Origin: a virus
Virus record (IMG/VR): IMGVR_UViG_3300009085_000027
Coordinates: 9,935 to 73,934 of that record
DNA length: 64,000 nucleotides
Strand: one strand, 5' to 3'
Shown: in pieces, positions 1 through 64,000 of the stretch
Numbering within the stretch: position 1 is the stretch's first letter
Layout of the letters: each line of letters begins with the position of its first letter
Made by a program: the position numbers and the translations under genes
The notes under the pieces: generated by a model
What the model was told of the DNA's origin: nothing
Database searches by the model: none
Seen by the model: the letters and a program-made list of their open reading frames with translations, nothing else

Positions 1-3000
1 GTGGGTTCCACCTTCACTTCCGCCCGTGATGTGTGGGTCGAAGAGTCCGCCAGGCTCGGGGCGGTCGTCCTTGCCACGAAGTGTACGGGTCGGTCGCTTG
101 ATTTCCCCTCGGCTCAGGGCGAGGGTCTCGGCATCAGTCCGCGGAATGATCCGAACGGTGCCTCCCTCGTTCTTCACGGTCGTGCCCATCGCTGTGAGCA
201 TGGCCTCGAACTTCTTGTAGACGAACGGGATCTGGGGCTTGGGTAGAACGGCGGCGCCGTTGGTCAGAGCGGCCCAGACCGCATGGGCCTGGGACTGGTC
301 CGACTTCAGGGTCTGCATTTCCTTGAGGTTGTCGTGAAGACCAGAGGCTAGAGCCGCATAGATCCCCAACGAGCCCAAGGACTGAGCTCCGTTGTGCCCA
401 CCACCACGAGGGATCTGGGTGTTGGCATCGTAGTGGAGCTTCGGCGTTCCCAGTGCTGGGAAACTCGGTCCGCCGCTGCGGACGTGGGTCTTCTTATCGA
501 TCTGGTGTTCGAGCTGGAACACGTAGTGGGGACCCACAGTGATGTCCCCGAGCTTCCTCCCCGTCTTGGGGTCGTAGAGAGCTTCTGTGTCCTTCAACCC
601 ATGGGACTTGAGCTCGCCCTGCAGCTTCTTCAGGTAGTCGACTCCGCCCTGGAAGTTCTTGACCACGTAGGCCTTGCCGGTCTTTTCCGCGATTCGACCC
701 GCGGCTGTCTCCAGGATCTGCCCCGGGTTGATACGACCCGGCACTGACACAGGATTGATCAAGATCTCAACGTGTTTGGACTCAGCATCATGTGGCATCT
801 CCTTGTCGGGAAGGATGCTGGCCACAATGCCCTTGGCACTGTGCCGGGTCGAGAGCTTCGACCCCACCTGGATTGGCTCCAGGGTCTTGACGTGGACCAC
901 GATTTGTCCACCCACGTTCTGGGCACGGACCACCTCACCGACATGGTCAGAGTCCCAGACCATGGAGGCGTTGTCATAGCGCTCACGTAGACGCTTGCCG
1001 ATCTTTGCAGCGGCTCGAGGGCCCGTGGCGATCAGCCTGGTATCTTCGTTGAGAGCCAGGACGAGTGGATCCCCGGGATGAACCTTGGTGCCGACCCTAA
1101 CGATTCCGTCGTCGCCAATCTTGTTGAGCTTGTCCAGGCCAAATACGGTGCCCTTGCTGCGGATAAAGCTCTTCTTGTCGACGGTGTGGTTGTCGGTGAC
1201 AAGCATGGAGGGCTTGTGCAAGTGCTCGGAGCTCAGCTTCTTCGCCGCAGACTCGGAGATTACGATGCCGTCTTCGTGGTTTGAGCCGTTAGCGATGTAG
1301 GCTACGCGGAGGTTAGTGCCGAGAGCGAGCTTGCCGCCCTTGGTGTAGTTGTTGTCTGCGACGATCTCTCCGGCCTTGACCTTGTCTCCGGGCTTCACCA
1401 AAGGTGTGGAGTGGAGTTCACCCTTGCTGTGGTTGGTCGGGTAGTGGTCGTAGAGGTCGACGGTGTGAGTCCCAGACTTCCCACGGATGACCACCTCGCC
1501 GGGCTTCACTGATACCACGACTCCGGCTTCCGGTGACTTTCGGGCCAAGAACCCGGAACCGACGAGGTCTTCAAAGGTGCGTCCGGCCCCGGCCTCGACC
1601 TGGACCTTGGGTGCTTCCCTTCCCGTGATGCTGATGGCCTGCGCCATGTGTCGGGCGCTCATCGTGCTGCGTCCGGCGCTGTCATTCTGCATGAACGGGA
1701 CGAGATTGGTCTCCACGGTGAAGACCTGTGTCGCCGACGGCATCACGTAGTGGGCATCACCCCAGGGTAGGTCGTCACGGATCTGGCCGTGACCATCACT
1801 CATCCTGGTGGTCTTCCCCCGCGGCGTTGGCTTGCCGCCCTTCCACACCACCTGGTCTGGGAGGATCACGGAGCTCACCGATGCCCTTGCGGCATCGACG
1901 TCCTCGAGCTTACCGGTGCGCAGGTTGTAGAGCCGGATGTGCGGCTTTCGATCCTTGACGGTGACTCCGAAAGCCTTGTGGGTGTTGACCCCGGTGTTGG
2001 ACTCCGGGGTGTAAACGGGGTCCAAGAATCCGAGGTGGCTGGGGTCCAGGGCGGTGTTGGACTTCGACAGTGCGTGCTGATTCTGGATGCCACCAGGCCC
2101 GGTGATGGTCACCAGGTTGTTGTCGCTGATCATTGTCAGCGGGTTGGTCTGCTTACCAACGGAGGTCAGCGACGTGGTGAAGACGTGATTCAGAGGGCGC
2201 TGAATCAAGTCAGGCATGAAGACGTCACGAAGGACCTGACGATCTCCAGAGGCTAGACGGCGTTGAACCGTGGGCTTGCTCAAAGCCTGCTGGACTCGGC
2301 GGGTGATTTCCGGGGAGGCCTGAGCGATACGCTCCATGAAGTGGTCCTTGGCCGACCACAACTCCTTGTACCGAAGGCTGTCGATTGGGTCGGGATCTTT
2401 GCGACCCGCACTGACATCCAAGAGCTTCTTCGACGCCTCAAAGAGAAGGGCGGCATTGACCTGAGAGGTACGCACCCCGAGATTGGCATGAGCCACTTCG
2501 GGGTCCAGCTTCGTGGACTCAAAAATCGCGTGGGTCTCATTGCGAAGATCTGCGGTGCTCGCCGGAGCTTCCTTCCGCCACACCTCGTAAAGGGACCGAA
2601 GGTTCTTGTCCACACTGGCCTTGGACTTCGAGGCGTGGAAGGTGGACTCACCCCAGGCCTTCTTCATGGCCTCATCCGTCACACCCATTGTGCTGAGTAC
2701 GGAGTAGAGCGGGATCTTGCGGGACCCCACCTTCATGTGGATGTACCCGGACTCATCGAGCTGTACGTCGAAGCTCCTGCCTTTGGCGAGCTGGAACTGG
2801 GCTTCGTACTCCCCTGGCTTCTCCGTGGCCTTGACGTAAGCACCTGGACGAAGACGCCACTGGTTCGCGATGGACTTCTCCTGCCCACCCATGATGTAGG
2901 AGTAGTGCCTGGTGAGCTTGGGGATCTTAGCGATCAGGGCATTGGGACGAGACACCACCGTCTTGTTCTCTTTGGTGTCAACGACCTCGATGGTCCCCAG

Positions 3001-3207
3001 GACTGGTACAGCCCAGGACTTACCCTCCAGCCGGGCCTTGGCCTGACCCTTGATGTCATCCGTGCCCAGGTGATCATCTACAGTAAGTCCGCTTACGCGA
3101 ACCTCGAATCGACCAGACCGATCTTTGATCGGAAAGGTCCCACTGATCTGTGTGAGGAGTTGTTCCTTGAGCTCCTCGAACTGGGCTTTTGGGTCGGAGG
3201 TGAGCAC
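1..3207 (-). CDS. rpoBC: DNA-directed RNA polymerase, fused beta (RpoB) + N-terminus of beta-prime (RpoC); runs off the left edge
   Basis: Manually translated, GTG start at 3207. RpoB motifs IPKLTRHYSYIMGGQEKSIANQWRLRPG, NHEDGIVISES, VGSKLSTRHSAKGIV, INPVSVPGRINPGQILE and AQSLGSLGIYAALASGLHDNLKEMQTLKSD are followed in frame by RpoC-like ALSRGEIKRP...RPEPGGLFDPHITG. The ORF track lists no ORF in this frame, consistent with no stop. Confidence 0.95.
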   Translation of the reverse strand, partial: MLTSDPKAQFEELKEQLLTQISGTFPIKDRSGRFEVRVSGLTVDDHLGTDDIKGQAKARLEGKSWAVPVLGTIEVVDTKENKTVVSRPNALIAKIPKLTRHYSYIMGGQEKSIANQWRLRPGAYVKATEKPGEYEAQFQLAKGRSFDVQLDESGYIHMKVGSRKIPLYSVLSTMGVTDEAMKKAWGESTFHASKSKASVDKNLRSLYEVWRKEAPASTADLRNETHAIFESTKLDPEVAHANLGVRTSQVNAALLFEASKKLLDVSAGRKDPDPIDSLRYKELWSAKDHFMERIAQASPEITRRVQQALSKPTVQRRLASGDRQVLRDVFMPDLIQRPLNHVFTTSLTSVGKQTNPLTMISDNNLVTITGPGGIQNQHALSKSNTALDPSHLGFLDPVYTPESNTGVNTHKAFGVTVKDRKPHIRLYNLRTGKLEDVDAARASVSSVILPDQVVWKGGKPTPRGKTTRMSDGHGQIRDDLPWGDAHYVMPSATQVFTVETNLVPFMQNDSAGRSTMSARHMAQAISITGREAPKVQVEAGAGRTFEDLVGSGFLARKSPEAGVVVSVKPGEVVIRGKSGTHTVDLYDHYPTNHSKGELHSTPLVKPGDKVKAGEIVADNNYTKGGKLALGTNLRVAYIANGSNHEDGIVISESAAKKLSSEHLHKPSMLVTDNHTVDKKSFIRSKGTVFGLDKLNKIGDDGIVRVGTKVHPGDPLVLALNEDTRLIATGPRAAAKIGKRLRERYDNASMVWDSDHVGEVVRAQNVGGQIVVHVKTLEPIQVGSKLSTRHSAKGIVASILPDKEMPHDAESKHVEILINPVSVPGRINPGQILETAAGRIAEKTGKAYVVKNFQGGVDYLKKLQGELKSHGLKDTEALYDPKTGRKLGDITVGPHYVFQLEHQIDKKTHVRSGGPSFPALGTPKLHYDANTQIPRGGGHNGAQSLGSLGIYAALASGLHDNLKEMQTLKSDQSQAHAVWAALTNGAAVLPKPQIPFVYKKFEAMLTAMGTTVKNEGGTVRIIPRTDAETLALSRGEIKRPTRTLRGKDDRPEPGGLFDPHITGGSEGGTH

Positions 3208-3213
3208 GGGTTG

Positions 3214-3219
3214 AGTTTA
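3214..3219 (-). promoter_or_regulatory. putative -10 box TAAACT, 6 nt before RNAP GTG (leaderless start)
   Basis: Same geometry recurs at six other starts. Confidence 0.55.
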
Positions 3220-3260
3220 CTCGCCTTGAAACGACAGGGTCAACGCGGGTCTCATCCATC

Positions 3261-3277
3261 CTATCAGATTGTGGAGG
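3261..3277 (+). promoter_or_regulatory. CTATCAG-N5-GGAGG upstream motif
   Basis: Repeated at 14064 and 30715, each at the head of a plus-strand unit. Confidence 0.5.
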
Positions 3278-3282
3278 TATTC

Positions 3283-3411
3283 ATGTTAGATCCAGCCGAA
3301 GACAGCCTAAGCGACTATGAGTCGTCGCTGTCTGACGCCCTTTTCTGGGACATCGAAGACACCGGGGACAGTGACGATTCAGAGTCCGAGGACGAGAAAG
3401 ACGGGGACTAG
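3283..3411 (+). CDS. small highly acidic protein (42 aa)
   Basis: GGAGG RBS then ATG; MLDPAEDSLSDYESSLSDALFWDIEDTGDSDDSESEDEKDGD. This is the 3' end of the listed 2263..3411 ORF. Confidence 0.65.
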   Translation: MLDPAEDSLSDYESSLSDALFWDIEDTGDSDDSESEDEKDGD

Positions 3412-3414
3412 CCA

Positions 3415-3510
3415 GTGGCATCAATCTTGATTTGGAGTTTCGTGGGTGGGTTCCTTGCCGGTCTGCTGGACGGTTTCCGTGAGTCTGGGATCTGGAGTTT
3501 GTTCGGATGA
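3415..3510 (+). CDS. small hydrophobic peptide (31 aa)
   Basis: GTG start after GGGGA; MASILIWSFVGGFLAGLLDGFRESGIWSLFG; fills the gap exactly and has an ATGA overlap with the next gene. Confidence 0.55.
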   Translation: MASILIWSFVGGFLAGLLDGFRESGIWSLFG

Positions 3511-3857
3511 AGTCCAAGGCATCCAGGGATCCGAGCGTTGAAATCAACACGCCGGAATGCCTGTGCTGTGCCGACCAACTGGAGCTACACGAGGAGTCCT
3601 TCGTCATGCTCCGTGGCGTTTGGATGATCTCTTCGGGGACGGGTCTACCAATCTTCGTATTGGACCCAGACACCGGGAACATCTGGGACAAGCTACCAAA
3701 CGGTCAGACCGTGATCGTCACAGATTACTTTGGACCCACGAAGCACGCCCACAAGGAATGCGTCGAGCGCCTGATCGACGAGGAGCTCGATGACGGGGTC
3801 ACAGACTCCGATGGTTTTGACGATGACTACGCCAACCTGGATACCGATCGGTACTGA
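3507..3857 (+). CDS. hypothetical protein, possible Zn-binding, acidic tail
   Basis: CLCC...HKEC; tight operon spacing. Confidence 0.7.
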   Translation: MKSKASRDPSVEINTPECLCCADQLELHEESFVMLRGVWMISSGTGLPIFVLDPDTGNIWDKLPNGQTVIVTDYFGPTKHAHKECVERLIDEELDDGVTDSDGFDDDYANLDTDRY

Positions 3858-3859
3858 GA

Positions 3860-4996
3860 ATGTATAACTACTCCCAAACCAAAGAACTTGTTCGACGCGA
3901 GCTACTGGCCCAAAACGCGGCTGTGGTGGCCAGGTCTTCTCAGGCCCTCAACATCCCACTCCTCCTGGGTCCTGTGGGTGGTGGCAAGACCAGTATCGCT
4001 CGGGGATTCGCTATCGAGTTCGGGCTCCAGCTCTGCGCCATCAACTCGGGAGAGAACTCCGATGCCACGGACCTGAGTGGTGTCCCGGTCCCGTCTAGAA
4101 TCGTGTCGAAGGAAGACAAGATCCCCTACATGCAATGGGTCTTGAACCGCTACGCCGCTACGGCTTGCTCGGAGCCGGTGTTTCTGTTCTTCGACGACTT
4201 GGACAAAGCACCCCCGCCGGTGCAGAGCGCACTACTCGGCATCACAGCCACCCGGATGTTCCGGGACCAAAAAATACACCCCGGCACACTCATCATGGGG
4301 GCCGGCAACCGCATTGATGACGACATCAATGCGAATGAGATCTCTGAGTCCCTGCGAACCAGGATGACCATCATCGAGATGTCACCGGATGTCATCTCAT
4401 TCTCCAACTACGGTGTCAGCAGCGGAGAAATCCATCCCGCCGTGATTGGCTACCTGCAGTACAAACCAGAGCACCTCTACAAGCACGAAACCGGTGTCAA
4501 TCGATTCCCCTGCCCCCGTGGGTGGTGGGAAGTGTCCCAGCAGTTCAGGCTCTTTCCAGATGCTGAGGAAGACCTCTTCAGCAATGGAGCCAAGGACAAC
4601 TGGAAAGGTATCGTTGACCGCAAGTGTGGTTCCCACATCGGCAATGACTTCTGGGCCTGGTACCAGGTCATCTCCAAGGTCGATATCAAGGGGATCCTCT
4701 CCGGGTCTTCTCGGCTTCAACAGGGCTCGGACAATGACCGCAGGATGTCGCAGTTCGCGGCGATCTTCGCCATCTCACAGGAGCTCAACCTGCGTGGGGT
4801 GAAGGCCGAGTACATCGGGCTGCCCACATTCGTCACGGACCTAGATCCTGAGATGCGGGTAGCGTTTGTCGTGCAGATCTCTCAGAAGGTGAGGGTCAGC
4901 ATCTCCACGATGTTCCCCGCCGCAGCCAACACCATGATGGCTCAGATCGTTCAGTCACAGAACGGGAAGAGTCGTCTCCAAGGGGCCACCCCATGA
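3860..4996 (+). CDS. MoxR-like AAA+ ATPase
   Basis: Walker A GPVGGGKT, DLSGVP, Walker B FFDDLDK, AGNR, SLRTRM, PCPRGW. Confidence 0.9.
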   Translation: MYNYSQTKELVRRELLAQNAAVVARSSQALNIPLLLGPVGGGKTSIARGFAIEFGLQLCAINSGENSDATDLSGVPVPSRIVSKEDKIPYMQWVLNRYAATACSEPVFLFFDDLDKAPPPVQSALLGITATRMFRDQKIHPGTLIMGAGNRIDDDINANEISESLRTRMTIIEMSPDVISFSNYGVSSGEIHPAVIGYLQYKPEHLYKHETGVNRFPCPRGWWEVSQQFRLFPDAEEDLFSNGAKDNWKGIVDRKCGSHIGNDFWAWYQVISKVDIKGILSGSSRLQQGSDNDRRMSQFAAIFAISQELNLRGVKAEYIGLPTFVTDLDPEMRVAFVVQISQKVRVSISTMFPAAANTMMAQIVQSQNGKSRLQGATP

Positions 4997-6216
4997 TAAA
5001 CAAGGCCAGCATCACAAACCGGGACGCGCATGAGGCAGTGCATGGCGCGATCACCGAGTTGATGATGCGATTCCCCCTTGCAGGACTATCCTGCTTGGGG
5101 GAGGCCGTTGTGATCGAGGAATGCAGCCATGCTGACAGCCTCAACACCGACGGCCGTTCCATCAGGTATTCACCGCATTGGATCATGCAGTCCACACACC
5201 GGGGTCGTATTTTTGATCTCCTCCATGAGTGGCTGCACATCTTCTTCAACCACGTTTTGAGGTGTCAGGACAGAAACCCCGAGGTGTGGAACATGGCCTG
5301 CGACATCATCGTTGTGGCCGAGGCCTGCAGGGTTCTATCCACCCCCAACGACACGTGGGAGCCACCCACAGACGGGGTGATACCTCCACCGTGGTCTGTG
5401 GGGCTCACCACTGAAGAGATCTATGACAAACTGGTGTCGAACCCACAGTCCAAGCCCCAGCCGAAGAGGCCAAAACCAGAAGGCACCGACACGCCTTCGA
5501 TTCAGGACTCATCCGACCTGAACTATGCCGGGGCCAAGGCCCTGGAAGCCAACCCGGAAAAGGAAGACGAGTTCTACCGCAAGTTCTCTTCCGAGCTGGC
5601 CCAGGCCAACCTGGTAATGCAGCAGATCTCGAACAAGAGCTCTGAAGACCTGTATGGCCCGGTGATTGGGTCGCGACTGAACCAAGTGCTACGCGGCAAG
5701 ATCCCTTGGAGTCGCCTGTTGAAGGGCGACATGCTGAAAGCCTTGGGGGATGAGTTCACGTCGTACTCACCACCAAAGATGAGGTACTACCCAGAAATCA
5801 TTCTTCCGACACTGAAGTCTCGACAGGAGAAGACACTTCTCATCGCCATCGACGACTCAGCCAGCGTCGGGGAGCGTCTGCACCGCGAGTTCGTAGCCAA
5901 TGTCATGCCTGCTGCGAACCGAGCGGAGTGGACTGTAGTAGTCACCTTCGATCAGATCATTCGAGAGACCATACGAACCAGGAAGCCGAAGGACATCATG
6001 AAGCAGGCCAAGTTCCTCAGTGGCATCCACTCCTGCACTGATGTGAGGCCGGTGTTCGAGTTGGCCAAGACAGTGAAGCCGTCGGCGATCGCTATCCTCA
6101 CCGACGGCTTCCTCTCGATACCAGACAAGCCAGTGCCCAACACGTTGTGGTGCATTCCCACCAATGGAAAATCCCAGCCCTGGGGGAAGAACTACGTCAT
6201 GGACATTACATGGTGA
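4993..6216 (+). CDS. metallopeptidase-like (HExxH) + vWA domain protein (DUF2201-like)
   Basis: LLHEWLH, WNMACD, MIDAS DDSASV, LTDG; typical partner of MoxR ATPases. Confidence 0.88.
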   Translation: MINKASITNRDAHEAVHGAITELMMRFPLAGLSCLGEAVVIEECSHADSLNTDGRSIRYSPHWIMQSTHRGRIFDLLHEWLHIFFNHVLRCQDRNPEVWNMACDIIVVAEACRVLSTPNDTWEPPTDGVIPPPWSVGLTTEEIYDKLVSNPQSKPQPKRPKPEGTDTPSIQDSSDLNYAGAKALEANPEKEDEFYRKFSSELAQANLVMQQISNKSSEDLYGPVIGSRLNQVLRGKIPWSRLLKGDMLKALGDEFTSYSPPKMRYYPEIILPTLKSRQEKTLLIAIDDSASVGERLHREFVANVMPAANRAEWTVVVTFDQIIRETIRTRKPKDIMKQAKFLSGIHSCTDVRPVFELAKTVKPSAIAILTDGFLSIPDKPVPNTLWCIPTNGKSQPWGKNYVMDITW

Positions 6217-7586
6217 TTGATCTTATCGAAAGTGCTGCAAAGCAGATGATTTCTGATCGCATGTGTGCTGTGTACAGCACACATGAGCATAAGACCTGGG
6301 ATGCGATACTTCTAGCTCTGGGGGAGAAGGCGAAGCCAACACTAGGTGGTTTGTTGAGCCGTGCAATCCCTGAGCGAAGCATGACGAAGTACGTCGAGTT
6401 CGGTATCCACCCAAGCGGCGCTATGGATTACGAACTTCCGGTGGAGCACTACTCCAAGGGCCGACTCATGCAGTCGCACCCCATTCATCTCACCGCGATG
6501 TTTGGGGGCGTACTGCGTAGCCCTGGTGAAGCCAAGCGGATGTATGCGGAGCACCTCGGGATGAGACAGCAGAACTTGGATGCGTCCAGGGGCATTCCCA
6601 AGAACCCGAGATACCCGACTCCGACCTTCCATGGCTTGTGGGGTCAAACCCACGTCCCTGGTTTCTCGGCAGAAGACTGCGGCATCGAACCACTGGAGTT
6701 TGATGATGCTGTCGACAACATCCACTTCGCGGCGTGGTACACCCAGCCCAGTGTTCGAGCCATTGTGGAGCGGCGCTTGACCACGGATCAGATCCTAACC
6801 TTGATCTACATCACAGAGTACAGCTCTACGACCTGGAGGACTGAACTGCAGAGTGTGGTCTACGCATCTACGATGCGGGACTGTACTTCTGACAGGGGTG
6901 GGAGCTTCCATTACGCAGCCCTAGCCGAGCTCCTTGGGTTCTGTACCCCGGAAAAGGCCAGGGACGTCATGGATCGCCTCAAGGGGGCGAGACGAGTTCT
7001 GCTCATCACAAGGCCCGACTCCACAACCAAAGACATGACCAATGGGCTTCGCGCGTTGGCCACCACCAACAATGAGGAGACCCTCGCACTGTTGTCCCGC
7101 CTGGGCAGAACCCCAGCATTCGAGGAGCTCTCTGCAGTCAAGGGTCGTGGGCTGGTCGACATACTCTACTACATGCCGTGGGAGCATCTCGAAGCCATGC
7201 TTCAGAGAGACGAAGACAGGATTCGTGGACTCCTGCTACGTCATGTCGATGGCGACTCGATCAGCAAGGTATCAGTGTGCTTGGTCGATCACAGGCATAG
7301 AAGGATATCGGCGAAGTACAGATCGAAGGGGTTGGACTCGAACTGGTCTACGCACTATACCGCCCTGGCGACACAGTACACCGCATGTAGAGATCTACGC
7401 AGCAAGCTCCTGTCTGCTACGGGGTCCCCCTTCGTTGCTGTGATGGCGGCACTAGACGTACTCGACGACAAAGCCGACATGATCAGGTCCATGCTACAGA
7501 AGCACCCCGACTACCCCAAGATCGAGTCTGTTCAGTCCGAGTATCGCGCACTGCCCACCGATGCGCTGAGTAGTTTTCGCGGGTGA
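6210..7586 (+). CDS. hypothetical protein (~458 aa)
   Basis: Long ORF; ATG at 6210 overlaps the upstream gene end; no recognised motif. Confidence 0.75.
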   Translation: MVIDLIESAAKQMISDRMCAVYSTHEHKTWDAILLALGEKAKPTLGGLLSRAIPERSMTKYVEFGIHPSGAMDYELPVEHYSKGRLMQSHPIHLTAMFGGVLRSPGEAKRMYAEHLGMRQQNLDASRGIPKNPRYPTPTFHGLWGQTHVPGFSAEDCGIEPLEFDDAVDNIHFAAWYTQPSVRAIVERRLTTDQILTLIYITEYSSTTWRTELQSVVYASTMRDCTSDRGGSFHYAALAELLGFCTPEKARDVMDRLKGARRVLLITRPDSTTKDMTNGLRALATTNNEETLALLSRLGRTPAFEELSAVKGRGLVDILYYMPWEHLEAMLQRDEDRIRGLLLRHVDGDSISKVSVCLVDHRHRRISAKYRSKGLDSNWSTHYTALATQYTACRDLRSKLLSATGSPFVAVMAALDVLDDKADMIRSMLQKHPDYPKIESVQSEYRALPTDALSSFRG

Positions 7587-7607
7587 TGGGGTAGTTTCGG
7601 TGGTGAG

Positions 7608-7633
7608 AGAAGAGGCCTCTGGGCCTCTTCTTT
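7608..7633. terminator. intrinsic, probably bidirectional terminator
   Basis: AGAAGAGGCC-TCTG-GGCCTCTTCT-TT hairpin between convergent genes. Confidence 0.8.
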
Positions 7634-7635
7634 GT

Positions 7636-9498
7636 CTACCTCCGCGGCGGAAGTACCTCGGGTTGTGGCCGCATGTCCACTCCAGGCTGTGGGGGCTGTT
7701 GCGGGGGTTCGGGCTGCTGTTGCTCCGGCATCACGACCTGGGCCAACTCCGGTGACTCCACCCTGAGCTGGGCCATGTAGGCCTCGCGCTGCTCCGCTGG
7801 CATGGAAGAGACCCTGCGGGCCAGGGCTGCGGCGACGCTGTCCAGTGGATAGCCCCCGACCTGGTGCAGCCTCGAGCCCTGGGCCTCGGCAAAGGGGTCT
7901 TTGGACTTCGTGGTCTCAGCTGACATGGCCTTCTGTGCCGCGCCCTGGGCCTCGGCCTGGTACTTCGCTGCAACCAACTGGGCTTCGCCCTGGATGTCGG
8001 CCTGCAAGAGTTGCTGCGACCGCATAGCCTTGGACTTCAAGTCCACTTCTCTGGCCTGGAGATCGACCTCGTCATCGATCTTGAGGTCGGCGTAAGACAG
8101 CAACGTAGCATCAGAGATCTTACTCATCTGACTGAGCTGAGCCATGTAGGCCTGGCGCTGGAGGTCATCAGCCATGCGGAAAGGCTTGAACCGGCCATCT
8201 GGAACAGGCCAGTTCAGGAAAGCCCCCATGCGCTTCATCACCCAGTGCAACAGACGCTTGTGGCCATGAACATTGCTGAGGAAGAAGTTCTCTAGCATCC
8301 GCATGCTCACCGAGGTCCCAGCGTAGTTGCCGTGGCCGAAGACCAGGTCGATGGGGAACCCCATACCGACAGCGATCTGCTCAGACATCTGCTGAATCTC
8401 TGGCATCAGGAGAAGGCTTCGACCGTTCTCACCAATGGTCTGGTGGCCCACGGGGAACGGCAGAATCCCGATGTAGGCCGGGTCCATTCTTTGCCTAGCG
8501 ATCTCGCGACGGATGTGATCACGCCAGTCAGCTAGGTTGATCGTCGTGAAAGGGTCCGCCCCAGCCGTTGCGGGTTGGGGGAACAAGAAAGTCTGTGGCA
8601 CGAGGTGCTGAAGCAGGATCGCTTCCTGGGCCTTCTTCATGACCTGGACGTAGAAGGCGTCCTTCAGCACGGGCATGATCAGTGGGATACCCCAACCACG
8701 ATTCATCGTGCTCAGGCTGGGCCGGCGTAGGTGGAAGACCTCGTTGCGGTCGAACACCAAGCTGCGCTTTGTAGTCACGGCTTCGAGGAACACCTCTGGT
8801 GTCGTGGCTACGAGGTCCTTCCGTCCCATCATGACCTGGCTACGAAAGTCCGGGGACAGGTCCAAGCCGTAGTCCATCCGGCCGGTGGCCTCATTGTAGA
8901 AGATGTGGACGTACTCCGGGTTCCACCGGATCATATTGATCTCGGCGTACTTCGGGTAGTAATCATCCCGGCTCTTCGCGAAGTCGGTCTGTCCGCACTT
9001 CGGGCACGTCAGCCAGAACTTGTGATTCACGTACCGCCAGTGTGGGCGGCTCATCACGGCGTCATGCTCGGCGTTGCAGAGCGCGCAGATCACCTTCTTG
9101 CGGAATGGGAAGCTCGGGCTGACGAAGGCATTGCCGTAGACGTGAAAGTCCAGGTTGATCTCGAACTGGTGAACCCGGTAGTTCATCACTCCGAGAAGGA
9201 GCTCCTCCCACTTGTTCACCACGCCACGATCCTTGTGCTGAAGGATTAGGTCGGTGACTGGATACTCCGATGCCTTGGTGCAGATCGCGTTGATGATGCC
9301 GTGAGTCAGGTGATAGAACCTGCAGAACCCGAACAGGGCTTTGACTGTAGGTGGGGTGTAGGTACTGGCATGGTCGAAGAAGGGGTTGGCAAAGGGCTGA
9401 TACCTTCGGCCCAAGATCTGTGACCGACTCGCCGTACCCTCGAACTGTGCGGATCGTGAAGCCCCAAAGGCTGCGCCACCACCACTAAAGAACGTCAT
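7636..9498 (-). CDS. phage portal protein with Zn-ribbon insertion
   Basis: Portal-like pattern DFHVYGNAFVS, IRWNP, EVFHLRRPSLS...GWGIP, IAVGMGFP; inserted CALC...CPKC; Gln/Pro-rich tail. Confidence 0.75.
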   Translation of the reverse strand: MTFFSGGGAAFGASRSAQFEGTASRSQILGRRYQPFANPFFDHASTYTPPTVKALFGFCRFYHLTHGIINAICTKASEYPVTDLILQHKDRGVVNKWEELLLGVMNYRVHQFEINLDFHVYGNAFVSPSFPFRKKVICALCNAEHDAVMSRPHWRYVNHKFWLTCPKCGQTDFAKSRDDYYPKYAEINMIRWNPEYVHIFYNEATGRMDYGLDLSPDFRSQVMMGRKDLVATTPEVFLEAVTTKRSLVFDRNEVFHLRRPSLSTMNRGWGIPLIMPVLKDAFYVQVMKKAQEAILLQHLVPQTFLFPQPATAGADPFTTINLADWRDHIRREIARQRMDPAYIGILPFPVGHQTIGENGRSLLLMPEIQQMSEQIAVGMGFPIDLVFGHGNYAGTSVSMRMLENFFLSNVHGHKRLLHWVMKRMGAFLNWPVPDGRFKPFRMADDLQRQAYMAQLSQMSKISDATLLSYADLKIDDEVDLQAREVDLKSKAMRSQQLLQADIQGEAQLVAAKYQAEAQGAAQKAMSAETTKSKDPFAEAQGSRLHQVGGYPLDSVAAALARRVSSMPAEQREAYMAQLRVESPELAQVVMPEQQQPEPPQQPPQPGVDMRPQPEVLPPRR

Positions 9499-10445
9499 GG
9501 TGCCTCGACACGGCGGCGACCGCCGAGAAGACGGTTGGCTCCGTGCTCAAAAGCCATGGACGACGCTATTTGTGGGATCACGGGTAGGCCGCTGGTGAGG
9601 GCACCCGCAGTAACACCGCTTCCCAGACCCACGAGCTTCTGCCTCATGCTGCGCCCGCCAGTAGCGGACTCGTCCCCACGGGCCAGGTCAGGGACTGACA
9701 TAGCCACAGGAAGGCCGACGCCCAGCATAGCCCCGGTGCGTCCACCACTCATGATCTCACTACCCATGGCGCGTAGAGTACGCCCTGGAGCCGTGGTGAG
9801 TCCACGGGCAACGCCAGGGACGCTCGTGATTCCGGCGGCGAGTGCAGCGTCGCCGTGCTGACCCGCAGACCTAGCGCTTGCGATCTGAGCCTCCAGGCTA
9901 CTAGCTGCCGCTGGTGTCATGGTTTTGCTGGCCGCACGACGGCGAAGGAGGTCGATCTCCTTTTCAGCCGTAGCGGAGCTGCGCAACCCGATGTCTCCGG
10001 CACGGTCTGCATAAGCCCCGGTGAGTCCGTGAAGCTGCCGGGCACCAAAGTTCTTCACACTCCGGCCAATACTCTTGGCCGTAGCGCCTATGGCCTGCCC
10101 ACCACTGAGGCTGGGATCTAGGAGTCGAGTGTCTTGATACCGTCTGCCCAGAAGACCGGCGCCTCCGCCGATAGCAGCCCCCCGAAGACCACCGCGAAGA
10201 GCCGCAGAGCTACCACTCTCACCTTCACCTCTCGTGGCGTAGCCATGAGCGGCGCCGACACCAGCGCCGAGTAAGGCAGTCCTGGTCGGGGATTCCGCTA
10301 TGCTACGACCCAGGTTGCGGCCCAGGCCCATGAGACTCCCCGTAATGGGTGCTTGTCTAACCCCTTGGAGGGCACGGGACAGCACCCCAGTAGCCGCAGA
10401 CTCCTTGATGATCTGACCCGCCACACGAAGGCTTGCTGTATCCAT
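9495..10445 (-). CDS. Gly/Ala-rich putative internal virion protein
   Basis: Glycine-zipper-like hydrophobic segments; coupled to the portal gene. Confidence 0.7.
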   Translation of the reverse strand: MDTASLRVAGQIIKESAATGVLSRALQGVRQAPITGSLMGLGRNLGRSIAESPTRTALLGAGVGAAHGYATRGEGESGSSAALRGGLRGAAIGGGAGLLGRRYQDTRLLDPSLSGGQAIGATAKSIGRSVKNFGARQLHGLTGAYADRAGDIGLRSSATAEKEIDLLRRRAASKTMTPAAASSLEAQIASARSAGQHGDAALAAGITSVPGVARGLTTAPGRTLRAMGSEIMSGGRTGAMLGVGLPVAMSVPDLARGDESATGGRSMRQKLVGLGSGVTAGALTSGLPVIPQIASSMAFEHGANRLLGGRRRVEAP

Positions 10446-11362
10446 TAGCGCCCACCGATCATCCTGAGCTGCTGAACCAGTCTTGCCCGGATATCACGAG
10501 CATAATCCCACTCAATCAACAGATTGTACACCGCATTTCCCGCCGTGGTGTCGGGAAGACCGTCAAGGGCTTGGGCCAACGGCTTCTTCACCACGGATTT
10601 CCACAACCCCTCGGTCTCATCGCGCAAGGCACTGAACTCGTAGGGCAGGCGCTTCAAGTCCTTGGAGCCGCAGGTGATGCACTTGACGTCGTTGTCATCG
10701 CGGTGGACGGCGTGGCACGACGCACACTCAATCTGATTGCCCTCGAGCTCGCGCCTCGCGAACTCCAATGGCTCAGGGACGAAGGCGTAGCCCTCGGTGC
10801 GGAACACAGCGGCTACGAACTTGTCGACATCGAGGCCTGTGGTCCGCTTAGGATCAACGGCCTTCATGATGTTCACACCGCTGACGAGATGGCCGATCTC
10901 GGGCTTCTCGAAATACGTGAAGTTCGGGGGCATCCCACTCAGGGCTCTGCACACCCAGTGGAATACCTCCCACCGCCGCCATGGAGATGGCGACTGCAGA
11001 AGGGTGCGAGTGGCCAGGATCTTGGTCCACGACGCATTGGATACCACTAGGCCGTCGCGCTGCAGGGTGAGCTTCAGTACATCGGGGTGCCATTCCGTGT
11101 AGGGCTCGCCGTAGCGGTCGAGGAGAAGGAGGCCAAGAACCAGTGGATGTGCGTCGGGGTGCCTCCAGATGTTGGAGGCGTTCAGCGAACCCTGCTCGAC
11201 TCCTGCGGTCTTGACGTCGCCATCCAGGGTAGACGTGATGGCCGAGACAAGACCATGGACAGACACTTCCGGAGACTCCACGGGTTCAGCGTGGGTCTCC
11301 GGTTCGTGGTCCGCAGATCTCTGGCCCTGTGGCCAGGACCTGTACTGAGAGGGGTCAAGCAA
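10445..11362 (-). CDS. hypothetical head-module protein with CxxC...CxxC
   Basis: CASCH...CITCG; operon position. Confidence 0.75.
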   Translation of the reverse strand: MLDPSQYRSWPQGQRSADHEPETHAEPVESPEVSVHGLVSAITSTLDGDVKTAGVEQGSLNASNIWRHPDAHPLVLGLLLLDRYGEPYTEWHPDVLKLTLQRDGLVVSNASWTKILATRTLLQSPSPWRRWEVFHWVCRALSGMPPNFTYFEKPEIGHLVSGVNIMKAVDPKRTTGLDVDKFVAAVFRTEGYAFVPEPLEFARRELEGNQIECASCHAVHRDDNDVKCITCGSKDLKRLPYEFSALRDETEGLWKSVVKKPLAQALDGLPDTTAGNAVYNLLIEWDYARDIRARLVQQLRMIGGR

Positions 11363-11375
11363 GGTCTTATCCGGC

Positions 11376-12431
11376 TCACTCCGCGATGTAGACCAGGATG
11401 TAGGACCTCACCCCATCCGGAGCTGTGTTCGGGGTGTAGCTGCCGTTGGGCAACGCCGAGGCCGCATCCGCCACCGTGCCAGCCGTGGGCACAGTCCACG
11501 CCGTATCGTCGTCGGCACGGGAGAGTTCGCGGATTGCTACCGCAGCAATCGCGCCGTCCTCCTTGAGCTTGGGCAGACCCACGCTGGCCGTGATGTACCC
11601 GACAGTGGCGGTTCCACCGGCGCTGCTCATCGCAGGCTGCTGGATCCGTGTCACGCGCTTGAAGAACTTGGAGCCGTTCACCGTGGCCCCGCTGCTCACA
11701 GCGAAGGTCTCGGAGATGTCCGCATCGTTCTCGTCAACACCACTGATCGTGAGGTTGCCACCAGACCAGCTGGCGTGAACCGCGAACACAACGGTCATGG
11801 CCCGAGCCACCGACATCTCGCGGTTACCCACGCGGTCTCGGTTGAACTCGGAATCGACGTTGAGGTCCACAGCCGAGGTCGCAGCGACCAAGCTCGCGAT
11901 CGAAGCGGCATCCGCGGCCACACCAACAGCGACAGTGGCATCCACACCGCCCTGAGCGGGGAACGCCACTGAGGTGACCTCGCTGAAGTAGAGCGTGCCG
12001 GTGGTAGTTCCGGCGCCGGCGCCGCACGTGACGGTTTCGGTCTGGGCCGCACCACCAGCGTCCTCTCCAACCACCACCACGGCTCCGCCGGTGAAATGGG
12101 CGGGGGTGGTGCCAGCCGCGGTGATGGTCACACGCTTCGGTGACCGGATCAGGGCGGGTCCCGTGCTGGGAGCCAGCGCACCGGTCAGGGTAGCGCCGGT
12201 GAACGTCACTGGGGACGCTGCCGTCGCAGTGGCGACGACAATGCCATCGGCGTCGATAGCGGTCGTAGGCACCGCCCCGGTCTTGAAGGCATACGGCGCG
12301 ACAGCCTCCATAGCCTCGAACCCATGATCCACGTCCTGGCGAAGATCATAGATCTCACCGGACAGACCACCACCCGGCCTGACAAGATGCTGAAGAACCG
12401 CCTTCGCGCTTCCAAATGCCTTAGAACTCAT
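11376..12431 (-). CDS. virion structural protein with two tandem beta-rich repeats (decoration-like)
   Basis: Repeats VVVGEDAGGAAQTETV...LYFSEVTSV and TISGVDENDADISETF...KFFKRVTRI; GAGGAG RBS. Confidence 0.75.
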   Translation of the reverse strand: MSSKAFGSAKAVLQHLVRPGGGLSGEIYDLRQDVDHGFEAMEAVAPYAFKTGAVPTTAIDADGIVVATATAASPVTFTGATLTGALAPSTGPALIRSPKRVTITAAGTTPAHFTGGAVVVVGEDAGGAAQTETVTCGAGAGTTTGTLYFSEVTSVAFPAQGGVDATVAVGVAADAASIASLVAATSAVDLNVDSEFNRDRVGNREMSVARAMTVVFAVHASWSGGNLTISGVDENDADISETFAVSSGATVNGSKFFKRVTRIQQPAMSSAGGTATVGYITASVGLPKLKEDGAIAAVAIRELSRADDDTAWTVPTAGTVADAASALPNGSYTPNTAPDGVRSYILVYIAE

Positions 12432-12458
12432 GTGTCTTTCTCCTCAGTTTCGGTTGAC

Positions 12459-14021
12459 TTACACCACAGATGCCGCGAGACGGGACAGTACCACTTTTTG
12501 GGGGTCCGGCATGGACTTGAAGATCCCCACGGGGTCATTTTGGAATGACGTGGCGAACCCCTTGCCGAAAGTTTCGTCGAGCTTGGTGTAGCCATTCTCG
12601 GCGAGACTCTTGAGTTGTAGACCACTGACGTAGTCCGACCCCGAAGACCAGGAATAGGTTTCGTCCTTCTCGGACTTGGACATTGCAGACGCCAACTTAC
12701 GCGATCCGTACACCGCGCGATAGGGGTCAAGGAAACCCACAGAGGGTCGACCGTAGCTGGAATCCGCCCCGGTGTCTGCATCTGCGGACTTCAACATCTC
12801 CACCATGACGATCGCTGGAGTCCTGTGGAGCTCTTCGAGGAGGACGGTGTAGGACGCCTCCTTCTCCGTGCCCTCAAAGGATCGAATCCTGGCGATGAGC
12901 TCGGCCTCGATGAATGGGCCATAGTCGTCCCCGGCGTAGTCCAGTGCAGACCCGCTGACCTTGAGCCCAAAGTCATCAGCGCGCCGAACTAGGCTCTGGG
13001 CGAAGGCCCGGCGGTCGTCGAGATCGAATCCGTTGACATGCTCGTTGAAGTAGGCCTCGGCGATCTTGACCTGGTCAGGAGTGTCCAAGGCATAGCGGCT
13101 CTGTTGGGGCAGAGCGAACCGGGTAGCAGTGGCCACCTTCCGGATACTCGTGGGGCTGTCTTCCATAGTCAGGTCCTCAGAAGATAGCCAACCCTCCTCG
13201 ATGAGGCTGTACGCCAGCTTGGCGGCTGAGGTCTTCGCCGGAATGGCGATCCGGTTGTTGGGCGACGGCTTGGGGTTATGCCCTTGGATGTTCCCGCTGG
13301 TCGGCATCACCTCGGTGCCGTTGAGGTCGGCACGCTTCGACCCTGGCATGCCGTACCTGGGGTCTGGCTGGTCCTTCTTCGTCAGCGCCTTGTCGATGTT
13401 TCTGCGCGTCTTGCCGGGCTCAGAGAAGTCGGAGAGTGGTCCAAAGATGTGACCCGCGTCGGGGCCCTCACCGCGCTGCAGTGCGGCATCCTGGTCCGGG
13501 CTCAGCCGGATCTCACGACCACCGACCTTGGCACCCGATGCCTGGGCCTCACGTAGGGCGTCCATGTTCTTGCGCGCACTGGCCGACCCCGAGCGGGCCT
13601 TGTCCGCCATGTCCATGGCCCCGAAACCGACAGTGGCAGCACCCATCACGCGGCCTAGAACAGCTCGCTTCACCAGGGGCTCCGGGGGATCCAAGTCGTA
13701 CCAGGCACAGGCGTTGATCAGGTTGGCGGCCACCTTCTCCTGGGTCTTCTGTGGCAGAAGTCCGCCGCACTCCAGGAAATAGATGATCGATGTCGTGAGG
13801 TGGGACTCATCGTGCATTGCGTACTTCCGCAAGATCTCGCCGTGGTTCTCTGCGACAAGGGCAAACAGCCTGTCTGGGATACGGTCGAGGTCCTCGACAT
13901 CCAGGAGCTGAGAGGACGCCAGCTTCGGCGGGATCCCAATCCCGGTGGCGGCTACCTTCTGCCTCAAGACGACGCCCTTGGGGTCGTCGTAGATGTCGAG
14001 CACGATTCCGGCGATACGCAT
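12459..14021 (-). CDS. hypothetical head-associated protein, K-x-A rich (520 aa)
   Basis: Long ORF leading the head operon; about 11 K-x-A motifs. Confidence 0.8.
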   Translation of the reverse strand: MRIAGIVLDIYDDPKGVVLRQKVAATGIGIPPKLASSQLLDVEDLDRIPDRLFALVAENHGEILRKYAMHDESHLTTSIIYFLECGGLLPQKTQEKVAANLINACAWYDLDPPEPLVKRAVLGRVMGAATVGFGAMDMADKARSGSASARKNMDALREAQASGAKVGGREIRLSPDQDAALQRGEGPDAGHIFGPLSDFSEPGKTRRNIDKALTKKDQPDPRYGMPGSKRADLNGTEVMPTSGNIQGHNPKPSPNNRIAIPAKTSAAKLAYSLIEEGWLSSEDLTMEDSPTSIRKVATATRFALPQQSRYALDTPDQVKIAEAYFNEHVNGFDLDDRRAFAQSLVRRADDFGLKVSGSALDYAGDDYGPFIEAELIARIRSFEGTEKEASYTVLLEELHRTPAIVMVEMLKSADADTGADSSYGRPSVGFLDPYRAVYGSRKLASAMSKSEKDETYSWSSGSDYVSGLQLKSLAENGYTKLDETFGKGFATSFQNDPVGIFKSMPDPQKVVLSRLAASVV

Positions 14022-14028
14022 GACTCAA

Positions 14029-14034
14029 ATCGTA
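14029..14034 (-). promoter_or_regulatory. putative -10 box TACGAT, 7 nt before ATG 14021
   Basis: Leaderless geometry, no SD. Confidence 0.5.
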
Positions 14035-14063
14035 CTTCGCTGTGGGGAGTTGGGTCAAACCTA

Positions 14064-14080
14064 CTATCAGTGTGTGGAGG
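14064..14080 (+). promoter_or_regulatory. CTATCAG-N5-GGAGG upstream motif of the replication operon
   Basis: Second copy of the motif. Confidence 0.5.
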
Positions 14081-14087
14081 ACATTGA

Positions 14088-14705
14088 ATGCTCACGGATG
14101 CGCGCAGTCTGGTTCGAGGACAGCAAAAGGATAGCCCAATCCAGGGCAAACAAAAAAACTGCAACACATGGGGGGAATACGAACCCGCCGGGACCTCCCC
14201 CACGGCAAAGCTCTGTAACGGTGGTAGCTTCGAGGGGGAGTTCTTCGAACCCTGCCCGGCTCGAGAAGAGTGTCGGTCCAGGACCCGACAAAGGGCGGCG
14301 TCCCAGGACCGAGTTGAGGTCAGGACTTCTCAGGAGAGACCTTTCGGGTCAAGTCTGTTGTACCCAGGTGATCAACCCCTCACCCGGCGGGAGGAACCAT
14401 ACCGGTGGAGTCCCGATAGGGTTCCTACGTCAGCCCCAACCCGCCCGATCCCTGCTGTCCAGCCCATCTCTCTCCAGCCCACTGCTGTAATCCCACCAGA
14501 CACCAACCCAGTCGCCATGCAGACGCCCTATGCGTCCCCTATGGCAGCAAACCCGGCTGGGAACGTGTCCCCCACTTTCTTGCCCGTAGCGGACGAGAAT
14601 GTTTGGTCCCGCCTGGGACGAAACATCACCCAGGGCTGGCTGAACTCCACGGGCTGGCATGCGTTTGACTTCACCCGGAACGTCGACCTATTTAGGCGGC
14701 GATGA
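14088..14705 (+). CDS. hypothetical protein, 4-Cys cluster and Pro-rich linker
   Basis: GGAGG RBS; ATGA overlap with the helicase. Confidence 0.75.
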   Translation: MLTDARSLVRGQQKDSPIQGKQKNCNTWGEYEPAGTSPTAKLCNGGSFEGEFFEPCPAREECRSRTRQRAASQDRVEVRTSQERPFGSSLLYPGDQPLTRREEPYRWSPDRVPTSAPTRPIPAVQPISLQPTAVIPPDTNPVAMQTPYASPMAANPAGNVSPTFLPVADENVWSRLGRNITQGWLNSTGWHAFDFTRNVDLFRRR

Positions 14706-16117
14706 AACTCATTAGACGTGATCCCACAGCTGGGTACTTAGACTCCTGGCTGTGGCTCCCTAAGATGCACGTCAGCGACACCCAGGTACGATCAGCATTC
14801 AACTACTTCGACCCCAGGTCCAATCAAGTTATTGAGGCCTGGGGCGAAGAGCCCCACCACTACCGGGTGCCGCGTAACTACCTGGGCAGCGACACACTGG
14901 GAACACTTCCATTCCCGATCTACGACACCAGGCCGAAGACCTTTCCTTCGGTGAAGTTCACCAGTCAGGTGGTCCTGGACGCCAAGGAGCCGTCCAAGAA
15001 CTACCAGGCTGAGGGCAGTGCTGCGCTACTCAACACCTACGATGGCATCCTTTGCCTACGCTGCGGCGCTGGGAAGACCGCAGTAGCCCTTCACAGTGCG
15101 GCCCAGCTTGGTGTCCCGATCCTCGTAGTGGTCTCTGACAAAGGCCTGGCTCAACAGTGGATGGAGGAGATCGAGAAGCACCTGGGTGTCCCCAAAGACA
15201 AGATCGGTAGAATCGGTGGGGACGGATCTCTGTTCGACTGGGAACACCCAATCACAGTTGGGTTGGTCCAAACACTCGCCAAGCGCGTGGCTGACAACAA
15301 GCTGCCCTCCAAGATGCCACACCACTTCGGGGTGGTGATATTCGACGAGGCTCACACCATGGGCGCCCCGTACTTCAACACCTCGGCTCCTCCGTTCCAC
15401 GGCAGGCGCTGGGGGCTCTCGGCGACCCCAGCCCGGGAAGACGGGTTCGACACACTACTACGCCATACCTTGGGCCCAGTGATCTACAGCTATCTGCAGC
15501 CAGATCTCAAGCCCACTGTGTTTTTTCGCCAGTTGCCAACTCGACTCGACCTGTCCAACCCCGTGGTCAAGAAAGCCACACACGACATGGGCGGTGCCTT
15601 CCACTTCGGCATGACCTTTGGCCACTTGGCCAGAGGAGTTCCGGAGCGGACGAAGCTCATAGCGAAAGAGATCGAGGGTGCTTTGTCGACGGGCAGGCAG
15701 GTCCTAGTCCTGACGCACAGCCTTGAGATGACTGAAGCCTTGGGGGCTCATTTCCCCAAGGCCGGGGTGGTCCACGGCAAGGTTCGCGAAGCCGAACGGT
15801 TTCGTCGTATCAGAGAGTGCAACCCAGTCATCGCCATCATGCAGCTGGGCAAGCAGGCGTTGGACAAGCCCAGCCTCGACACCTTGTTCATCTGTGATCC
15901 TTTCACGAAGCGAGGGGTTCTGCAGCAGACCATGGGACGGATCCTTCGTAACTTCGCGGGGAAGAAAAAACCAGTTGTGGTTTTCTTCGAGGACATCCAT
16001 ATCAAGCCGCTATCCAAGATGTGCGGGAAGCTACGTTTCAGGCTCAACCGCTGGCCTGACCACAAGGGTGGAGCCATCCCGTACAAGATCATCACGCCAC
16101 GAAAAGAGGAACCATGA
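14702..16117 (+). CDS. superfamily 2 DEAH helicase (UvsW/ResIII-like)
   Basis: CGAGKT, FDEAH, GLSATP, QQTMGRILR. Confidence 0.92.
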   Translation: MKLIRRDPTAGYLDSWLWLPKMHVSDTQVRSAFNYFDPRSNQVIEAWGEEPHHYRVPRNYLGSDTLGTLPFPIYDTRPKTFPSVKFTSQVVLDAKEPSKNYQAEGSAALLNTYDGILCLRCGAGKTAVALHSAAQLGVPILVVVSDKGLAQQWMEEIEKHLGVPKDKIGRIGGDGSLFDWEHPITVGLVQTLAKRVADNKLPSKMPHHFGVVIFDEAHTMGAPYFNTSAPPFHGRRWGLSATPAREDGFDTLLRHTLGPVIYSYLQPDLKPTVFFRQLPTRLDLSNPVVKKATHDMGGAFHFGMTFGHLARGVPERTKLIAKEIEGALSTGRQVLVLTHSLEMTEALGAHFPKAGVVHGKVREAERFRRIRECNPVIAIMQLGKQALDKPSLDTLFICDPFTKRGVLQQTMGRILRNFAGKKKPVVVFFEDIHIKPLSKMCGKLRFRLNRWPDHKGGAIPYKIITPRKEEP

Positions 16118-16554
16118 AGATCACCGAGCTGAACGTCACTGTTGACCACGAAACACCGTCCTCGACATGGATGGACCGTCTTGTCCTGGTGTCTACGCTA
16201 CCGTCCCGTCTTGTCGGTTTGGTGGAGGGGGGTGTGAACCACTCCAACGGCTTCATGATGTACGCAGTCACTCTGTACCTCTGCAACCTCCAGGCACAGA
16301 TCGACCAGAAGACCGGAGCAACGCGCCTCACCGCGATGCCACATGGTTTGGCGCCCTACGACGGTGCCTGGATCCTTCCGCGCATCTGGGTGGCTCGGTG
16401 TGAGAACGTCGTTCACATCCGAGATCTCCCGGAGAAGGACCAGGAATGGTTCCGGTCCCAGTACGTCAGCGTCGTTGCCGGCCCCTCCATGATCGTGCCG
16501 GCCACTGAGGTCACCACCCCATCTGGACTCCAGTTGGTGCCCAGCAGTCGTTAG
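16114..16554 (+). CDS. hypothetical protein
   Basis: GAGGA RBS, ATGA overlap. Confidence 0.7.
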   Translation: MKITELNVTVDHETPSSTWMDRLVLVSTLPSRLVGLVEGGVNHSNGFMMYAVTLYLCNLQAQIDQKTGATRLTAMPHGLAPYDGAWILPRIWVARCENVVHIRDLPEKDQEWFRSQYVSVVAGPSMIVPATEVTTPSGLQLVPSSR

Positions 16555-16555
16555 T

Positions 16556-17239
16556 ATGGACCACCGCAAAGAACTGCGGGTCATCAAAGAGAACTGGAAT
16601 GGCTGCTCACGTTGTGGACTCTACGAGTTCCGCAGCGTGAGCTGTCCTGTTGTCGGTGTAGGAACCGCCGACGCAGACTACCTGTTCGTCTTAGAGGCCC
16701 CGACGAAGCAAGACATGAAGGCTGGGAAGCCGCTCAGCGGAGAAGACGGCGACGTCTTCCGCCGACTTCTCGAAGGCAGTGAGATCCCCATGAAGTCTGT
16801 CTACACCACCACAGTGGTGGGGTGTCAGCCCTTCGTGGTTCTCCCCGCCACTGAAGACGCACCGGCTCGTTCACAAGACCGGCTACCCAACGCTGAAGAG
16901 GTAGACGCCTGCAAAGAACGAATCCGACAAATCATCTACGCCGTGGACCCCAGGGTCATCATCGCTATGGGCAACAACGCCTGGAAGTCCTTGGTGCCTA
17001 CCAAGGGTCGTGGGCGAATCAACACAGTAGCCGAAGCCGCGGGCAACATGTACGAGACCGAGATCCCCGGCCGGTTTCCTGGCGGTAGGATGCTCCGATA
17101 CCCCGTACTGGCGACACTCAGCTTGGAGCAAGTGATGTCCAACCCCAGCGTTGCTGAGCACGCCCCGATCACCTCCACCATGGAGGCGTTACTACGACTA
17201 CACAAATACACAACCTGGTTGAAGAAAGCAGAAGCATGA
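16556..17239 (+). CDS. family-4 uracil-DNA glycosylase-like protein, degenerate active site
   Basis: CSRCGL, EAP...GKPLSGEDG, VVGCQP, EEVDAC, DPRVIIAMGNNA. Confidence 0.85.
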   Translation: MDHRKELRVIKENWNGCSRCGLYEFRSVSCPVVGVGTADADYLFVLEAPTKQDMKAGKPLSGEDGDVFRRLLEGSEIPMKSVYTTTVVGCQPFVVLPATEDAPARSQDRLPNAEEVDACKERIRQIIYAVDPRVIIAMGNNAWKSLVPTKGRGRINTVAEAAGNMYETEIPGRFPGGRMLRYPVLATLSLEQVMSNPSVAEHAPITSTMEALLRLHKYTTWLKKAEA

Positions 17240-17646
17240 GTCGCGCCATCCCCCTTGCAGCACAAGCCGCCCTGTCCAAGTTCGAGTCAGCACGAGAGAC
17301 TCTGAACTCGTACTCCCAGCGCAACGCAAAGATCATCAGAGACTACGATATGCTGAGACAGGCCCACAACGAGGCCTTGAAGCATATGAAGAGCGTCTAC
17401 AAGGAGCACTACAACCTCATCGGTGAGAGCTTCGGAGACTTCAGGGCTCAGCCCAGGAGGGAGCTCGACGTCGACAAACTCATGATGCTGCTTGGCACAG
17501 CAGCCGACGCCGTGACGAAGGTTGACTACAAGATCGATCGTGAGGCGTACAACACGGCCGTGAAGTCTGGTCTGATCCCAGCCAGCGTTGTGCAAGCCGT
17601 TGAGATCGAGGCCCAGCCAGCCATCTATGGCCCGAAAGAGGTGTGA
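17236..17646 (+). CDS. hypothetical protein
   Basis: Coupled ORF in the operon. Confidence 0.7.
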   Translation: MSRAIPLAAQAALSKFESARETLNSYSQRNAKIIRDYDMLRQAHNEALKHMKSVYKEHYNLIGESFGDFRAQPRRELDVDKLMMLLGTAADAVTKVDYKIDREAYNTAVKSGLIPASVVQAVEIEAQPAIYGPKEV

Positions 17647-18029
17647 TGCCTGCGTACCTAGAGCGTCGTACTTTTGTGACGGTCCGGGACAGGGATGGCG
17701 AGGAAATCAAATACATCGGAGACGTAATGGCATCGCATACGAAGACGGAAGTCAAAACAGGCGATCTCTACGCCGAGGTCTACGGGAACGGGGCCGCCCG
17801 AGTATCCGTGGGTCTCGGAGAGAAGATCGGTGGGCCTTATGGCTACAGCAGTGTAGACGTCAGAGTCAATGTGACACTGACATGCAACCAGGATGAGGAG
17901 ACCCTGACTCGAGCAGCGCATCTGGCGTTTCGGGAGTGCGTCAGCGTCACCGATGACATCATCGACAAGTCTATGACCATGTTGAAGCACCACTTAGAGC
18001 GCAACTACGAGGACGGCCGTGCCAGGTGA
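17646..18029 (+). CDS. hypothetical protein
   Basis: TGATG overlap, GAGG RBS. Confidence 0.7.
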   Translation: MPAYLERRTFVTVRDRDGEEIKYIGDVMASHTKTEVKTGDLYAEVYGNGAARVSVGLGEKIGGPYGYSSVDVRVNVTLTCNQDEETLTRAAHLAFRECVSVTDDIIDKSMTMLKHHLERNYEDGRAR

Positions 18030-18363
18030 GAACACTGGCTTCCGTGGCAGTGTCGTCAATGTTTCAGAGGTGATCGTCCAAGGCGACTCCGTGAACGGGG
18101 CCCGGGTGATTTTCCGGGTTCTGTTCACGGACACCGAGGGTGTGGTTCATGCCACCACCAAGCACGAGATCGATCCGATGGCTCATGGCTCTGACCTACA
18201 AGAGGCTGTGTCCGCACTGGTGAAGGCGGTCACGCGATGGGCAGAGACAGCGCATTTCTCCGCACCCATACTAGAATCCACAAAGAAAGAGATGATCCTT
18301 GGACTCGCAGAAAGTCTCGAAGATGCGACTGGCCCCGCTGGAGGTTCTATCCCGCAAGGTTGA
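18019..18363 (+). CDS. hypothetical protein
   Basis: GAGGA RBS, GTG start. Confidence 0.65.
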   Translation: MPGENTGFRGSVVNVSEVIVQGDSVNGARVIFRVLFTDTEGVVHATTKHEIDPMAHGSDLQEAVSALVKAVTRWAETAHFSAPILESTKKEMILGLAESLEDATGPAGGSIPQG

Positions 18364-19372
18364 GGACTTTGCCGCTCTGTGTAAGCCCGACTTCATCTAC
18401 GAAGATGGCTGTGCACAGGGAATGGTCTTTGCTGAAGTAGATCTCAGCAGCGTCGCTGGAGACAACGAACCAAAGACCGTAGGACTGGTGATCGAGAACC
18501 CAGACCCAACACCCCATGTGTTCACCCGGTGGAGTCGAACCCAGGTGCTCTCACACATGGGTGTGAGGGAGAAGTGGTTCCGCATCACCAGCGGACTCGA
18601 CGAGGTGCAGGAACTGAACCGCCGGCTACCCACGATGCAGAACCACATGGTCAGGACGATGGAGTCTTTCGATGACCCCGGACTCCGACTGATCCGTGGT
18701 TTCGTCTCCCGGAGATACGCCGACATCCCTGACACCGAAATCATGCGAGCTCTGACAGGGCTCATGCCGGAGGGCAGCTACCTGAAGCAGTACTCCGGAA
18801 AAACAGATCGGGCCCTCTACGTCTACGCCCTCACCCCAGGAGAACCTGTCGAGATCCCAGGCACTCAACTCAAGGGCCGTCCCGGGGTGGTAATCAAGAA
18901 CAGTGAGGTCGGGTTCACATCACTCTGGGTGATACCGATCTTGTTCATCTCCGATGACCGAGATCCCCATGGCTGGATCCCATTGGTCCTGGAGAAACAA
19001 GTGGCCTTGCGCCGCGTTCATCGCGGAAGTGTCGATGACCTAGCCTCCGACTTCAAAGGGGCCCTGGGCAAGGCTGCAGGTGTCTGGGGGTCTCTGGAGG
19101 ACAAGCTCCAGGGCCTAGCCAACATCCACTACCCTGACATCGACACCGCAGTTCTCAAAATGACCGAGGCATTGGATAAGTCAGGGGCAACCCGGGCTTT
19201 CGCCTTTCGCTGTGAGCAACACTACAGAGCCAACCCGGCCTCTATCCCAGATGGGGTGGGGGTCTTCAACTCTGTGCTTCACGTCGTAGGCGAGGAAACC
19301 AACCAGGACGACGCATACGTCAAGGCCGCAGTGGCCGGGGCTATGCTGTTCAGACTCCTGGGCCTGCGCTGA
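18323..19372 (+). CDS. DUF932-like phage protein
   Basis: RGFVSRRYADIPDTEI and GVVIKNSEVGFTSL resemble DUF932 motifs; start uncertain. Confidence 0.65.
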   Translation: MRLAPLEVLSRKVEDFAALCKPDFIYEDGCAQGMVFAEVDLSSVAGDNEPKTVGLVIENPDPTPHVFTRWSRTQVLSHMGVREKWFRITSGLDEVQELNRRLPTMQNHMVRTMESFDDPGLRLIRGFVSRRYADIPDTEIMRALTGLMPEGSYLKQYSGKTDRALYVYALTPGEPVEIPGTQLKGRPGVVIKNSEVGFTSLWVIPILFISDDRDPHGWIPLVLEKQVALRRVHRGSVDDLASDFKGALGKAAGVWGSLEDKLQGLANIHYPDIDTAVLKMTEALDKSGATRAFAFRCEQHYRANPASIPDGVGVFNSVLHVVGEETNQDDAYVKAAVAGAMLFRLLGLR

Positions 19373-19437
19373 CCCCACTCCAGGTGGGGAATGGCAACCA
19401 TCACCACACCATGTGGTGGGTGACGGTTGTCTCCATT
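19373..19437 (+). other. two adjacent stem-loops in the intergenic region upstream of dnaB
   Basis: CCCCAC/GTGGGG hairpin, then a ~48-nt imperfect palindrome AATGGCAACCATCACC...GGTGACGGTTGTCTCCATT. Confidence 0.5.
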
Positions 19438-19484
19438 GCACCCCACCACGGGTCCCCGTAAAACCGTCGACCCAGCGGAGAGAC

Positions 19485-20993
19485 ATGCACCATATCGAAA
19501 TCCGACTGCTGACCACCATGCTGCATCGCGGTGACTTCGCACCACTCATACAGGGTGACATAGCCGCCGAACACTTCGAGTCCGATCTTGGTAAGATCCT
19601 CTTTGGATTCATATCAGGATACAGTCAGCAAACCGACAAGGTCGCTAGGTACCCATCTCTGGCGGTGGTTCGTAGTCGCTTCGATCATATCGAGCTTCCA
19701 GAACCAGACCCAGGTGACACTGTTGAGTCCTTGTTGCACGAGACGCTCCTCACCCGCACCAAGTCGGAGCTACGCAAGATAGCTACGGACCTGCAGTCCG
19801 TGGCACTGAGCTCGGACAACCCCAGGGACTCACTACCTGAGATCTTGGGCGCTCTGAAACGAATCTCGGACAAGGGACAGAGAAGCCGCCATCTGTCCCT
19901 GGCCGAAGCCTACCCCACCATCCTGGAGAACTACGCCACCGGAGAGATCCTTCCAGACGGTATTCCGTACCCCTGGGAGTCTTTGAACAAGGCCACGAAG
20001 GGAATGCACCGCAAGGAGTTCTACGTCTTCGCCGGGAGGCCTAAATCCAGGAAGACCTTCATCGCTTTGTGCATCGCGGTTCACGCGATGAAGAACAGCC
20101 ACGCCAGGATCTTGGTGTTCACCCCCGAGATGCCAAGAATGCAGGTGTTGCTCCGCGTAATCGCGTTCCTCAGCGAGGTTCACTACTTCGAGCTGAAGAA
20201 CGGGAAGCTGAGCGGCGCAGAGGAGATGATGCTCATCGAGCAGGCCAGGACCTACGCGATGATGTCGTCGGAGACCGAGAATGACTATCAGATCCGACTG
20301 AACCGAAGTCTCGGACTCCCCTCCGGAATCATACCCTCCATCGACGTGGTGGAGAGTACCGGACGCACCGTGTCATGGATGGAATCGCAGATCGAGATGT
20401 ATAGACCCGACATTGTCATCTGCGACTCCTTCTACCGCCAAGCACCCGAGGGCACCAGGAAAAGCGATGCAGACTGGAAGGCCGTCACCTACATCTCAAG
20501 AGCCCTAAAAGATCTTGCGATGTCGACGAATACGTGCATCCTTGGGACCCACCAGATGAACCGTGGGGCCGAGGGTCAGATCGGCACACTCTCCAACATG
20601 GCCCTGGCGGACGCCATCGGGCAGGACGCAGACGTCATCTACCGCGTCATCACACAGAACTCCCAGGGAGCGGGTAGGTCAGCACTCGTAATCCTGGGTG
20701 GTCGTGAGGTGTCCATTGATGGGGTCTTCATCAACAACGAGCCATGCTTCGATTTCACTGAGATTGGAGCGATCACGAATAAGGCCGCTATCGTGAAGTG
20801 GCTCGAAGAGGATGACAACGCCGCTGCTGAGGAGGCCGCCAAAGAACTCCTGCACCGACGCGGTGGGCCATCCGGGGGCAAGAAGGGGGCAGCGAAGAAG
20901 AAGGATGAGACGTACAGCAAGGCCTCGGGCAACGTCAATGCAAAGAAAGCTGAGCTGGGTAATGCACAGACCGCAATCGACAGCGCGACGTAG
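19485..20993 (+). CDS. dnaB: DnaB-like replicative helicase
   Basis: AGRPKSRKT, FTPEM, IVICDSFY, ISRALKDLA, HQMNR, DAIGQDADV; GGAG RBS before ATG 19485. Confidence 0.92.
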   Translation: MHHIEIRLLTTMLHRGDFAPLIQGDIAAEHFESDLGKILFGFISGYSQQTDKVARYPSLAVVRSRFDHIELPEPDPGDTVESLLHETLLTRTKSELRKIATDLQSVALSSDNPRDSLPEILGALKRISDKGQRSRHLSLAEAYPTILENYATGEILPDGIPYPWESLNKATKGMHRKEFYVFAGRPKSRKTFIALCIAVHAMKNSHARILVFTPEMPRMQVLLRVIAFLSEVHYFELKNGKLSGAEEMMLIEQARTYAMMSSETENDYQIRLNRSLGLPSGIIPSIDVVESTGRTVSWMESQIEMYRPDIVICDSFYRQAPEGTRKSDADWKAVTYISRALKDLAMSTNTCILGTHQMNRGAEGQIGTLSNMALADAIGQDADVIYRVITQNSQGAGRSALVILGGREVSIDGVFINNEPCFDFTEIGAITNKAAIVKWLEEDDNAAAEEAAKELLHRRGGPSGGKKGAAKKKDETYSKASGNVNAKKAELGNAQTAIDSAT

Positions 20994-20995
20994 TC

Positions 20996-22093
20996 ATGTC
21001 CAGAGACATAGCTGATACGATCTTTGAGCTTTCACCCGGTCTACGTGACGGGGCGAAGGTCGCATCGAACCACATCATGATCCGATGCCCGTTCCACAAC
21101 ATGGGACAGGAGCGGACACCCTCAATGTCGGTGAGCACGGAGAAGCCCGTGTTCAACTGCTTTGGCTGCGGAGAGTCCGGGCACGTATCCAGGCTCCTCC
21201 GCCATTTCGGGGCTGGCAAAGAGTCCATCGACGCCATCCTGACGTCAGCAGGTCTCAACAACCCTGGAGTGGTCAAGACCGGTGGCAGGGTCGCGGCGAC
21301 GTACATCGCCAACGTCAACCCCTTCCGCGGTGAGTTCGTCCTCGACGAAGAGATCCTTGACGAGTATCGAATGGCCCCTGGCGTGCTCCTATCCGCGGGG
21401 TTCACCAAGGACACGCTGAGGCACTTCGAGGTCGGGTTCGATCGAGCCAATCTGAGGATCACGTTCCCACTGAGGAACATCTTTGGGGAGCTCGTCGGTA
21501 TCTCCGGCCGTGCAGTCCTCGACGTGGAACCGAAGTACAAGATCTATGTGACGGAGCTGATACGACGCAGGGACATGCACGTACCAGAGACCTACACCAT
21601 GGAGTCGGTGAAAAAGGCGTTGCTCTGGCACGCCCATGTAGTGCGACCTTTCTTGCTCAGCACCGATGAGCCTCTGGTGGTTACCGAGGGGTTCAAGGCT
21701 TGTATGTGGGTCTGGCAAACATCCTATCAGGCTGTGTCCGCCCTCATCGGTGCGTACCTCACAGATCTGCACGCAGAACTAATCGCAACATCAGTACGGC
21801 AGGTGATCCTCTTCCTCGACAACAACGGTGCCGGTATCCGTGGGACGTACCACGCCGGCAACCGACTTACGAAGGTCGGTGTAGAGGTTCGTGTCGCGTC
21901 GTATCCCGATGACAGGGAGCAGCCCGACAACCTAAAGCCCGAAGAAGTACAACTCGCAATCGAAAACGCTGAAAACTATCTGACCTGGAGAGAACGAAAT
22001 GGGAAACGATTCATACATGAAGATGCGCTCCGGAGCGCTGGGCGGGGACATCGAAGGGCAGTTCAAGAAGCGGGCAGCAAACGTCGGTGGTAG
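20996..22093 (+). CDS. dnaG: DnaG-like primase (CHC2 Zn finger + TOPRIM)
   Basis: CPFH...ERTPS...FNCFGCG, RITFPLRN..GELVGISGR, PKY, VTEG, LFLDNN. Confidence 0.92.
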   Translation: MSRDIADTIFELSPGLRDGAKVASNHIMIRCPFHNMGQERTPSMSVSTEKPVFNCFGCGESGHVSRLLRHFGAGKESIDAILTSAGLNNPGVVKTGGRVAATYIANVNPFRGEFVLDEEILDEYRMAPGVLLSAGFTKDTLRHFEVGFDRANLRITFPLRNIFGELVGISGRAVLDVEPKYKIYVTELIRRRDMHVPETYTMESVKKALLWHAHVVRPFLLSTDEPLVVTEGFKACMWVWQTSYQAVSALIGAYLTDLHAELIATSVRQVILFLDNNGAGIRGTYHAGNRLTKVGVEVRVASYPDDREQPDNLKPEEVQLAIENAENYLTWRERNGKRFIHEDALRSAGRGHRRAVQEAGSKRRW

Positions 22094-23174
22094 GGGCGGC
22101 CCACAACGGCAGATCCCGGAAGGCACCTTCGAGAGCTTCTACCCGTCTGAGACTCCGTGCTGGGTCCACATCTCTCCGACCAACTTCACGTACGATATTT
22201 ACGACCGTGACAGCAAAGAGGTCGTAGAGGCCACCACGACCTGGCTCGAGACTATGGGTCACTACGTGCCGAAGAAGAAGCAGACCCTGGCCTGTTCCTC
22301 CGGGGCTCACATGGACAAGCCCTGCTATGGCTGCGCGGTGCAGCGGGCACACTACGAACGCATGGACCGAATCCAAGAGCAGAAGGGATTCCGCCCAGAG
22401 GACAAGCCCCCAATCGGCAAGGGTTCGCGCTTCTCCTTCGCCGTCACGGTGATGGAGAAGTTCTACACCACCCCCGTCCTGGACAAGGACGGGAACCACC
22501 GCAAGACCCGGGCCGGTGCTCCGATCATGCGCCACACCCCGGCTCCACTCGTCAAAGAGAAGGACCGCACTGGCCCCACGGAGTTCGGTCGCCGCATGCA
22601 CTGGACCATGGGCATGGAGAATCTCACCCAGCTGATTTCCGCAGCAGGACCCAAGCTGAAGCACCACTGCATGAACTGTGCAGATGAGATGTGTGCTGCG
22701 GCTCTGACCTGCCCGAACTGTGAATCCGTGGTCAAGCTCCCCGAGGTTATCAGCGGAGAAGATCTCAGAATCGCTGTCTCCAACGAGCGGACCTGCTCAA
22801 CATGTAAGGAGTCCTCGATCTTCGTCCCCAAGTACATGTGCGAGTGTGGCAAACCCAAGTCTGGTGGGAGCCTTCTAGGCTTCGACCTGCGAATCAAGAA
22901 GACCCCGGTCGGTGAGAAGTCCAGCATCATCGAGATCGTGGGTGTTCGGATGCCGACCCACCTGAACAAAGCCAACCCCCAGGATGTCAGGGACCGGCTC
23001 ACCAGCATGGTCATGGAGCCCCTCAATCTGCTGGAGATTTTCTCTCCAGCATCTCTGGCTATGCAGAAGGCTTGGATCGGAGACGACATCCTCCAGGGGA
23101 TCAGTCCTGAGCCACGCAAGACCAAGGCTACCGAAACGGAGTCGTACTCCGACTCTGTCAACTACAACGAGTAA
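21999..23174 (+). CDS. putative ssDNA-binding protein with multiple Zn ribbons
   Basis: Between primase and polymerase; H..C..CxxC plus CMNC/CPNC/CSTC/CEC; short acidic C-terminus. Function inferred from context. Confidence 0.55.
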   Translation: MGNDSYMKMRSGALGGDIEGQFKKRAANVGGRGGPQRQIPEGTFESFYPSETPCWVHISPTNFTYDIYDRDSKEVVEATTTWLETMGHYVPKKKQTLACSSGAHMDKPCYGCAVQRAHYERMDRIQEQKGFRPEDKPPIGKGSRFSFAVTVMEKFYTTPVLDKDGNHRKTRAGAPIMRHTPAPLVKEKDRTGPTEFGRRMHWTMGMENLTQLISAAGPKLKHHCMNCADEMCAAALTCPNCESVVKLPEVISGEDLRIAVSNERTCSTCKESSIFVPKYMCECGKPKSGGSLLGFDLRIKKTPVGEKSSIIEIVGVRMPTHLNKANPQDVRDRLTSMVMEPLNLLEIFSPASLAMQKAWIGDDILQGISPEPRKTKATETESYSDSVNYNE

Positions 23175-23177
23175 CAC

Positions 23178-25184
23178 ATGCCGCGACTCCGACTGCTTCC
23201 GCCGGTAACGGCGGTGACTCAGCCGGAAGAGGCCACCCCGGTCATCGAGTACTTGATGAACCGGGGTGGTCAGATCGCAATCGATACAGAGACCACGGGA
23301 CTTCACCGCACGAAGTCCCGTGTTCTCTTTTGGTCCATGGCCACAGAGGACAAACGTTTCTTCCTCTCGGTCGATCGACTCAATCAGTTCGATTGCCTCT
23401 TCCAGCGAAAAGACATCAGATGGCTCCTGACGAACGCCAAGTTCGACAAGCACATGTTGAAGAACATGGGCTACGACCTCAGAGGTGAGGCCTGGGACAT
23501 CATCGACATGGATGCCATGGACGATGACACACGCCCCCACGGGTTGAAGGAGCAGTCCAAGTACGCCTACGGCGCCAACTGGGGTGAGTTCAAGGATCTG
23601 TTCCTGGATCCCTACATGGTCTCTGAGGTCATGGGGATGGACGCTCTCATGCTGTCCGGATTCAAGAAGCTGGGGATCGGGGACAAGCTCCTGGAGGTCT
23701 ACGACCAGTGCCCGGAGATTGTGGAGGAGTACGCCAGCTGCGACGCCTTCTTCACGTACATGCGCGCTGCGGACCTGATGAAGCAGCTCGACTCACTGTA
23801 CTTGCCCACGGAGTACTTCCCCGAGCTACGCACCCTCCTCGACTACTACCGCATCATTGAGATGCCGCTGACCCAGACGCTGTGGAAGATGGAGCGTGTG
23901 GGGATCAATGTTGATGTCGACTACGTCAAGAAGATCGATGGCCCCATGCGAGACGGTATCCGGGCTGCTGAGAGCCGGGTACACGACGCAGCTGGCAAGA
24001 AGTTCAACGTCCGGTCCACCGATGAACTCAGGGGAATCTTGTTCGGTGAGAAGTCTGGATTCGGGTTCAGGCCTGTGTCCTACACCACGGGCAAGGGCAA
24101 GCCCGTTGCGAGTACGGATGAGAGCACACTGAGCATCTTGATGATGCGGACCCCAAAGGACTCTCCAGCGGGTAAGTTCCTCAAGGCGCTCGTCGATCAC
24201 CGACATCTTGCCCAGCTGCACAGCACATACATCAAGAAGCTGCTCGGTCGTCTGGACGAGCACGACACCAGTCTGAGATGCAAGTTCAACCAGTCGGTGG
24301 CCCGCACCGGCCGGTTGAGTTCATCAGACCCCAACATGCAAAACATCCCAGCCCGTAATGACCCCTACAAGATCCGTGGGGCTTTTACGGCGCGCAACGG
24401 CAAGGAACTCATCGACTACGACTACCCCCAGATTGAGTTCCGCATCGCTGCGGTCTTGTCCGGGGAAGAAGGCATGATGGAGTCCATCCGTAAGGGATGG
24501 GACGTACACAACGCCAACACCGTTAGGATGTACAAGTCCGACTCTGACGTCACCTACGAAGCCGTAGTTGAATCCCGAAGGAAGAAGGACGCCAAAGAGT
24601 CACTGACTGAGATAGATCGCAAGCTACTGCGGTTCCGAGACGGCGCCAAGACATCTGGTCTGGGATGTCTCTACGGTGAAGGTTCCGGAAAGATGGCTCA
24701 CGACCTGGGCTGTAGCAAAGACGAGGCCCAGGAGCTGATCAACACCTTCTTCACCGCGAATAAGATGATCCATGCGTCGATTCAATCGATGCACAGCTTC
24801 GCCCACGAGACAGAGATGACCTACACCATGCTAGGTCGTATCCGTCGCCTCCACCGCATCAACTCCAGCCTTGGAGGTTTGGTCGCGGAGGAACGTAGAC
24901 AGTCCTACAACACCCTGATCCAAGGCAGCGGCGCAGAGATGCTGAAACTGGCCATGCTTCAGATCGATAATGACCCCGACTTCCAAGCCCTTGGTGGTCG
25001 ACTTCTACTCACAGTGCATGACGAGCTCGTCGCTGAAGCCCCAAAGGACACAGCAGCAGAAGTCAGTCGCATCATGAAAGCCAAGATGAGCGATCCCTAC
25101 AACTGGGGGCCAATCGTAATGACGTACCCCGTACCCGTAGATCCCGAAGGGGCGCGGGGCCACCGATGGAGCGATCTCAAGTGA
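23178..25184 (+). CDS. polA: family A DNA polymerase with 3'-5' exonuclease
   Basis: DTETTGL, NAKFD, YASCD, RTGRLSSSDPNMQNIP, DYPQIEFR, RDGAKTSGLGCLYG, NTLIQGSGAE, VHDE. Confidence 0.97.
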   Translation: MPRLRLLPPVTAVTQPEEATPVIEYLMNRGGQIAIDTETTGLHRTKSRVLFWSMATEDKRFFLSVDRLNQFDCLFQRKDIRWLLTNAKFDKHMLKNMGYDLRGEAWDIIDMDAMDDDTRPHGLKEQSKYAYGANWGEFKDLFLDPYMVSEVMGMDALMLSGFKKLGIGDKLLEVYDQCPEIVEEYASCDAFFTYMRAADLMKQLDSLYLPTEYFPELRTLLDYYRIIEMPLTQTLWKMERVGINVDVDYVKKIDGPMRDGIRAAESRVHDAAGKKFNVRSTDELRGILFGEKSGFGFRPVSYTTGKGKPVASTDESTLSILMMRTPKDSPAGKFLKALVDHRHLAQLHSTYIKKLLGRLDEHDTSLRCKFNQSVARTGRLSSSDPNMQNIPARNDPYKIRGAFTARNGKELIDYDYPQIEFRIAAVLSGEEGMMESIRKGWDVHNANTVRMYKSDSDVTYEAVVESRRKKDAKESLTEIDRKLLRFRDGAKTSGLGCLYGEGSGKMAHDLGCSKDEAQELINTFFTANKMIHASIQSMHSFAHETEMTYTMLGRIRRLHRINSSLGGLVAEERRQSYNTLIQGSGAEMLKLAMLQIDNDPDFQALGGRLLLTVHDELVAEAPKDTAAEVSRIMKAKMSDPYNWGPIVMTYPVPVDPEGARGHRWSDLK

Positions 25185-26458
25185 AGAAGAAAACCAAGGC
25201 TGTGAAGTCGAAACCGGCGAAGACGAAAGCCGTGAAGACCGTGGAATCCAAACCCACGACTAGAGAACCCTCGGGTGGGGAGGACAGGGCTGGTGTACTC
25301 GGTAACCTGATCCGAGGGATCAATGCCAAGTACAAGGCCACTGTCATCTCCCTAGCCAAGGACACCAGCTCCTCGTACATCCTGCGTAGACCAACGGGGA
25401 TCACGAGTCTGGACATCAAGCTAGGGGGTGGATTCCCGGCCAGCGCGGTGAGCGTCATTGTTGGACCCGACGGGGCTGGCAAGGACTACATCGTGTGGAG
25501 AACTGCGGCCGAGGTCCAAAAGATCTATGGTGAGTCCTTTCGCATGGCGATCTTGCTGACAGAGTTCAAGCTCGACAAGCCCTTCATGCGAGACATCTGT
25601 GGCTTGAAAGTGGCACTGACACCGTCCGAGATCGAAGAGCTCGATGAGTCCAGGACGAGGCTCGGTGTTGACATCCTTACGGATGAGGAGCGCGAGAGTC
25701 TCACCACGGAGATTGGCGAGATCGGGATCATTGAGGGTCAGACCGCGGAGGACGGGTTCGACATCCTCATCGACATCGTGGAGAAGAATGTCTGCCAACT
25801 CGTGGTGGTCAACTCCATCGGGTTCATGCAGACCGCAGCGAAGGAAGCCACGGATAGCTTCAACGAGTTCCCGCAGCAACGGAACGAGGCAATGCTTCTC
25901 ACCAAGGTCATGCCGAAGCTCAGCATGATCCTGAACCGATCCAGTCATGTCGGGGAGAGGAACGAGACAGCCATCATCCTCATCAACCAGATGAGGGCTA
26001 AGACAGGCGGTGCCCCAGTACGTGGCCGCCCAGTGATGGAACGCGACACCTATCAACCCGGTTCAGGCGCCTGGGCCCTGAAGCATGGCAAAGCCCTCGA
26101 GCTCTGCATCCACAAGGGGAAGAAGCACACCGATGTGGAGACCAACGTCGTAATGGGCCGAGAAGTTCCATGGCAGATAACGAAGGGAAAGCTGGGTACT
26201 CATGACGGTCTCAGCGGCAGCTTCGACTTCTTCTACGACGGGGGTGTCGACATCATCGGGGACCTCTACAACACCGCGGTGTCTGCAGGGCTGTTCGTAG
26301 TGGGTGGTGCCTGGATCACATATGAGCACCCCGAGTTTGGGTTCAAGGCTCAGGGAAAGGCCGGGGCCAGGCGCCGGATGATAGAGAGCCCTGAGCTCTG
26401 CGCCCACATCCGTGACGCCTGTTTCCGGGCGGCGCAGACCGTGTACCGGCACAAGTGA
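25181..26458 (+). CDS. recA: RecA/UvsX-like recombinase with atypical Walker motifs
   Basis: PTGITSLDIKLGGGFP, GPDGAGKD, QTAEDGFDI, IILINQMR, GAWALKH, GGAWITY, KAQGK. Confidence 0.9.
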   Translation: MKKKTKAVKSKPAKTKAVKTVESKPTTREPSGGEDRAGVLGNLIRGINAKYKATVISLAKDTSSSYILRRPTGITSLDIKLGGGFPASAVSVIVGPDGAGKDYIVWRTAAEVQKIYGESFRMAILLTEFKLDKPFMRDICGLKVALTPSEIEELDESRTRLGVDILTDEERESLTTEIGEIGIIEGQTAEDGFDILIDIVEKNVCQLVVVNSIGFMQTAAKEATDSFNEFPQQRNEAMLLTKVMPKLSMILNRSSHVGERNETAIILINQMRAKTGGAPVRGRPVMERDTYQPGSGAWALKHGKALELCIHKGKKHTDVETNVVMGREVPWQITKGKLGTHDGLSGSFDFFYDGGVDIIGDLYNTAVSAGLFVVGGAWITYEHPEFGFKAQGKAGARRRMIESPELCAHIRDACFRAAQTVYRHK

Positions 26459-27015
26459 AGACCACGAAGCAGCGTAAACGCCGGTCCCGCCGTGTGGAGA
26501 AGACAATCGCCCAAGACCTGGGTGGTCGTCTGACCTTCAACAGTGGGGCCGGCGACGAGAAGGCGGACTGCAGGGTGCCACATCGCTATAAGGGGTCGGC
26601 CCAAGGCGTTGTGGAAGCCACTGCCATCGCTATCCGGGTGGAGAGCAAGACCACGGAGAAGTCGAAGTACACCATGATGGCTAGGGACTGGGCGGACCTC
26701 TGGAGGTCAGCTTCCCTTCAAGGTGAGATCCCTGTCTTCCACATCCAACTCGATACACACCGCGACCCCTTGGACCTTGCCTTCGTGACGTCAGCCCTCA
26801 TGGCGGAGTTCACCGAGGACATAGCCCCCAGTGATGGGAGCTCAAGGGCCATAGTCATCAACCGGGAACGCGGCGAATCCCTGATCCCGAGCCAGACCGT
26901 AAAGATCCCCCACCACAGGTTTGATCTGGTCGGTGATGGAGGCCGACACTACAGTGTTTGTCTCTGTCTCTACAGTGTCCTGAGATCACACCTCCACAAC
27001 CTGGGTCTACCATGA
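26455..27015 (+). CDS. PD-(D/E)XK nuclease, Holliday-junction resolvase-like
   Basis: EKTIAQDLGG..NSGAG..KAD..VESKTT. Confidence 0.75.
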   Translation: MKTTKQRKRRSRRVEKTIAQDLGGRLTFNSGAGDEKADCRVPHRYKGSAQGVVEATAIAIRVESKTTEKSKYTMMARDWADLWRSASLQGEIPVFHIQLDTHRDPLDLAFVTSALMAEFTEDIAPSDGSSRAIVINRERGESLIPSQTVKIPHHRFDLVGDGGRHYSVCLCLYSVLRSHLHNLGLP

Positions 27016-27845
27016 AGAGTGCAACGAGCATCAAGCACATCGCCGACCTCGGGAAGGAAGACGCCGTAGACCTGGAGAGCCTCTACGTCGAGACGCTGGC
27101 GGAGGAAGTGAAGAGTGACCGACAGGGTGTGTTCCACCCCAGCGCGATTGGGATGTGTGGTAGGCGCAACGTCTACGAGTACATCCGGGCCCCCTACATC
27201 AAGACCATCGACCCCGACAGTCTTGAGGTGTTCGCCATGGGGCACGCCGTACACGACATCATCCAGACCCGGCTGGAGAATCTCACCGCCCCGGCTCGGC
27301 ACGGGATCACGTACAGCTTCAGGAAAGAGGTCGGATTCGACCCCAAGACTGACAAGCTCTTCCTCAACTACGGGATCGGTGGAACCACCGACGGCATCCT
27401 GACCTTCTCCGGGCCAGGATGGGAGCAGCGCGGAATCCTCGAGGCCAAGTCGATCAAGGACAAGCTCTTCTCCGAACTCACCGGACCAAAAGATGACCAC
27501 CTCATGCAGGCGCATCTCTACGCCTACAGGTTCGACTGCCCCTTCATCTGGGTCTGGTACTACAACAAGAACACGTCGGAGCGTCTGATCTACGCCAGGG
27601 TATTCGATCCTGAGATCTTACACGCCGCCCTGGACCGGTACGTCGGTTGGATGGGTCACATCAAGGACGGAACGCTGCCAGATCGGGAAGAGAGTTGGTA
27701 CATGTGCCCGAGGTGTGAGTACCGAGACATCTGCAAGCCCCCGACATTGGATGCCATCAAGGGCAAGGCCGCTGGGCGAGCCAAAGCCAAGACCATGAAC
27801 ACACTGCGCAAGACCGGTATGAGGAGGCTCGTATGCCTAGATTGA
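27012..27845 (+). CDS. Cas4/RecB-like PD-(D/E)XK exonuclease
   Basis: HPSAIGMCGR, GHAVH, GTTDG, LEAKS, QAHLY, CPRCEYRDIC. Confidence 0.88.
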   Translation: MKSATSIKHIADLGKEDAVDLESLYVETLAEEVKSDRQGVFHPSAIGMCGRRNVYEYIRAPYIKTIDPDSLEVFAMGHAVHDIIQTRLENLTAPARHGITYSFRKEVGFDPKTDKLFLNYGIGGTTDGILTFSGPGWEQRGILEAKSIKDKLFSELTGPKDDHLMQAHLYAYRFDCPFIWVWYYNKNTSERLIYARVFDPEILHAALDRYVGWMGHIKDGTLPDREESWYMCPRCEYRDICKPPTLDAIKGKAAGRAKAKTMNTLRKTGMRRLVCLD

Positions 27846-28474
27846 ACCTAAGTGGGGTCCCGATACTTGAGGCCGGTATAGACCGGGACATCAAGATCAC
27901 AGCCGAGTCCATCATCGATGACGTCAGGAAGCAGACCAGGGCTCTTGGGCTCTTGCCCTACCCAAAGCCTGACACTGCTCCCGACACCTTGGTTGGGATC
28001 GAACTGGAGAGCTTGCCGAATCATGCCCTGGGTCAGCTCTACATCCGGTACACCGCCCATGCCCAGTACGTCGGTGGGCAGCTCGCTGAGTTGGAGGCGG
28101 CGTATCGCCTGGCCTGCACCAACTTGAAGCACATCGATGCCAAGTTGAGGTCCAAGCTCTTCGCCAGTGCTGTGCCCAAGGCAGAGGTGGCGTCACGGGC
28201 AAAGGACGACGCCTTGTACCAAGAGTTCGATACCGAGGTGGTTCGTCTGTTCGCGATGAAGACCTTGGTCACGGCACACTACAGGGCCTACGACAAGCAG
28301 GCTGCGGCTCTGAGCCGCATCATCTCGCTGCGTGAGCTGGAGTTCGAGCAGAACCTTCGGGGGTCGAACATCGATGCGGCAAAGAACAGGCGTGGTAAGG
28401 GCAAGGCCACACGCCCCAGGATGGACATCGACGGTAGCCCCTTGGAGTTCCGCCGGCGAGAGGGGGAAGACTGA
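27833..28474 (+). CDS. helical protein, possibly UvsY-like recombination mediator
   Basis: Long amphipathic helices, near recA; the functional call is weak. Confidence 0.5.
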   Translation: MPRLNLSGVPILEAGIDRDIKITAESIIDDVRKQTRALGLLPYPKPDTAPDTLVGIELESLPNHALGQLYIRYTAHAQYVGGQLAELEAAYRLACTNLKHIDAKLRSKLFASAVPKAEVASRAKDDALYQEFDTEVVRLFAMKTLVTAHYRAYDKQAAALSRIISLRELEFEQNLRGSNIDAAKNRRGKGKATRPRMDIDGSPLEFRRREGED

Positions 28475-28980
28475 TGACCCCGCTCTTCTCCTTCACCGCC
28501 GAGTTGTCGGACCCCGCACCGATTAGTGTCAACGAGATGTACTCCACCGGTAATGGCGGCAGGCGGTTTCTGACCTCCGCGGGTCGCCACTACAAGGACC
28601 GAATGAAAGAGGTCGTGTCAGAAGCCACGATGTCTTTGAGATGGAAAGACGCCGTCGATGCTGTCTATAAGGGTGGGGCCTGGGTTTCTCTGTCCGTAGT
28701 CCTGGAGGTAGATCGACTCGCAAACGGGTCGTGGAAGCCGGGTGGTGGCAAGACCACCTCCGGAGATCTCCGAAGTCCGTATCGAAAGATGGACGGGTCA
28801 AACTACATCAAGATCGTTGAAGACGCCGTCGTCTTGGGCACAGGGATTGACGACTCTGCTCATCTCGATGTTCGGGTCCGTAAGACCCAAGCCACGGGAA
28901 AGCCCCGAGTCGTTGTGGAGTACAAAATCTATGGGACGAGCCACGGAACTGGTCAGCCTGAACAAGGACAAATCGGATAA
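28474..28980 (+). CDS. rusA: RusA-like endodeoxyribonuclease
   Basis: PISVNEMY, GRHYK, DGSNYIKIVEDA..GIDDS. Confidence 0.8.
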   Translation: MTPLFSFTAELSDPAPISVNEMYSTGNGGRRFLTSAGRHYKDRMKEVVSEATMSLRWKDAVDAVYKGGAWVSLSVVLEVDRLANGSWKPGGGKTTSGDLRSPYRKMDGSNYIKIVEDAVVLGTGIDDSAHLDVRVRKTQATGKPRVVVEYKIYGTSHGTGQPEQGQIG

Positions 28981-29149
28981 CCCGAACTACGCGGTGTGCT
29001 ACGCCCGAGGCGCTGTGTTCAAAACCGAAGGCCACTTCTTTAGGGTGGAAAAGGGTCGCCGTAATCTGGTAAAGCGCGAGCTCTGCGCATCCCAGTACTA
29101 CGGGGCGCGGTGCAGGATCTGTCCCAATCGCGTAGAGGCCCCGTGTTGA
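28931..29149 (+). CDS. small Cys-rich hypothetical protein (72 aa)
   Basis: ATG 28931 after GGAG; C...C...CRICP. Confidence 0.55.
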   Translation: MGRATELVSLNKDKSDNPNYAVCYARGAVFKTEGHFFRVEKGRRNLVKRELCASQYYGARCRICPNRVEAPC

Positions 29150-29469
29150 ACCTTGACGATCTCAACACCACAGAGCTAGTTGCTCTAGCCCGGGAGAACG
29201 ACCCTGATGCACATCGCGGTCTGGGCCGTGACGTGCTGTTCACCCTAATCACAGACACCTACGAAGACACACTACCTGAACGAAAAGTTGACAAACTCAG
29301 ACTGAAGATCATGGGCTACATCCTGGACCACTGGTCCCAGGTGAACCCTCTTCTGTCCTGCCCGGCAAAAACCAAGAACCCAAGAGCGTGCTTCCGCTGC
29401 ACTGACGTGCAGGTCGTGGAGTGCGCGTTCGTAAACCCCGCTGCATTCGACAAGACCCAAGGAGACTGA
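29146..29469 (+). CDS. hypothetical protein, N-terminal helix-extension-helix-like segment and Cys cluster
   Basis: LDDLNTTELVALARE..GLGRDVLFTLI; CP..CFRC..EC. Confidence 0.7.
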   Translation: MNLDDLNTTELVALARENDPDAHRGLGRDVLFTLITDTYEDTLPERKVDKLRLKIMGYILDHWSQVNPLLSCPAKTKNPRACFRCTDVQVVECAFVNPAAFDKTQGD

Positions 29470-29470
29470 A

Positions 29471-29947
29471 ATGACACTTCCCGCAGGAATCAAGGCTCGT
29501 ACCCGTGAAGAGTGGACTTCGATCGCGAACAAAGAGGAGCCCATCGAGCGCAAGCCCATCATCGACGCCTTGAAGGCGCTGGGCATCGACCCGATGGACT
29601 ACCTCGCCATGGACAATGACGAGCGCGTCGAGCGCGTCATGGCGGCTCAGAGCGAGGGTGAGGAGGAGGCACCGAAGAAGTCCAAGGCCAAGGCCTCGGC
29701 TTCATCAGCCTCGGACGAGCCAGTGACCAATGGTAAGTCCTCGGCTGGCAAGGACCTCGCTGGTCTCCAGGCCACGGTGAACCACCTCCGCGCCGAGGTC
29801 GAGGAGCTCAGCGCGCTGGTTCGCGACGCCCACTTCCTGATCCGAGTCCTGGTTCAATCCGACGCCCGCCTGAAGGGCAACGCCCGGGACGAGGACCTCC
29901 AGGGAGCGATGTACGGCAAGCTCGCGGTGGCCCGGGGAAACGGCTAG
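29471..29947 (+). CDS. hypothetical coiled-coil protein; zero-frame product of candidate frameshift gene
   Basis: GGAG RBS; ends ...CGG GGA AAC GGC TAG. Confidence 0.8.
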   Translation: MTLPAGIKARTREEWTSIANKEEPIERKPIIDALKALGIDPMDYLAMDNDERVERVMAAQSEGEEEAPKKSKAKASASSASDEPVTNGKSSAGKDLAGLQATVNHLRAEVEELSALVRDAHFLIRVLVQSDARLKGNARDEDLQGAMYGKLAVARGNG

Positions 29948-29972
29948 CCCGGACTGACCAGCTTGGGGTCCG
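29935..29972 (+). other. candidate -1 ribosomal frameshift signal (G_GGA_AAC + hairpin)
   Basis: Correctly phased X_XXY_YYZ heptamer at 29935-29941, 8-nt spacer, stem CGGAC/GTCCG with inner CCA/TGG. Confidence 0.7.
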
Positions 29973-30150
29973 TCCACTTCCTGAAGATCATGTGTTCGAC
30001 ATCGACATCGATAAGCTCCACAAGATGTCGATGTCAGAACTCTTCGATCTCATGGGGCAACTGGGCCTCAGCACAGCGGGTCTAGAGGACCGGGCATCGG
30101 CATTGGACAAGCTCATGTCCGATGCCACCACAGTTGATATAGTGGAGTAG
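29935..30150 (+). CDS. -1 frame extension with Rho-N/HEH-like domain
   Basis: Open frame GKRLARTDQLGVRPLPEDHVFDIDIDKLHKMSMSELFDLMGQLGLSTAGLEDRASALDKLMSDATTVDIVE*, ending right at the terminator. Confidence 0.65.
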   Translation, partial: GKRLARTDQLGVRPLPEDHVFDIDIDKLHKMSMSELFDLMGQLGLSTAGLEDRASALDKLMSDATTVDIVE

Positions 30151-30181
30151 GAGGGGGCGGGTGATCCGCCCCCTCTCTTTT
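30151..30181 (+). terminator. rho-independent terminator ending the replication operon
   Basis: GAGGGGGCGG-GTGAT-CCGCCCCCTC-TCTTTT. Confidence 0.88.
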
Positions 30182-30191
30182 GGAGGTCACC

Positions 30192-30710
30192 ATGCGCTAC
30201 CTGCTTTTTGCCTTCACCGCACCCTGGAGTCTCACCATTGGGTGGGGCTGGGTTCTCCTACTCCGACTCTTCGCCGCCAGAGATCTGCGGTGGGAGCCCA
30301 CTGGAGTGCTCACCGCAGAGTGGAGACCCTGGGCAGCCCGGCTCTGGAGGTTCTCCACCACCCTGGGCCGCGGAATCATCTACCAACCCCAACACCGCGC
30401 TCGCCGAGGATCCCCGTGGACCAGAATCCAACACCACGAGCACCTCCATGTCAGGCAGACCGAAGACCTCATGCTCCTTGGCTTGATCCTGGGAGCTGCC
30501 GTCGCCTCACTGACCCAGGACTGGACTCTTGGCATGGTGCTGTGGTGGAGCAGCGGGATGTGGCAAGTCCCCAACTTCCTCACCGCCTGGCTTCGTGGGG
30601 GTCACCCCTACAGGGACGCCGAGCATGAGATCGCGGCCTATGCCGCCACGGACGAGGACGATGAGGGCTGGAGTTGGTTGAAGCGACACCGGGCCAGGTC
30701 GAACCCCTAA
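30192..30710 (+). CDS. membrane protein with HExxH zincin-like motif (DUF4157-like)
   Basis: GGAGG RBS; TLG..I, HEHLHVRQ, EHEIAAY; hydrophobic segments. Confidence 0.7.
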   Translation: MRYLLFAFTAPWSLTIGWGWVLLLRLFAARDLRWEPTGVLTAEWRPWAARLWRFSTTLGRGIIYQPQHRARRGSPWTRIQHHEHLHVRQTEDLMLLGLILGAAVASLTQDWTLGMVLWWSSGMWQVPNFLTAWLRGGHPYRDAEHEIAAYAATDEDDEGWSWLKRHRARSNP

Positions 30711-30714
30711 TCAC

Positions 30715-30732
30715 CTATCAGTTGGTAGGAGG
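30715..30732 (+). promoter_or_regulatory. CTATCAG-N6-GGAGG upstream motif
   Basis: Third copy of the motif. Confidence 0.5.
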
Positions 30733-30738
30733 TGATCA

Positions 30739-31083
30739 ATGCCAACTGTGTTGTTAGTAGAGGACGATGACTTCAAGGCCAGGGCTGTGACCCGAGCCTT
30801 GAAGCACCACGAGGTCGTTAGGGTGGGGGACTTCGAGTCCGCCCTGGTAGTGATGGACTCTGTGTCCATCTACGCCATCGTCACGGACTGGGACTTCCCG
30901 TCTCGCCCAGGTGGCAACCCCGTTCATGGGGCCGGTTCCGGCGTGGTGCGCAGAGCCCAAGAGCTCGGCATCAGGGTCGCCGTGTTCTCCGGGCACCCCA
31001 AACCTCCGGAGTTCCCAGGTGCCTGGCTACCACAAGGGAACAAGGTCCACGAGGAACTGTGCGAAGCCGTAGACGGTCTCTGA
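30739..31083 (+). CDS. stand-alone response-regulator receiver (CheY-like) domain
   Basis: VLLVEDD, IVTDWDFP, VAVFSG; AGGAGGT RBS. Confidence 0.85.
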   Translation: MPTVLLVEDDDFKARAVTRALKHHEVVRVGDFESALVVMDSVSIYAIVTDWDFPSRPGGNPVHGAGSGVVRRAQELGIRVAVFSGHPKPPEFPGAWLPQGNKVHEELCEAVDGL

Positions 31084-31104
31084 CCCTATCACCACTACGA
31101 GACT

Positions 31105-31129
31105 GGCCCCGCACAGGGGCCTTTCTTTT
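31105..31129 (+). terminator. rho-independent terminator
   Basis: GGCCCC-GCACA-GGGGCC-TTTCTTTT. Confidence 0.85.
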
Positions 31130-31131
31130 GC

Positions 31132-31611
31132 CTAGTTCGCGGAGCTCAGCGCCCACGCCGAGAATCCCACAAGGGTGCCGGCGAGGACCACGCCAAGGGC
31201 TAGGGCAAACCCCCAGGTCTCGTAGAACACAGGATCCTGGCTCCTGGCAAACGCCGTGGCCTGATCCCGTAGGTCCTGGCGCAGACCCTCGATCTCGCGG
31301 GCGTAGCTGGCCTCAATAAGACCAAGCTCCCTGGCATGACTGCCTTGAATCATGACCACGGCGTCATCGAAGTGCTCCGACCGCAGACGCAACGCCTGTT
31401 GGTACCAGAGCAGCCGATTGGTCCATCGAATAGCTGTGTCGGTGTTCAGCAGCATGCCCTGGAATGGGACCGCCTCTCCACGGGCAACAGCCTCAATGGT
31501 GTCGTCCCCTGGAGGCAGGTCTGGGGGCGTGTCTGGGGCATCCTGGGCCCAGACCCGTGTCATTGGGGCCAAGACCAGCGCGGCAGCCAGGACGAGGCTC
31601 AGGGACTTCAC
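31132..31611 (-). CDS. exported coiled-coil protein with C-terminal TM (spanin-like candidate)
   Basis: Signal peptide ending VWA-QD, GEAVPFQGMLL, coiled coil, C-terminal hydrophobic helix. Confidence 0.65.
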   Translation of the reverse strand: MKSLSLVLAAALVLAPMTRVWAQDAPDTPPDLPPGDDTIEAVARGEAVPFQGMLLNTDTAIRWTNRLLWYQQALRLRSEHFDDAVVMIQGSHARELGLIEASYAREIEGLRQDLRDQATAFARSQDPVFYETWGFALALGVVLAGTLVGFSAWALSSAN

Positions 31612-31979
31612 GGCTGACCCCTTCCAACCCGAAGCATCAGGTCTTTCAGCTTCTCCGGGTCCTTGCGGAGTTCTTCGACCCCGGCTAGGAGCTGGGCCTC
31701 ATAGTTCTGCAGGATGAGCTGGTTCTTGACCTTCAGGTCCTCGAGCTCGGACTTCAGGCGATCGCGCTCGGCCTCGAGACCGACAATCCGCCTGGCGATT
31801 TCTTCTCGAGACCTGGCATCGGCCTGACCCACGGGGTCTATAACCGCTGTGATCTGCCTACGGGTCAGACGCATCACAGCCATGCCGATGACCACAACCA
31901 ACATCACTGGGGCTAGGACCAGAACCCACCAGTTCTCCCGAGCCCAGGGCCACCCCGTAGTACGCCACCAGTACTTCAT
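31608..31979 (-). CDS. N-terminal TM + coiled coil (i-spanin-like)
   Basis: Single TM followed by heptad repeats; coupled to the holin-like gene. Confidence 0.65.
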   Translation of the reverse strand: MKYWWRTTGWPWARENWWVLVLAPVMLVVVIGMAVMRLTRRQITAVIDPVGQADARSREEIARRIVGLEAERDRLKSELEDLKVKNQLILQNYEAQLLAGVEELRKDPEKLKDLMLRVGRGQP

Positions 31980-32368
31980 GACTGCGGTGGTTCCGCCGGT
32001 GGATTCGACTCACCGGGCAACGACAGATCGTAGCCCCGGCGCTTCGCCATGCCCTTGAAGACTTCGTAGGCAAACACCGAGGTGACGCCGCTGAAGGCGA
32101 AGTACGTCATCGCGGCCACGGCGCCATCAACCCCAGGCTCTGGACTCCGCCAGAAGGCTCCAACAACCAGACCGGCTAACACGGGGTGAAGCGGCAGGGT
32201 CTTCCGCATCCACCACCAGAACCACTGCATCGGACGACGCTTCTTGGCCTGCTCCTGGGTGAACACCCTGCGATTCATCACGACACCCACCATGCCGAAG
32301 ACAGACATGACTGCGATGAAGGGCCAGTGGGAAAGAAATGCTGCAAGGATCTCGTTGATCGTTTCCAT
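31976..32368 (-). CDS. putative holin (3 TM)
   Basis: Three hydrophobic helices and a basic segment near the C-terminus. Confidence 0.65.
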   Translation of the reverse strand: METINEILAAFLSHWPFIAVMSVFGMVGVVMNRRVFTQEQAKKRRPMQWFWWWMRKTLPLHPVLAGLVVGAFWRSPEPGVDGAVAAMTYFAFSGVTSVFAYEVFKGMAKRRGYDLSLPGESNPPAEPPQS

Positions 32369-32374
32369 ATTGCC

Positions 32375-34738
32375 TCAGTAGTTTCGGGGCCCCGGGTCTT
32401 GGAACTCAACCTGAGCAGCGAAGATTATGTCATTCACATCTGTAGGTGATGTAGTTACAACAAGGTAGTACCCAACAGTTGAGTTATCGACGACTAGGGA
32501 CAGTCCAGTGATCGCCAATGTTTCGTAACCAATGCCACCAGAAGTGTCTGTTCCAAGACTACCCGAAACAGTGGGAGCCCCTGGGGTTCCGAAGTTGTAA
32601 GTCACAGAACGAAGATCAATGCCGAACCCCGTAACTGCGGTTTCAGTGAGCAGCCGAACCGCCTTGATGGTGGCACCAGTCACTATCGAACGGTTGAGTG
32701 GTATCCAAAGCCTAGCTGATGCCGCCCAGGCCGCCGGGGAGACCCTCGGGGATGTAGTACCCGAGAGGTTCCACAGGGATAGACCCTCGCTTCGGTCCAG
32801 CGTTGGTTCCGCAGACGCTACGTCCGAACCATTGGTCTGGAAGATAAACTGATCAGGTGTGATGGTGACCAGGCGCGTCTTTGCAACAGCGCTGCCGTAT
32901 AGGAAATCCCCGGCTCCGCTACCATCGGCGTCTGCTACTACATTGCTATTGGCATAAACATCGGTGGTCGCGTAGACATTCGCTGCTGCCATGTCTAGAC
33001 GGGCAGAGACACTGCCGTACGAATAGATCGTACCATCGACATCGACCTTGAACGTCTCGCGGTAGCCGTCACCGACCCCAGGGGAGGGCGTGAATGCCCG
33101 GAGATGGGCACGCTTTGAGCCACCTGTGTTCTGCGCCCCCCAGAGGACTAGAGACGCGGCATTGGAGTCATGACCGCCGGACAGGACGTTGTAGCCAACG
33201 ACAGGGGTGGTATCCCCGGCCTGTACTGGATTGGCGTTGTCGAAGGCATGCTTCCTGCCCAGCGCAGACACCGCGAAGAATCCGTAGACCTGCGCGTTTC
33301 CGGAAACCGGTAGGTGGCTAGGGACTGTGCCATCGAGCTTACGGAGTCTGAACCCCTTGTTGCCGGTGTTGATCACATCCATGACCTGGTAGAGGCCACC
33401 GATGTCTCCACCACTACTGCCGAGCTCGACCATCATCCCACCACCACCGTAGAGATAGCGGGTGAGATTGGCGTCTTGGGCCAGCGTGAACAGAACCTCT
33501 CCGTCAATAGGGGAGTTCGCGGAGTACGTAATGTTCGGGATTGGAGCCAAGAGATCTGGCGTTACCGCTGGATCGATCGGCGCCAAGGACAGGTAGTCAT
33601 AGGTCTCGGACAGAACGTCGTAGGACTGAACGAAGTGACCCATACCCTGGGTCTCTGTTGAGGCGTACAGCCGGAACGTCGCCGGACTTCCGTACCTCTG
33701 GTCGAGTGTACTGGTGTCCGCACTGCTGAAGTCGGCAACAAAGCGGCCCCAGCTGTCGAAGCGAGTTGTGTTCAGCTCCGCGCCCTTCGCGTCCATTGCA
33801 CTGAACTTCAGAGATGTCGATGCCCCAGTGCTTGTACCCGGGCCTTGGGAACCCGACTTGACGTGAAGCACCGTGTCGCTGCCGTGCAGCGGAGTCATCA
33901 AGATCTCTTCGGTGCCAACCGCACGGCTGCTATGGGCACCGTAGGTGGCAAACTGTGTTCGCCACACCGTCACAGTACACGGCGAGCTCGCCGCAAATGA
34001 TGGATTCGACCCGTCCACAGCCTTGAGGATGGCCTCGGTATTCAGAGCCCCGGAGTTGGAGTAGTAGTAGAAGCCGTCATCACTGGCGCTACCACTGATC
34101 TGAATCAGGTCGACCCCCTTCATCAGGAGGTCGGTGTCACCCGAAACGTGGAACTGGCCCGTGGTGAGACGAACCGTTGTGGGCAACGCTCCACCCGGAT
34201 TCAGTGTCGCAGCCTGGGTGTACTCCAACTGGGTCTGACCGCTGGACTTAGCCAAGACCTTGCGGTCCATGAATCCGGCGATGGGATCATCCCCACTCTG
34301 GCCGTTGGCTGCAGTGCGCTTTCCCGCGAAGTCAAAGCCGATGCTTCCCGCAGCGGTGTCTCCAACGGCATTGGCTCGGAAGTGACTGAGGTCCCGGGCG
34401 CTGTCACCTGTCGTGGCGCTGCTCACCACAGAGTTGGTTTGCACCGCACCATGGGTCTTGGCGATGTCTCTGCCACCACCGCTGGGACCGACGCTGCCGT
34501 TATCGTAGGCTCCATCCAGACCAGCGGACTCGAAAGCCGCGAGTCGTGTGTTGAGGTCCTCGTCATTCAAGACCAGGGCGTAGTGGGACCTATTTGCGAT
34601 GGCAGCAGTGAGTTGCTCACCGAAGGCAACACCGCGATTACCGGCACCATGCCCGGCTGGATTGGTCAGTGAGATCGGGACCTGGGCTCCGAAGCCACCA
34701 CCATCACCGAACATCTCTTCTTTGGTCTTGAATGCCAT
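32375..34738 (-). CDS. tail/baseplate-associated structural protein (787 aa)
   Basis: Gly/Ser/Thr beta-rich; downstream of baseplate genes. Confidence 0.75.
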   Translation of the reverse strand: MAFKTKEEMFGDGGGFGAQVPISLTNPAGHGAGNRGVAFGEQLTAAIANRSHYALVLNDEDLNTRLAAFESAGLDGAYDNGSVGPSGGGRDIAKTHGAVQTNSVVSSATTGDSARDLSHFRANAVGDTAAGSIGFDFAGKRTAANGQSGDDPIAGFMDRKVLAKSSGQTQLEYTQAATLNPGGALPTTVRLTTGQFHVSGDTDLLMKGVDLIQISGSASDDGFYYYSNSGALNTEAILKAVDGSNPSFAASSPCTVTVWRTQFATYGAHSSRAVGTEEILMTPLHGSDTVLHVKSGSQGPGTSTGASTSLKFSAMDAKGAELNTTRFDSWGRFVADFSSADTSTLDQRYGSPATFRLYASTETQGMGHFVQSYDVLSETYDYLSLAPIDPAVTPDLLAPIPNITYSANSPIDGEVLFTLAQDANLTRYLYGGGGMMVELGSSGGDIGGLYQVMDVINTGNKGFRLRKLDGTVPSHLPVSGNAQVYGFFAVSALGRKHAFDNANPVQAGDTTPVVGYNVLSGGHDSNAASLVLWGAQNTGGSKRAHLRAFTPSPGVGDGYRETFKVDVDGTIYSYGSVSARLDMAAANVYATTDVYANSNVVADADGSGAGDFLYGSAVAKTRLVTITPDQFIFQTNGSDVASAEPTLDRSEGLSLWNLSGTTSPRVSPAAWAASARLWIPLNRSIVTGATIKAVRLLTETAVTGFGIDLRSVTYNFGTPGAPTVSGSLGTDTSGGIGYETLAITGLSLVVDNSTVGYYLVVTTSPTDVNDIIFAAQVEFQDPGPRNY

Positions 34739-34778
34739 GATCTAAATCTCCAGCCAGGTCTTTCCTAGAACAGTGGAA

Positions 34779-35447
34779 TCACCCCAGGCGCATCTCCCAG
34801 CGGACCTCAATAGAGAACACACCCGTCTTGTGGACGGTGTCGAACGTGTCATACGCCACGAGGCTAGTTCCAGCCCCCGGGTAGGTACCAGCTGCACCGT
34901 TGGGCAGCTCAGGATTGGCAGCCGAGGTGTACAACCCAATCTCAGAGAGCGGAACCGAAGTGAACCCACCCCAGTTGATGTCCGAGACCGAGAACAATGC
35001 GATGAACCGAGTCGACGTCGCAGTCGGGAACGTCCCGGGCGCTACGATCTCCTTCAGCCATGCTGGGTTCGGAGCCGCATAGTCCGTCACCGAAACTGGA
35101 CGCTCCAGATTACTCACCGTGACATCGATATCGGTCTGGGCGTTGTGCGGACCACCAAGGTACTCGTAACCCAAGGGGTAGACATCAGAGTACGGCGATG
35201 CGCTGGCGCTGCCCGAGTTCTGGCGAGTTCCACCGATCCCAAACCCGACGTAGCGAACCACGTGGTTCTGATGGCGGGTGAATCCGCCGGGGGTCAAGGA
35301 CTGTGGAGTGATGGTCTCACAGATGAACTGCCGACCACTGTTCACCACAATGTTGTGGGTGCGCTGGTGCCACCGCCTACGCTTGCCACGCTCGTACAGA
35401 TCGATTTCCAGATTCCAGCGAACGTCTATGCCTTCATTGATCTTCAT
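34779..35447 (-). CDS. tail collar/fibre-attachment baseplate protein
   Basis: HNIVVNSGR, VGFGIGG, LSEIGLY, LVAYDTF..VHKT pattern. Confidence 0.7.
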   Translation of the reverse strand: MKINEGIDVRWNLEIDLYERGKRRRWHQRTHNIVVNSGRQFICETITPQSLTPGGFTRHQNHVVRYVGFGIGGTRQNSGSASASPYSDVYPLGYEYLGGPHNAQTDIDVTVSNLERPVSVTDYAAPNPAWLKEIVAPGTFPTATSTRFIALFSVSDINWGGFTSVPLSEIGLYTSAANPELPNGAAGTYPGAGTSLVAYDTFDTVHKTGVFSIEVRWEMRLG

Positions 35448-38400
35448 GGGAGAACGACTCCTCCGGACTTGACTACGGCGGTTACCACGTACGTGCCAGC
35501 AGGGAGATTCATATCATAGGTCGGACTGAATGTACCCCCGGGAAGCACGTAGGTGCCAAAGACATCAGTGACCAAGGTGTCGGCAAAGAACACGGAATCG
35601 AAGGTAATGATGCCCCCGCCCCATACGATCGTGAGTAGGAACTCGATGTAGTCCTCTGGACAGTCCACGATCCCATCGAAGTAGGTGATGCCGTCATCGA
35701 ACTCGGACCACAGGGTCCCATCGCCGCGGTAGTCGTCATAGCTGTAGACCCGGCCGGAGGGACAGGTCGAGTCGAAGAGGTTGACGTTCAGGGTCCCGTC
35801 GAGTTCATCCACTGGATCTATGGTGTCGTCGACCTGTCGAAGACCGAGGAGCAGGGGGTGCGTGTACGTCGGTTTCACCTTCGAGATAAAGCTGAACAGC
35901 AGGGACAGGTTGGAGATGGAAACCAGGTCAAGATTGAACTGAACCAAGAAGTAGTGGAACTTCTCGATTTCCGTGAGTAGTCCGCCGCGAACGAACGGGA
36001 TGTACCACGTTGGGTCGTTGTAGAGATCAATGATGTCGACACCGCCACCTATTGGGGAGAACTGTGGAATGCTGTCTCCCGTGGCCCAGGGCAGGTCGGT
36101 TTCGGGATTGATGGCCAGGCCACTGGTCTGTGTCAGATTCAGCGGGTCCTTCTTGTAGTAGTAGGTCCTGACTGTCTCCGACGTGATCGAGGTGTCCCCG
36201 GTGTAGTCTCGGATCAGTACGCGACCCGAGGTGGGGCTGAAGTCGTATCGGATCTCTTCGATGGTTCCGGCCACCTCTGCGAATGGCTGACCGAACAAGA
36301 TCTGGGCTCCGACCTGGACGGCGAACACACTAGGACCACGCTGCTGGGCGTAGATCAACCCAGCGACACCAGCGACGTAGTTGAAGTCGTCGGGGAGGTT
36401 GGCAGCATCATCACGAAGGAACCCAGCCAGTGTACCGAACAGGTCCTCGACGTTGGGTTCGTTGCTGAATAGTGTGAGCTCGGCCCAGAAGATGTCGGGT
36501 GGCTCCAGGTCTGGTGTGATGAACACAGAATCCCGGAACTGAAGCATCGGGATCGCAGAGCCATCGATCTCTCTGTAGAACGGCTCCAGGATGTAGTCGG
36601 TGTTCTCCATCCACAGCGTGGGGGACGCAGACACCGGGATCTTGTCCTGGAGCCTGGGGATACCAACGATTTCCTCGTGGATGGGAAGGGCCTTGCGTCG
36701 CTTGACGCCAAGGAGTCTGATCTCGAAAGCCTCGGGGTCGAGAAGGGCCCCGAAGAAGCCGTCGAGGTGGGCAGCCAGCTGTGTTGACTTCTGGGCCACG
36801 ACGGTGCCGCGAACGTCTGTGGTGGCAGACGTGCTCACCGCGAAGACCTCGGCCTTCACCATGTCGCCGGGGTAGCTGCCCAGCGTCTCGTAGTCCACTG
36901 TGCTGCGCACTACACTGGGGATCTCCCACTCCGCAGTGGCATCCAGGGGCAACGACGAGGTGAGTAGCACTCGCTGGTTGAGTAGCGGGTCGTCATCACT
37001 GCTCAGTACCCGATCAATGACGAAGGACTGACCATTGTTGAGGACAAGGAGATCTCCGCGCTGTACACCAGACTCAACCAGGTCTGCGCTGCCGCCGGCG
37101 TAATACACACGGTCGGTGATGATTGACCCCGTCGAACCAGAGACGTAGTTGAACACGTCCGTGGTAATATCTAGATCAGCGGCTGCAGTCGACGCCGGCG
37201 TGATGCGGAATGCACGGTTCGCCTTGAAGGACAGCCTGCAGCTCCTGAAGATGAAGAATACGGTCGACCCCAGATTGTCGGGTATCGACTCACCCACCAC
37301 AGTCAGAGATCCACCAGGATTATTTACGGTAGTGATCTCAAACCGACCTACGTCCGGGATAACCAGGGTGTCTCCAGCGAACGCCCAGCTCGGCAGGGAC
37401 AGTGCAGGAAAGTCAAACACCGCGGTAAACCCGTCGCTGTCGCCGTCATCCACCGTAGATCCAGTTCCGGAGTGGAGACAGGACGGTGCTATGGATCGGA
37501 TCCCGTGGCCATAAGCCCGGATACCAGACCCAATCAATGCAGCATTCACGTCTGCAACGATCTGATACACGGTGTCGCCAGTAAGCGTGACACTCGTCGT
37601 GGTTGTGGCGCTGGGATCAGACCCATTGGGGTACTCGAAGACCAGGGTGTTGCCCGTGACAGTGGGTGTACTGACCTCAAACTCCTGGCCAGCAGAGATT
37701 GACCCATACCGTACCGAGATCTCTACCTCAGTTGGATCCGTCTCTTCAATCAAGGATCGATAGGCCAACCACTTACGCTGGAACACCCGCTGTGCGTCAC
37801 GAAGGCTGTAGTTGTAGTGGTGCTGCCAGACCTCGAGCATCCGACCAGCCAGGATCTGAGCGGCGCCCTTCCAGGCTTCCTCGAACACACCACGGTTCTC
37901 GACGAAGCCCCAGTCGTCTCCAAGACCCTTCCAGATCGGGGACACGTCAGGCTCTTCCCCGAGTGGAGCCCTGGAGCTCACAATGCTGGCCAAGACCTCC
38001 GAGGGTTCAGAGGCAGACTCACCATCGGTGACGATCAGCTCGAACCGATAAATCCCCGGCGCATCGGGTAGGAAGTACGGGGTCTCGGTGTCTGCCTCAC
38101 TGAGCAGGCTCTGGCGAATGATCCGGAAAGGGGAGGCGCCCAAGGAGTCCGGGATCACGTCCTGTGTCACGCTGAGCGTACCACCGGGGTTGTCCACGGC
38201 GTTGATGACCGCACGGATCCCAGCTATTACCAAGACGTCCCCGTCCGTGACCCAGGCCGGGAGGCTGTTCGGGGTAAAGGACAGGACAGTGGTGACACCA
38301 TCAGTATCGCCGTCATCCGTGGTAGCCCCCGTGCTCTTGTCCACGCCGTAGGCAGACCCGTAGGGGACATCGAACACGCGCCACAGGTAGCCCAGAGCGG

Positions 38401-39145
38401 CCCCCTCGATATCGAAACTCGCCCTGCCATCAAGTCGCACGGCCTGTCCCACTGGAGACACCCGATCAGGGCCAGCAACCGCCGTCGGCGGGAAGTTCGG
38501 GATCACGAGGTCTGAGGCAAGGCGAAGAGCGACGATCTCCATCTTGCTGGGCTCTGCGGGTCTGCCCAGGACAAAGACCTCGAACAGATCACTGATCCCC
38601 GGAGGAGTGGGCTCCACCGGGATGATGTATCGAATCTCAGGGGTGACTCCCGCGGCATCCCCGATGTAGACGTAGGCCCTGCCCAGAGTGCTATCCACTG
38701 CGACACGGATCGTGCGGAACTCCGACGCGATTTCCTGTGTGGTCGACGTCGTGTCCGGCAAAGCAGTGACGCTACCGAAGTCGTCTACACGACTCACCGC
38801 CACACCCGTGGTGGCGAAGTAGATGCTCACCCCACGACCTGTACTGTCCGCAATGGTGATGCCCGCACGGGCGCTGGCAAGATCCCCTGTGTCGTGGGGC
38901 ATCTTCGGGAAACGCGCGGAAATCTCTATGGTGAACCGGGAGGGCACAGCGGTGTTGAACACCAAGCTGGCCTCCACGCCGTCTGCTGACTCCGCGGAAA
39001 GAACAGTGAGGTCGGAGGAGTACGTAAAGTACGGCAGAACCCCAGGGGTGATAGTGAGATCACCGGGTCCCAGCGACAACAGACTACCAATGGTGGTGCT
39101 GTCGAAGTCCGCGAGGTTCCATGTCGCCGAGGTCGGAAGTGCCAT
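35444..39145 (-). CDS. large baseplate wedge protein with PKD-like domain
   Basis: PPTAVAGPD..VRLDGRASFD...PGIYRFELIVTDG; C-terminal SKVKPTYT; internal duplication. Confidence 0.75.
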   Translation of the reverse strand: MALPTSATWNLADFDSTTIGSLLSLGPGDLTITPGVLPYFTYSSDLTVLSAESADGVEASLVFNTAVPSRFTIEISARFPKMPHDTGDLASARAGITIADSTGRGVSIYFATTGVAVSRVDDFGSVTALPDTTSTTQEIASEFRTIRVAVDSTLGRAYVYIGDAAGVTPEIRYIIPVEPTPPGISDLFEVFVLGRPAEPSKMEIVALRLASDLVIPNFPPTAVAGPDRVSPVGQAVRLDGRASFDIEGAALGYLWRVFDVPYGSAYGVDKSTGATTDDGDTDGVTTVLSFTPNSLPAWVTDGDVLVIAGIRAVINAVDNPGGTLSVTQDVIPDSLGASPFRIIRQSLLSEADTETPYFLPDAPGIYRFELIVTDGESASEPSEVLASIVSSRAPLGEEPDVSPIWKGLGDDWGFVENRGVFEEAWKGAAQILAGRMLEVWQHHYNYSLRDAQRVFQRKWLAYRSLIEETDPTEVEISVRYGSISAGQEFEVSTPTVTGNTLVFEYPNGSDPSATTTTSVTLTGDTVYQIVADVNAALIGSGIRAYGHGIRSIAPSCLHSGTGSTVDDGDSDGFTAVFDFPALSLPSWAFAGDTLVIPDVGRFEITTVNNPGGSLTVVGESIPDNLGSTVFFIFRSCRLSFKANRAFRITPASTAAADLDITTDVFNYVSGSTGSIITDRVYYAGGSADLVESGVQRGDLLVLNNGQSFVIDRVLSSDDDPLLNQRVLLTSSLPLDATAEWEIPSVVRSTVDYETLGSYPGDMVKAEVFAVSTSATTDVRGTVVAQKSTQLAAHLDGFFGALLDPEAFEIRLLGVKRRKALPIHEEIVGIPRLQDKIPVSASPTLWMENTDYILEPFYREIDGSAIPMLQFRDSVFITPDLEPPDIFWAELTLFSNEPNVEDLFGTLAGFLRDDAANLPDDFNYVAGVAGLIYAQQRGPSVFAVQVGAQILFGQPFAEVAGTIEEIRYDFSPTSGRVLIRDYTGDTSITSETVRTYYYKKDPLNLTQTSGLAINPETDLPWATGDSIPQFSPIGGGVDIIDLYNDPTWYIPFVRGGLLTEIEKFHYFLVQFNLDLVSISNLSLLFSFISKVKPTYTHPLLLGLRQVDDTIDPVDELDGTLNVNLFDSTCPSGRVYSYDDYRGDGTLWSEFDDGITYFDGIVDCPEDYIEFLLTIVWGGGIITFDSVFFADTLVTDVFGTYVLPGGTFSPTYDMNLPAGTYVVTAVVKSGGVVLP

Positions 39146-39168
39146 GCCGCCGTGATACTCTACACCGA

Positions 39169-39474
39169 ATGAGACTCAAACCACTACCCCCAGGTCTAGC
39201 CAGCTTCTTGATCCGTGACGAGCAAGACGCCCTGACCCCACTCGTAGAATCCCGCAATCACAGGATCAAGTCCAAGCCATGCCCAAGATGCCGGGGCAAC
39301 ATGCACCCCACCATCATGGCAGACTACGTGTTCTCCCCGCATGACCCGCTGCCGAAGACCGTAGGTCGTTGTGTTGATTGCAGCCTGGTCCTGGACCCCC
39401 AAACCAACCTGATCCTCGAGACCGGGAATCCCGCAAACATTGAGGATCCGTTCAAGATCGATGTCCAGGACTAG
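39169..39474 (+). CDS. small Zn-ribbon protein antisense to the baseplate operon
   Basis: CPRC...CVDC; fills the gap between two minus-strand genes; TGA-TACTCT 7 nt before ATG. Confidence 0.75.
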   Translation: MRLKPLPPGLASFLIRDEQDALTPLVESRNHRIKSKPCPRCRGNMHPTIMADYVFSPHDPLPKTVGRCVDCSLVLDPQTNLILETGNPANIEDPFKIDVQD

Positions 39475-42400
39475 CGGATGCCACTCGAAGAAGTCCGCCT
39501 CACAACGAGACTTCCGGGCAGGTAACGCTGAGACCGTACGGTGTCTACGAAGTCGGTGACCACTAAGCCGCTGATGGCTCGATCCATGCCGTGGTAGATA
39601 ACCACGAACAGAGGTGCCCTACGGCCTGTGGTGTCGTCGCTCTGGGTGAACACCGACACCGCGCCACGACGACGCAAAGCATCGACGAGATCTGTGACCT
39701 CCAGCTGGTCCCCCGGGGCAATCCCGTCTAGGAGCTCCTCCAAAGCACGCCTCATGTTGGCTTCGGTCTCGCCAGAGGAGTAGCCCCAGTTCAGAGCCAC
39801 ATAGTGAGGCAGTAGGTGTCGCACCAAGATCTCTTCACAGAGGACGCGCTGGAACTTGGAGTCTGAGAAGCTCTGGACGTCGTCCACGAGCTGGCTTCGC
39901 TCGTAGTTGACCTGCACGTTCTGCTGACTGAGCTGCACAGCCTCGATCGGATCATCAGGGCTACCCACCAACTGGATGGACCGACTGATCTCGGCGAAGA
40001 GCCGCTCTGCCCGACTGAACGATGTCGACGCGTTCTCGGTGCGCAAGCGATAGCCGTCACTGCGGTGACCGCTAATGTCCAAGCCAACCCCGGCGTCAAG
40101 GTTGGAGACGTCCCCAGGAGCCAAGCCCTGGAGCTCGACGTCGGCGTAGTACAGGTCAGTGTCATCGGCGTTGTCGCTCATCTCGGTGGACGACACGCGC
40201 TGTACGTACCGAAGGATTCGATAGTGGGTCTCAATCACTGACCCACCAGACAAAGGCGTGGCTGTGGCGAGTTGGATCTGGTTTGCCCCGGACACAGCGG
40301 ACACCACGTATGTGGCCTTGGCGGGGTGATCCGTATTGCTCGGCGCCGTAATCCCGAGCTCCGCGCTGGCAGTGGTATTGATCAGTTCAATCCTGCGATT
40401 GGACTTCAGAACTAACTGACCCAGACCGTTCAGGCTGGCGATGTCCTCATCGACCTGGGTGTTGATGTAGTCGACGACATCTTGTCTTGGCATGTCGAAG
40501 GGGAACGACACCAGGATGATGGGATCGGAATCCAGGCGTAGGCTCAGGGTCTTGGCATTGACGAGTACGTCCCCAGAGGGAGGCAACATCACCGACCCTG
40601 TGATTGGCACGTAGAGGACCTCGACGAGGTCTCCGGCTTTGATGCCAGCGGCGTAGAAGTCCAGACTGGCGTCAGACAGGGTGTTGAACCCAGAGTCAGT
40701 AACGCCTGTGTTAGGAAGGTCCGGGCTCGGTGGAGCCGGTCGGATCACTCTGGTGTTGTCGGGATCCGGGATGTAGACGAGGTCTTGGTTCTCAACAGTC
40801 GTCACGAATCGCGTCGTCGCGTAGTCGAACTCTGCTGAGGTCGGGGCCAGGAAGTAGACTCTGGCTGAACCCACACTGGGTCGCGCAATCCGAACCCGAC
40901 TGGCTAGTGCGGGGCGGAACACAACGGAGTTGTACAACGCAGTGGTCCCGGAAGGACCCAGTGGCCCACTACCGACCCGGATTCTCCAAGTGTTGCCGAA
41001 GAACGCGGGGTTCTCGACCAAACGACCCTGGGTCCCGGAGTTGTTGCCATCTACGAACTCGATGACATCACCGGCACGGAGTTTGACGCCGTTGAGATTG
41101 CCGTCGCGGGCCACGATCTCGGTGTTGCAGACTCCAGCAACAAGGCCCAGTACAGACCCCACAGTGCCGGTCTCGGCAGTGACCTTGAATGCCATGGACG
41201 TGACGATGCCTACGACGTACTCGTCTGTTGTACCCGTAGGAATCACTACGGCGGATACCCCGGCAGCCAGCATAGCGACATTCGCATTGATCAGTGCAGC
41301 TATGCCTGCAGGGGTGTAGGCCGCCGCAGGGATCACGAGCGTTCCACTCGTCGGGAACGTCCAACCCGTTTCAGGTGGCGTGGTCTGCCAGCTCAGTGTG
41401 CCGTTCACAGCGATAGGTGCTGTGGACAGCCAGGGTGTAGTGCGAGCCCCGGAATCCACCAATCCGTCAAAGACGAAACCACCACCCTCGTTCTGGAACG
41501 CGTTGCTGACGACGAGGACAGGGTCTCGATACGGGATCGTGGTTCCGCTGGGAGCACCACTACTGTCCAGGAGCTCAAGTGACGTGACCCGGACCACTGG
41601 GGTTTCCACGGCCTCGGAGCGGGTGAAGACGCGGTACGACACAGCACTGAGACTTCGTACGGCCACGGGGTCAATCTTCAGGCTCACGGCCCCGACCTCC
41701 GTGATGGTGAAGTCACCGCCGTAGAGGTCGTCTTGGATCTCGAGGATGTCTCCGATCTGAACATTGGCGTCCACGAAGTTCGTGGATGATGCAGTCACCA
41801 CGGTGTCACTTCCGCCCGAGGTGATGAGGTCCGCACCAGTCACCTTGATGTCCTTGGGGTCGGTGAGCTCCACGTCAATGGTGTCGACCACCTTCCAGGA
41901 CAGGTTGGTCTGAGACCCCGTCATGGTGGTGTCCAAGGTGAGAAGCCCACCGGTCGAGGTCAAGATTCTGTAGGAGTTGGCGTCAGCCCCTTCCTCAAGG
42001 ACCAGGCTCATCCCAGGCTCGAAGAGTGCCTGCTGCAGCACCGTACTATCACTGAGGTCTACGACGCTGGTGGCATTGGTGATCGCATTGATCCCACTGG
42101 CCACGGGGTTCTCATCCGACAGGTTTGTGATCTGGGCTGTAGCATCCTCGGTCTCGCCAGCGACGTAGACGTCCGTCTTACCGCCGATGTGGATCTCGTC
42201 CCCGGTGATTTCCAGAGTGCCGTCCGCTGAGTCCGGAAGGGTGATGCCACCTGGAATGTCCGTAATAGTGAGGAGCCTCTGCCGAAGCATCCAGGTCACG
42301 GTAGTGGACGAGCCCGCGGTGAGGACCGGGATTTCATCGGAGATTTCCACCTGTGTGGCAGACAGGACCCGAACAATCTCTGAGTCCAGGGCTACGAGCC

Positions 42401-43445
42401 CGGCGCCAGCGTCGTAGATGACAGTCAGGAACCAACCCGACACCGTGGACCCCACGGCCCCTACACGACTGGTGAACTGCCCCGTCGGTGCCGAGACCAC
42501 AGGGCTGGTGGGGTCTGCGTCGAGGTCGTCCGCTACGGTCCCGGCGCCGTAGAAGGCACCGAACACATCATTGGCTGGGATCGGTCCGAGACTGCCACCA
42601 CGAACTACGTCGCGTTCCATCTCGGGGTCTCGGAACCCGACGGAGAAGACCTGGCGTATGCCGGGGAACGACTCGGTAAGGGTCGCAATGATCCCGCGCT
42701 CCACAGTCAGGGTCTTGTCGCTGAGACCGGACTGTACGCGAGCGGCGTAGTCCAAGGAGGTCTCTCGGGGCTCACCGCCACGGAACCTCCGGATGTTTCG
42801 GACCCTAGTCGCGGTGGGCAGGTTCGCGATGCTGACAACCTCATTGGGTTCGACGTTGTAGTCATCACCCCGATTCTCAGCCGTGTAGTTGACATCGAAG
42901 TAGTACTCCGAGCCCTCTACGTTGAGTAGCATCTGGTCCGCTGTGATCTGTTGCGGTCGCGTCGGGAAGAACCGCTTCCCAGACCGAGTAGAGCCCGGAT
43001 TCACCAGTGTCAGGCTCAAGCTCTGGGGCGATGCGAAGTAGACACGGATCACACCGACGGAGTAACCACCACTCCGCCTGGACTCGAAGAAGTTGCCCAT
43101 CAAGGCATCGACCTCGTCGTCCGCCAGGCTCTCAATATTCCGCAGTGAGCTGCGCAACTTCACCAGCTTGATCTCACGAACCACGGGTTCAATGATGACC
43201 CGCATCGGATCGATCAAGACATCGGTGAGCTCATCGGCCTCTGTGATGGCCAAGTCCGGGAATGCCTGACGCACCCGGTCCCGGATGAAGGTCTCGATGT
43301 CTTCATCGAAGGGATCTGTACCCACCCGAGACATGATTGGCTCAACGAGCTCGGCCTGGGCCCGCGACCCATCAGTGAGGTCAATGTCGGGGTCGTACCG
43401 GATGAGTGCGTCTTCGATGAAGGTCTTGAGGTCGCTGAGAGCCAT
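39471..43445 (-). CDS. baseplate J-like protein with large insertions (1324 aa)
   Basis: LMGNFFESRR, AENRGDDYNV, FRGGEPRET..YAARV, GGKTDVYV. Confidence 0.8.
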   Translation of the reverse strand: MALSDLKTFIEDALIRYDPDIDLTDGSRAQAELVEPIMSRVGTDPFDEDIETFIRDRVRQAFPDLAITEADELTDVLIDPMRVIIEPVVREIKLVKLRSSLRNIESLADDEVDALMGNFFESRRSGGYSVGVIRVYFASPQSLSLTLVNPGSTRSGKRFFPTRPQQITADQMLLNVEGSEYYFDVNYTAENRGDDYNVEPNEVVSIANLPTATRVRNIRRFRGGEPRETSLDYAARVQSGLSDKTLTVERGIIATLTESFPGIRQVFSVGFRDPEMERDVVRGGSLGPIPANDVFGAFYGAGTVADDLDADPTSPVVSAPTGQFTSRVGAVGSTVSGWFLTVIYDAGAGLVALDSEIVRVLSATQVEISDEIPVLTAGSSTTVTWMLRQRLLTITDIPGGITLPDSADGTLEITGDEIHIGGKTDVYVAGETEDATAQITNLSDENPVASGINAITNATSVVDLSDSTVLQQALFEPGMSLVLEEGADANSYRILTSTGGLLTLDTTMTGSQTNLSWKVVDTIDVELTDPKDIKVTGADLITSGGSDTVVTASSTNFVDANVQIGDILEIQDDLYGGDFTITEVGAVSLKIDPVAVRSLSAVSYRVFTRSEAVETPVVRVTSLELLDSSGAPSGTTIPYRDPVLVVSNAFQNEGGGFVFDGLVDSGARTTPWLSTAPIAVNGTLSWQTTPPETGWTFPTSGTLVIPAAAYTPAGIAALINANVAMLAAGVSAVVIPTGTTDEYVVGIVTSMAFKVTAETGTVGSVLGLVAGVCNTEIVARDGNLNGVKLRAGDVIEFVDGNNSGTQGRLVENPAFFGNTWRIRVGSGPLGPSGTTALYNSVVFRPALASRVRIARPSVGSARVYFLAPTSAEFDYATTRFVTTVENQDLVYIPDPDNTRVIRPAPPSPDLPNTGVTDSGFNTLSDASLDFYAAGIKAGDLVEVLYVPITGSVMLPPSGDVLVNAKTLSLRLDSDPIILVSFPFDMPRQDVVDYINTQVDEDIASLNGLGQLVLKSNRRIELINTTASAELGITAPSNTDHPAKATYVVSAVSGANQIQLATATPLSGGSVIETHYRILRYVQRVSSTEMSDNADDTDLYYADVELQGLAPGDVSNLDAGVGLDISGHRSDGYRLRTENASTSFSRAERLFAEISRSIQLVGSPDDPIEAVQLSQQNVQVNYERSQLVDDVQSFSDSKFQRVLCEEILVRHLLPHYVALNWGYSSGETEANMRRALEELLDGIAPGDQLEVTDLVDALRRRGAVSVFTQSDDTTGRRAPLFVVIYHGMDRAISGLVVTDFVDTVRSQRYLPGSLVVRRTSSSGIR

Positions 43446-43452
43446 GTTCGTC

Positions 43453-44094
43453 CTACGCCGAAAGGGTTGCAGCGCCGCGCAACCCGCTGTGAGAGGTCAA
43501 CACCACTGTCACGTACAGGGCTGTGCCCGAGGGGTCTACACTGATACCGCTGATCTCCGCACTGAGCAGCCGCTCGGAGGGTGGGATGTTTCGTTCCGGG
43601 GTCTGAACACTGATGACGTACTGCTTCGCGGCATTGACCGCGATGGCGACGTCCGCTGCGGCCTTGTCGTCGAGAACACCACCAACCCGTTTGAGCATCC
43701 CTCCACCACTACGGCGGTGGAAGATGTTTGACCCCGGAGTTCTCAAGAGCTGACGAAGGAACACCTGCATAAGCCGTAAGATCCCTCGAGCCTTTCGCGG
43801 ACGGGTACCGAAAGTGAGCTCTACGATGCTGCGCTCAGTCAGGGTCAGAGAGCTGCTCATGACCACCACATCAGTGATCAAGGAATCCTGCAACGGCTCA
43901 GGAACCTCGGCCACCAGTTCAGTCCTGGAATAGACCACGAACTCGGGTGCCGCAAAACTGTTGATCAGCACCTGCTCGACGTTCTTGAAGTCGTCGCCCT
44001 TCACAATGATGCTTCGTGGGGTGATGCCTACGGCGTTGCGGATCTCATTGACACGCAGAACATCAAGCAGTCTGACGACCTGAATCGAATCCAT
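43453..44094 (-). CDS. baseplate wedge gp25-like protein with N-terminal IPT-like domain
   Basis: LRQLLRTPGS..GGG, PPSERLLS; directly upstream of baseplate J. Confidence 0.65.
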   Translation of the reverse strand: MDSIQVVRLLDVLRVNEIRNAVGITPRSIIVKGDDFKNVEQVLINSFAAPEFVVYSRTELVAEVPEPLQDSLITDVVVMSSSLTLTERSIVELTFGTRPRKARGILRLMQVFLRQLLRTPGSNIFHRRSGGGMLKRVGGVLDDKAAADVAIAVNAAKQYVISVQTPERNIPPSERLLSAEISGISVDPSGTALYVTVVLTSHSGLRGAATLSA

Positions 44095-44096
44095 GT

Positions 44097-44420
44097 CTAC
44101 TCCTCAGACTCCGGTGCGGTGTTGACATCAGAAGCGTTGTCATGCCTGCGGAATAGATCTGGTGGCGTAGCCTTCATGGCTTCGATGTTGGCGACTAGGT
44201 CGGCTCGGACCCGGCGGAGCCTCTGCAGGCGACTCGGGTTGATGGGGTCTGTGGTCGTTTCGAGCCGGGCGATGTGCTGGTCCATCAGCTCTTCGATGCT
44301 GAGGGCAGCGTAAGTGTCCCGGACCTCTTTGCTGCGAAGCTCACCAACGGCGTTGGCTACAACGCGGCGGAACTCCCGGAGCTGGGTCCTCGAAGCACTT
44401 CGTGGTGTAGATTCTGGCAC
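44097..44420 (-). CDS. hypothetical protein
   Basis: Fills the gap; TGA-TAGAGT 6 nt before GTG. Confidence 0.65.
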   Translation of the reverse strand: MPESTPRSASRTQLREFRRVVANAVGELRSKEVRDTYAALSIEELMDQHIARLETTTDPINPSRLQRLRRVRADLVANIEAMKATPPDLFRRHDNASDVNTAPESEE

Positions 44421-44435
44421 GACCTGACTCTATCA

Positions 44436-47018
44436 TCAGTAGGACTTGTCGTCTTTGGCTGCGGGGTCATAGGGGTCGGGTTGGAAACTCACGGCTCTGA
44501 CGTCCTGGATCACGTTCTGTCCCGCAGCGTACTTCGATACTGGCACAACTTCCCTCGCCGCTGTGGCAGCTTTTCGCACCACCCAGGTCGAGTAGGACAC
44601 GCCATCGGCATCCATCGAGAACAACTCCTTGACCCCCAGGGTGAGGAACAGATCAAGGGCGCGGTCGAAGCCCTGCTCCCGCAAGGTGTTGACCGCATTA
44701 TCCACTGTTGGTTCTCGAGCCACGACGTAGAGGTCTAGTGTAGTAGCCATGTCCTCAAGATCAGCTATGTAGTCCAGGACCCCAGCCTCAATCGCACCAG
44801 CGTATCGAGCGCCATTGATCAGCCTAGACATCAGTCTGTCCAAGACTGCGAAGTTCAGGGCGTAGGTGGAGTTCAGGTATGTAGAGACCCCGGCTTGTAG
44901 GGCCTCGTACTGCACAGCCCTGGAGCTCCGAACGGCGTAGGTCCAGGCCCCGGGCTCGTACAGCACTGGATTGGACAGAGCCAGGCGCGAGGGGTCTACA
45001 GAAGAGATATCTGCGGTGTACGTGATCAGTCCAGGCGACACGAGGTCTAGGGTATCCCCGACTCTCACGCCGCGAACCACGAAGTCACCAGATCCGGAGA
45101 GCTCGAACACCGAGAGTGAAGCCCGCTGCTCTGGCCCTGTGGGTAGGCCCAACGCCGTAGCACCGGTTCCGGCAAGTGCTGTGATCCCCGAAGTCGTCGT
45201 GGTGCCTCGGCTAGATACGGAGAGTACAGATGTGAACACCACAGTGCTCAGAGCGCTATCAGCACCCAGGAAACCGCGGTCCATGTCGATGAAGCCGTCA
45301 CCCGCGACGACGACCCTGTAGTACCCGGTGTTGTCCGACAGGTCTGTGCCTATGGTTCGGACGCGCGCACCCACCGGTATCCCGGAGTAGTCCGGACCGA
45401 TGTAGTAGTCCAAGACACCGGCGGTCGCCGGCGCATCCAGGACCAGGGTGTCGCCGTTGACCTCAACGATGCCAAATACCGCGGAGTACGGCAGGCTCAC
45501 GACGAGGCGCATCCCTGGAGTCACCAGAGCCGAGAAGTTGCGAGATGGGCTCACCACAGAGGTGGTGCCGCTAGCCACGAGGTCCACACCCTGGTCTCTT
45601 CGATCCCAGATCCGGGCTTCCTCCCCAATGAGCGAGGTCCTGACCCCGGTGAACTCAGCGAGGACCGTGTCGACCACCGAGGTGCCTGCCAAGGACGCGG
45701 ACCGGGATATCACACCAGCCACGGTCGCCGCCGTGATGGGGCGGTACCTGCCCTCCACCAAACCACCAAACGCCCAGCTCACAAACCGAAGCCGATCGGC
45801 CGTCGAGGCGTCCGTACGGAGCAAGCTGCTATCAGCCTCCGACTCGGACTGGAACACCAGCTGAGAGGTCGCAGCGTCCCAAGTTACGGACACCCCGGCC
45901 AGAATCGAGTCCAGCTTGGTCGCCGCGTCGGTGCCGGTGGCCCAAGGCGCCAGAGGAGCGCCGCCGGCATGGGGGTCTCCGCTGACCACACCAGCGAAGT
46001 CGAGGTAGAACGCCACCTCAGATGGCGCCGTGGGCCCCGAGGGGAAGCTCAGGGGCTGAGACCGCACCTCGGCCCGGGAACTGCCGGGAAGGGCCACCAC
46101 GGGCAGGGAGCTGGCCGTGTTGAGGCTCAGGGACAGAACCGTGCCAGGGTCGTAGTTGTACGGCGCCGAGACCAAACCCACGACGGAGGGCTCGAGCCCC
46201 GGGGAGTCGATAAATGCACCCGTAATGGAATCCCCTGTCTTGGGCATCAAGTCGGTCTCTGGGGACCGGAAGGAAGACGCCTTGGTCATCAGGGTCCGCA
46301 TGACCAAGAGGTCGAGCATGGCTTCCCGGCTCTCGGCGATAGCCGTGGGGCCTTCAAGGGTGCTCTGGAGCTCGTCGAGGCGATCCTGAATCTTGGACAC
46401 AATGGTACGGACCGCTCGCTCCGGCAGTTTTACTGCGGCAAGGGCGGTGAGGGCGCCGGCGATGTTCTCGGCAAGAGTCTGGATCTGGTCGTGTCGATCC
46501 ACGGCACTGGCCCAGGTCGTGGAGACCACGGCACGGAGCTCGTCAGCAGTCTCAATCACGACACCGGCATCCACGGTGTTCTTCACCAGCTCGGTGTTCA
46601 CGAACTTTGAAATGCTTCGCCTGAACCTGTCCACAGCAGGCCCGATACTCCCTTGGATGCCACTGGACCTGGAGTTGAGGCCCGCGGCCAGCTCCAGGGT
46701 TGCGGACTTCGCATTCACCAGCTCCGATGTGGAGTTGATCTTCTTAGACTGGCGTGTTGTGTTGGGTCCGGCATCTGTGATCCTGCTGAGATCACTGAGT
46801 TGCTCACTGACCAATGCCTTCAACCGGTTCTTGGCCAGGTAGATGGTATAGAAATAGGCATCCGGCCGAAGCAGGAGGGTGGTGGTCAGTAGGTCGTAGA
46901 CCGAGCTGCGGAGATCTACGGTGTCTCTGGCCCCGGTACTGAGGCGGTTGGCTTTGACTTCGACGAGTAGGAAGCGGTTGATGCTGTCCTGCACCTCGGA
47001 GTCGGTGAACCCCGCCAT
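44436..47018 (-). CDS. large structural protein (860 aa), helical ends and beta-rich middle
   Basis: Long ORF; shares V..GD.L modules with baseplate proteins. Confidence 0.75.
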   Translation of the reverse strand: MAGFTDSEVQDSINRFLLVEVKANRLSTGARDTVDLRSSVYDLLTTTLLLRPDAYFYTIYLAKNRLKALVSEQLSDLSRITDAGPNTTRQSKKINSTSELVNAKSATLELAAGLNSRSSGIQGSIGPAVDRFRRSISKFVNTELVKNTVDAGVVIETADELRAVVSTTWASAVDRHDQIQTLAENIAGALTALAAVKLPERAVRTIVSKIQDRLDELQSTLEGPTAIAESREAMLDLLVMRTLMTKASSFRSPETDLMPKTGDSITGAFIDSPGLEPSVVGLVSAPYNYDPGTVLSLSLNTASSLPVVALPGSSRAEVRSQPLSFPSGPTAPSEVAFYLDFAGVVSGDPHAGGAPLAPWATGTDAATKLDSILAGVSVTWDAATSQLVFQSESEADSSLLRTDASTADRLRFVSWAFGGLVEGRYRPITAATVAGVISRSASLAGTSVVDTVLAEFTGVRTSLIGEEARIWDRRDQGVDLVASGTTSVVSPSRNFSALVTPGMRLVVSLPYSAVFGIVEVNGDTLVLDAPATAGVLDYYIGPDYSGIPVGARVRTIGTDLSDNTGYYRVVVAGDGFIDMDRGFLGADSALSTVVFTSVLSVSSRGTTTTSGITALAGTGATALGLPTGPEQRASLSVFELSGSGDFVVRGVRVGDTLDLVSPGLITYTADISSVDPSRLALSNPVLYEPGAWTYAVRSSRAVQYEALQAGVSTYLNSTYALNFAVLDRLMSRLINGARYAGAIEAGVLDYIADLEDMATTLDLYVVAREPTVDNAVNTLREQGFDRALDLFLTLGVKELFSMDADGVSYSTWVVRKAATAAREVVPVSKYAAGQNVIQDVRAVSFQPDPYDPAAKDDKSY

Positions 47019-47020
47019 AC

Positions 47021-47467
47021 CTATTCCTCCTTGATGGAGTTGTTCAGCTTCTGGATATCGTCGCGCTTGAGCCGGGTCGCGGCGTCGCGAATCTGTTTGG
47101 AGTCCAGATCAAGGAGCATGCAGATATGCTTGAATGTGTAGCGACCATCCTCATCCATGGATTCTTCGCCATCCCAGAACAACCAACCCGCGGCATCCTC
47201 GGCCAGGCCGTGGCGCTCGGGGTCCTTCTTGGGGTCGCAGTCCCGGTATAGGGCGAAGTCCCAGACCGCTCGTCTGACTATGGCGACGAGCAGGCGTTGG
47301 GTTGGGGTTGGTTGGGGTCCTCGATCTTTGGACCAGTCGACGTCTACAGAGACACTATGAGACGACGACGGATACGACCCCTCCAGCGATGCCGGTGTCT
47401 GGGATGCGTACGATCGATGTGTCTTTGCGCGTGACACGGAGAGTCGTTGAGCCTGCAGAAAGTCCAT
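47021..47467 (-). CDS. hypothetical protein (start uncertain)
   Basis: Protein-like core RLLVAIVRRAVWD...AAGWLF...FKHICMLLDLD; the nearest ATG overlaps the upstream gene by ~110 nt. Confidence 0.6.
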   Translation of the reverse strand: MDFLQAQRLSVSRAKTHRSYASQTPASLEGSYPSSSHSVSVDVDWSKDRGPQPTPTQRLLVAIVRRAVWDFALYRDCDPKKDPERHGLAEDAAGWLFWDGEESMDEDGRYTFKHICMLLDLDSKQIRDAATRLKRDDIQKLNNSIKEE

Positions 47468-48269
47468 GGAGTGTGAGAGTACCTGTCTCGACCGTAACTG
47501 TCGCAATGCTGGTGTCGTCGACAGCGTACTTCACATCCTCAGTCGCTGTCCCGGTTAGTGTGCGGAAATCAGACGCCACGAGCTCTGGGACCAGGACAAG
47601 GCTACCACCAACACCCAGTGTCCAGGGACCTACTGGGTCGAACTCTACAACAGCAACAACGGGAAACAACAAATCATTGAGGTTGACTGCGCTTCGGTCT
47701 GGGACGGCGATCTCGCGTTGAACGTTCTCCTGGCTCTCTACAGTGGCTAGGTACTTCCCGAATCGGAAGAGATCAACACTGGCGTACCCGGTATTGTCCG
47801 TACGGATCGCAACTCGTTCGCCGAGAACTCCGATCCCATCGACAATCAAGGGGTTGAAGCACGGGATGAGATGGATGTCGATCCCGCGGCGGGGGATGCC
47901 ATTGGGCCCGTAGATGTAGCCGGAAGCTCGACACAACCTGGGGTTGGTGGCTTGGGGCAAAACAAACGTCGTTGCTGTGACCAGGAAGTTGTTGGCCCCT
48001 GTTGGTGCCAACGCCGCTGGGGAGTAGACCTCGATGTACTGTGGCGAAACCACAGATCCACCCGAGACGTAGAACCTGAGTTGGTAAGACACCGGGGAGG
48101 CATCGCCGTTGAGGGTGAACATCACCTTGCCTGGCAGATACGACCCCGTGGTTCCCTCCGTGATGAACGTGGTCCCGGTGTCATCGAAGACCCTGACTAC
48201 GACGCCATCCACTGGCTGCGGGGTCAGTTGATCGTCCTGGGCGCTTACCACTACGGTTTCGAGGGCCAT
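47355..48269 (-). CDS. virion protein with prealbumin-like and Ig-like (Big_2) domains
   Basis: PVDGVVVRVFD, TDNTGYASVDL, DDTSIATV..GSTTLRVT. Confidence 0.75.
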   Translation of the reverse strand: MALETVVVSAQDDQLTPQPVDGVVVRVFDDTGTTFITEGTTGSYLPGKVMFTLNGDASPVSYQLRFYVSGGSVVSPQYIEVYSPAALAPTGANNFLVTATTFVLPQATNPRLCRASGYIYGPNGIPRRGIDIHLIPCFNPLIVDGIGVLGERVAIRTDNTGYASVDLFRFGKYLATVESQENVQREIAVPDRSAVNLNDLLFPVVAVVEFDPVGPWTLGVGGSLVLVPELVASDFRTLTGTATEDVKYAVDDTSIATVTVETGTLTLHGLSAGSTTLRVTRKDTSIVRIPDTGIAGGVVSVVVS

Positions 48270-48291
48270 GGGAAGAGCCTATCTCAGTCGG

Positions 48292-48948
48292 TCAGTGGGA
48301 CAAAGCAGCGGCTGGGGCGAACCTATCAATGGCTCGCTCCATCAGCTTCTTCCCTGCCAGTGATGCTGGGCTAATCCCTGGCACGGGGACTGGTTGAAGC
48401 GGGATCTGTTCGGGGTTTCGGATCAAGGCCTTTCCACCGGTACGTACGGCCTTCTTCAGTGGGGCCGGTATACCAGCGGTGGCCTTGTGTAGTTTGCGCT
48501 CCAGCGGGGCTTCTACCCTCCGCATCCCACGAGTCACTGACTTCTGCAGCCTGGCCAGCTCCTCTGGGCTTCGGTGTTTCATCAGAAGTCTTGGTGTGGA
48601 CTTGATCACCTTACCGACACCAGGGAGGTCCTCGACATCCGTAGCAGCTAGTCGGGTCAGGCGCTCAATCAGTGCAAGTTTGTCGGCACTGTACTTGTCA
48701 TTCGGCAGCTGGGGGTCGTAGTTCGTAGTCATCCGACTCATCGGGGGTCGGGCGTAGGAAGACCGCGGTGGTCTGTCCTGCGCGTTCTGTTGCCGAGGCC
48801 TAGTGCTGTCGGTGTCGTACACCGTTTTATTCAGACCAGCACGGCGATCTCTGGACAAAGGGTCCTTGCTGTTGAGTTCGGCGTTGTTGCTCTCCACCGC
48901 TTCCATCACGTTCTTGGCGAAGGACCGAAAGATGGGCTGTTCAATCAT
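48292..48948 (-). CDS. hypothetical basic protein
   Basis: ATGA overlap with the SNF2 gene; internal DKLA motif. Confidence 0.7.
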   Translation of the reverse strand: MIEQPIFRSFAKNVMEAVESNNAELNSKDPLSRDRRAGLNKTVYDTDSTRPRQQNAQDRPPRSSYARPPMSRMTTNYDPQLPNDKYSADKLALIERLTRLAATDVEDLPGVGKVIKSTPRLLMKHRSPEELARLQKSVTRGMRRVEAPLERKLHKATAGIPAPLKKAVRTGGKALIRNPEQIPLQPVPVPGISPASLAGKKLMERAIDRFAPAAALSH

Positions 48949-50411
48949 GGGGCCTCAGCTGCGAGCAGTTCTCGGACCTGTTGGTTCAACTGGTCCTTGT
49001 TTGCAGACATCGTACGCAGGTACTCGTCGACACCACCAGGTCGCTTGGCCCCAAAGAACTTCTTGATACCCCTGGGATTGGGGAGGGTGCTGACGTAGTG
49101 CTCGACATCCACGGTACGTTGGTCCTCGGGGAGCTTGGCATGGGACTGATACCGAATACCGCGGCCGATCACCTGCTCGAGCTTTTCCTTATTCCAGTGT
49201 GGATCCAGGACTTGAATCTGTCTGGTTCCTTTGAGATCCAGGCCCTCGCCACCGGCACTGCTCAGGAGAAGGGCTCGGAGTTTCCCAGCGTTGTAAGCGT
49301 CCACGGTCTCCTGGCGCTGACGCTTTGCCATGGCCCCAGTGAACTTTCCGTACGGGATGTTCTTGGCCTTCAGCATCGACTCATACGGCGAGATCCCTGA
49401 CTCCAAGAAGTTGGAGTAGACCAAGGCCTTGTGCTCCGGGTTCTTCTCGATGGCCTTGCTCAACCTGGTAAATGCCTCTTGCATCTTGGGGCTGAGCTTC
49501 GCGGCTCCTTCGGGATCGATGCCTTCGACGAATCCACCCGGTGACACCGCCACCTGGCGGGCCGCACCGAGGAAGGCATTGAGCTGCTTGGACTCCGCCT
49601 TGGACGGCGGCAATCCGCGCTTGACCTTGCGACGCACCCAGGCCGGGGCCTGACCCATCAAGGACTCGTAGACCTCCCGCTGCTTATCCCCCATGGTGGT
49701 CTCCACCACAGTGTCCTTGCGGGTTGGGAAATCCGGACCAGCGACGTTCTCGTGGTAGTCCACCCACTTCTTCAGCGCCTTGCCCAGCTCCGCCTTGTTC
49801 TTGAGCTCGGGAATACTACCCGGCTTGATGCCACGGAAGACACGATCAATAAGACCGGGGTTCACCTGTCGAGACCCTATGTAGCGGTTCTCGAACTCAG
49901 CCCTGTCCTGCGGGAACACCGAATCACCAGCCGCGACATTGACGAGGCTGGCCAGGTCATAAGGTCGGTTGTAAAGCGGGGTTCCGGTGAGAAGTAGGCG
50001 TTTCTTCGCCGTCGACTTGCGAGCTGCGTGCTGAGCCTTGGTTCCTGGGTCCCGCAGCCTATGGGCCTCATCGATCACCAAGAGATCTCCCCCAGGTAGT
50101 TCTCCGGAACGCGAGGCACGTTGAAGACTCTCCACCTTGTACTTGGCGTGGTCCTCACCGAGATGCTTTGCCATCTCCTTTCGGTAGTTGGCCTGCAAGG
50201 CCGCAGGAACCACCACCGTAGCCGGACCACCCAGCTCCTCTGCAGCAGCCAGGCTGCTCAGGGTCTTCCCGGACCCAACGCCATGGGCCACGACCAATCC
50301 GGGCTGAGACTTGATCCGCTGAACCACCCTCTTCTGGTGGGGTTTCAGCTCTGTGATTACTTCAGCCGTCTTCTCTGCGATTAGGCGAAGCGCGATTCGT
50401 ACTGGGTCCAT
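48945..50411 (-). CDS. SNF2-family helicase/translocase
   Basis: LKPHQ, HGVGSGKT, IDEAH, LTGTPLYN, GGEGLDL, DPHWN, QVIGRGIR. Confidence 0.93.
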   Translation of the reverse strand: MDPVRIALRLIAEKTAEVITELKPHQKRVVQRIKSQPGLVVAHGVGSGKTLSSLAAAEELGGPATVVVPAALQANYRKEMAKHLGEDHAKYKVESLQRASRSGELPGGDLLVIDEAHRLRDPGTKAQHAARKSTAKKRLLLTGTPLYNRPYDLASLVNVAAGDSVFPQDRAEFENRYIGSRQVNPGLIDRVFRGIKPGSIPELKNKAELGKALKKWVDYHENVAGPDFPTRKDTVVETTMGDKQREVYESLMGQAPAWVRRKVKRGLPPSKAESKQLNAFLGAARQVAVSPGGFVEGIDPEGAAKLSPKMQEAFTRLSKAIEKNPEHKALVYSNFLESGISPYESMLKAKNIPYGKFTGAMAKRQRQETVDAYNAGKLRALLLSSAGGEGLDLKGTRQIQVLDPHWNKEKLEQVIGRGIRYQSHAKLPEDQRTVDVEHYVSTLPNPRGIKKFFGAKRPGGVDEYLRTMSANKDQLNQQVRELLAAEAP

Positions 50412-50413
50412 GG

Positions 50414-51376
50414 CTATGACGTTCTGATCGCGAAGTCCACAACAGGTTCTTGAATACCGAACTCGTCCTCCACGACCAGACTAGGATCCAAAAGATCAAC
50501 ACTGTCACCTGTGGTTGGAATCTGAAGTCTACGAACAAACCCGGTGCCATCGACCGACATGTCGAGAGTCATACCGCGAAGCAGCCTGATCTCTGCATAG
50601 CCATTGGTATCGGTAGCGACTTGTGAGTAGTGACGGAAAATACCCCAGCGCCTGGAGTCATCCATCACAGTGTTGGGTAGGAACGGGTTCGAGAACGTGA
50701 TGCAGCGACCAACCAGGGGAGACCCCGAGAGGTCGCAGAGCCGGAGGAAACAAGGAATGGTCTGGTCCGAAGAGACGGACTGTGCGTGTAGGGCTGGGAA
50801 TGGAACCCCGACGCCAGAAGTCTGGAGCGTGACGTGGTGGAGGAACTCGACGCGGTACCAGTAGTCGCGGTGGCTGTTCTGGTCGGTGTAGAGGTAGTCG
50901 TGGACACCGGCTAGCAGGATGCTGTCAGCGTCCTTACCAATGGCGCAGTCCCCCTCCACAAACCCCAGAGATGGGTTGGCATCCCCGGACAGTATCTCGA
51001 TGCTCCCCAGTCTTCCGGTGAGCACGGAGGTCAGCTGCAGGGCCCCGCCGACGTCGGTGGCTACAACCAACGGGGTCGCCAGTGTGATAGCAGCGACGAC
51101 CTGGGCGGTGCTCACCGGGTCTGGATCGGTGAAGGTCACGTTGATATCACTGACCCCATTGACCTTGAAGCTCAGGGTCCTGCCATTGATCTGATGGGGC
51201 TCTACGCTACTGCCGAGTAGGACGGCGGCTGATGGGTACGTCGTGGTGACCGGCTCGTAGAGTCCGTACTGCCCCGACCGGCTACGATGCCACCTGAGTC
51301 GGCTATAGGTGGCCAGAGCCAAGGAGATCTCGGCCACGAAGTACTTGAGCTGGATGAGTTGGTTGGTGACTGCCAT
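50414..51376 (-). CDS. virion structural protein; C-terminus paralogous to part of 47355..48269
   Basis: TDTNGYAEIRLLR..RRLQIP..SVDLLD vs TDNTGYASVDLFR..REIAVP..AVNLND. Confidence 0.75.
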   Translation of the reverse strand: MAVTNQLIQLKYFVAEISLALATYSRLRWHRSRSGQYGLYEPVTTTYPSAAVLLGSSVEPHQINGRTLSFKVNGVSDINVTFTDPDPVSTAQVVAAITLATPLVVATDVGGALQLTSVLTGRLGSIEILSGDANPSLGFVEGDCAIGKDADSILLAGVHDYLYTDQNSHRDYWYRVEFLHHVTLQTSGVGVPFPALHAQSVSSDQTIPCFLRLCDLSGSPLVGRCITFSNPFLPNTVMDDSRRWGIFRHYSQVATDTNGYAEIRLLRGMTLDMSVDGTGFVRRLQIPTTGDSVDLLDPSLVVEDEFGIQEPVVDFAIRTS

Positions 51377-51378
51377 GG

Positions 51379-51585
51379 CTACTCGTCATCGGGGTGGAAT
51401 GAGGAATCCTCGGGATCGAACAGCGTGTTGGTACTAGGCACATCTGTGATGACGGCGGAGTCCAGGACTGGGGACGAGACTTCGACGAGGTCTCCAGCCA
51501 CGATCTGAAGTGTGAACCTCGGGTTGAGGTCGGAGGACACCACAATACCCTGGCGGGCCAGACCTCCTGTGAGTGTGGTCATCAC
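51379..51585 (-). CDS. small hypothetical protein
   Basis: Coupled; fills the gap. Confidence 0.6.
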   Translation of the reverse strand: MMTTLTGGLARQGIVVSSDLNPRFTLQIVAGDLVEVSSPVLDSAVITDVPSTNTLFDPEDSSFHPDDE

Positions 51586-52061
51586 AGTATTGGGGCCTTT
51601 CGCTTGGTCTGTACGCCGGGCTGGGTCGTGACCGGGTCGGTGGGTGGCCCCTCGTCAGACTCCAGGGGCCAGCGCTGGAGGGTCGTGGTGCCGTCATCGT
51701 CGTAGAGCACGAGCTCCTGGGCTGTGAGGTCCACCTCCAGACGGTTCACAGCGGTCTTCTGCAGCAAGGCCACTGCCTTGAGGGGGTCGTACTCCCCGAC
51801 CTCCACGAAGGCCTCCATGACGTCCTGGAACGGGGTGGTGACGGTGAGATACCAGCGGCCTGCGTCGTTCGGTGTGAACTCCACGGTGTAGTACCCGCTC
51901 CCAACCTCGGACACCACCACGGGTTGGGCCGAGACGGCATCTTCGAGGATCAGAGTCTTGGTGAATGCGGCGTTGAGTAGTCCGGTGACTGGTGTGATGC
52001 CGTCGACATCAGTGACCAAGAACGGGATCTTGACAGGTTCATTGACGCCTGCAGTGAACAT
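51582..52061 (-). CDS. hypothetical structural protein
   Basis: Beta-rich; TGG-TAGACT 6 nt before ATG. Confidence 0.7.
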   Translation of the reverse strand: MFTAGVNEPVKIPFLVTDVDGITPVTGLLNAAFTKTLILEDAVSAQPVVVSEVGSGYYTVEFTPNDAGRWYLTVTTPFQDVMEAFVEVGEYDPLKAVALLQKTAVNRLEVDLTAQELVLYDDDGTTTLQRWPLESDEGPPTDPVTTQPGVQTKRKAPIL

Positions 52062-52100
52062 GGCTGTAGTCTACCAGGTCATGGCTGGGCGGGGCAGCCC

Positions 52101-52790
52101 TCAGCGATAGCCCCGAGCCATGAGGTACTCGAACAGCTCAGTTCCGGGGTCGGACTTCGATGCCGAGACATGGAAGTGGCCGAGCACACCCCTGAAACGG
52201 GCGAGCTCAGCCGGGCGCAACGTACCTGTCCGGAGCTTCCCATCGATCCCGATCGGGACACGCCTGGGGATACTGGGTACAGCGGCGGTCACGGTGTTGA
52301 GCAGTGTGGTGTAGGCCTCGAGCTGTTTAGGGTAGAAATGGGCGAGCTCCCGCTTCTTGCCATGCAGCACGGTTTGGTAGGTGCCTCGGTTGAGACCACG
52401 GGGTGGAGGGGCATCTCGTCCTGGACCCGTGAAACCGTAGCAGACGGCCTCACAACCAAAGCTACGCTTGTTGACCGTGCCAGCATCAAAGGTGTCAATG
52501 AGCATGGGATCACAGAACTGCCAAATCACGCTGTCTGCGTCGAGCCCGAACTCGACCCCCAGTTCTCGGTTGTCCAGCACACGCACAAGCGTCTCGATGT
52601 CATTCTCCCCGCCGGTCCAGTGGCAGACGAAGAGGTCCGGTACAATCTTTGGTGACCTGCGTCGTGAACCCTCTCCGACCTTGAAGTCAATACCGCTGTC
52701 AGCAAACTGCACGACGGGCCAGTTGCAGACGTACTTCTTGCCGCCAATGATCAGATAGTCGCGCTTCGGGTACTTCTCGTGATCAAACAT
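52101..52790 (-). CDS. N-acetylmuramoyl-L-alanine amidase (Amidase_2), probable endolysin
   Basis: FVCHWT, IWQF, NKRSFGCE, VLGHF, KSDPG; TGATG overlap with patatin. Confidence 0.88.
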   Translation of the reverse strand: MFDHEKYPKRDYLIIGGKKYVCNWPVVQFADSGIDFKVGEGSRRRSPKIVPDLFVCHWTGGENDIETLVRVLDNRELGVEFGLDADSVIWQFCDPMLIDTFDAGTVNKRSFGCEAVCYGFTGPGRDAPPPRGLNRGTYQTVLHGKKRELAHFYPKQLEAYTTLLNTVTAAVPSIPRRVPIGIDGKLRTGTLRPAELARFRGVLGHFHVSASKSDPGTELFEYLMARGYR

Positions 52791-53677
52791 CACCACCCCG
52801 CGTCAACGGCGTCAGAGTAGCCGCGCTTCATGTTGGTCCTGATGCTGGAAGGGCTGAAGTCCAGGGGATCACCAAGGGAAGACTTAGGTCGAAGTACACG
52901 GACCTTGATCTCAGCCTTATCCGGAGCAGACCCGGTCTTCGCCAGTCGGTTGTAGAGTTCCACGACCTTGAGATCCCAGTACTCGATCTCAAAGATTGCG
53001 GCCTCGAGACTACGGATGCCGACATCAACTCCGGTGCGTGGTCTCGAAGGTTCTGGTGTCGACGGAGAGCACATCAAGACGTCGATCTCCGTGGCTCCGG
53101 CGAGAATGGCGGATTCCACAGGGGTGACCTCGCGAACACCATCGTCGGTGTAGAGCCCGTACCCGATTGGAACCGGCGGAAAAGCCACGGGTACAGCGGC
53201 AGAAGCCAACACGGCGTGACGAAGCTCGAAGACATCACCCTGGTCCCACTGATGGGAAGACCCCGTGATGAGATCTACGGCACCGACCCTAAGCTCTCTT
53301 CCGCTAGCCAGCACCGCTATGGGATCCAGGTTCTTCACAATCAGATTCCACAACGGGTCAGTGGAATACATCGAAGTCTTACCACCGAGCCAGGATGGCA
53401 AAACAACAGGAAGCCTGCCGAGTAGTCCCCACCACCACCTCTTGTAGATCGAGCGATTCCCGCGAATGCCCAACCACAGAGCACGTAGACCCGCCACGGC
53501 TTTGGCCTCTTCACCAACCCTGTATTGGGCCAGGGCCGCGGCATTGAGAGCTCCTACACTGGTCCCAGTCACCACGCCGTACGCCGCGTCACCCTCGACG
53601 AGTCGTTGTAGCGCGCCGACCTGCCAAGCCCCCTTGGCGCCCCCACCACTCAGAACCAGCCCACGCGTTTTGGACAT
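52790..53677 (-). CDS. patatin-like phospholipase
   Basis: LVLSGGGAKGAWQVG, GTSVG, LASAAVP..FP, YTDDG; likely start MSKTRG at 53677. Confidence 0.92.
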   Translation of the reverse strand: MSKTRGLVLSGGGAKGAWQVGALQRLVEGDAAYGVVTGTSVGALNAAALAQYRVGEEAKAVAGLRALWLGIRGNRSIYKRWWWGLLGRLPVVLPSWLGGKTSMYSTDPLWNLIVKNLDPIAVLASGRELRVGAVDLITGSSHQWDQGDVFELRHAVLASAAVPVAFPPVPIGYGLYTDDGVREVTPVESAILAGATEIDVLMCSPSTPEPSRPRTGVDVGIRSLEAAIFEIEYWDLKVVELYNRLAKTGSAPDKAEIKVRVLRPKSSLGDPLDFSPSSIRTNMKRGYSDAVDAGW

Positions 53678-53717
53678 GACCCAGGCTACCATGCCTGCTG
53701 CCAGCCCCAGAACACCC

Positions 53718-53837
53718 CTACCTGGGCTTGGGCACAACTACCTTGTGGCTGGACACAAACTGAACCTTGATGGTTTTCTTCGGAGGTTCCGGTGTCAGGT
53801 CCCGTACCTTGGGTTTGGACTTCGACTTCTTACCCAT
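53718..53837 (-). CDS. small Lys/Pro-rich basic protein (39 aa)
   Basis: MGKKSKSKPKVRDLTPEPPKKTIKVQFVSSHKVVVPKPR; GGTGA RBS and upstream TATAGT. Confidence 0.55.
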   Translation of the reverse strand: MGKKSKSKPKVRDLTPEPPKKTIKVQFVSSHKVVVPKPR

Positions 53838-53880
53838 TCATCACCCAGCCCTTTACAGACTATACAACAACCCGATGTGG

Positions 53881-56800
53881 TCAGAGCTTGTGGTTCTCCC
53901 AGAACCCTACCAGCAGATCGCGAACCTCTGGTGCAAAGTGCTGGCGGTGTGAGGCAAGACCGCGAAGCTGAAGTCCGGCCTCCCCAACTGTCCACGTTTG
54001 GTTATCGGGGAACGCGAAGACAAGCGGGTCGTTCTGAAGCACAACCTTGGCCGGCTCCGTGGCGTTGACGATTATCGCCTTGACGGCTGCGTCCCCCGTC
54101 GTGAAGAAGTCGATCTCGACCAAGTATGAGTGAATCGTGTCGGCGGCAAACCCGTTCACACGAACCTCGACGGTGTTGCCAGAACCAGATGCAATAACCC
54201 GCAGCCCGGTATCGTCGATGTAGATCGTCAACGGCTCGGTTCCAGTCTTGCCAATGACCCTGACTTCCCCAGAGGCCGGCGACTTCGCGACGAACGAGAC
54301 CGTGTACCCATCGATCATTGACGGGTTCTTTCCCTGGCCCGGAACAAGGGGTGCGTCAAAGCTGTGCAGAGTTGTCTGGAGGGCGGTGGCGGTAAAGACC
54401 ACGAGGCGATCTTCTGGGACCAGCGTCCCAAAGGGGGTGCCAGGGGCGGACGCATTGATCAGGTTGTAGAACCGCCTTGAGATGTTGGCGTCATCAGCAA
54501 GCCGATAGTTCACCCTGTTAGCCCAGTGGCCAATGAGGGGAGCGGTCGAGGCTTCGCCATCGTCGAGCAGGTAGCAGTCCTCGGCGAAGCCGAAGTTCTC
54601 CGGTTTCGTGTCGACGGACAGATCCTTGTAGCTCTCCAGCAGGTCTTGGAGAGCTTGGCGAAAGACCTCTGGATAGATCGTGTTGTGCGCGGAGAAGCTA
54701 CGGTACGCGATCCCGAAGACCGGATAGCCCTGCATCGACACCGGTAGCTGCACTGCACCAGCAATACTCACCACCACGCCGGGAATCAAGACACCGTCGA
54801 TGTAGACCGCCTTGAAGATGCCGTAGGCCGCCTCGTTGAAGTCCAGCTCACAGAGATAGGTCTTGACGATGGAGTTGTCCGCCAGCCCGTCGTCGAACTC
54901 CATCGTGACGTGGCTGCCGGGAAAGGTGTAGTCCTGGATGTGAAAGATCAACTTACCATTGTTGAGCCGCACGTCGAATACGTACGGATTTATACCCATC
55001 CAGCTGGTGAGCACCTCACCCTGGGACAACGGAAGGCCGACCACTTTGCCGACCCACGTGAGCGTCATGCGGGGGGCCAACCGGAGGAACGGCCGTAGCT
55101 GCCAGTCGTATCGGAGGAACGGCCTTGGCTCCGCCGTGAGGATGGCCCTGCCTTCGCTACCGGATGACAAGTCCAGGTTTCCCGCGCCGCCGTAGTACGC
55201 TCCACTCCAGTAGTAGATCTGGGCGTCGACCAACGAAACTCCGAAAGCCCGCTGGTCATACTTCACGGCTATTTGGACCCTGGGCCAGTACGTGATGGAG
55301 CGGGCCGCAATCGTGGCGGCGTCGTCGGTCCCGACCAACTCGGCCACCTGCTCCGCCGCAATCATGTCGATGTCGACGATCCCGGCCCAGTACCCGATGA
55401 TCGCGGCCTCGACCTGTAGCTTGTCGGTGGACCCATTGCCGAACACATGCAGTGTGGAGGTCGCGGCCCCCGACTCGGGGGCCGAATCAAAGCTGCCGCT
55501 CGCGACCACAGACCGAACGCCCGCGATGTCGATCGTCTCGATCAGATACTCGGGCGAGCCTCCGTAGTTCAGCTGGATGACGACGCCACCAACACCCTCG
55601 AAATCGAACGCTACGTCCAGCACTATGCCGCTGAGCTTGCGGACGATGACGTGTAGCTGCCCGTCGAGGTAGCCGAAGAAGAAACCGCGACCGAGGCCCG
55701 GAGGGATTGTCGACAGGAGCCCGCTCCCGTACAGCGCCCCACGAACTGGCGGGAAGTAGCCCGCAAAGTAGATCGTGACGGGGCCGCCGTTGTGCATCAA
55801 GTCCTGGTCCGCCGACCCCGTTGAGGCATTGCCGATCCAGTTGAAGGCGGTGCGTAACACGACGGGAGAAACGAATCCGGAAAGGCCGTTGGCGACATTG
55901 TGGGCCGCGGTTTCTAAGCCGTTCGTGCTCCAGGCGCTGGAAGGGAACGCGATTGGTGACAGAGTTGCGTATGACGATAGCCGCCCAGGCCAGTAGGTAC
56001 GCAGGCCCGCCAACGGAAGTGTCCCCGATAAGACCCCGCCTGTTGTGCGTCCGCTCTCCAGAAACGCCACCAGGTCAGCGACCTGATCGCTGTTCGGCAG
56101 GTCTTCGATCATGAACAGTTTGTTGAAGATCAGGTTTCCGTAGACCTTCGGCCCCACCGTGATGTACTTCACCAGCGTAGGCGTCTCATAAGCAACGGTT
56201 CTCGCGCCAAACCCTGCGCCGTCGAGCGTCTTGTCTGAAACACCGTCGATGATCAATGTTGGGATGTGGGCGTCGGCATCCGCGCCGTTGAAGTCGACCT
56301 GGACCAAGAAGCTGTGCGGAACCCCTGTGACGAGAGGCTCGGACTGCGCCGCGTTGTGCTCGGTCTCGACACGAATGCGGCCATCCTCGGTGAGAGCGAC
56401 TGTGACCGCTCCCACCGAGTAGATCCCCTGCACTGTATCCAGTGGCAAGATGATGCCGCCGACCGTCAATGACGAAACCACCGCTCTGGGTACGGCGCCG
56501 TCGATTCTCGTCGGGGTGTTACCCGATCCCAGGTATGTGAAGGCGTTGCCGTCGACCTTGAACCTCTTGTTCGCCGTGCCGTAGAAGTACAGGTCGGACG
56601 GTCGGGTGACGAGTTGCACAAAGTCGTCCGTTACGGCCGGCTCTGGCGACTCCAGGTAGTCGGTGACTTGGCTGAACCTGAGTGGAGCCGGAATCTCCGC
56701 GCCGCGGAGTTGATCCGACCAGTATTCACCGACCGCAAGCATCTCTTCGTCGGTGAGCAACCCCTCGTGAATGCTGACCCCACGGAGGAGCCCGAATATC

Positions 56801-57459
56801 GTGTAGTAAGGGGCCGAAAAGGTTCCGTAGCCGAGTGTCACGGTGTGGGCCGCGGTGAAGGGACCGGGCACGGGTGGCGTGTACGCCAGCAAGGCAGCGG
56901 TCATCAACCCGTCGGGGCCGTACAGCGGGTTGAGCACGGGCGTGGAGTTCACGAAGCTGACGCGCATCCCAACGACCCGGTATCGTGGGTTGATTTCGGA
57001 GAACTGAATCGCCCCAAAATGCCCGAAGCTGTCTGGAACGTCTGATGCGAAGGCGTTGACAAACTCGCTACCGTTTTGCTCGAAAAACGCGGCGGTCGGG
57101 CCACCAAAGGTTCCGCCTGACCTGTCCGCGACCGACACCAAAGACCCGCCGAAGTTTTCGACTGCGGCGGCGAAGATCGTGAGGTCCGTTCCAGTGAACC
57201 CCAGGAGCGATGTCATCGCATCGGCTGCCTGCTCGAAACGAATCGCCTGCCGCCCGTTGTAAATCCGGGAGATGGCGAGCCCCGTTGCGTCCCCTTCGCT
57301 TCCCAGATTGGCGATCGTGGTTGCCCTGTTGTTGACGTCCCGTTCGAGGTTAGCTTCGTCGGCGACATACCAGTGTCGACACAGGCCGATCTCGCCTGGT
57401 GTGATAATCTGTGACCGATTGTACGGTCCTTTCCATGCTGTGATCGCGGGGACTGACAT
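53881..57459 (-). CDS. large multi-module (LamG/ConA-like) putative receptor-binding protein, paralog 1
   Basis: About five beta-sandwich modules each closed by a short helix (LTDEEMLAVGEYW); full-length paralog of the next gene. Confidence 0.75.
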   Translation of the reverse strand: MSVPAITAWKGPYNRSQIITPGEIGLCRHWYVADEANLERDVNNRATTIANLGSEGDATGLAISRIYNGRQAIRFEQAADAMTSLLGFTGTDLTIFAAAVENFGGSLVSVADRSGGTFGGPTAAFFEQNGSEFVNAFASDVPDSFGHFGAIQFSEINPRYRVVGMRVSFVNSTPVLNPLYGPDGLMTAALLAYTPPVPGPFTAAHTVTLGYGTFSAPYYTIFGLLRGVSIHEGLLTDEEMLAVGEYWSDQLRGAEIPAPLRFSQVTDYLESPEPAVTDDFVQLVTRPSDLYFYGTANKRFKVDGNAFTYLGSGNTPTRIDGAVPRAVVSSLTVGGIILPLDTVQGIYSVGAVTVALTEDGRIRVETEHNAAQSEPLVTGVPHSFLVQVDFNGADADAHIPTLIIDGVSDKTLDGAGFGARTVAYETPTLVKYITVGPKVYGNLIFNKLFMIEDLPNSDQVADLVAFLESGRTTGGVLSGTLPLAGLRTYWPGRLSSYATLSPIAFPSSAWSTNGLETAAHNVANGLSGFVSPVVLRTAFNWIGNASTGSADQDLMHNGGPVTIYFAGYFPPVRGALYGSGLLSTIPPGLGRGFFFGYLDGQLHVIVRKLSGIVLDVAFDFEGVGGVVIQLNYGGSPEYLIETIDIAGVRSVVASGSFDSAPESGAATSTLHVFGNGSTDKLQVEAAIIGYWAGIVDIDMIAAEQVAELVGTDDAATIAARSITYWPRVQIAVKYDQRAFGVSLVDAQIYYWSGAYYGGAGNLDLSSGSEGRAILTAEPRPFLRYDWQLRPFLRLAPRMTLTWVGKVVGLPLSQGEVLTSWMGINPYVFDVRLNNGKLIFHIQDYTFPGSHVTMEFDDGLADNSIVKTYLCELDFNEAAYGIFKAVYIDGVLIPGVVVSIAGAVQLPVSMQGYPVFGIAYRSFSAHNTIYPEVFRQALQDLLESYKDLSVDTKPENFGFAEDCYLLDDGEASTAPLIGHWANRVNYRLADDANISRRFYNLINASAPGTPFGTLVPEDRLVVFTATALQTTLHSFDAPLVPGQGKNPSMIDGYTVSFVAKSPASGEVRVIGKTGTEPLTIYIDDTGLRVIASGSGNTVEVRVNGFAADTIHSYLVEIDFFTTGDAAVKAIIVNATEPAKVVLQNDPLVFAFPDNQTWTVGEAGLQLRGLASHRQHFAPEVRDLLVGFWENHKL
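56219..56379. repeat. near-identical direct repeat copy 1 (copy 2 at ~59821-59980)
   Basis: Long shared runs such as CCGTCGAGCGTCTTGTCTGAAACACCGTCGATGATCAATGTTGGGAT. Confidence 0.85.
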
Positions 57460-57476
57460 CTAACTCACCATTCCGG

Positions 57477-60400
57477 TCAGAGCTTGTGGTTCTCCCAGAA
57501 CCCGATCAGCGCATCACGAAACTCTGTCGCGAAGTGGGTGCGGTGCGTGGCGAGCCCCCGAAGCTGAAGCCCCGCCGATCCGACCTGATACGTATGGGTT
57601 CCAGAGAATGCAACCGCGTCGTTCTGGAGCACGACTCGGGTCAGCTCAACCGCATCCACGACAATCGACTTGATGACGGTGGCGTCGACTGCGGTGTAAT
57701 CCAGCTCAATCAGGTATGAGTGCATGGTGTCGGCGGCTACCCCGTTGACCCTAACCTCAACGGTGTTTCCACCCGTCGATGCGATCACACGCACGCCTGT
57801 GTCGTCGATGTAGAGGGTTAGTGGCTCGACACCTGTCCTGCTGAGGACCACCACCTCACCGGAGGCTGGCGATTTGGCGACAAATGAAACCGTGTACTCC
57901 GCGATACCGCCTGTCTTGGCGCCGCCGCCAGAGAAATCGTTAGTCGTGGTCTGGGCTGCGGGCTCAAGAAAAACAACGATCTTGTCCTGCGTGTTCCGGT
58001 TGGCGAAGATCCCGGCAAACGTGAATGTCGTGGGGACAAGATGGTTGGCCCTCAGGGAGTTGTTGGCGGCATCTGCGGGACGATACTTCACCCTGTTGCG
58101 CCACCTATAAACTTCGGGGGGACCGCCATCAATCTCCGCTGAGACGTTGTCGAGTAGGTAGCAGTCTTCGGCGAGGTTGAAGTTCTCTGGATACGTCGTG
58201 GTATCCACAACCTTCTGGGTTTCCAAGAAGTCGTAAAGGGCAAGCCGCAGGCTCTCGGGGTAGATCGTGTTATGGACTGAGAAACATCGATACTGGACGG
58301 CTAGCTCTGGGTTGCTGTTCGCGGTCTCGGGGAGCTTGGGCGGGGTGCCTGTGGCGGAAAACACCACTCCTGGGATGAGAATCCCGTCGATGTAAACCGC
58401 CCTGATGATGTCGACACCAGACGCATTGAAATCCAGTTCTAGGATGTAGGACTTGACGATAGTGTTGTCCGCCAACCCATCGTCATATTTCATAGAAAGT
58501 GACCCTGTTGCATCTCCTATGTTGATGCGGAGGACTTCGTTATGGAAGACCACGGCAAACACATACGGGTACGCCAACCCGTTGCTTAGCACGGGCGTGG
58601 TGTCCAACGGGGCGTTCGCCTTTCCGACAAACGCGATCGTGAGCCTCGGAGCTAGCCTAAAAAACACGTACAGCGGGTGGAGGAAAGATCTTTTGATAAA
58701 GGGCGTCGCGGTGTTGAAGGTGACTTCGGCTGCACCGCTACTGCCATACGATGTGTTCAGGCTGTCAACGCCGTCGTAGTTAGTGCCGAACCAGTAGCGT
58801 ATCCGTGCGTTGACCCCAGAGATTAGGAATGACCGCTGGTCGTACTTCACAGCGATCTGGACCCTGGGCCAGTGCGACAGCTTACGCGCACCGATGGTGG
58901 CGAAATCGTCGGTGTCGGCAAACTGCCGCACCTGTTCGTCCGCGATCATACTGGTGTCGACGAGACCGACCCAGTACCCGATAGCCGCCACCTCAGCCTG
59001 GATCCTATCGCTGGGGTTGCTGGTGGAACCGAATATCGTGAGAGGTAAGAGTGTGGGTCCAGCTTCTGGGGCCGTGGTGAAGCTGCCGCTCGCCACCACC
59101 GTTTGGGACCCATCAACATCGATCGTCTCGATCAGATACTCGGGTGAACCCCCGTAGTCTATCTTGACCACCACACCGCCAACGCCCTCGAAGTCGAACG
59201 AGGCGGCCATGGCCAGACCTCCGGCGTTACCAATGGCGAAATAGAGCTGACCCGCGTAGTAGCCGAAGAAGAATCCCCTGCTACCGCCTCCAGGCGCGCT
59301 TGTCGTGGACAGAATCGCGCTCGTGGATGTCATCCCCCTCACGGGTGGGAAGTAGCCGGCAACGTAAAGCGTGGCGGGTCCGCCGTTGTGCAACACCTCG
59401 TCTTCGTCTGGGGAAGGTGGTTCAATGGGCGAGGACCCAAACCACGTAGGCCCCATGAGATACGCCCCTGGGGAGCAGAAGGTAGACCTCCCGTAGGGGT
59501 TGTTGTGGTCGCTAAACGTCATTGCCCCTAGCGGATACCAATACTGCCGAAGTTCCAGTGGCGTCAGGCCGGGGACACTAAGATCCCCACGTGTACCGAT
59601 CGACCAGAAGTGCTGTAGACCCACCAGTGGGTAGGTCTGTGACAGGACACCTCCGGTCGTGCGGTCGCTTTCAAGAAAGTCGACCACTCTAGTGATCTGA
59701 TCACCGCCAAGTAGATCGTAGATCGAGAACAGCTTGTTGAAGATGATGCAGCCGGCTGCATTTGCCGGAGCATCGATGAGTGGAGCAGCATACGCGACGG
59801 TCCGGGCACCAAAGCCAACGCCGTCGAGCGTCTTGTCTGAAACACCGTCGATGATCAATGTTGGGATATGGGTGTCGGCGTCAGTGCCGTTGAAGTCGAC
59901 CTGGACCAAGAAGCTGTGCGGAACACCCGTGGTGAGAGGCTCGGACTGCGCCGCGTTGTGTTCTGTTTCGACGCGAATGCGCCAGTCTGCTGTAAGCCGA
60001 ACGGTAACGGCGCCGACCGTGTAGATCCCCTGCACCGCATCCAGCGGCAGGATGATGCCTCCGACCGCTAGTGCTGTGACCTGCGCACTCGGGATGTCCC
60101 CGTCAGCTCGATTCGCCGGCTGATCTCCTCCCGAATACATGAAGTCCTTACCGTCTACCTGAAACCTCTTGTTCGCGGAGAAACCATATAACTGGCTAGA
60201 CGGCTGACTGACAACGGCGTAGTTCACGTGCGTGAGGGCTGGCGGCGGCGACTCCAAGTAGTCAGCAACTTGGCTGAATACGAGTGGGGGCTGAATAGCG
60301 GTGCCGCGGAGCTGTTGTTCCCAGTAGAGGCCAATAGCGACCATCTCTTCGTCCGTGAGCAGACCCTCATGAATGCTGATCCCACGAAGGTGGCCCCTCA

Positions 60401-61088
60401 GCAGGTAAGCCACGTCGATGTTGGTTCCGTGCCCGAGTGTCACGGTGTGGGCCGCGGTGAAGGGACCGGGAACAGGGGTCGTGTTTATCGAACCAGAGGA
60501 TACTAGCCCACCGTACCCGTACACCGGTTCGAGTATGGGTGTGTTGTCCGCGAAGCTGACGCGCATCCCAACAACACGCATCACCGGGTTGATTTCAGGG
60601 AAGCTAATGATCCCGTAGTTCCCGAACCCGAAGGGGTTGAACTCGCCCGACGCACTGACGACGGTAGAGCCGCTATTTGCTTGTTCGTAAAACGAGGTGT
60701 TTGGTCCGTAAAAACCTGGACCATAGGTTACGGGGTCCCTGTCCGCGACGGACGCCATGACCGCCCCGAACGAACCCATGGCGGCTGCGAAGATCGTGAG
60801 GTCCGTTCCAGTGAATCCCAGGGATGAGATCATCGCATCAGCGGCGTTCTCGAAATGAAGCCCCTGGCGCCCTTTGAAAGTCTGGGAGGAGGCTAGCCCC
60901 ACGGCATCACCCTCACTCCCAAGATTGGCGATCGTGGTGACGTGTCCGCCCCCGTCCCGATCTAAGTTGACCTCGTCGGCGACGTACCAGTGCCGGCATA
61001 TTCCGACCTCGCCTGGAGAAACGAGCCCTGCCTCATCGAAGGGCCCTCTCCAGGCGGGAAACACGGGTGGGGACGTCGGGGCCGCCAT
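57477..61088 (-). CDS. large multi-module (LamG/ConA-like) putative receptor-binding protein, paralog 2
   Basis: Colinear with 53881..57459; identical C-terminus GFWENHKL. Confidence 0.75.
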   Translation of the reverse strand: MAAPTSPPVFPAWRGPFDEAGLVSPGEVGICRHWYVADEVNLDRDGGGHVTTIANLGSEGDAVGLASSQTFKGRQGLHFENAADAMISSLGFTGTDLTIFAAAMGSFGAVMASVADRDPVTYGPGFYGPNTSFYEQANSGSTVVSASGEFNPFGFGNYGIISFPEINPVMRVVGMRVSFADNTPILEPVYGYGGLVSSGSINTTPVPGPFTAAHTVTLGHGTNIDVAYLLRGHLRGISIHEGLLTDEEMVAIGLYWEQQLRGTAIQPPLVFSQVADYLESPPPALTHVNYAVVSQPSSQLYGFSANKRFQVDGKDFMYSGGDQPANRADGDIPSAQVTALAVGGIILPLDAVQGIYTVGAVTVRLTADWRIRVETEHNAAQSEPLTTGVPHSFLVQVDFNGTDADTHIPTLIIDGVSDKTLDGVGFGARTVAYAAPLIDAPANAAGCIIFNKLFSIYDLLGGDQITRVVDFLESDRTTGGVLSQTYPLVGLQHFWSIGTRGDLSVPGLTPLELRQYWYPLGAMTFSDHNNPYGRSTFCSPGAYLMGPTWFGSSPIEPPSPDEDEVLHNGGPATLYVAGYFPPVRGMTSTSAILSTTSAPGGGSRGFFFGYYAGQLYFAIGNAGGLAMAASFDFEGVGGVVVKIDYGGSPEYLIETIDVDGSQTVVASGSFTTAPEAGPTLLPLTIFGSTSNPSDRIQAEVAAIGYWVGLVDTSMIADEQVRQFADTDDFATIGARKLSHWPRVQIAVKYDQRSFLISGVNARIRYWFGTNYDGVDSLNTSYGSSGAAEVTFNTATPFIKRSFLHPLYVFFRLAPRLTIAFVGKANAPLDTTPVLSNGLAYPYVFAVVFHNEVLRINIGDATGSLSMKYDDGLADNTIVKSYILELDFNASGVDIIRAVYIDGILIPGVVFSATGTPPKLPETANSNPELAVQYRCFSVHNTIYPESLRLALYDFLETQKVVDTTTYPENFNLAEDCYLLDNVSAEIDGGPPEVYRWRNRVKYRPADAANNSLRANHLVPTTFTFAGIFANRNTQDKIVVFLEPAAQTTTNDFSGGGAKTGGIAEYTVSFVAKSPASGEVVVLSRTGVEPLTLYIDDTGVRVIASTGGNTVEVRVNGVAADTMHSYLIELDYTAVDATVIKSIVVDAVELTRVVLQNDAVAFSGTHTYQVGSAGLQLRGLATHRTHFATEFRDALIGFWENHKL
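59821..59980. repeat. near-identical direct repeat copy 2
   Basis: See copy 1. Confidence 0.85.
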
Positions 61089-61093
61089 CTACT

Positions 61094-61468
61094 TCACCCT
61101 TTCGGTGCGTCCAACTCCGCCAGCTTGGCTTCGATCGCTTCGGCGGCTGCCCAACGTTCGAGCGCCGCGTCCTTGAGCCTGTTGGCTTGTGCTTGTGCCT
61201 GCTCTTTGCGCCGCCGAATGACCCCCTCCGGCAGGACTGCGACGTCCGCAACCCTCGGCACCTGAACCCGGTTCACGTGCCGATTCACTGCACGCGCCAC
61301 GGCCTGTGCCTCGTGCGCGACTTGACGCTCTTGCTTGGCCACCAGTGCGGCAGACATGCGCCGACGCATTTCGCTGCGCTGATCCGGAACTCGCTCACGC
61401 CTTGGTGGGCGACCCTGACCCTCACCGCCTACTGGGCCACCTCCTCCGCCTCCACCTTGACCCGGCAT
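61094..61468 (-). CDS. hypothetical Arg/Ala-rich helical protein with poly-Gly N-terminus
   Basis: Fills the gap between the sulfotransferase and the fibre paralog. Confidence 0.65.
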   Translation of the reverse strand: MPGQGGGGGGGPVGGEGQGRPPRRERVPDQRSEMRRRMSAALVAKQERQVAHEAQAVARAVNRHVNRVQVPRVADVAVLPEGVIRRRKEQAQAQANRLKDAALERWAAAEAIEAKLAELDAPKG

Positions 61469-61469
61469 G

Positions 61470-62366
61470 TTAGCCCACCTTTCTTACGTTGCTCTTGAAC
61501 ACCTGATCGTAGCCCCAGCGATTGAACAACGCCGGATACCGCTTGGCAATCTCAAGACCAGCCAGTGGCGGACACGCACCCATACGGACCCAGTCGGTAG
61601 GCGACGCCTTCACGGGCCGCACCGTTCCCAGTGGCGTGTGGTTCCACTTGTGGTTCGTGCTCGCATCGATGTCGGTGCTGGTGACGGCCTCGACACGCTC
61701 CAAATCCCAGCCGTCGAAGTCGTCCAACTCCAAGTCCAGGGCGAGCTTGCGCAAGACCTTGAGAGGCGACTCCATGAAGTCCTCATACGACACGAACATG
61801 ACGTTGGGGTAACGCCTGGGCCCATGCTCCAGAATGGACTCAATCCGCTTACAGGCGTAGCCCAGAGGCCCCTCCTGTGGTCCGTCATCCCGGAAGTAGA
61901 ACCGGAGCTTCTCCTTGGCCGTCTCCTCCGACAGAGCTGCACCATCGGTGAGGAACGCATTGACGCCGAGGTCTTGCCGCACGCACGACGCCCAGCAGTT
62001 GAGTGGGTTCCGCACCATGACGAGGATGCGGGACGCTGGCCAGATAGGGCGAATGGCGTCCGCATGGTTGAGCCACGCCCGGCCCTTGTCGACAACAACA
62101 GTGTCGTCTGGCAGGTCGAGCGGACTGAAGTGACCCCCGAACCACATCCGCATCGACTCCCAGATTCGCTCGCCGTACTGCTCTTGATTCCGGTGGCGAT
62201 GGGAGATGACCTCGGGGTTGTTGGAGTAGTACGAGCGCATGACCCCGAACCCTCGGGCCATCGGTGACGTACCCTCGGAGAACACCTGCGGGTGCTGGCA
62301 GAGCGCGTCCAACAGAATCGTGGAGCCGCAGTTGGGGATCGGGGCGAACAGGATCGGGTCTCTCAT
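61470..62366 (-). CDS. sulfotransferase family protein
   Basis: 5'-PSB-like PIPNCGSTIL, VDK, 3'-PB MVRNP..CWAS, VSYEDFMESP. Confidence 0.85.
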   Translation of the reverse strand: MRDPILFAPIPNCGSTILLDALCQHPQVFSEGTSPMARGFGVMRSYYSNNPEVISHRHRNQEQYGERIWESMRMWFGGHFSPLDLPDDTVVVDKGRAWLNHADAIRPIWPASRILVMVRNPLNCWASCVRQDLGVNAFLTDGAALSEETAKEKLRFYFRDDGPQEGPLGYACKRIESILEHGPRRYPNVMFVSYEDFMESPLKVLRKLALDLELDDFDGWDLERVEAVTSTDIDASTNHKWNHTPLGTVRPVKASPTDWVRMGACPPLAGLEIAKRYPALFNRWGYDQVFKSNVRKVG

Positions 62367-62407
62367 GACGTGTCTCTAGTCAATCTCTGTTGAGGTGTCG
62401 ACGCAGC

Positions 62408-64000
62408 CTATGCCACGTCGCCTGTTACGCGGCACTCGGTGTCCGAGATGAACGTGAGGAACAACTCGTCACCGTCGGCGCCCAAGGACAGAACCGTGTC
62501 TTGGGCGAGATTGTTGACCGTACCCTTTGGGCACGTGAGCGTGACGGTGGTGCCGCTGTCCTGCTGGATCGTGATGGCATTCGCACCATCGGCAATCAGA
62601 TGGATCCGCATCCCCTGGATCGCCATTGCGGGTGTGATCGTGAGGGTGTAGGCGCCCGTCACGTTCAGCGTCTTGTTTCGGTCCGCGAGCGTCAGATCCC
62701 TAGATGCCGCGACCACGAGTACGTCGTGCTCCTCCGCCACGACCAACTCGTTTGTGCTTTTCTGAATCTTGAGGCGGTCGGCGTCCCACCAGAAGTCGCC
62801 GAACCTTGCGACACCGGCCGCTCCGGTTCGGTCGAAGTTGGTGAAGAAAAGCTGGGTTCCCGGCGCACCATCGGTCACGTCCCACATGTTGACGCCGTAA
62901 CTGTAGTAGAGCAGCGAAGCCGTCATCTGTTTGCCTTCAGACGTCTCCGGGATGATCACCTGTATGGTGACCGACACGCCTTGGCCAGCACGCGATGTAA
63001 CCACCGCTTCGATATCGCTACCCAGGCCGGCAGCAGCGATGGCGACGTTGAAGTCGGCGGCGGCTGTTACCGAGTCGTCATAAAAAGATGTCAGGTTGAC
63101 TACCGTTCCGTCGTACACCAGCGTGACGTAAAGCTCCCAGTCGTAGGGGTAGAGCGTAGAAAACTCTACGGTTGGAGAAGAGAACCCCAGCCCACCCCCG
63201 CGAAAGCGAAAGTCCTCCAGGACGGCGAGCGACCGATTTACGGTGTTTGTACCTGGCCCGAACTGGAAGGCGTTGGTGCCGAAAGCTTGAATGGCTGCGG
63301 AGTCGGCCGCACCGAGCGCGGCGGTGCCGTAGCCGAAAGCTTCGATGGCTGCTCCCAGCGCGGCGCCGAAAGCTAGGTTGCCGTCACCACCGCCAGCTTC
63401 GATGTTGAAGCCGCTTGCAGATCCCAGAGCAATGTTTCCGTCCTCGTACTGACCGAAACCCGCACGGATGGCCGCGTCGAAGGCGTGCCCTCCAACCAAG
63501 CCCCCTATGCCCGCTGCGTACATCTCGGCGTCAGCGGTAGTGGACCGGACTCGCCCGAAGGCGAGGTTGCCCATGCCTGTCCCCCAGTACCCGTCGAGGA
63601 AGATGCGTGCCGCCCAGGGTCCCTCATAGCTGGTGACATAACCCCCAGCGATGTAGTTACCGGGCCCACGTGCTTCGGCAGTGGCGTAGGCATCAACACC
63701 GCTGGCATAGACGTAGGTGCCCGCGATGGTGGCGAGTAGATCGGAAAGCACCAAAGCGGTGCCATCTGCGCCTGCTGCCGCAGCACCGCCAAAAATCTTT
63801 TCTTGCCACCCACCGCCGAGCAAGACCTCGGCCGTAGCAGCCAGGCCGTAGGACATGGCCGAGCCGATCAGCATACCGCCGCCCGTCTGTCCCGTGCTGA
63901 TCAGCGCGTCACCACCGCCGTTCTCGGAATAGAACACTAGCAGCGGTGCAACGTCGTAGCGTTCGTACGTGACGGTGCCGTCCGCAGCGAAGAAGTCGAC
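62408..64000 (-). CDS. tail fibre/adhesin-like protein, 5' end outside the window
   Basis: Frame is open from 64000 through 63937; YadA-head-like Gly/Ala repeats (GNIALG, GNLAFG, TAALG, NAFQFG). Confidence 0.75.
   Translation of the reverse strand, partial: VDFFAADGTVTYERYDVAPLLVFYSENGGGDALISTGQTGGGMLIGSAMSYGLAATAEVLLGGGWQEKIFGGAAAAGADGTALVLSDLLATIAGTYVYASGVDAYATAEARGPGNYIAGGYVTSYEGPWAARIFLDGYWGTGMGNLAFGRVRSTTADAEMYAAGIGGLVGGHAFDAAIRAGFGQYEDGNIALGSASGFNIEAGGGDGNLAFGAALGAAIEAFGYGTAALGAADSAAIQAFGTNAFQFGPGTNTVNRSLAVLEDFRFRGGGLGFSSPTVEFSTLYPYDWELYVTLVYDGTVVNLTSFYDDSVTAAADFNVAIAAAGLGSDIEAVVTSRAGQGVSVTIQVIIPETSEGKQMTASLLYYSYGVNMWDVTDGAPGTQLFFTNFDRTGAAGVARFGDFWWDADRLKIQKSTNELVVAEEHDVLVVAASRDLTLADRNKTLNVTGAYTLTITPAMAIQGMRIHLIADGANAITIQQDSGTTVTLTCPKGTVNNLAQDTVLSLGADGDELFLTFISDTECRVTGDVA

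Follow-up and report, generated by a model that had tools for sequence, protein, structure and literature searches.

Gene content and promoter at the locus

The window, the whole stretch of 64,000 nucleotides analysed here, covers positions 9935-73934 of a 73,934-base virus record. At its left edge, a minus-strand frame (window 1-3207; 1069 aa) is open at its 3′ end and continues on the same viral contig for 3 kb past the window edge. The full ORF lies on the minus strand at positions 6923..13141 of the record and encodes 2072 aa without internal stops, a chain with a mass of about 230 kDa. The gene is thus intact, and its 5′ half lies in the window. It encodes, as one polypeptide, the core of a DNA-dependent RNA polymerase (RNAP) of bacterial type (two-barrel, multisubunit class); RNA synthesis itself is inferred, and there are no biochemical data. 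From the nucleotide sequence alone, the initial annotation had proposed a phage-encoded RNAP of cellular type, whose beta and beta-prime parts share one continuous minus-strand frame of more than 1069 codons. Each of these points is borne out: the frame is part of a 2072-codon gene, every peptide quoted in that annotation is found in the translation, Pfam, NCBIfam and Foldseek agree on the two modules, and the contig is viral, with portal, gp5-like spike and terminase (TerL) genes as neighbours. The features are given below in window coordinates unless stated otherwise.

1..3207, minus strand: fused beta/beta-prime RNAP gene, first 1069 codons of 2072 (ORF, Pfam, NCBIfam)
Left of the window to record position 6923, minus strand: remainder of the RNAP gene, with clamp helices, DxDGD motif (record 8921-8941), bridge helix/trigger loop region and Zn-II site
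178..3207, minus strand: beta module, residues 1-1010 (Pfam, NCBIfam, AF2 model, Foldseek)
154..177, minus strand: junction TTVKNEGG, residues 1011-1018 (alignments, model, 104 family members, contigs of two studies)
1..153, minus strand: beta-prime N-terminus, residues 1019-1069 (alignments)
7..27, minus strand: site of the deleted zinc ribbon, residues 1061-1067, TGGSEGG (alignments)
3214..3243, minus strand: sigma70-like promoter TTGACC-18 nt-TAAACT (motif, conserved in relatives)
7636..9498, minus strand: portal protein homologue (27% identity to the portal protein gp204 of Salmonella phage Arash)
48945..50411, minus strand: SNF2-family helicase (39% identical to Arash gp217)

The source phage is large, tailed and uncultured; it was sampled from freshwater sediment and its genome measures roughly 165-175 kb. 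The completeness of the 74-kb fragment was estimated at 45%. No tRNAs were found in the window. None of the sequencing runs listed for the phage was of RNA, and runs with only a small share of it (soil, wetland and fungus metagenomes) were left out as evidence on habitat. The RNAP gene is located between the portal gene, which it adjoins, and the spike and terminase genes, with which it forms an operon as the first gene. This portal-adjacent position is conserved out to Arash, where the gp204 gene lies directly upstream of the RNAP gene, and the portal homologue marks a virion-module context shared with that phage. In Arash, the gene of the SNF2 helicase gp217 comes after the gene for the C-terminal part of beta-prime; by analogy, the SNF2-family helicase of the window is a candidate RNAP-associated factor.

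The promoter-like sequence ends 6 nt before the GTG start of the RNAP gene, a spacing which implies a leaderless mRNA. Its architecture (TTGACC-18-TAnACT) recurs in relatives whose proteins are 69% and 53% identical, and the spacer is not conserved. With 4 copies in the contig against 2.8 expected from shuffles, the relaxed motif TTGACN-17/19-TAnnnT showed no enrichment, and weight is given only to the two motif copies located 6-7 nt before a start codon and to their conservation in relatives. We infer from these motifs that transcription of the RNAP gene probably starts at a conserved host-type -35/-10 promoter and yields a leaderless mRNA. Leaderless GTG starts and TAnnnT -10 boxes are presumably a hint of an actinobacterial-style host, although this is a guess. 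Crude gene calling also gave a 136-aa minus-strand ORF upstream of the RNAP gene (window 3281-3691), which is probably spurious; SD-bearing plus-strand ORFs fill that stretch.

Architecture of the fused polymerase

Pfam placed Rpb2_3 at residues 352-402 and Rpb2_6 (PF00562) at residues 566-914 (window 466-1512, E = 5.9e-51), and on the same polypeptide Rpb1 domains 2, 3 and 5 at residues 1355-1969, of which domain 5 (PF04998) occupies residues 1670-1969. The NCBIfam rpoB and rpoC models matched residues 251-1012 and 1113-2007, respectively, and the best PDB sequence matches to beta-prime reached E = 1e-84. AF2 models of the two halves had mean pLDDT values of 83.2 (beta) and 84.5 (beta-prime). 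Foldseek aligned the beta model with whole beta subunits of Mtb, Thermus and cyanobacteria at a TM of about 0.70 over about 1100 columns, and the beta-prime model with bacterial beta-prime at a TMq of about 0.8. Both modules are complete and align nearly end to end with the bacterial subunits, the zinc ribbon excepted. A compact enzyme had been anticipated from a beta part of only ~1010 aa; this size is correct, beta-prime comprises about 1055 aa, and the enzyme lacks the lineage-specific inserts found in large bacterial enzymes.

A search further left in the same ORF for the catalytic motif NADFDGD had been suggested as a check, and NADIDGD (DxDGD) is present at residues 1401-1407, on one chain with the beta module. 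Most members of the family to which this RNAP belongs read GGD[IV]DGD in place of the canonical NADFDGD. This departure, together with the loss of the zinc ribbon described below, would be compatible with a catalytically inactive relic retained as a structural or DNA-binding virion protein. We consider such a relic very improbable. The three metal-binding Asp of DxDGD and the Zn-II cysteines (Cys 1718, 1779, 1786 and 1789) are invariant in 104 family members, and so are many more columns along both modules, even with members only 38-40% identical included. Moreover, inteins interrupt the catalytic motif and other conserved positions in relatives, a placement typical of sites on which function imposes strong constraint.

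The joint between beta and beta-prime had been placed at TTVKNEGG, window ~160-183, and it was found there within a few bases, at 154-177. In one alignment bacterial beta-prime residue 3 falls opposite fused residue 1013, and in a second the beta C-terminus aligns up to about residue 1018. The first ~18 residues of beta-prime are missing, and the C-terminal tail of beta leads directly into its sequence from about bacterial residue 19 on. In the AF2 model, strands at residues 1009-1013 and 1018-1022 flank the junction, which is predicted to form a hairpin. A joint of this kind might be produced by errors of assembly or sequencing, for instance if a stop codon between adjacent genes had been lost or a frameshift introduced. 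No support for this was found, and we regard it as practically ruled out. The junction is continuous and conserved in 104 independent members from many assemblies. A stop or frameshift at the junction, which the initial annotation had listed as a refutation, is absent from the assembled contigs of two different studies; these Logan contigs cross the junction without indels, one of them with 45 substitutions. In addition, with the first residues of beta-prime missing, a stop and restart could not be accommodated.

The absence of a beta-prime zinc-binding domain had only been guessed, and it is supported by the family. No Cys occurs in residues 1010-1120 in any of the 104 members, and the junction alignment leaves a gap of ~31 residues in the fused RNAP opposite the CxC...CxxC of Salmonella beta-prime. 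On the strength of these alignments, the N-terminal zinc ribbon of beta-prime (four Cys, Zn-I) is deleted. In bacterial RNAP this ribbon is used in termination and antitermination control.

Family, origin and partner proteins

Sequence comparison assigns the RNAP gene to a very large fused family, which is the sister of the two-chain enzyme of phages Arash and D69. The family comprises over 100 clusters of proteins about 2070 aa long, at 52-78% identity, and a further group is found at 38-40% identity. All of the 104 members examined are single chains. Contigs of the family reach about 200 kb and are abundant in sediment, soil and freshwater metagenomes. SH-aLRT support was 99 for the fused group, 98 for its sister relation to Arash/VibD69 and 100 for the bacteria apart from them; the tree was made by a quick method, and only three bacteria from two phyla were sampled. 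No paper on a fully fused cellular-type beta/beta-prime in phages was found in a literature search, from which subscription journals were mostly excluded and which is therefore not proof of absence.

An enzyme so clearly of bacterial type, with partial matches to the NCBIfam models of fused polymerases of the Helicobacter and Wolbachia type, might be suspected to be a cellular rpoB-rpoC pair or fusion, either captured recently from a host or brought in by a chimeric or contaminating contig. Our results already refute this. Identity to bacterial enzymes is only about 20-28%, and all scores against the NCBIfam equivalog models (TIGR02013/NF001616/TIGR02386 set) fall far below the cut-offs, with 411.1 against 963.5 bits for rpoC and 294.5 against 896 and 263.2 against 801 bits for rpoB. 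The fused models NF007172 and NF011417 give 386 against 5372 and 349 against 4632 bits. Placement in a host rpoBC clade with cellular gene context would have contradicted a phage enzyme; the three sampled bacteria instead form a separate, fully supported group, and the neighbours are phage structural genes in conserved synteny. Furthermore, a scan of the genomes of 185,579 species added three members in MAG bins, and nothing other than these three phage-sized contigs. The bins (one bacterial, one Desulfatibacillum, one Anaerolineales) were rejected as indications of the host, since contigs of phage size were treated as mis-binned phage.

In bacterial RNAP, an alpha dimer is required to join beta and beta-prime. 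No RNA_pol_A_bac match was obtained in the source contig, and neither RNA_pol_A_bac nor RNA_pol_L was matched in the two complete relatives, each of which has one RNAP copy in its genome. Both complete relatives encode a homologue of gp10, the sigma factor of Arash. A three-sequence profile of this homologue matches RpoD/RpoS regions 2-4 (E = 1.7e-9), and the Pfam models Sigma70_r2 and Sigma70_r4 gave no match to the sigma-like gene of the complete relatives. Its sigma70-family identity rests on gp10 homology and on the three-sequence profile. Neither these Pfam models nor homology to gp10 revealed a sigma gene in the source fragment, an absence that is uninformative because the fragment is incomplete. 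The description of the enzyme as a single-chain RNAP is consequently true of the core, but not of the complete machinery, for which the relatives also encode a sigma70-family factor.

Proposed role and comparison with known systems

According to our model, the covalent fusion of beta and beta-prime would stand in for the alpha dimer as assembly platform, and the fused core, with the phage sigma bound, would initiate transcription at phage promoters; both steps are inferred, and there are no biochemical data on sigma dependence. The enzyme may be synthesised together with the structural proteins, enclosed in the capsid and carried into the cell with the DNA, where it would transcribe the first phage genes. 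This delivery is suggested by the conserved position of the gene in the virion module and by analogy to Arash, in which virion mass spectrometry gave the most spectra of any protein for gp206 and also detected gp216, sigma gp10 and helicase gp217 (PMC10585845). Transfer of the virion location from Arash is a long extrapolation, because the enzymes are only about 27-30% identical, and we rate packaging and delivery as only slightly better supported than not.

The same fused RNAP might never travel in the virion. Host RNAP would then read the gene after infection, and the enzyme and the phage sigma would take over middle and late transcription, in the manner of the phiKZ-type non-virion RNAPs. 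Synthesis after infection, without packaging, would also be in keeping with the conserved host-type promoter, its exact -35/-10 spacing being kept in relatives, and the single RNAP per genome differs from the separate virion and non-virion enzymes of phiKZ-type phages. However, the operon with spike and terminase genes and the adjacency to the portal gene, conserved to Arash, are arguments against it, as is the Arash enzyme, the protein with the most spectra in virion mass spectrometry; a packaged enzyme has to be made late, alongside the structural proteins. We regard a purely post-infection enzyme as possible but doubtful. The two modes of use are not mutually exclusive. Taken as a whole, the explanation which we prefer, a fused phage RNAP core that is sister to the Arash/D69 enzyme, with inferred sigma use and virion delivery, is held with high confidence.

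A bolder extension remains speculative, and we would not expect it to hold in full. The fused chain and one sigma70-family protein, without alpha or omega, may amount to a self-sufficient bacterial-type transcription machine smaller than any other known, carried in the capsid and injected with the DNA. The divergent region at window 3200-3300 contains both a CTATCAG element and TTGACC-18-TAAACT. In the cell, the machine would read a phage-specific class of promoters, marked by CTATCAG shortly before the ribosome-binding site, at the operons for replication and other non-structural functions, and the TTGACC-18-TAnACT leaderless promoters of structural operons, including that of the RNAP gene, would be read by host RNAP or by the same core with another specificity. 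If true, the transcription programme would be inverted relative to T7-like and T4-like phages.

The closest known system is the RNAP of Salmonella phage Arash (OQ632216.1), which consists of gp206 (1525 aa), gp216 (606 aa) and sigma gp10 (PMC10585845). The group of Arash and the Vibrio phages D69/D148/D181 is sister to the fused group. Arash and the source phage have portal, TerL and SNF2 helicase in common, both with the RNAP gene beside the portal gene, and the gp10 homologue of the complete relatives extends the likeness to sigma. Arash gp206 and Vibrio D69 0261 are collinear with the fused RNAP at the junction and have the same zinc-ribbon deletion. In Arash and D69, however, beta-prime is cut after the catalytic domain and continued in a second gene, giving two chains, whereas the frame of the fused RNAP runs through residues 1490-1545 without such a split and gives one chain of 2072 aa. 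The initial annotation had not named this partial precedent: gp206 is already a fusion of beta with the N-terminal part of beta-prime. The fusion is undescribed in the Arash paper, which labels gp206 simply 'beta subunit' (PMC10585845).

The multisubunit-RNAP-encoding Caudovirales (mReC) of Weinheimer and Aylward (2020) are likewise tailed phages with deep-branching RNAPs recognisable by cellular HMMs (PMC7481178). The mReC clade is characterised by separate beta and beta-prime genes of at least 800 aa with NADxDGD, and in each row of Supplementary Data 2 that was examined the two subunits are different ORFs, in contrast to our single gene (PMC7481178). The motif filter of that survey would exclude most of the fused family, which reads GGD[IV]DGD. 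Published surveys have missed a large clade, the mReC screen listing separate ORFs only and needing NADxDGD (PMC7481178). Cobetia phage Carin-5, a cultured example of the mReC gene layout, carries sigma next to its RNAP genes and keeps the zinc ribbon, unlike the fused RNAP.

The RpoB-RpoC fusions of Helicobacter and Wolbachia (NF007172, NF011417) also carry beta and then beta-prime in one chain. Those cellular fusions, of about 2840-2890 aa, have a housekeeping role and function together with alpha, whereas the fused RNAP belongs to a phage, has no zinc ribbon and falls short of them by about 800 aa. Other single-polypeptide two-barrel RNAPs reported from virions are gp66 of the crAss-like phage phi14:2 and the tape-measure-fused enzyme of Thermus phage P23-45. 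Such enzymes are too divergent for cellular beta/beta-prime HMMs (stated for crAssphage, PMC7481178), while the fused RNAP aligns with cellular subunits nearly end to end and has a sigma70-family factor in relatives.

The RNAPs of phiKZ/AR9-type jumbo phages are relatives of cellular beta/beta-prime that lack alpha, and one of their two sets is in the virion (PMC7598289, PMC7824862). Each of these enzymes is divided among 4-5 polypeptides, a genome encodes two sets, and a sigma factor is lacking, whereas the fused family has one chain, one set and a sigma. The fused family retains bacterial-type alignment without alpha or the zinc ribbon and with its own sigma, and we suggest that it is an attractive minimal model for sigma-dependent initiation, RNAP assembly and the packaging and ejection of a large protein. 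Fused RNAP and sigma are also a candidate orthogonal two-gene transcription system. The range of phage RNAP architectures is extended in the direction opposite to that of the fragmented phiKZ-type enzymes.

The fused polymerase gene and its viral surroundings

The initial annotation read a minus-strand frame at window 1-3207, with 1069 open codons running past the left window edge, as part of a cellular-type RNA polymerase (RNAP) with beta and beta-prime joined in one chain. The window spans bases 9935-73934 of a 73,934-base viral record (CheckV completeness 45%). In the full record, the frame proves to be one ORF at contig positions 6923-13141 (-), with 2072 codons and zero internal stops. 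In this one chain, Pfam finds RNA_pol_Rpb2_6 (residues 566-914) together with Rpb1 domains 2, 3 and 5 (residues 1355-1969), and the NCBIfam rpoB and rpoC models match residues 251-1012 and 1113-2007, so the reading of a fused frame holds. The beta-prime catalytic motif NADxDGD, for which the annotation had proposed a search in this ORF, is present as NADIDGD at residues 1401-1407.

An assembly artefact could in principle create such a fusion. This is ruled out by more than 100 clusters (90% identity) of ~2070-aa proteins in a large protein collection, which are 52-78% identical to the query over 98-100% of its length, and by Logan contigs from two studies that span the junction without indels (one differs by 45 substitutions), which also bears on the earlier concern about a stop or frameshift at this point. 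The best-matching sequencing run is a freshwater sediment metagenome. An additional family group aligns with the query at 38-40% identity, and source contigs of the family reach ~200 kb. MAG-binned contigs carry three more distant members: two at 33-34% identity, each a single ORF of ~2060-2080 aa, and one at 37% identity with a 2478-codon open frame extending to the locus edge.

A cellular gene was likewise ruled out, since scores with the cellular equivalog models of NCBIfam were below half of the cut-offs and the gene neighbours are those of a phage. The gene order portal/head–RNAP–spike–terminase is kept in four IMG/VR relatives. The features are as follows.

Upstream of the RNAP gene: portal homologue and head genes
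Downstream of the RNAP gene (-): gp5-like spike gene, with an 8-nt overlap with the RNAP stop codon
Downstream, after the spike gene: two unknown genes, then the large terminase
Window 14702-26458 (+): replication block of DEAD/ResIII helicase, DnaB-like helicase, family A DNA polymerase with 3'-5' exonuclease, and RecA-like protein
Window 32375-47018 and 53881-61088 (-): six very large ORFs, 787-1324 aa
Window 52790-53737 and 61470-62366 (-): patatin-like phospholipase and sulfotransferase, among large, presumably structural genes

The six very large ORFs gave no Pfam match, except that a PKD domain scored below threshold in the protein of 1233 aa, and one of them (window 39471-43445, -) has weak similarity to the structural protein gp13 of Salmonella phage Arash. 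Between the portal and RNAP genes, on the opposite strand, lies a pair encoding a MoxR-like AAA ATPase and a DUF2201 metallopeptidase/VWA protein (window 3860-6216, +), which is kept in close relatives and is not at that position in Arash.

The junction and the predicted fold

By HMMER, Thermus beta-prime residues 3-51 align with residues 1013-1062 of the fused protein, and matching resumes at residue 1113, which pairs with E. coli beta-prime residue 180. The junction was then aligned with MAFFT, using the family protein, Salmonella RpoB+RpoC, Arash, Vibrio phage D69 and Cobetia phage Carin-5. In this alignment, ...GTTVKNEG of the fused protein meets the bacterial beta C-terminus ...GINIELEDE, bacterial beta-prime residues 1 to ~18 are without counterpart, and TGGSEGG stands in place of the ~31-residue bacterial zinc ribbon CxC...CxxC. 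Moreover, no Cys was found in the aligned stretch 1010-1120 in any of 104 family members, and the suspicion of the initial annotation that the beta-prime zinc ribbon had been deleted is thereby confirmed. The whole protein (contig positions 6926-13141, -) contains 4 Cys in 2072 residues, all ligands of the second zinc site, Zn-II; these invariant ligands are the only four Cys in 97 of the 104 members.

AF2 models of residues 1-1130 and 1005-2072, built from a 47-sequence alignment, had mean pLDDT of 83.2 and 84.5, respectively. In Foldseek comparisons, the beta model aligned with entire mycobacterial, Thermus and cyanobacterial beta chains (TM ~0.70 both ways over ~1100 columns), by which the N-terminal 250 residues, unmatched by sequence HMMs, correspond to the beta lobe/protrusion region. 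The beta-prime model matched whole beta-prime chains with TMq ~0.8. As modelled, both modules are complete and compact. In the model of the beta-prime half, strands 1009-1013 and 1018-1022 flank the junction (pLDDT ~87). We take these to correspond to an inter-subunit strand pair of bacterial RNAP; if so, the fusion makes a hairpin of them.

In relatives P0003, P0017, P0040, P0041, P0059 and others, inserts of ~350-535 residues interrupt the fused RNAP, most with intein or homing-endonuclease Pfam domains. Their insertion points follow query residues 796, 820, 968 and 1406; the site at 1406 splits the catalytic motif as DxDG/D. P0040 carries two inserts. No copy of such an insert occurs in the window. 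In Vibrio phages D181 and D148, the two RNAP genes are separated by a homing endonuclease gene.

Promoters, partners and a proposed mode of action

The element TTGACC-18 nt-TAAACT at window 3214-3243 (-) ends 6 nt before the GTG start of the RNAP gene. In relatives whose protein is 69% and 53% identical, the same place is taken by TTGACC-18-TAGACT-6-GTG with an unrelated spacer; the element is kept at loci L005, L007 and L008, and its spacer is not conserved. The sole other exact instance in the contig, at window 14029-14058 (-), heads the head-gene operon; the two copies together read TTGACC-18 nt-TA(A/C)(A/G)(C/A)T, 6-7 nt ahead of the start codon. Judged from sequence, TTGACC-18-TAnACT ahead of the RNAP gene is the phylogenetic footprint of a putative promoter, and the distance of 6-7 nt between the two copies and the start codons of the RNAP gene and the first head-operon gene implies leaderless mRNAs.

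Back-to-back with both elements stands CTATCAG (+), at window 3261 and 14064. Followed by 5-6 nt, GGAGG (Shine-Dalgarno, SD) and ATG, this motif heads three non-structural units (window 3261, 14064 and 30715, +). The contig has nine CTAT[CA]AG sites, every one of them on the plus strand, and the corresponding position in relatives is occupied by CTATCAG or CTATAAG. CTATCAG may be a phage-specific promoter class; the polymerase for either class is not established. Directly opposite the RNAP promoter is a highly acidic 42-codon ORF (window 3284-3411, +) with a good SD, about half of whose residues are D, E or S; the longer minus-strand ORF over it (window 3281-3691) is probably spurious.

A single RNAP gene is present in each of two relatives rated 100% complete (172 kb and 169 kb). 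Two Pfam models found no alpha subunit in either, with positive controls in all 14 reference genomes. Both encode a homologue of Arash sigma gp10 (276-284 aa; E = 9e-21 and 2e-16), and a profile of these three sigma-like proteins matches RpoD, RpoS and SigA across regions 2 to 4 (E = 1.7e-9). Pfam sigma models did not match the relatives' copies, and no gp10 homologue was found in the window's fragment (CheckV 45% complete).

In Arash virions, mass spectrometry gave the RNAP chain gp206 the highest spectra count of any protein, 3516, and also found the second chain gp216, sigma gp10 and the SNF2 helicase gp217 (PMC10585845). From these data and the conserved position in the virion/packaging module we infer, with only a slight leaning, that the fused core is packaged in the virion and injected. 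By inference, covalent fusion would take over the role of the alpha dimer in assembly and would ensure 1:1 stoichiometry of beta and beta-prime modules in the capsid.

Relation to known phage polymerases

In the study of multisubunit-RNAP-encoding Caudovirales (mReC), beta and beta-prime are different ORFs in every phage row examined of Supplementary Data 2, and the screen demanded NADxDGD (PMC7481178); most fused family members are without this motif. Only split enzymes, or very divergent single-chain ones, appear in reviews of jumbo-phage RNAPs (PMC7598289, PMC7824862), and public records label the family proteins 'beta-prime subunit' or 'hypothetical protein'. No description of a full beta/beta-prime phage fusion was found in the literature searched, which is incomplete and does not prove that none exists. 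The enzyme belongs to an already known kind, the phage-encoded cellular-type RNAP, of which the full fusion is a variant.

A quick-method IQ-TREE tree (26 rows, 2006 columns) placed the 18 fused sequences in one group (SH-aLRT 99), sister to Arash and D69 (SH-aLRT 98), and the three sampled bacteria in their own group (SH-aLRT 100). Because bacterial sampling is thin and the root unknown, whether full fusion or the split state is ancestral remains undecided.

Among cultured phages, only Salmonella phage Arash and Vibrio phages D69, D148 and D181 count as relatives, at ~27-30% identity. They share homologous portal, TerL and SNF2 helicase with the window phage, and Arash and D69 have the same junction and zinc-ribbon deletion by MAFFT. 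However, their RNAP is divided, with a 1525-1527-aa gene for beta and beta-prime to just beyond the catalytic loop and a 606-609-aa gene for the remainder. Carin-5, a cultured phage, has mReC-like separate RNAP genes with an adjoining sigma gene, and keeps the zinc ribbon.

Follow-up and report, generated by a model that had tools for sequence, protein, structure and literature searches.

A probable programmed -1 ribosomal frameshift conserved at the end of a replication and recombination operon in large uncultivated phages

Results

A candidate frameshift site ends the last gene of the operon

We found that the last gene of a + strand replication/recombination operon in an uncultivated phage very probably undergoes programmed -1 ribosomal frameshifting, and comparison across related sequences makes a conserved frameshift the best explanation of this locus. 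The window, that is, the whole 64,000-nucleotide stretch of DNA that we analysed, comes from a 73.9-kb IMG/VR virus record that is estimated to be ~45% complete. The 0-frame gene lies at 29471..29947 on the + strand and encodes a short product of 158 aa, an assignment supported by its sequence, by 82 family representatives and by an AF2 model. Its 3' end reads CGG (29933), GGA (29936), AAC (29939), GGC (29942) and TAG (29945-29947), which places the slippery heptamer G_GGA_AAC at 29935..29941 (+ strand), in phase with the 0 frame, and the 0-frame stop TAG (29945..29947, + strand) one codon past it. The -1 frame has no stop between 29737 and its TAG at 30148-30150 and provides an extension of 69 codons plus TAG after the slip (29941..30150, + strand), directly followed by an intrinsic terminator with an 8-bp G+C stem and a T-run (30153..30181, + strand). 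The trans-frame product would have 226 aa (157 + 69), with the junction ...ARGN|RLAR.... These features confirm in the sequence what the original prediction had described, namely a correctly phased G_GGA_AAC near the end of the 158-aa ORF and a -1 frame that stays open for ~69 codons, stops at 30150 and has the terminator next to it.

In the mechanism that we propose, most ribosomes would stop at the TAG at 29945 and release the 158-aa protein, and a fraction would slip back one base on G_GGA_AAC, with the tRNAs re-pairing from GGA AAC to GGG AAA. The slipped ribosomes would then read 69 codons in the -1 frame to 30150 and make a 226-aa isoform, to which the extension would add a flexible linker and a helix-loop-helix domain of ~35 residues. 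The slip is presumably ribosomal and its efficiency substoichiometric and fixed, and both isoforms would act together in the replication/recombination programme of the phage.

The same operon encodes, all on the + strand, a family-A DNA polymerase (PolA, 23178-25184), a RecA-like protein (25166-26458), a Cas4-like PD-(D/E)XK exonuclease (~27009-27845), a 213-aa protein between this exonuclease and RusA, RusA itself (28474-28980), a 72-aa Cys-rich protein between RusA and the next gene, and a 107-aa protein (29146..29469) with an HeH-like motif at its N-terminus and a Cys motif at its C-terminus. The large virion-type genes are on the opposite strand, from 31132 onward. The gene for the 107-aa protein is always immediately 5' of the frameshift gene, with homologues of 48-58% identity in the same position in loci L002-L008, and in some phages (P0019, P0052, P0058, P0062, P0089 and others) it is fused in frame to the N-terminus of the frameshift gene. 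We also considered whether the 158-aa protein might be a tail assembly chaperone of the G/GT type and rejected this identity, given the non-tail position in the operon and the lack of any chaperone match to the 158-aa protein in Pfam and PHROGs. The frameshift of the same phage's own tail chaperone was sought for comparison and was not located, its structural proteins having no PHROG match.

The heptamer and the -1 frame are conserved in diverged lineages

To our knowledge, conserved recoding sites in phages occur almost only in tail chaperone and capsid genes. We compared six lineages for which DNA was at hand, namely the window, L004, L005/L006, L007, L008/L009 and L002/L003, and judged the other ~75 clusters by the C-termini of their proteins. 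Among these, L004 and L005/L006 came from a metagenome scan, L007 and L008/L009 (contigs of 150-177 kb) from a viral scan with a distant subfamily, and L002/L003 (195-kb contigs) from a scan with the neighbouring Cas4-like nuclease. Synteny with the window extends in all related loci from the nuclease through the frameshift gene, so that the non-tail setting is common to all of them. Identity of the frameshift-gene protein to that of the window is 48, 36, 35 and 28%, and in L002/L003 the similarity is undetectable by tblastn.

Across this range, GGGAAAC is present in phase and 1-3 codons before the 0-frame stop in 6/6 lineages, and it is the sole invariant block of a 61-nt alignment of seven loci from the six lineages. 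The codons around it vary, with CGG, AAG, GAG, CTG, CTG or TCG before the GGA of the heptamer and GGC, TCC or GAC after the heptamer. Since GGA is a minor glycine codon in the operon (18% of Gly codons), its invariance is not a matter of codon bias. GGGAAAC is not enriched in the window, where it occurs 8 times against 8.6 expected, so that one such site means little by itself and gains its weight from being conserved. Past the heptamer, 69-79 codons are free of stops in the -1 frame in 6/6 lineages, the products of the -1 ORFs share a homologous domain (tblastn E 1e-8 to 4e-5; alignment A7), and a terminator with a stem and T-run follows the -1 stop in every one of the six. Signal and -1 ORF alike are conserved across these lineages, which strongly supports the original prediction that a gene outside the tail module, closing the replication operon, uses a -1 frameshift.

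We aligned contigs of near-identical strains from four other metagenome runs, of different samples and studies, to positions 29300-30300; the sequencing runs listed for this stretch included none of RNA. Of the three substitutions in the extension (30012, 30072 and 30102), 3/3 leave the -1-frame protein unchanged and would alter the amino acid in either of the other frames, and in the 158-aa ORF 7/9 substitutions are synonymous in the 0 frame. Between 30000 and 30119, GC content by codon position shifts to the pattern of the -1 frame (third position 0.75, second position 0.33). Third-position GC, the homologous -1 ORFs and the synonymous strain substitutions show, as comparative signatures, that the -1 ORF is protein-coding.

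The C-termini of a wider protein family point to a nucleotide constraint

A word-based search with the 158-aa protein returned a single homologue, P0002 (52% identity, 157 aa, C-terminus ...ARGGNA). We then seeded an exhaustive HMM search with the 158-aa protein and P0002, which yielded 82 family representatives after clustering at 50%, mostly 140-230 aa in length. C-terminus counts refer to 81 representatives, two doubtful matches having been dropped. The dipeptide GN followed by 0-4 residues forms the C-terminus in 66/81, with exactly one residue after GN in 47 of these 66, and elsewhere in the family proteins GN accounts for 26 of 15,787 other dipeptides. Two of the remaining 15 representatives end in EGK[GE], as G_GGA_AAG would encode, and some family members have C-termini with acidic runs and without GN.

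The residue before GN is E (23 times), L, S, A, P, G, K, T, R, V, Q or M, and never D, N, H, F, Y, C or I, which are the residues that have no NNG codon (P ~3e-8). Over the preceding 15 positions, 23% of all residues belong to this group, D alone accounting for ~10%. Their absence directly before GN is expected from a constraint on the nucleotides xxG GGA AAC but not from a peptide motif.

An in-frame version of the extension domain was found in none of the 81 representatives and in none of the hits of a search for longer proteins, the latter being weak evidence. From the sequences compared, the 0-frame protein and the extension domain appear to be joined solely through the -1 relation, and the absence of an in-frame fusion is as in other obligatory frameshift pairs.

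GenBank phages gave no match by blastn of the region or by tblastn with P0001, P0032, P0029, P0015 and P0089; matches of the 158-aa protein to Pfam and PHROGs were at chance level only; and the ESM Atlas returned only unnamed viral clusters. No relative was found in viral-contig scans with P0002, A1, RusA, P0013, P0019 and A3, nor in the first metagenome scan and both genome-contig scans. Alignments A2 and A5 were too diverse to yield patterns, and we found no description of the gene family in the literature.

Alternative explanations of the locus

If the heptamer had no role, the downstream frame might be a second gene, encoding a 41-52-aa protein that starts at GTG 29992 or ATG 30025 or is made by termination-reinitiation, a reading that we consider improbable. 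In its favour, a gene caller reported a 52-aa ORF in this contig (P0003), an ATG stands at the start of the first helix of the domain in 6/7 loci, and this ATG is preceded by an SD-like sequence in L004, L002 and L003 (-5.9 to -8.5 kcal/mol). However, the internal GTG and ATG of the window have anti-SD pairing energies of -1.0 and -0.7 kcal/mol, against -5.9 to -12.3 kcal/mol for six real starts of the window, which bears out the earlier statement that these codons lack an SD. Across the loci, real starts pair at -5.4 to -12.3 kcal/mol, one coupled start excepted, whereas for candidate internal starts the energy is no better than -0.1 to -2.0 kcal/mol in the window, L007 and L008. In L005 the domain is not preceded by any start codon, the first start-like one being extension residue 46, within the domain. 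In addition, a motif G-V/L-x-P/S-L/P with a hydrophobic pattern is found in the -1 frame 5' of every ATG, GTG and TTG in the window, L004, L005, L007 and L003, and since the third-position bases of its codons differ among lineages, it is conserved at the protein level. The stop-free stretch from the heptamer to the first start-like codon is in itself weakly significant (P ~0.1) because off-frame stops are rare here. A second gene would also leave unexplained the invariant in-phase GGGAAAC and the fixed -1 relation in six lineages, as well as the GN-stop and NNG pattern in 66 clusters. Independent initiation may possibly yield an extra free peptide in some lineages (L004, L002 and L003).

Other readings accept the fusion or the C-terminal pattern and assign it a different cause. 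RNA polymerase slipping at GGGGAAA would produce the same fusion protein, an identical outcome that the comparative data do not separate from a ribosomal slip, and recoding of that kind is known in bacteria (PMC5009743). Bacterial transcriptional slippage needs long A or T runs, with runs of 9 described (PMC5009743), whereas those at this site are short, G4A3 in the window and G3A3 in L004, L005, L007, L008 and L002, and the X_XXY_YYZ site keeps strict phase with the 0 frame, a ribosomal and not a polymerase feature. The shortness of the G and A runs is our only reason for judging slippage by the polymerase very unlikely. We assign a similarly small chance to the possibility that the C-terminal G-N-x is conserved as a peptide, for example as an acidic interaction tail, with the slippery overlap a coincidence. 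Many tails of the family are indeed acidic and some members end in acidic runs without GN, but the GGA AAC codons are invariant in six DNA lineages even though GGA is a minor codon, E precedes GN in 23 representatives and D in none, in the two EGK variants the N has become K and not D, S or Q, and a homologous -1 ORF always follows in the six DNA lineages. Finally, the short homopolymer runs at the site could suggest that an assembly or sequencing error of one base splits a single ORF, as the original prediction had itself cautioned. This is effectively refuted: contigs from three other runs (X3, X4 and X5) in two other studies span the heptamer without an indel; the 0 frame ends at the same place in all independent assemblies; the same architecture recurs in six lineages and 66 protein clusters; and no in-frame version was found. 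A conserved programmed -1 ribosomal frameshift thus stays by far our favoured account of the locus.

Flanking RNA elements and the shiftiness of the heptamer

We looked for stimulatory RNA elements on both sides of the heptamer. A hairpin is predicted at 29951..29975 (+ strand), with stems at 29951-29959 and 29967-29975, a spacer of 8-9 nt and a stability of ~-13 kcal/mol, and it can be regarded as a possible stimulator only. The hairpin described in the original prediction is therefore present, but it is no stabler than dinucleotide shuffles (z +1.1 and +0.2), and a check in homologues found the heptamer kept in six lineages but the hairpin not conserved. Downstream pairing is predicted in every lineage at positions and with sequences that differ and are non-homologous. 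L007 alone stands out (-38.5 kcal/mol, z -2.5), the other lineages being mostly no better than shuffles, and across the lineages we found neither a conserved or statistically unusual 3' structure at a spacing of 5-9 nt nor a consistent SD-like stimulator upstream.

The heptamer itself is of the classical tandem-slippage type. On mammalian ribosomes few heptamers shift more readily than G_GGA_AAC, and a haloarchaeal virus uses it in its g-t genes (PMC5009743). In E. coli, G_GGA_AAG is highly shift-prone and AAC in the A site is reported to be less shifty than AAG (PMC5009743).

Predicted structures and possible function

In the AF2 model of the 158-aa protein (mean pLDDT 84), residues 12-62 form a four-helix N-terminal domain, residues 63-95 a disordered linker rich in K, S and A, and residues 96-147 one long and two short helices. 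Among 48,161 chains, the best VIA match of the N-terminal domain was the Rho N-terminal domain 1a62 (Z 5.7, rmsd 2.0 A over 47 residues), a weak match, as VIA Z values of ~5.7 can arise from common helical arrangements; YqbF and LEM came next. Foldseek with the 158-aa model gave nothing significant. A complex prediction for two copies of residues 90-158 scored 0.08, which weighs neither for nor against a dimer.

The extension was modelled with a pLDDT of 66 overall and 75-81 in its core (extension residues 31-61; 30031..30123, + strand), which is predicted to form a helix (31-40), an extended loop and a second helix (51-61). Its top Foldseek rows were the SAP-like domain of CDNF/MANF, the Rho N-terminal domain and the SAP domain of Tho1 (rmsd 1.3-2.4 A over 38-46 columns, all with E > 1). 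In sequence searches, three members of the extension family had no match in Pfam at E <= 1; when seven members were compared with Pfam Rho_N, HeH and SAP (PF07498, PF12949 and PF02037), one reached Rho_N at E = 0.21, which is not significant; and a PDB profile search gave chance-level matches only. The Rho-N/HEH-like character proposed for the extension thus holds as a helix-extended loop-helix model of modest confidence but not as a significant sequence match in Pfam or the PDB. HeH, SAP, LEM and Rho N-terminal modules are the folds that superpose best on the predicted core of the extension and on the N-terminal domain of the 158-aa protein, but they differ from both in showing no significant sequence match here, and it is reasonable to use 'HeH/SAP-like' as a description of the predicted shape of the extension and not as a family membership. 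It had also been proposed that the extension resembles motifs at the N-termini of its own gene and the upstream gene, and this found no statistical support (hhalign of the extension with the N-terminal domain of the family, probability 2.9%).

From the predicted shapes and the gene neighbourhood, we tentatively suggest that the protein may bind nucleic acid in replication or recombination, the long isoform carrying a second HeH-like module opposite the N-terminal one; this is a guess at function that could easily be wrong. The original prediction had also put forward that the isoforms co-assemble through a coiled coil at a fixed ratio and that they act as a nucleoid or transcription factor, and both ideas are conjectural. 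A further step, which we consider rather unlikely as it stands, would be that the frameshift sets a fixed ratio of a one-headed and a two-headed DNA/RNA-binding protein, and that a mixed oligomer bridges or organises nucleic acid during replication/recombination. If this fixed-ratio model were true, the stoichiometry logic of gpG/gpGT would be applied to genome metabolism and not to virion assembly, and it would concern a widespread clade of large (~150-195 kb) uncultivated phages of freshwater and sediment.

Discussion

The mechanism that we propose is classical; what is new is the gene family together with its genomic setting. The closest parallel is lambda gpG/gpGT, with its many analogues, which shares with the present locus a near-identical heptamer (G_GGA_AAG) lying only a few codons short of the 0-frame stop, a main product that is short, a minor product that carries at its C-terminus an extra domain encoded in the -1 frame only, and conservation of the pair across distant phages without in-frame fusions (PMC5009743). 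In contrast to the lambda pair, the gene studied here lies outside the tail module, has AAC and not AAG in the A site, and shows no relation to tail chaperones in sequence or fold.

The 'reversed' form of dnaX tau/gamma, in which tau is the frameshift product, resembles the present case in being associated with replication, in the N-terminus shared by the two products, in the extra domains of the longer isoform and in a 0-frame stop, that of gamma, right after the site (PMC5009743). The two systems are nevertheless not homologous, and dnaX slips on A_AAA_AAG with the help of a defined SD and stem-loop, whereas we found no conserved stimulator here. In T7 and T3 10A/10B, a -1 frameshift at a G_GU-type site near the end of gene 10 extends a structural capsid protein, whereas the gene described here is non-structural. 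The terminator sequence of T7 has been reported to influence frameshifting (PMC5009743); a comparable role for the terminator at the present locus is pure speculation.

If our interpretation is right, a deeply conserved -1 frameshift occurs in an early replication/recombination gene, in a clade without cultured or GenBank representatives. For comparison, tail assembly chaperones make up 2397/2476 of the joined genes in SEA-PHAGES (PMC10885494). Standard gene callers would miss the 226-aa product and give the 158-aa protein with, at best, an orphan 52-aa ORF. The C-terminal GN-x-stop after a residue with an NNG codon could serve as an annotation signature for the family, and a natural G_GGA_AAC site without an obvious stimulator would be a test case for slippage on bacterial ribosomes.

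Two spacings within the locus also vary little. The 0-frame stop is placed 1-3 codons past the site, and the terminator ~210-240 nt downstream of it, both placements being near-invariant.

Upstream neighbors and 3' context of the frameshift gene

The frameshift gene sits at the end of a module whose order is common to five related phage loci (L002, L003, L007, L008, and L009): p186, a Cas4-like nuclease, p213, RusA, a Cys-rich protein, p107, and the frameshift gene itself. The 72-aa Cys-rich protein (28931-29149), which overlaps the end of RusA, shows the highest conservation in the module: its counterparts in L004-L008 are 63-71% identical and those in L002/L003 are 44-46% identical. It gave no family match. 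The 107-aa gene p107 (29146-29469) encodes an HeH-like N-terminus and a C-x-x-C type motif. In several phages (family representatives P0019, P0052, P0058, P0062, and P0089), p107 and the frameshift gene form one continuous reading frame with p107 at the N-terminal end, which suggests that the two proteins act together.

We found that the six bases directly 3' of the G_GGA_AAC heptamer in the window (29942-29947) are GGC followed by TAG, while L007, L008, L002, and L003 carry GGC followed by TGA at this position. GGC plus a stop codon is thus present in five of the seven loci, and in these the trans-frame peptide starts with R-L. Among the representatives ending in Gly-Asn (GN), the residues following GN open with the G-initial codon class (G, D, E, or A) in 63 of 65. 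This pattern could mean that the sequence 3' of the heptamer influences slipping, or it could simply reflect the composition of the tail. Terminal GN is absent in 15 of the 81 family representatives, including P0023, P0031, P0041, P0072, P0075, and P0082, and such members have acidic runs at their C-termini (...GEE, ...SEED).

Genes beyond the terminator and genome context

The terminator is followed by the gene of a 172-aa protein (30192-30710), which is conserved at 38-63% identity in related phages (L004, 3117-3623; L007, 3718-4227; and L005, 4575-5159, where it is inverted onto the opposite strand). Its N-terminus is hydrophobic and it carries a His-rich motif, H-H-E-H-L-H-V-R-Q...E-D-L; neither Pfam nor PHROG returned a match. 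A 114-aa protein (30739-31083; L004, 4196-4498; L008, 3741-4013), likewise conserved in related phages, has a V-L-L-V-E-D-D type motif at its N-terminus that is reminiscent of response-regulator receiver domains. This protein had no Pfam match and a weak PHROG match (phrog_731, E 9e-4).

On the minus strand, very large ORFs of 787, 1233, 1324, and 860 aa (32375-47018) had no PHROG match at E <= 1e-3 and are presumably virion proteins; the structural module of this phage is highly novel. Since the 74-kb record is rated 45% complete and the five loci sharing the module order are IMG/VR contigs of 150-195 kb with the whole module syntenic, the phage genome is probably of about that size. The sequencing runs containing the phage are freshwater and sediment metagenomes.
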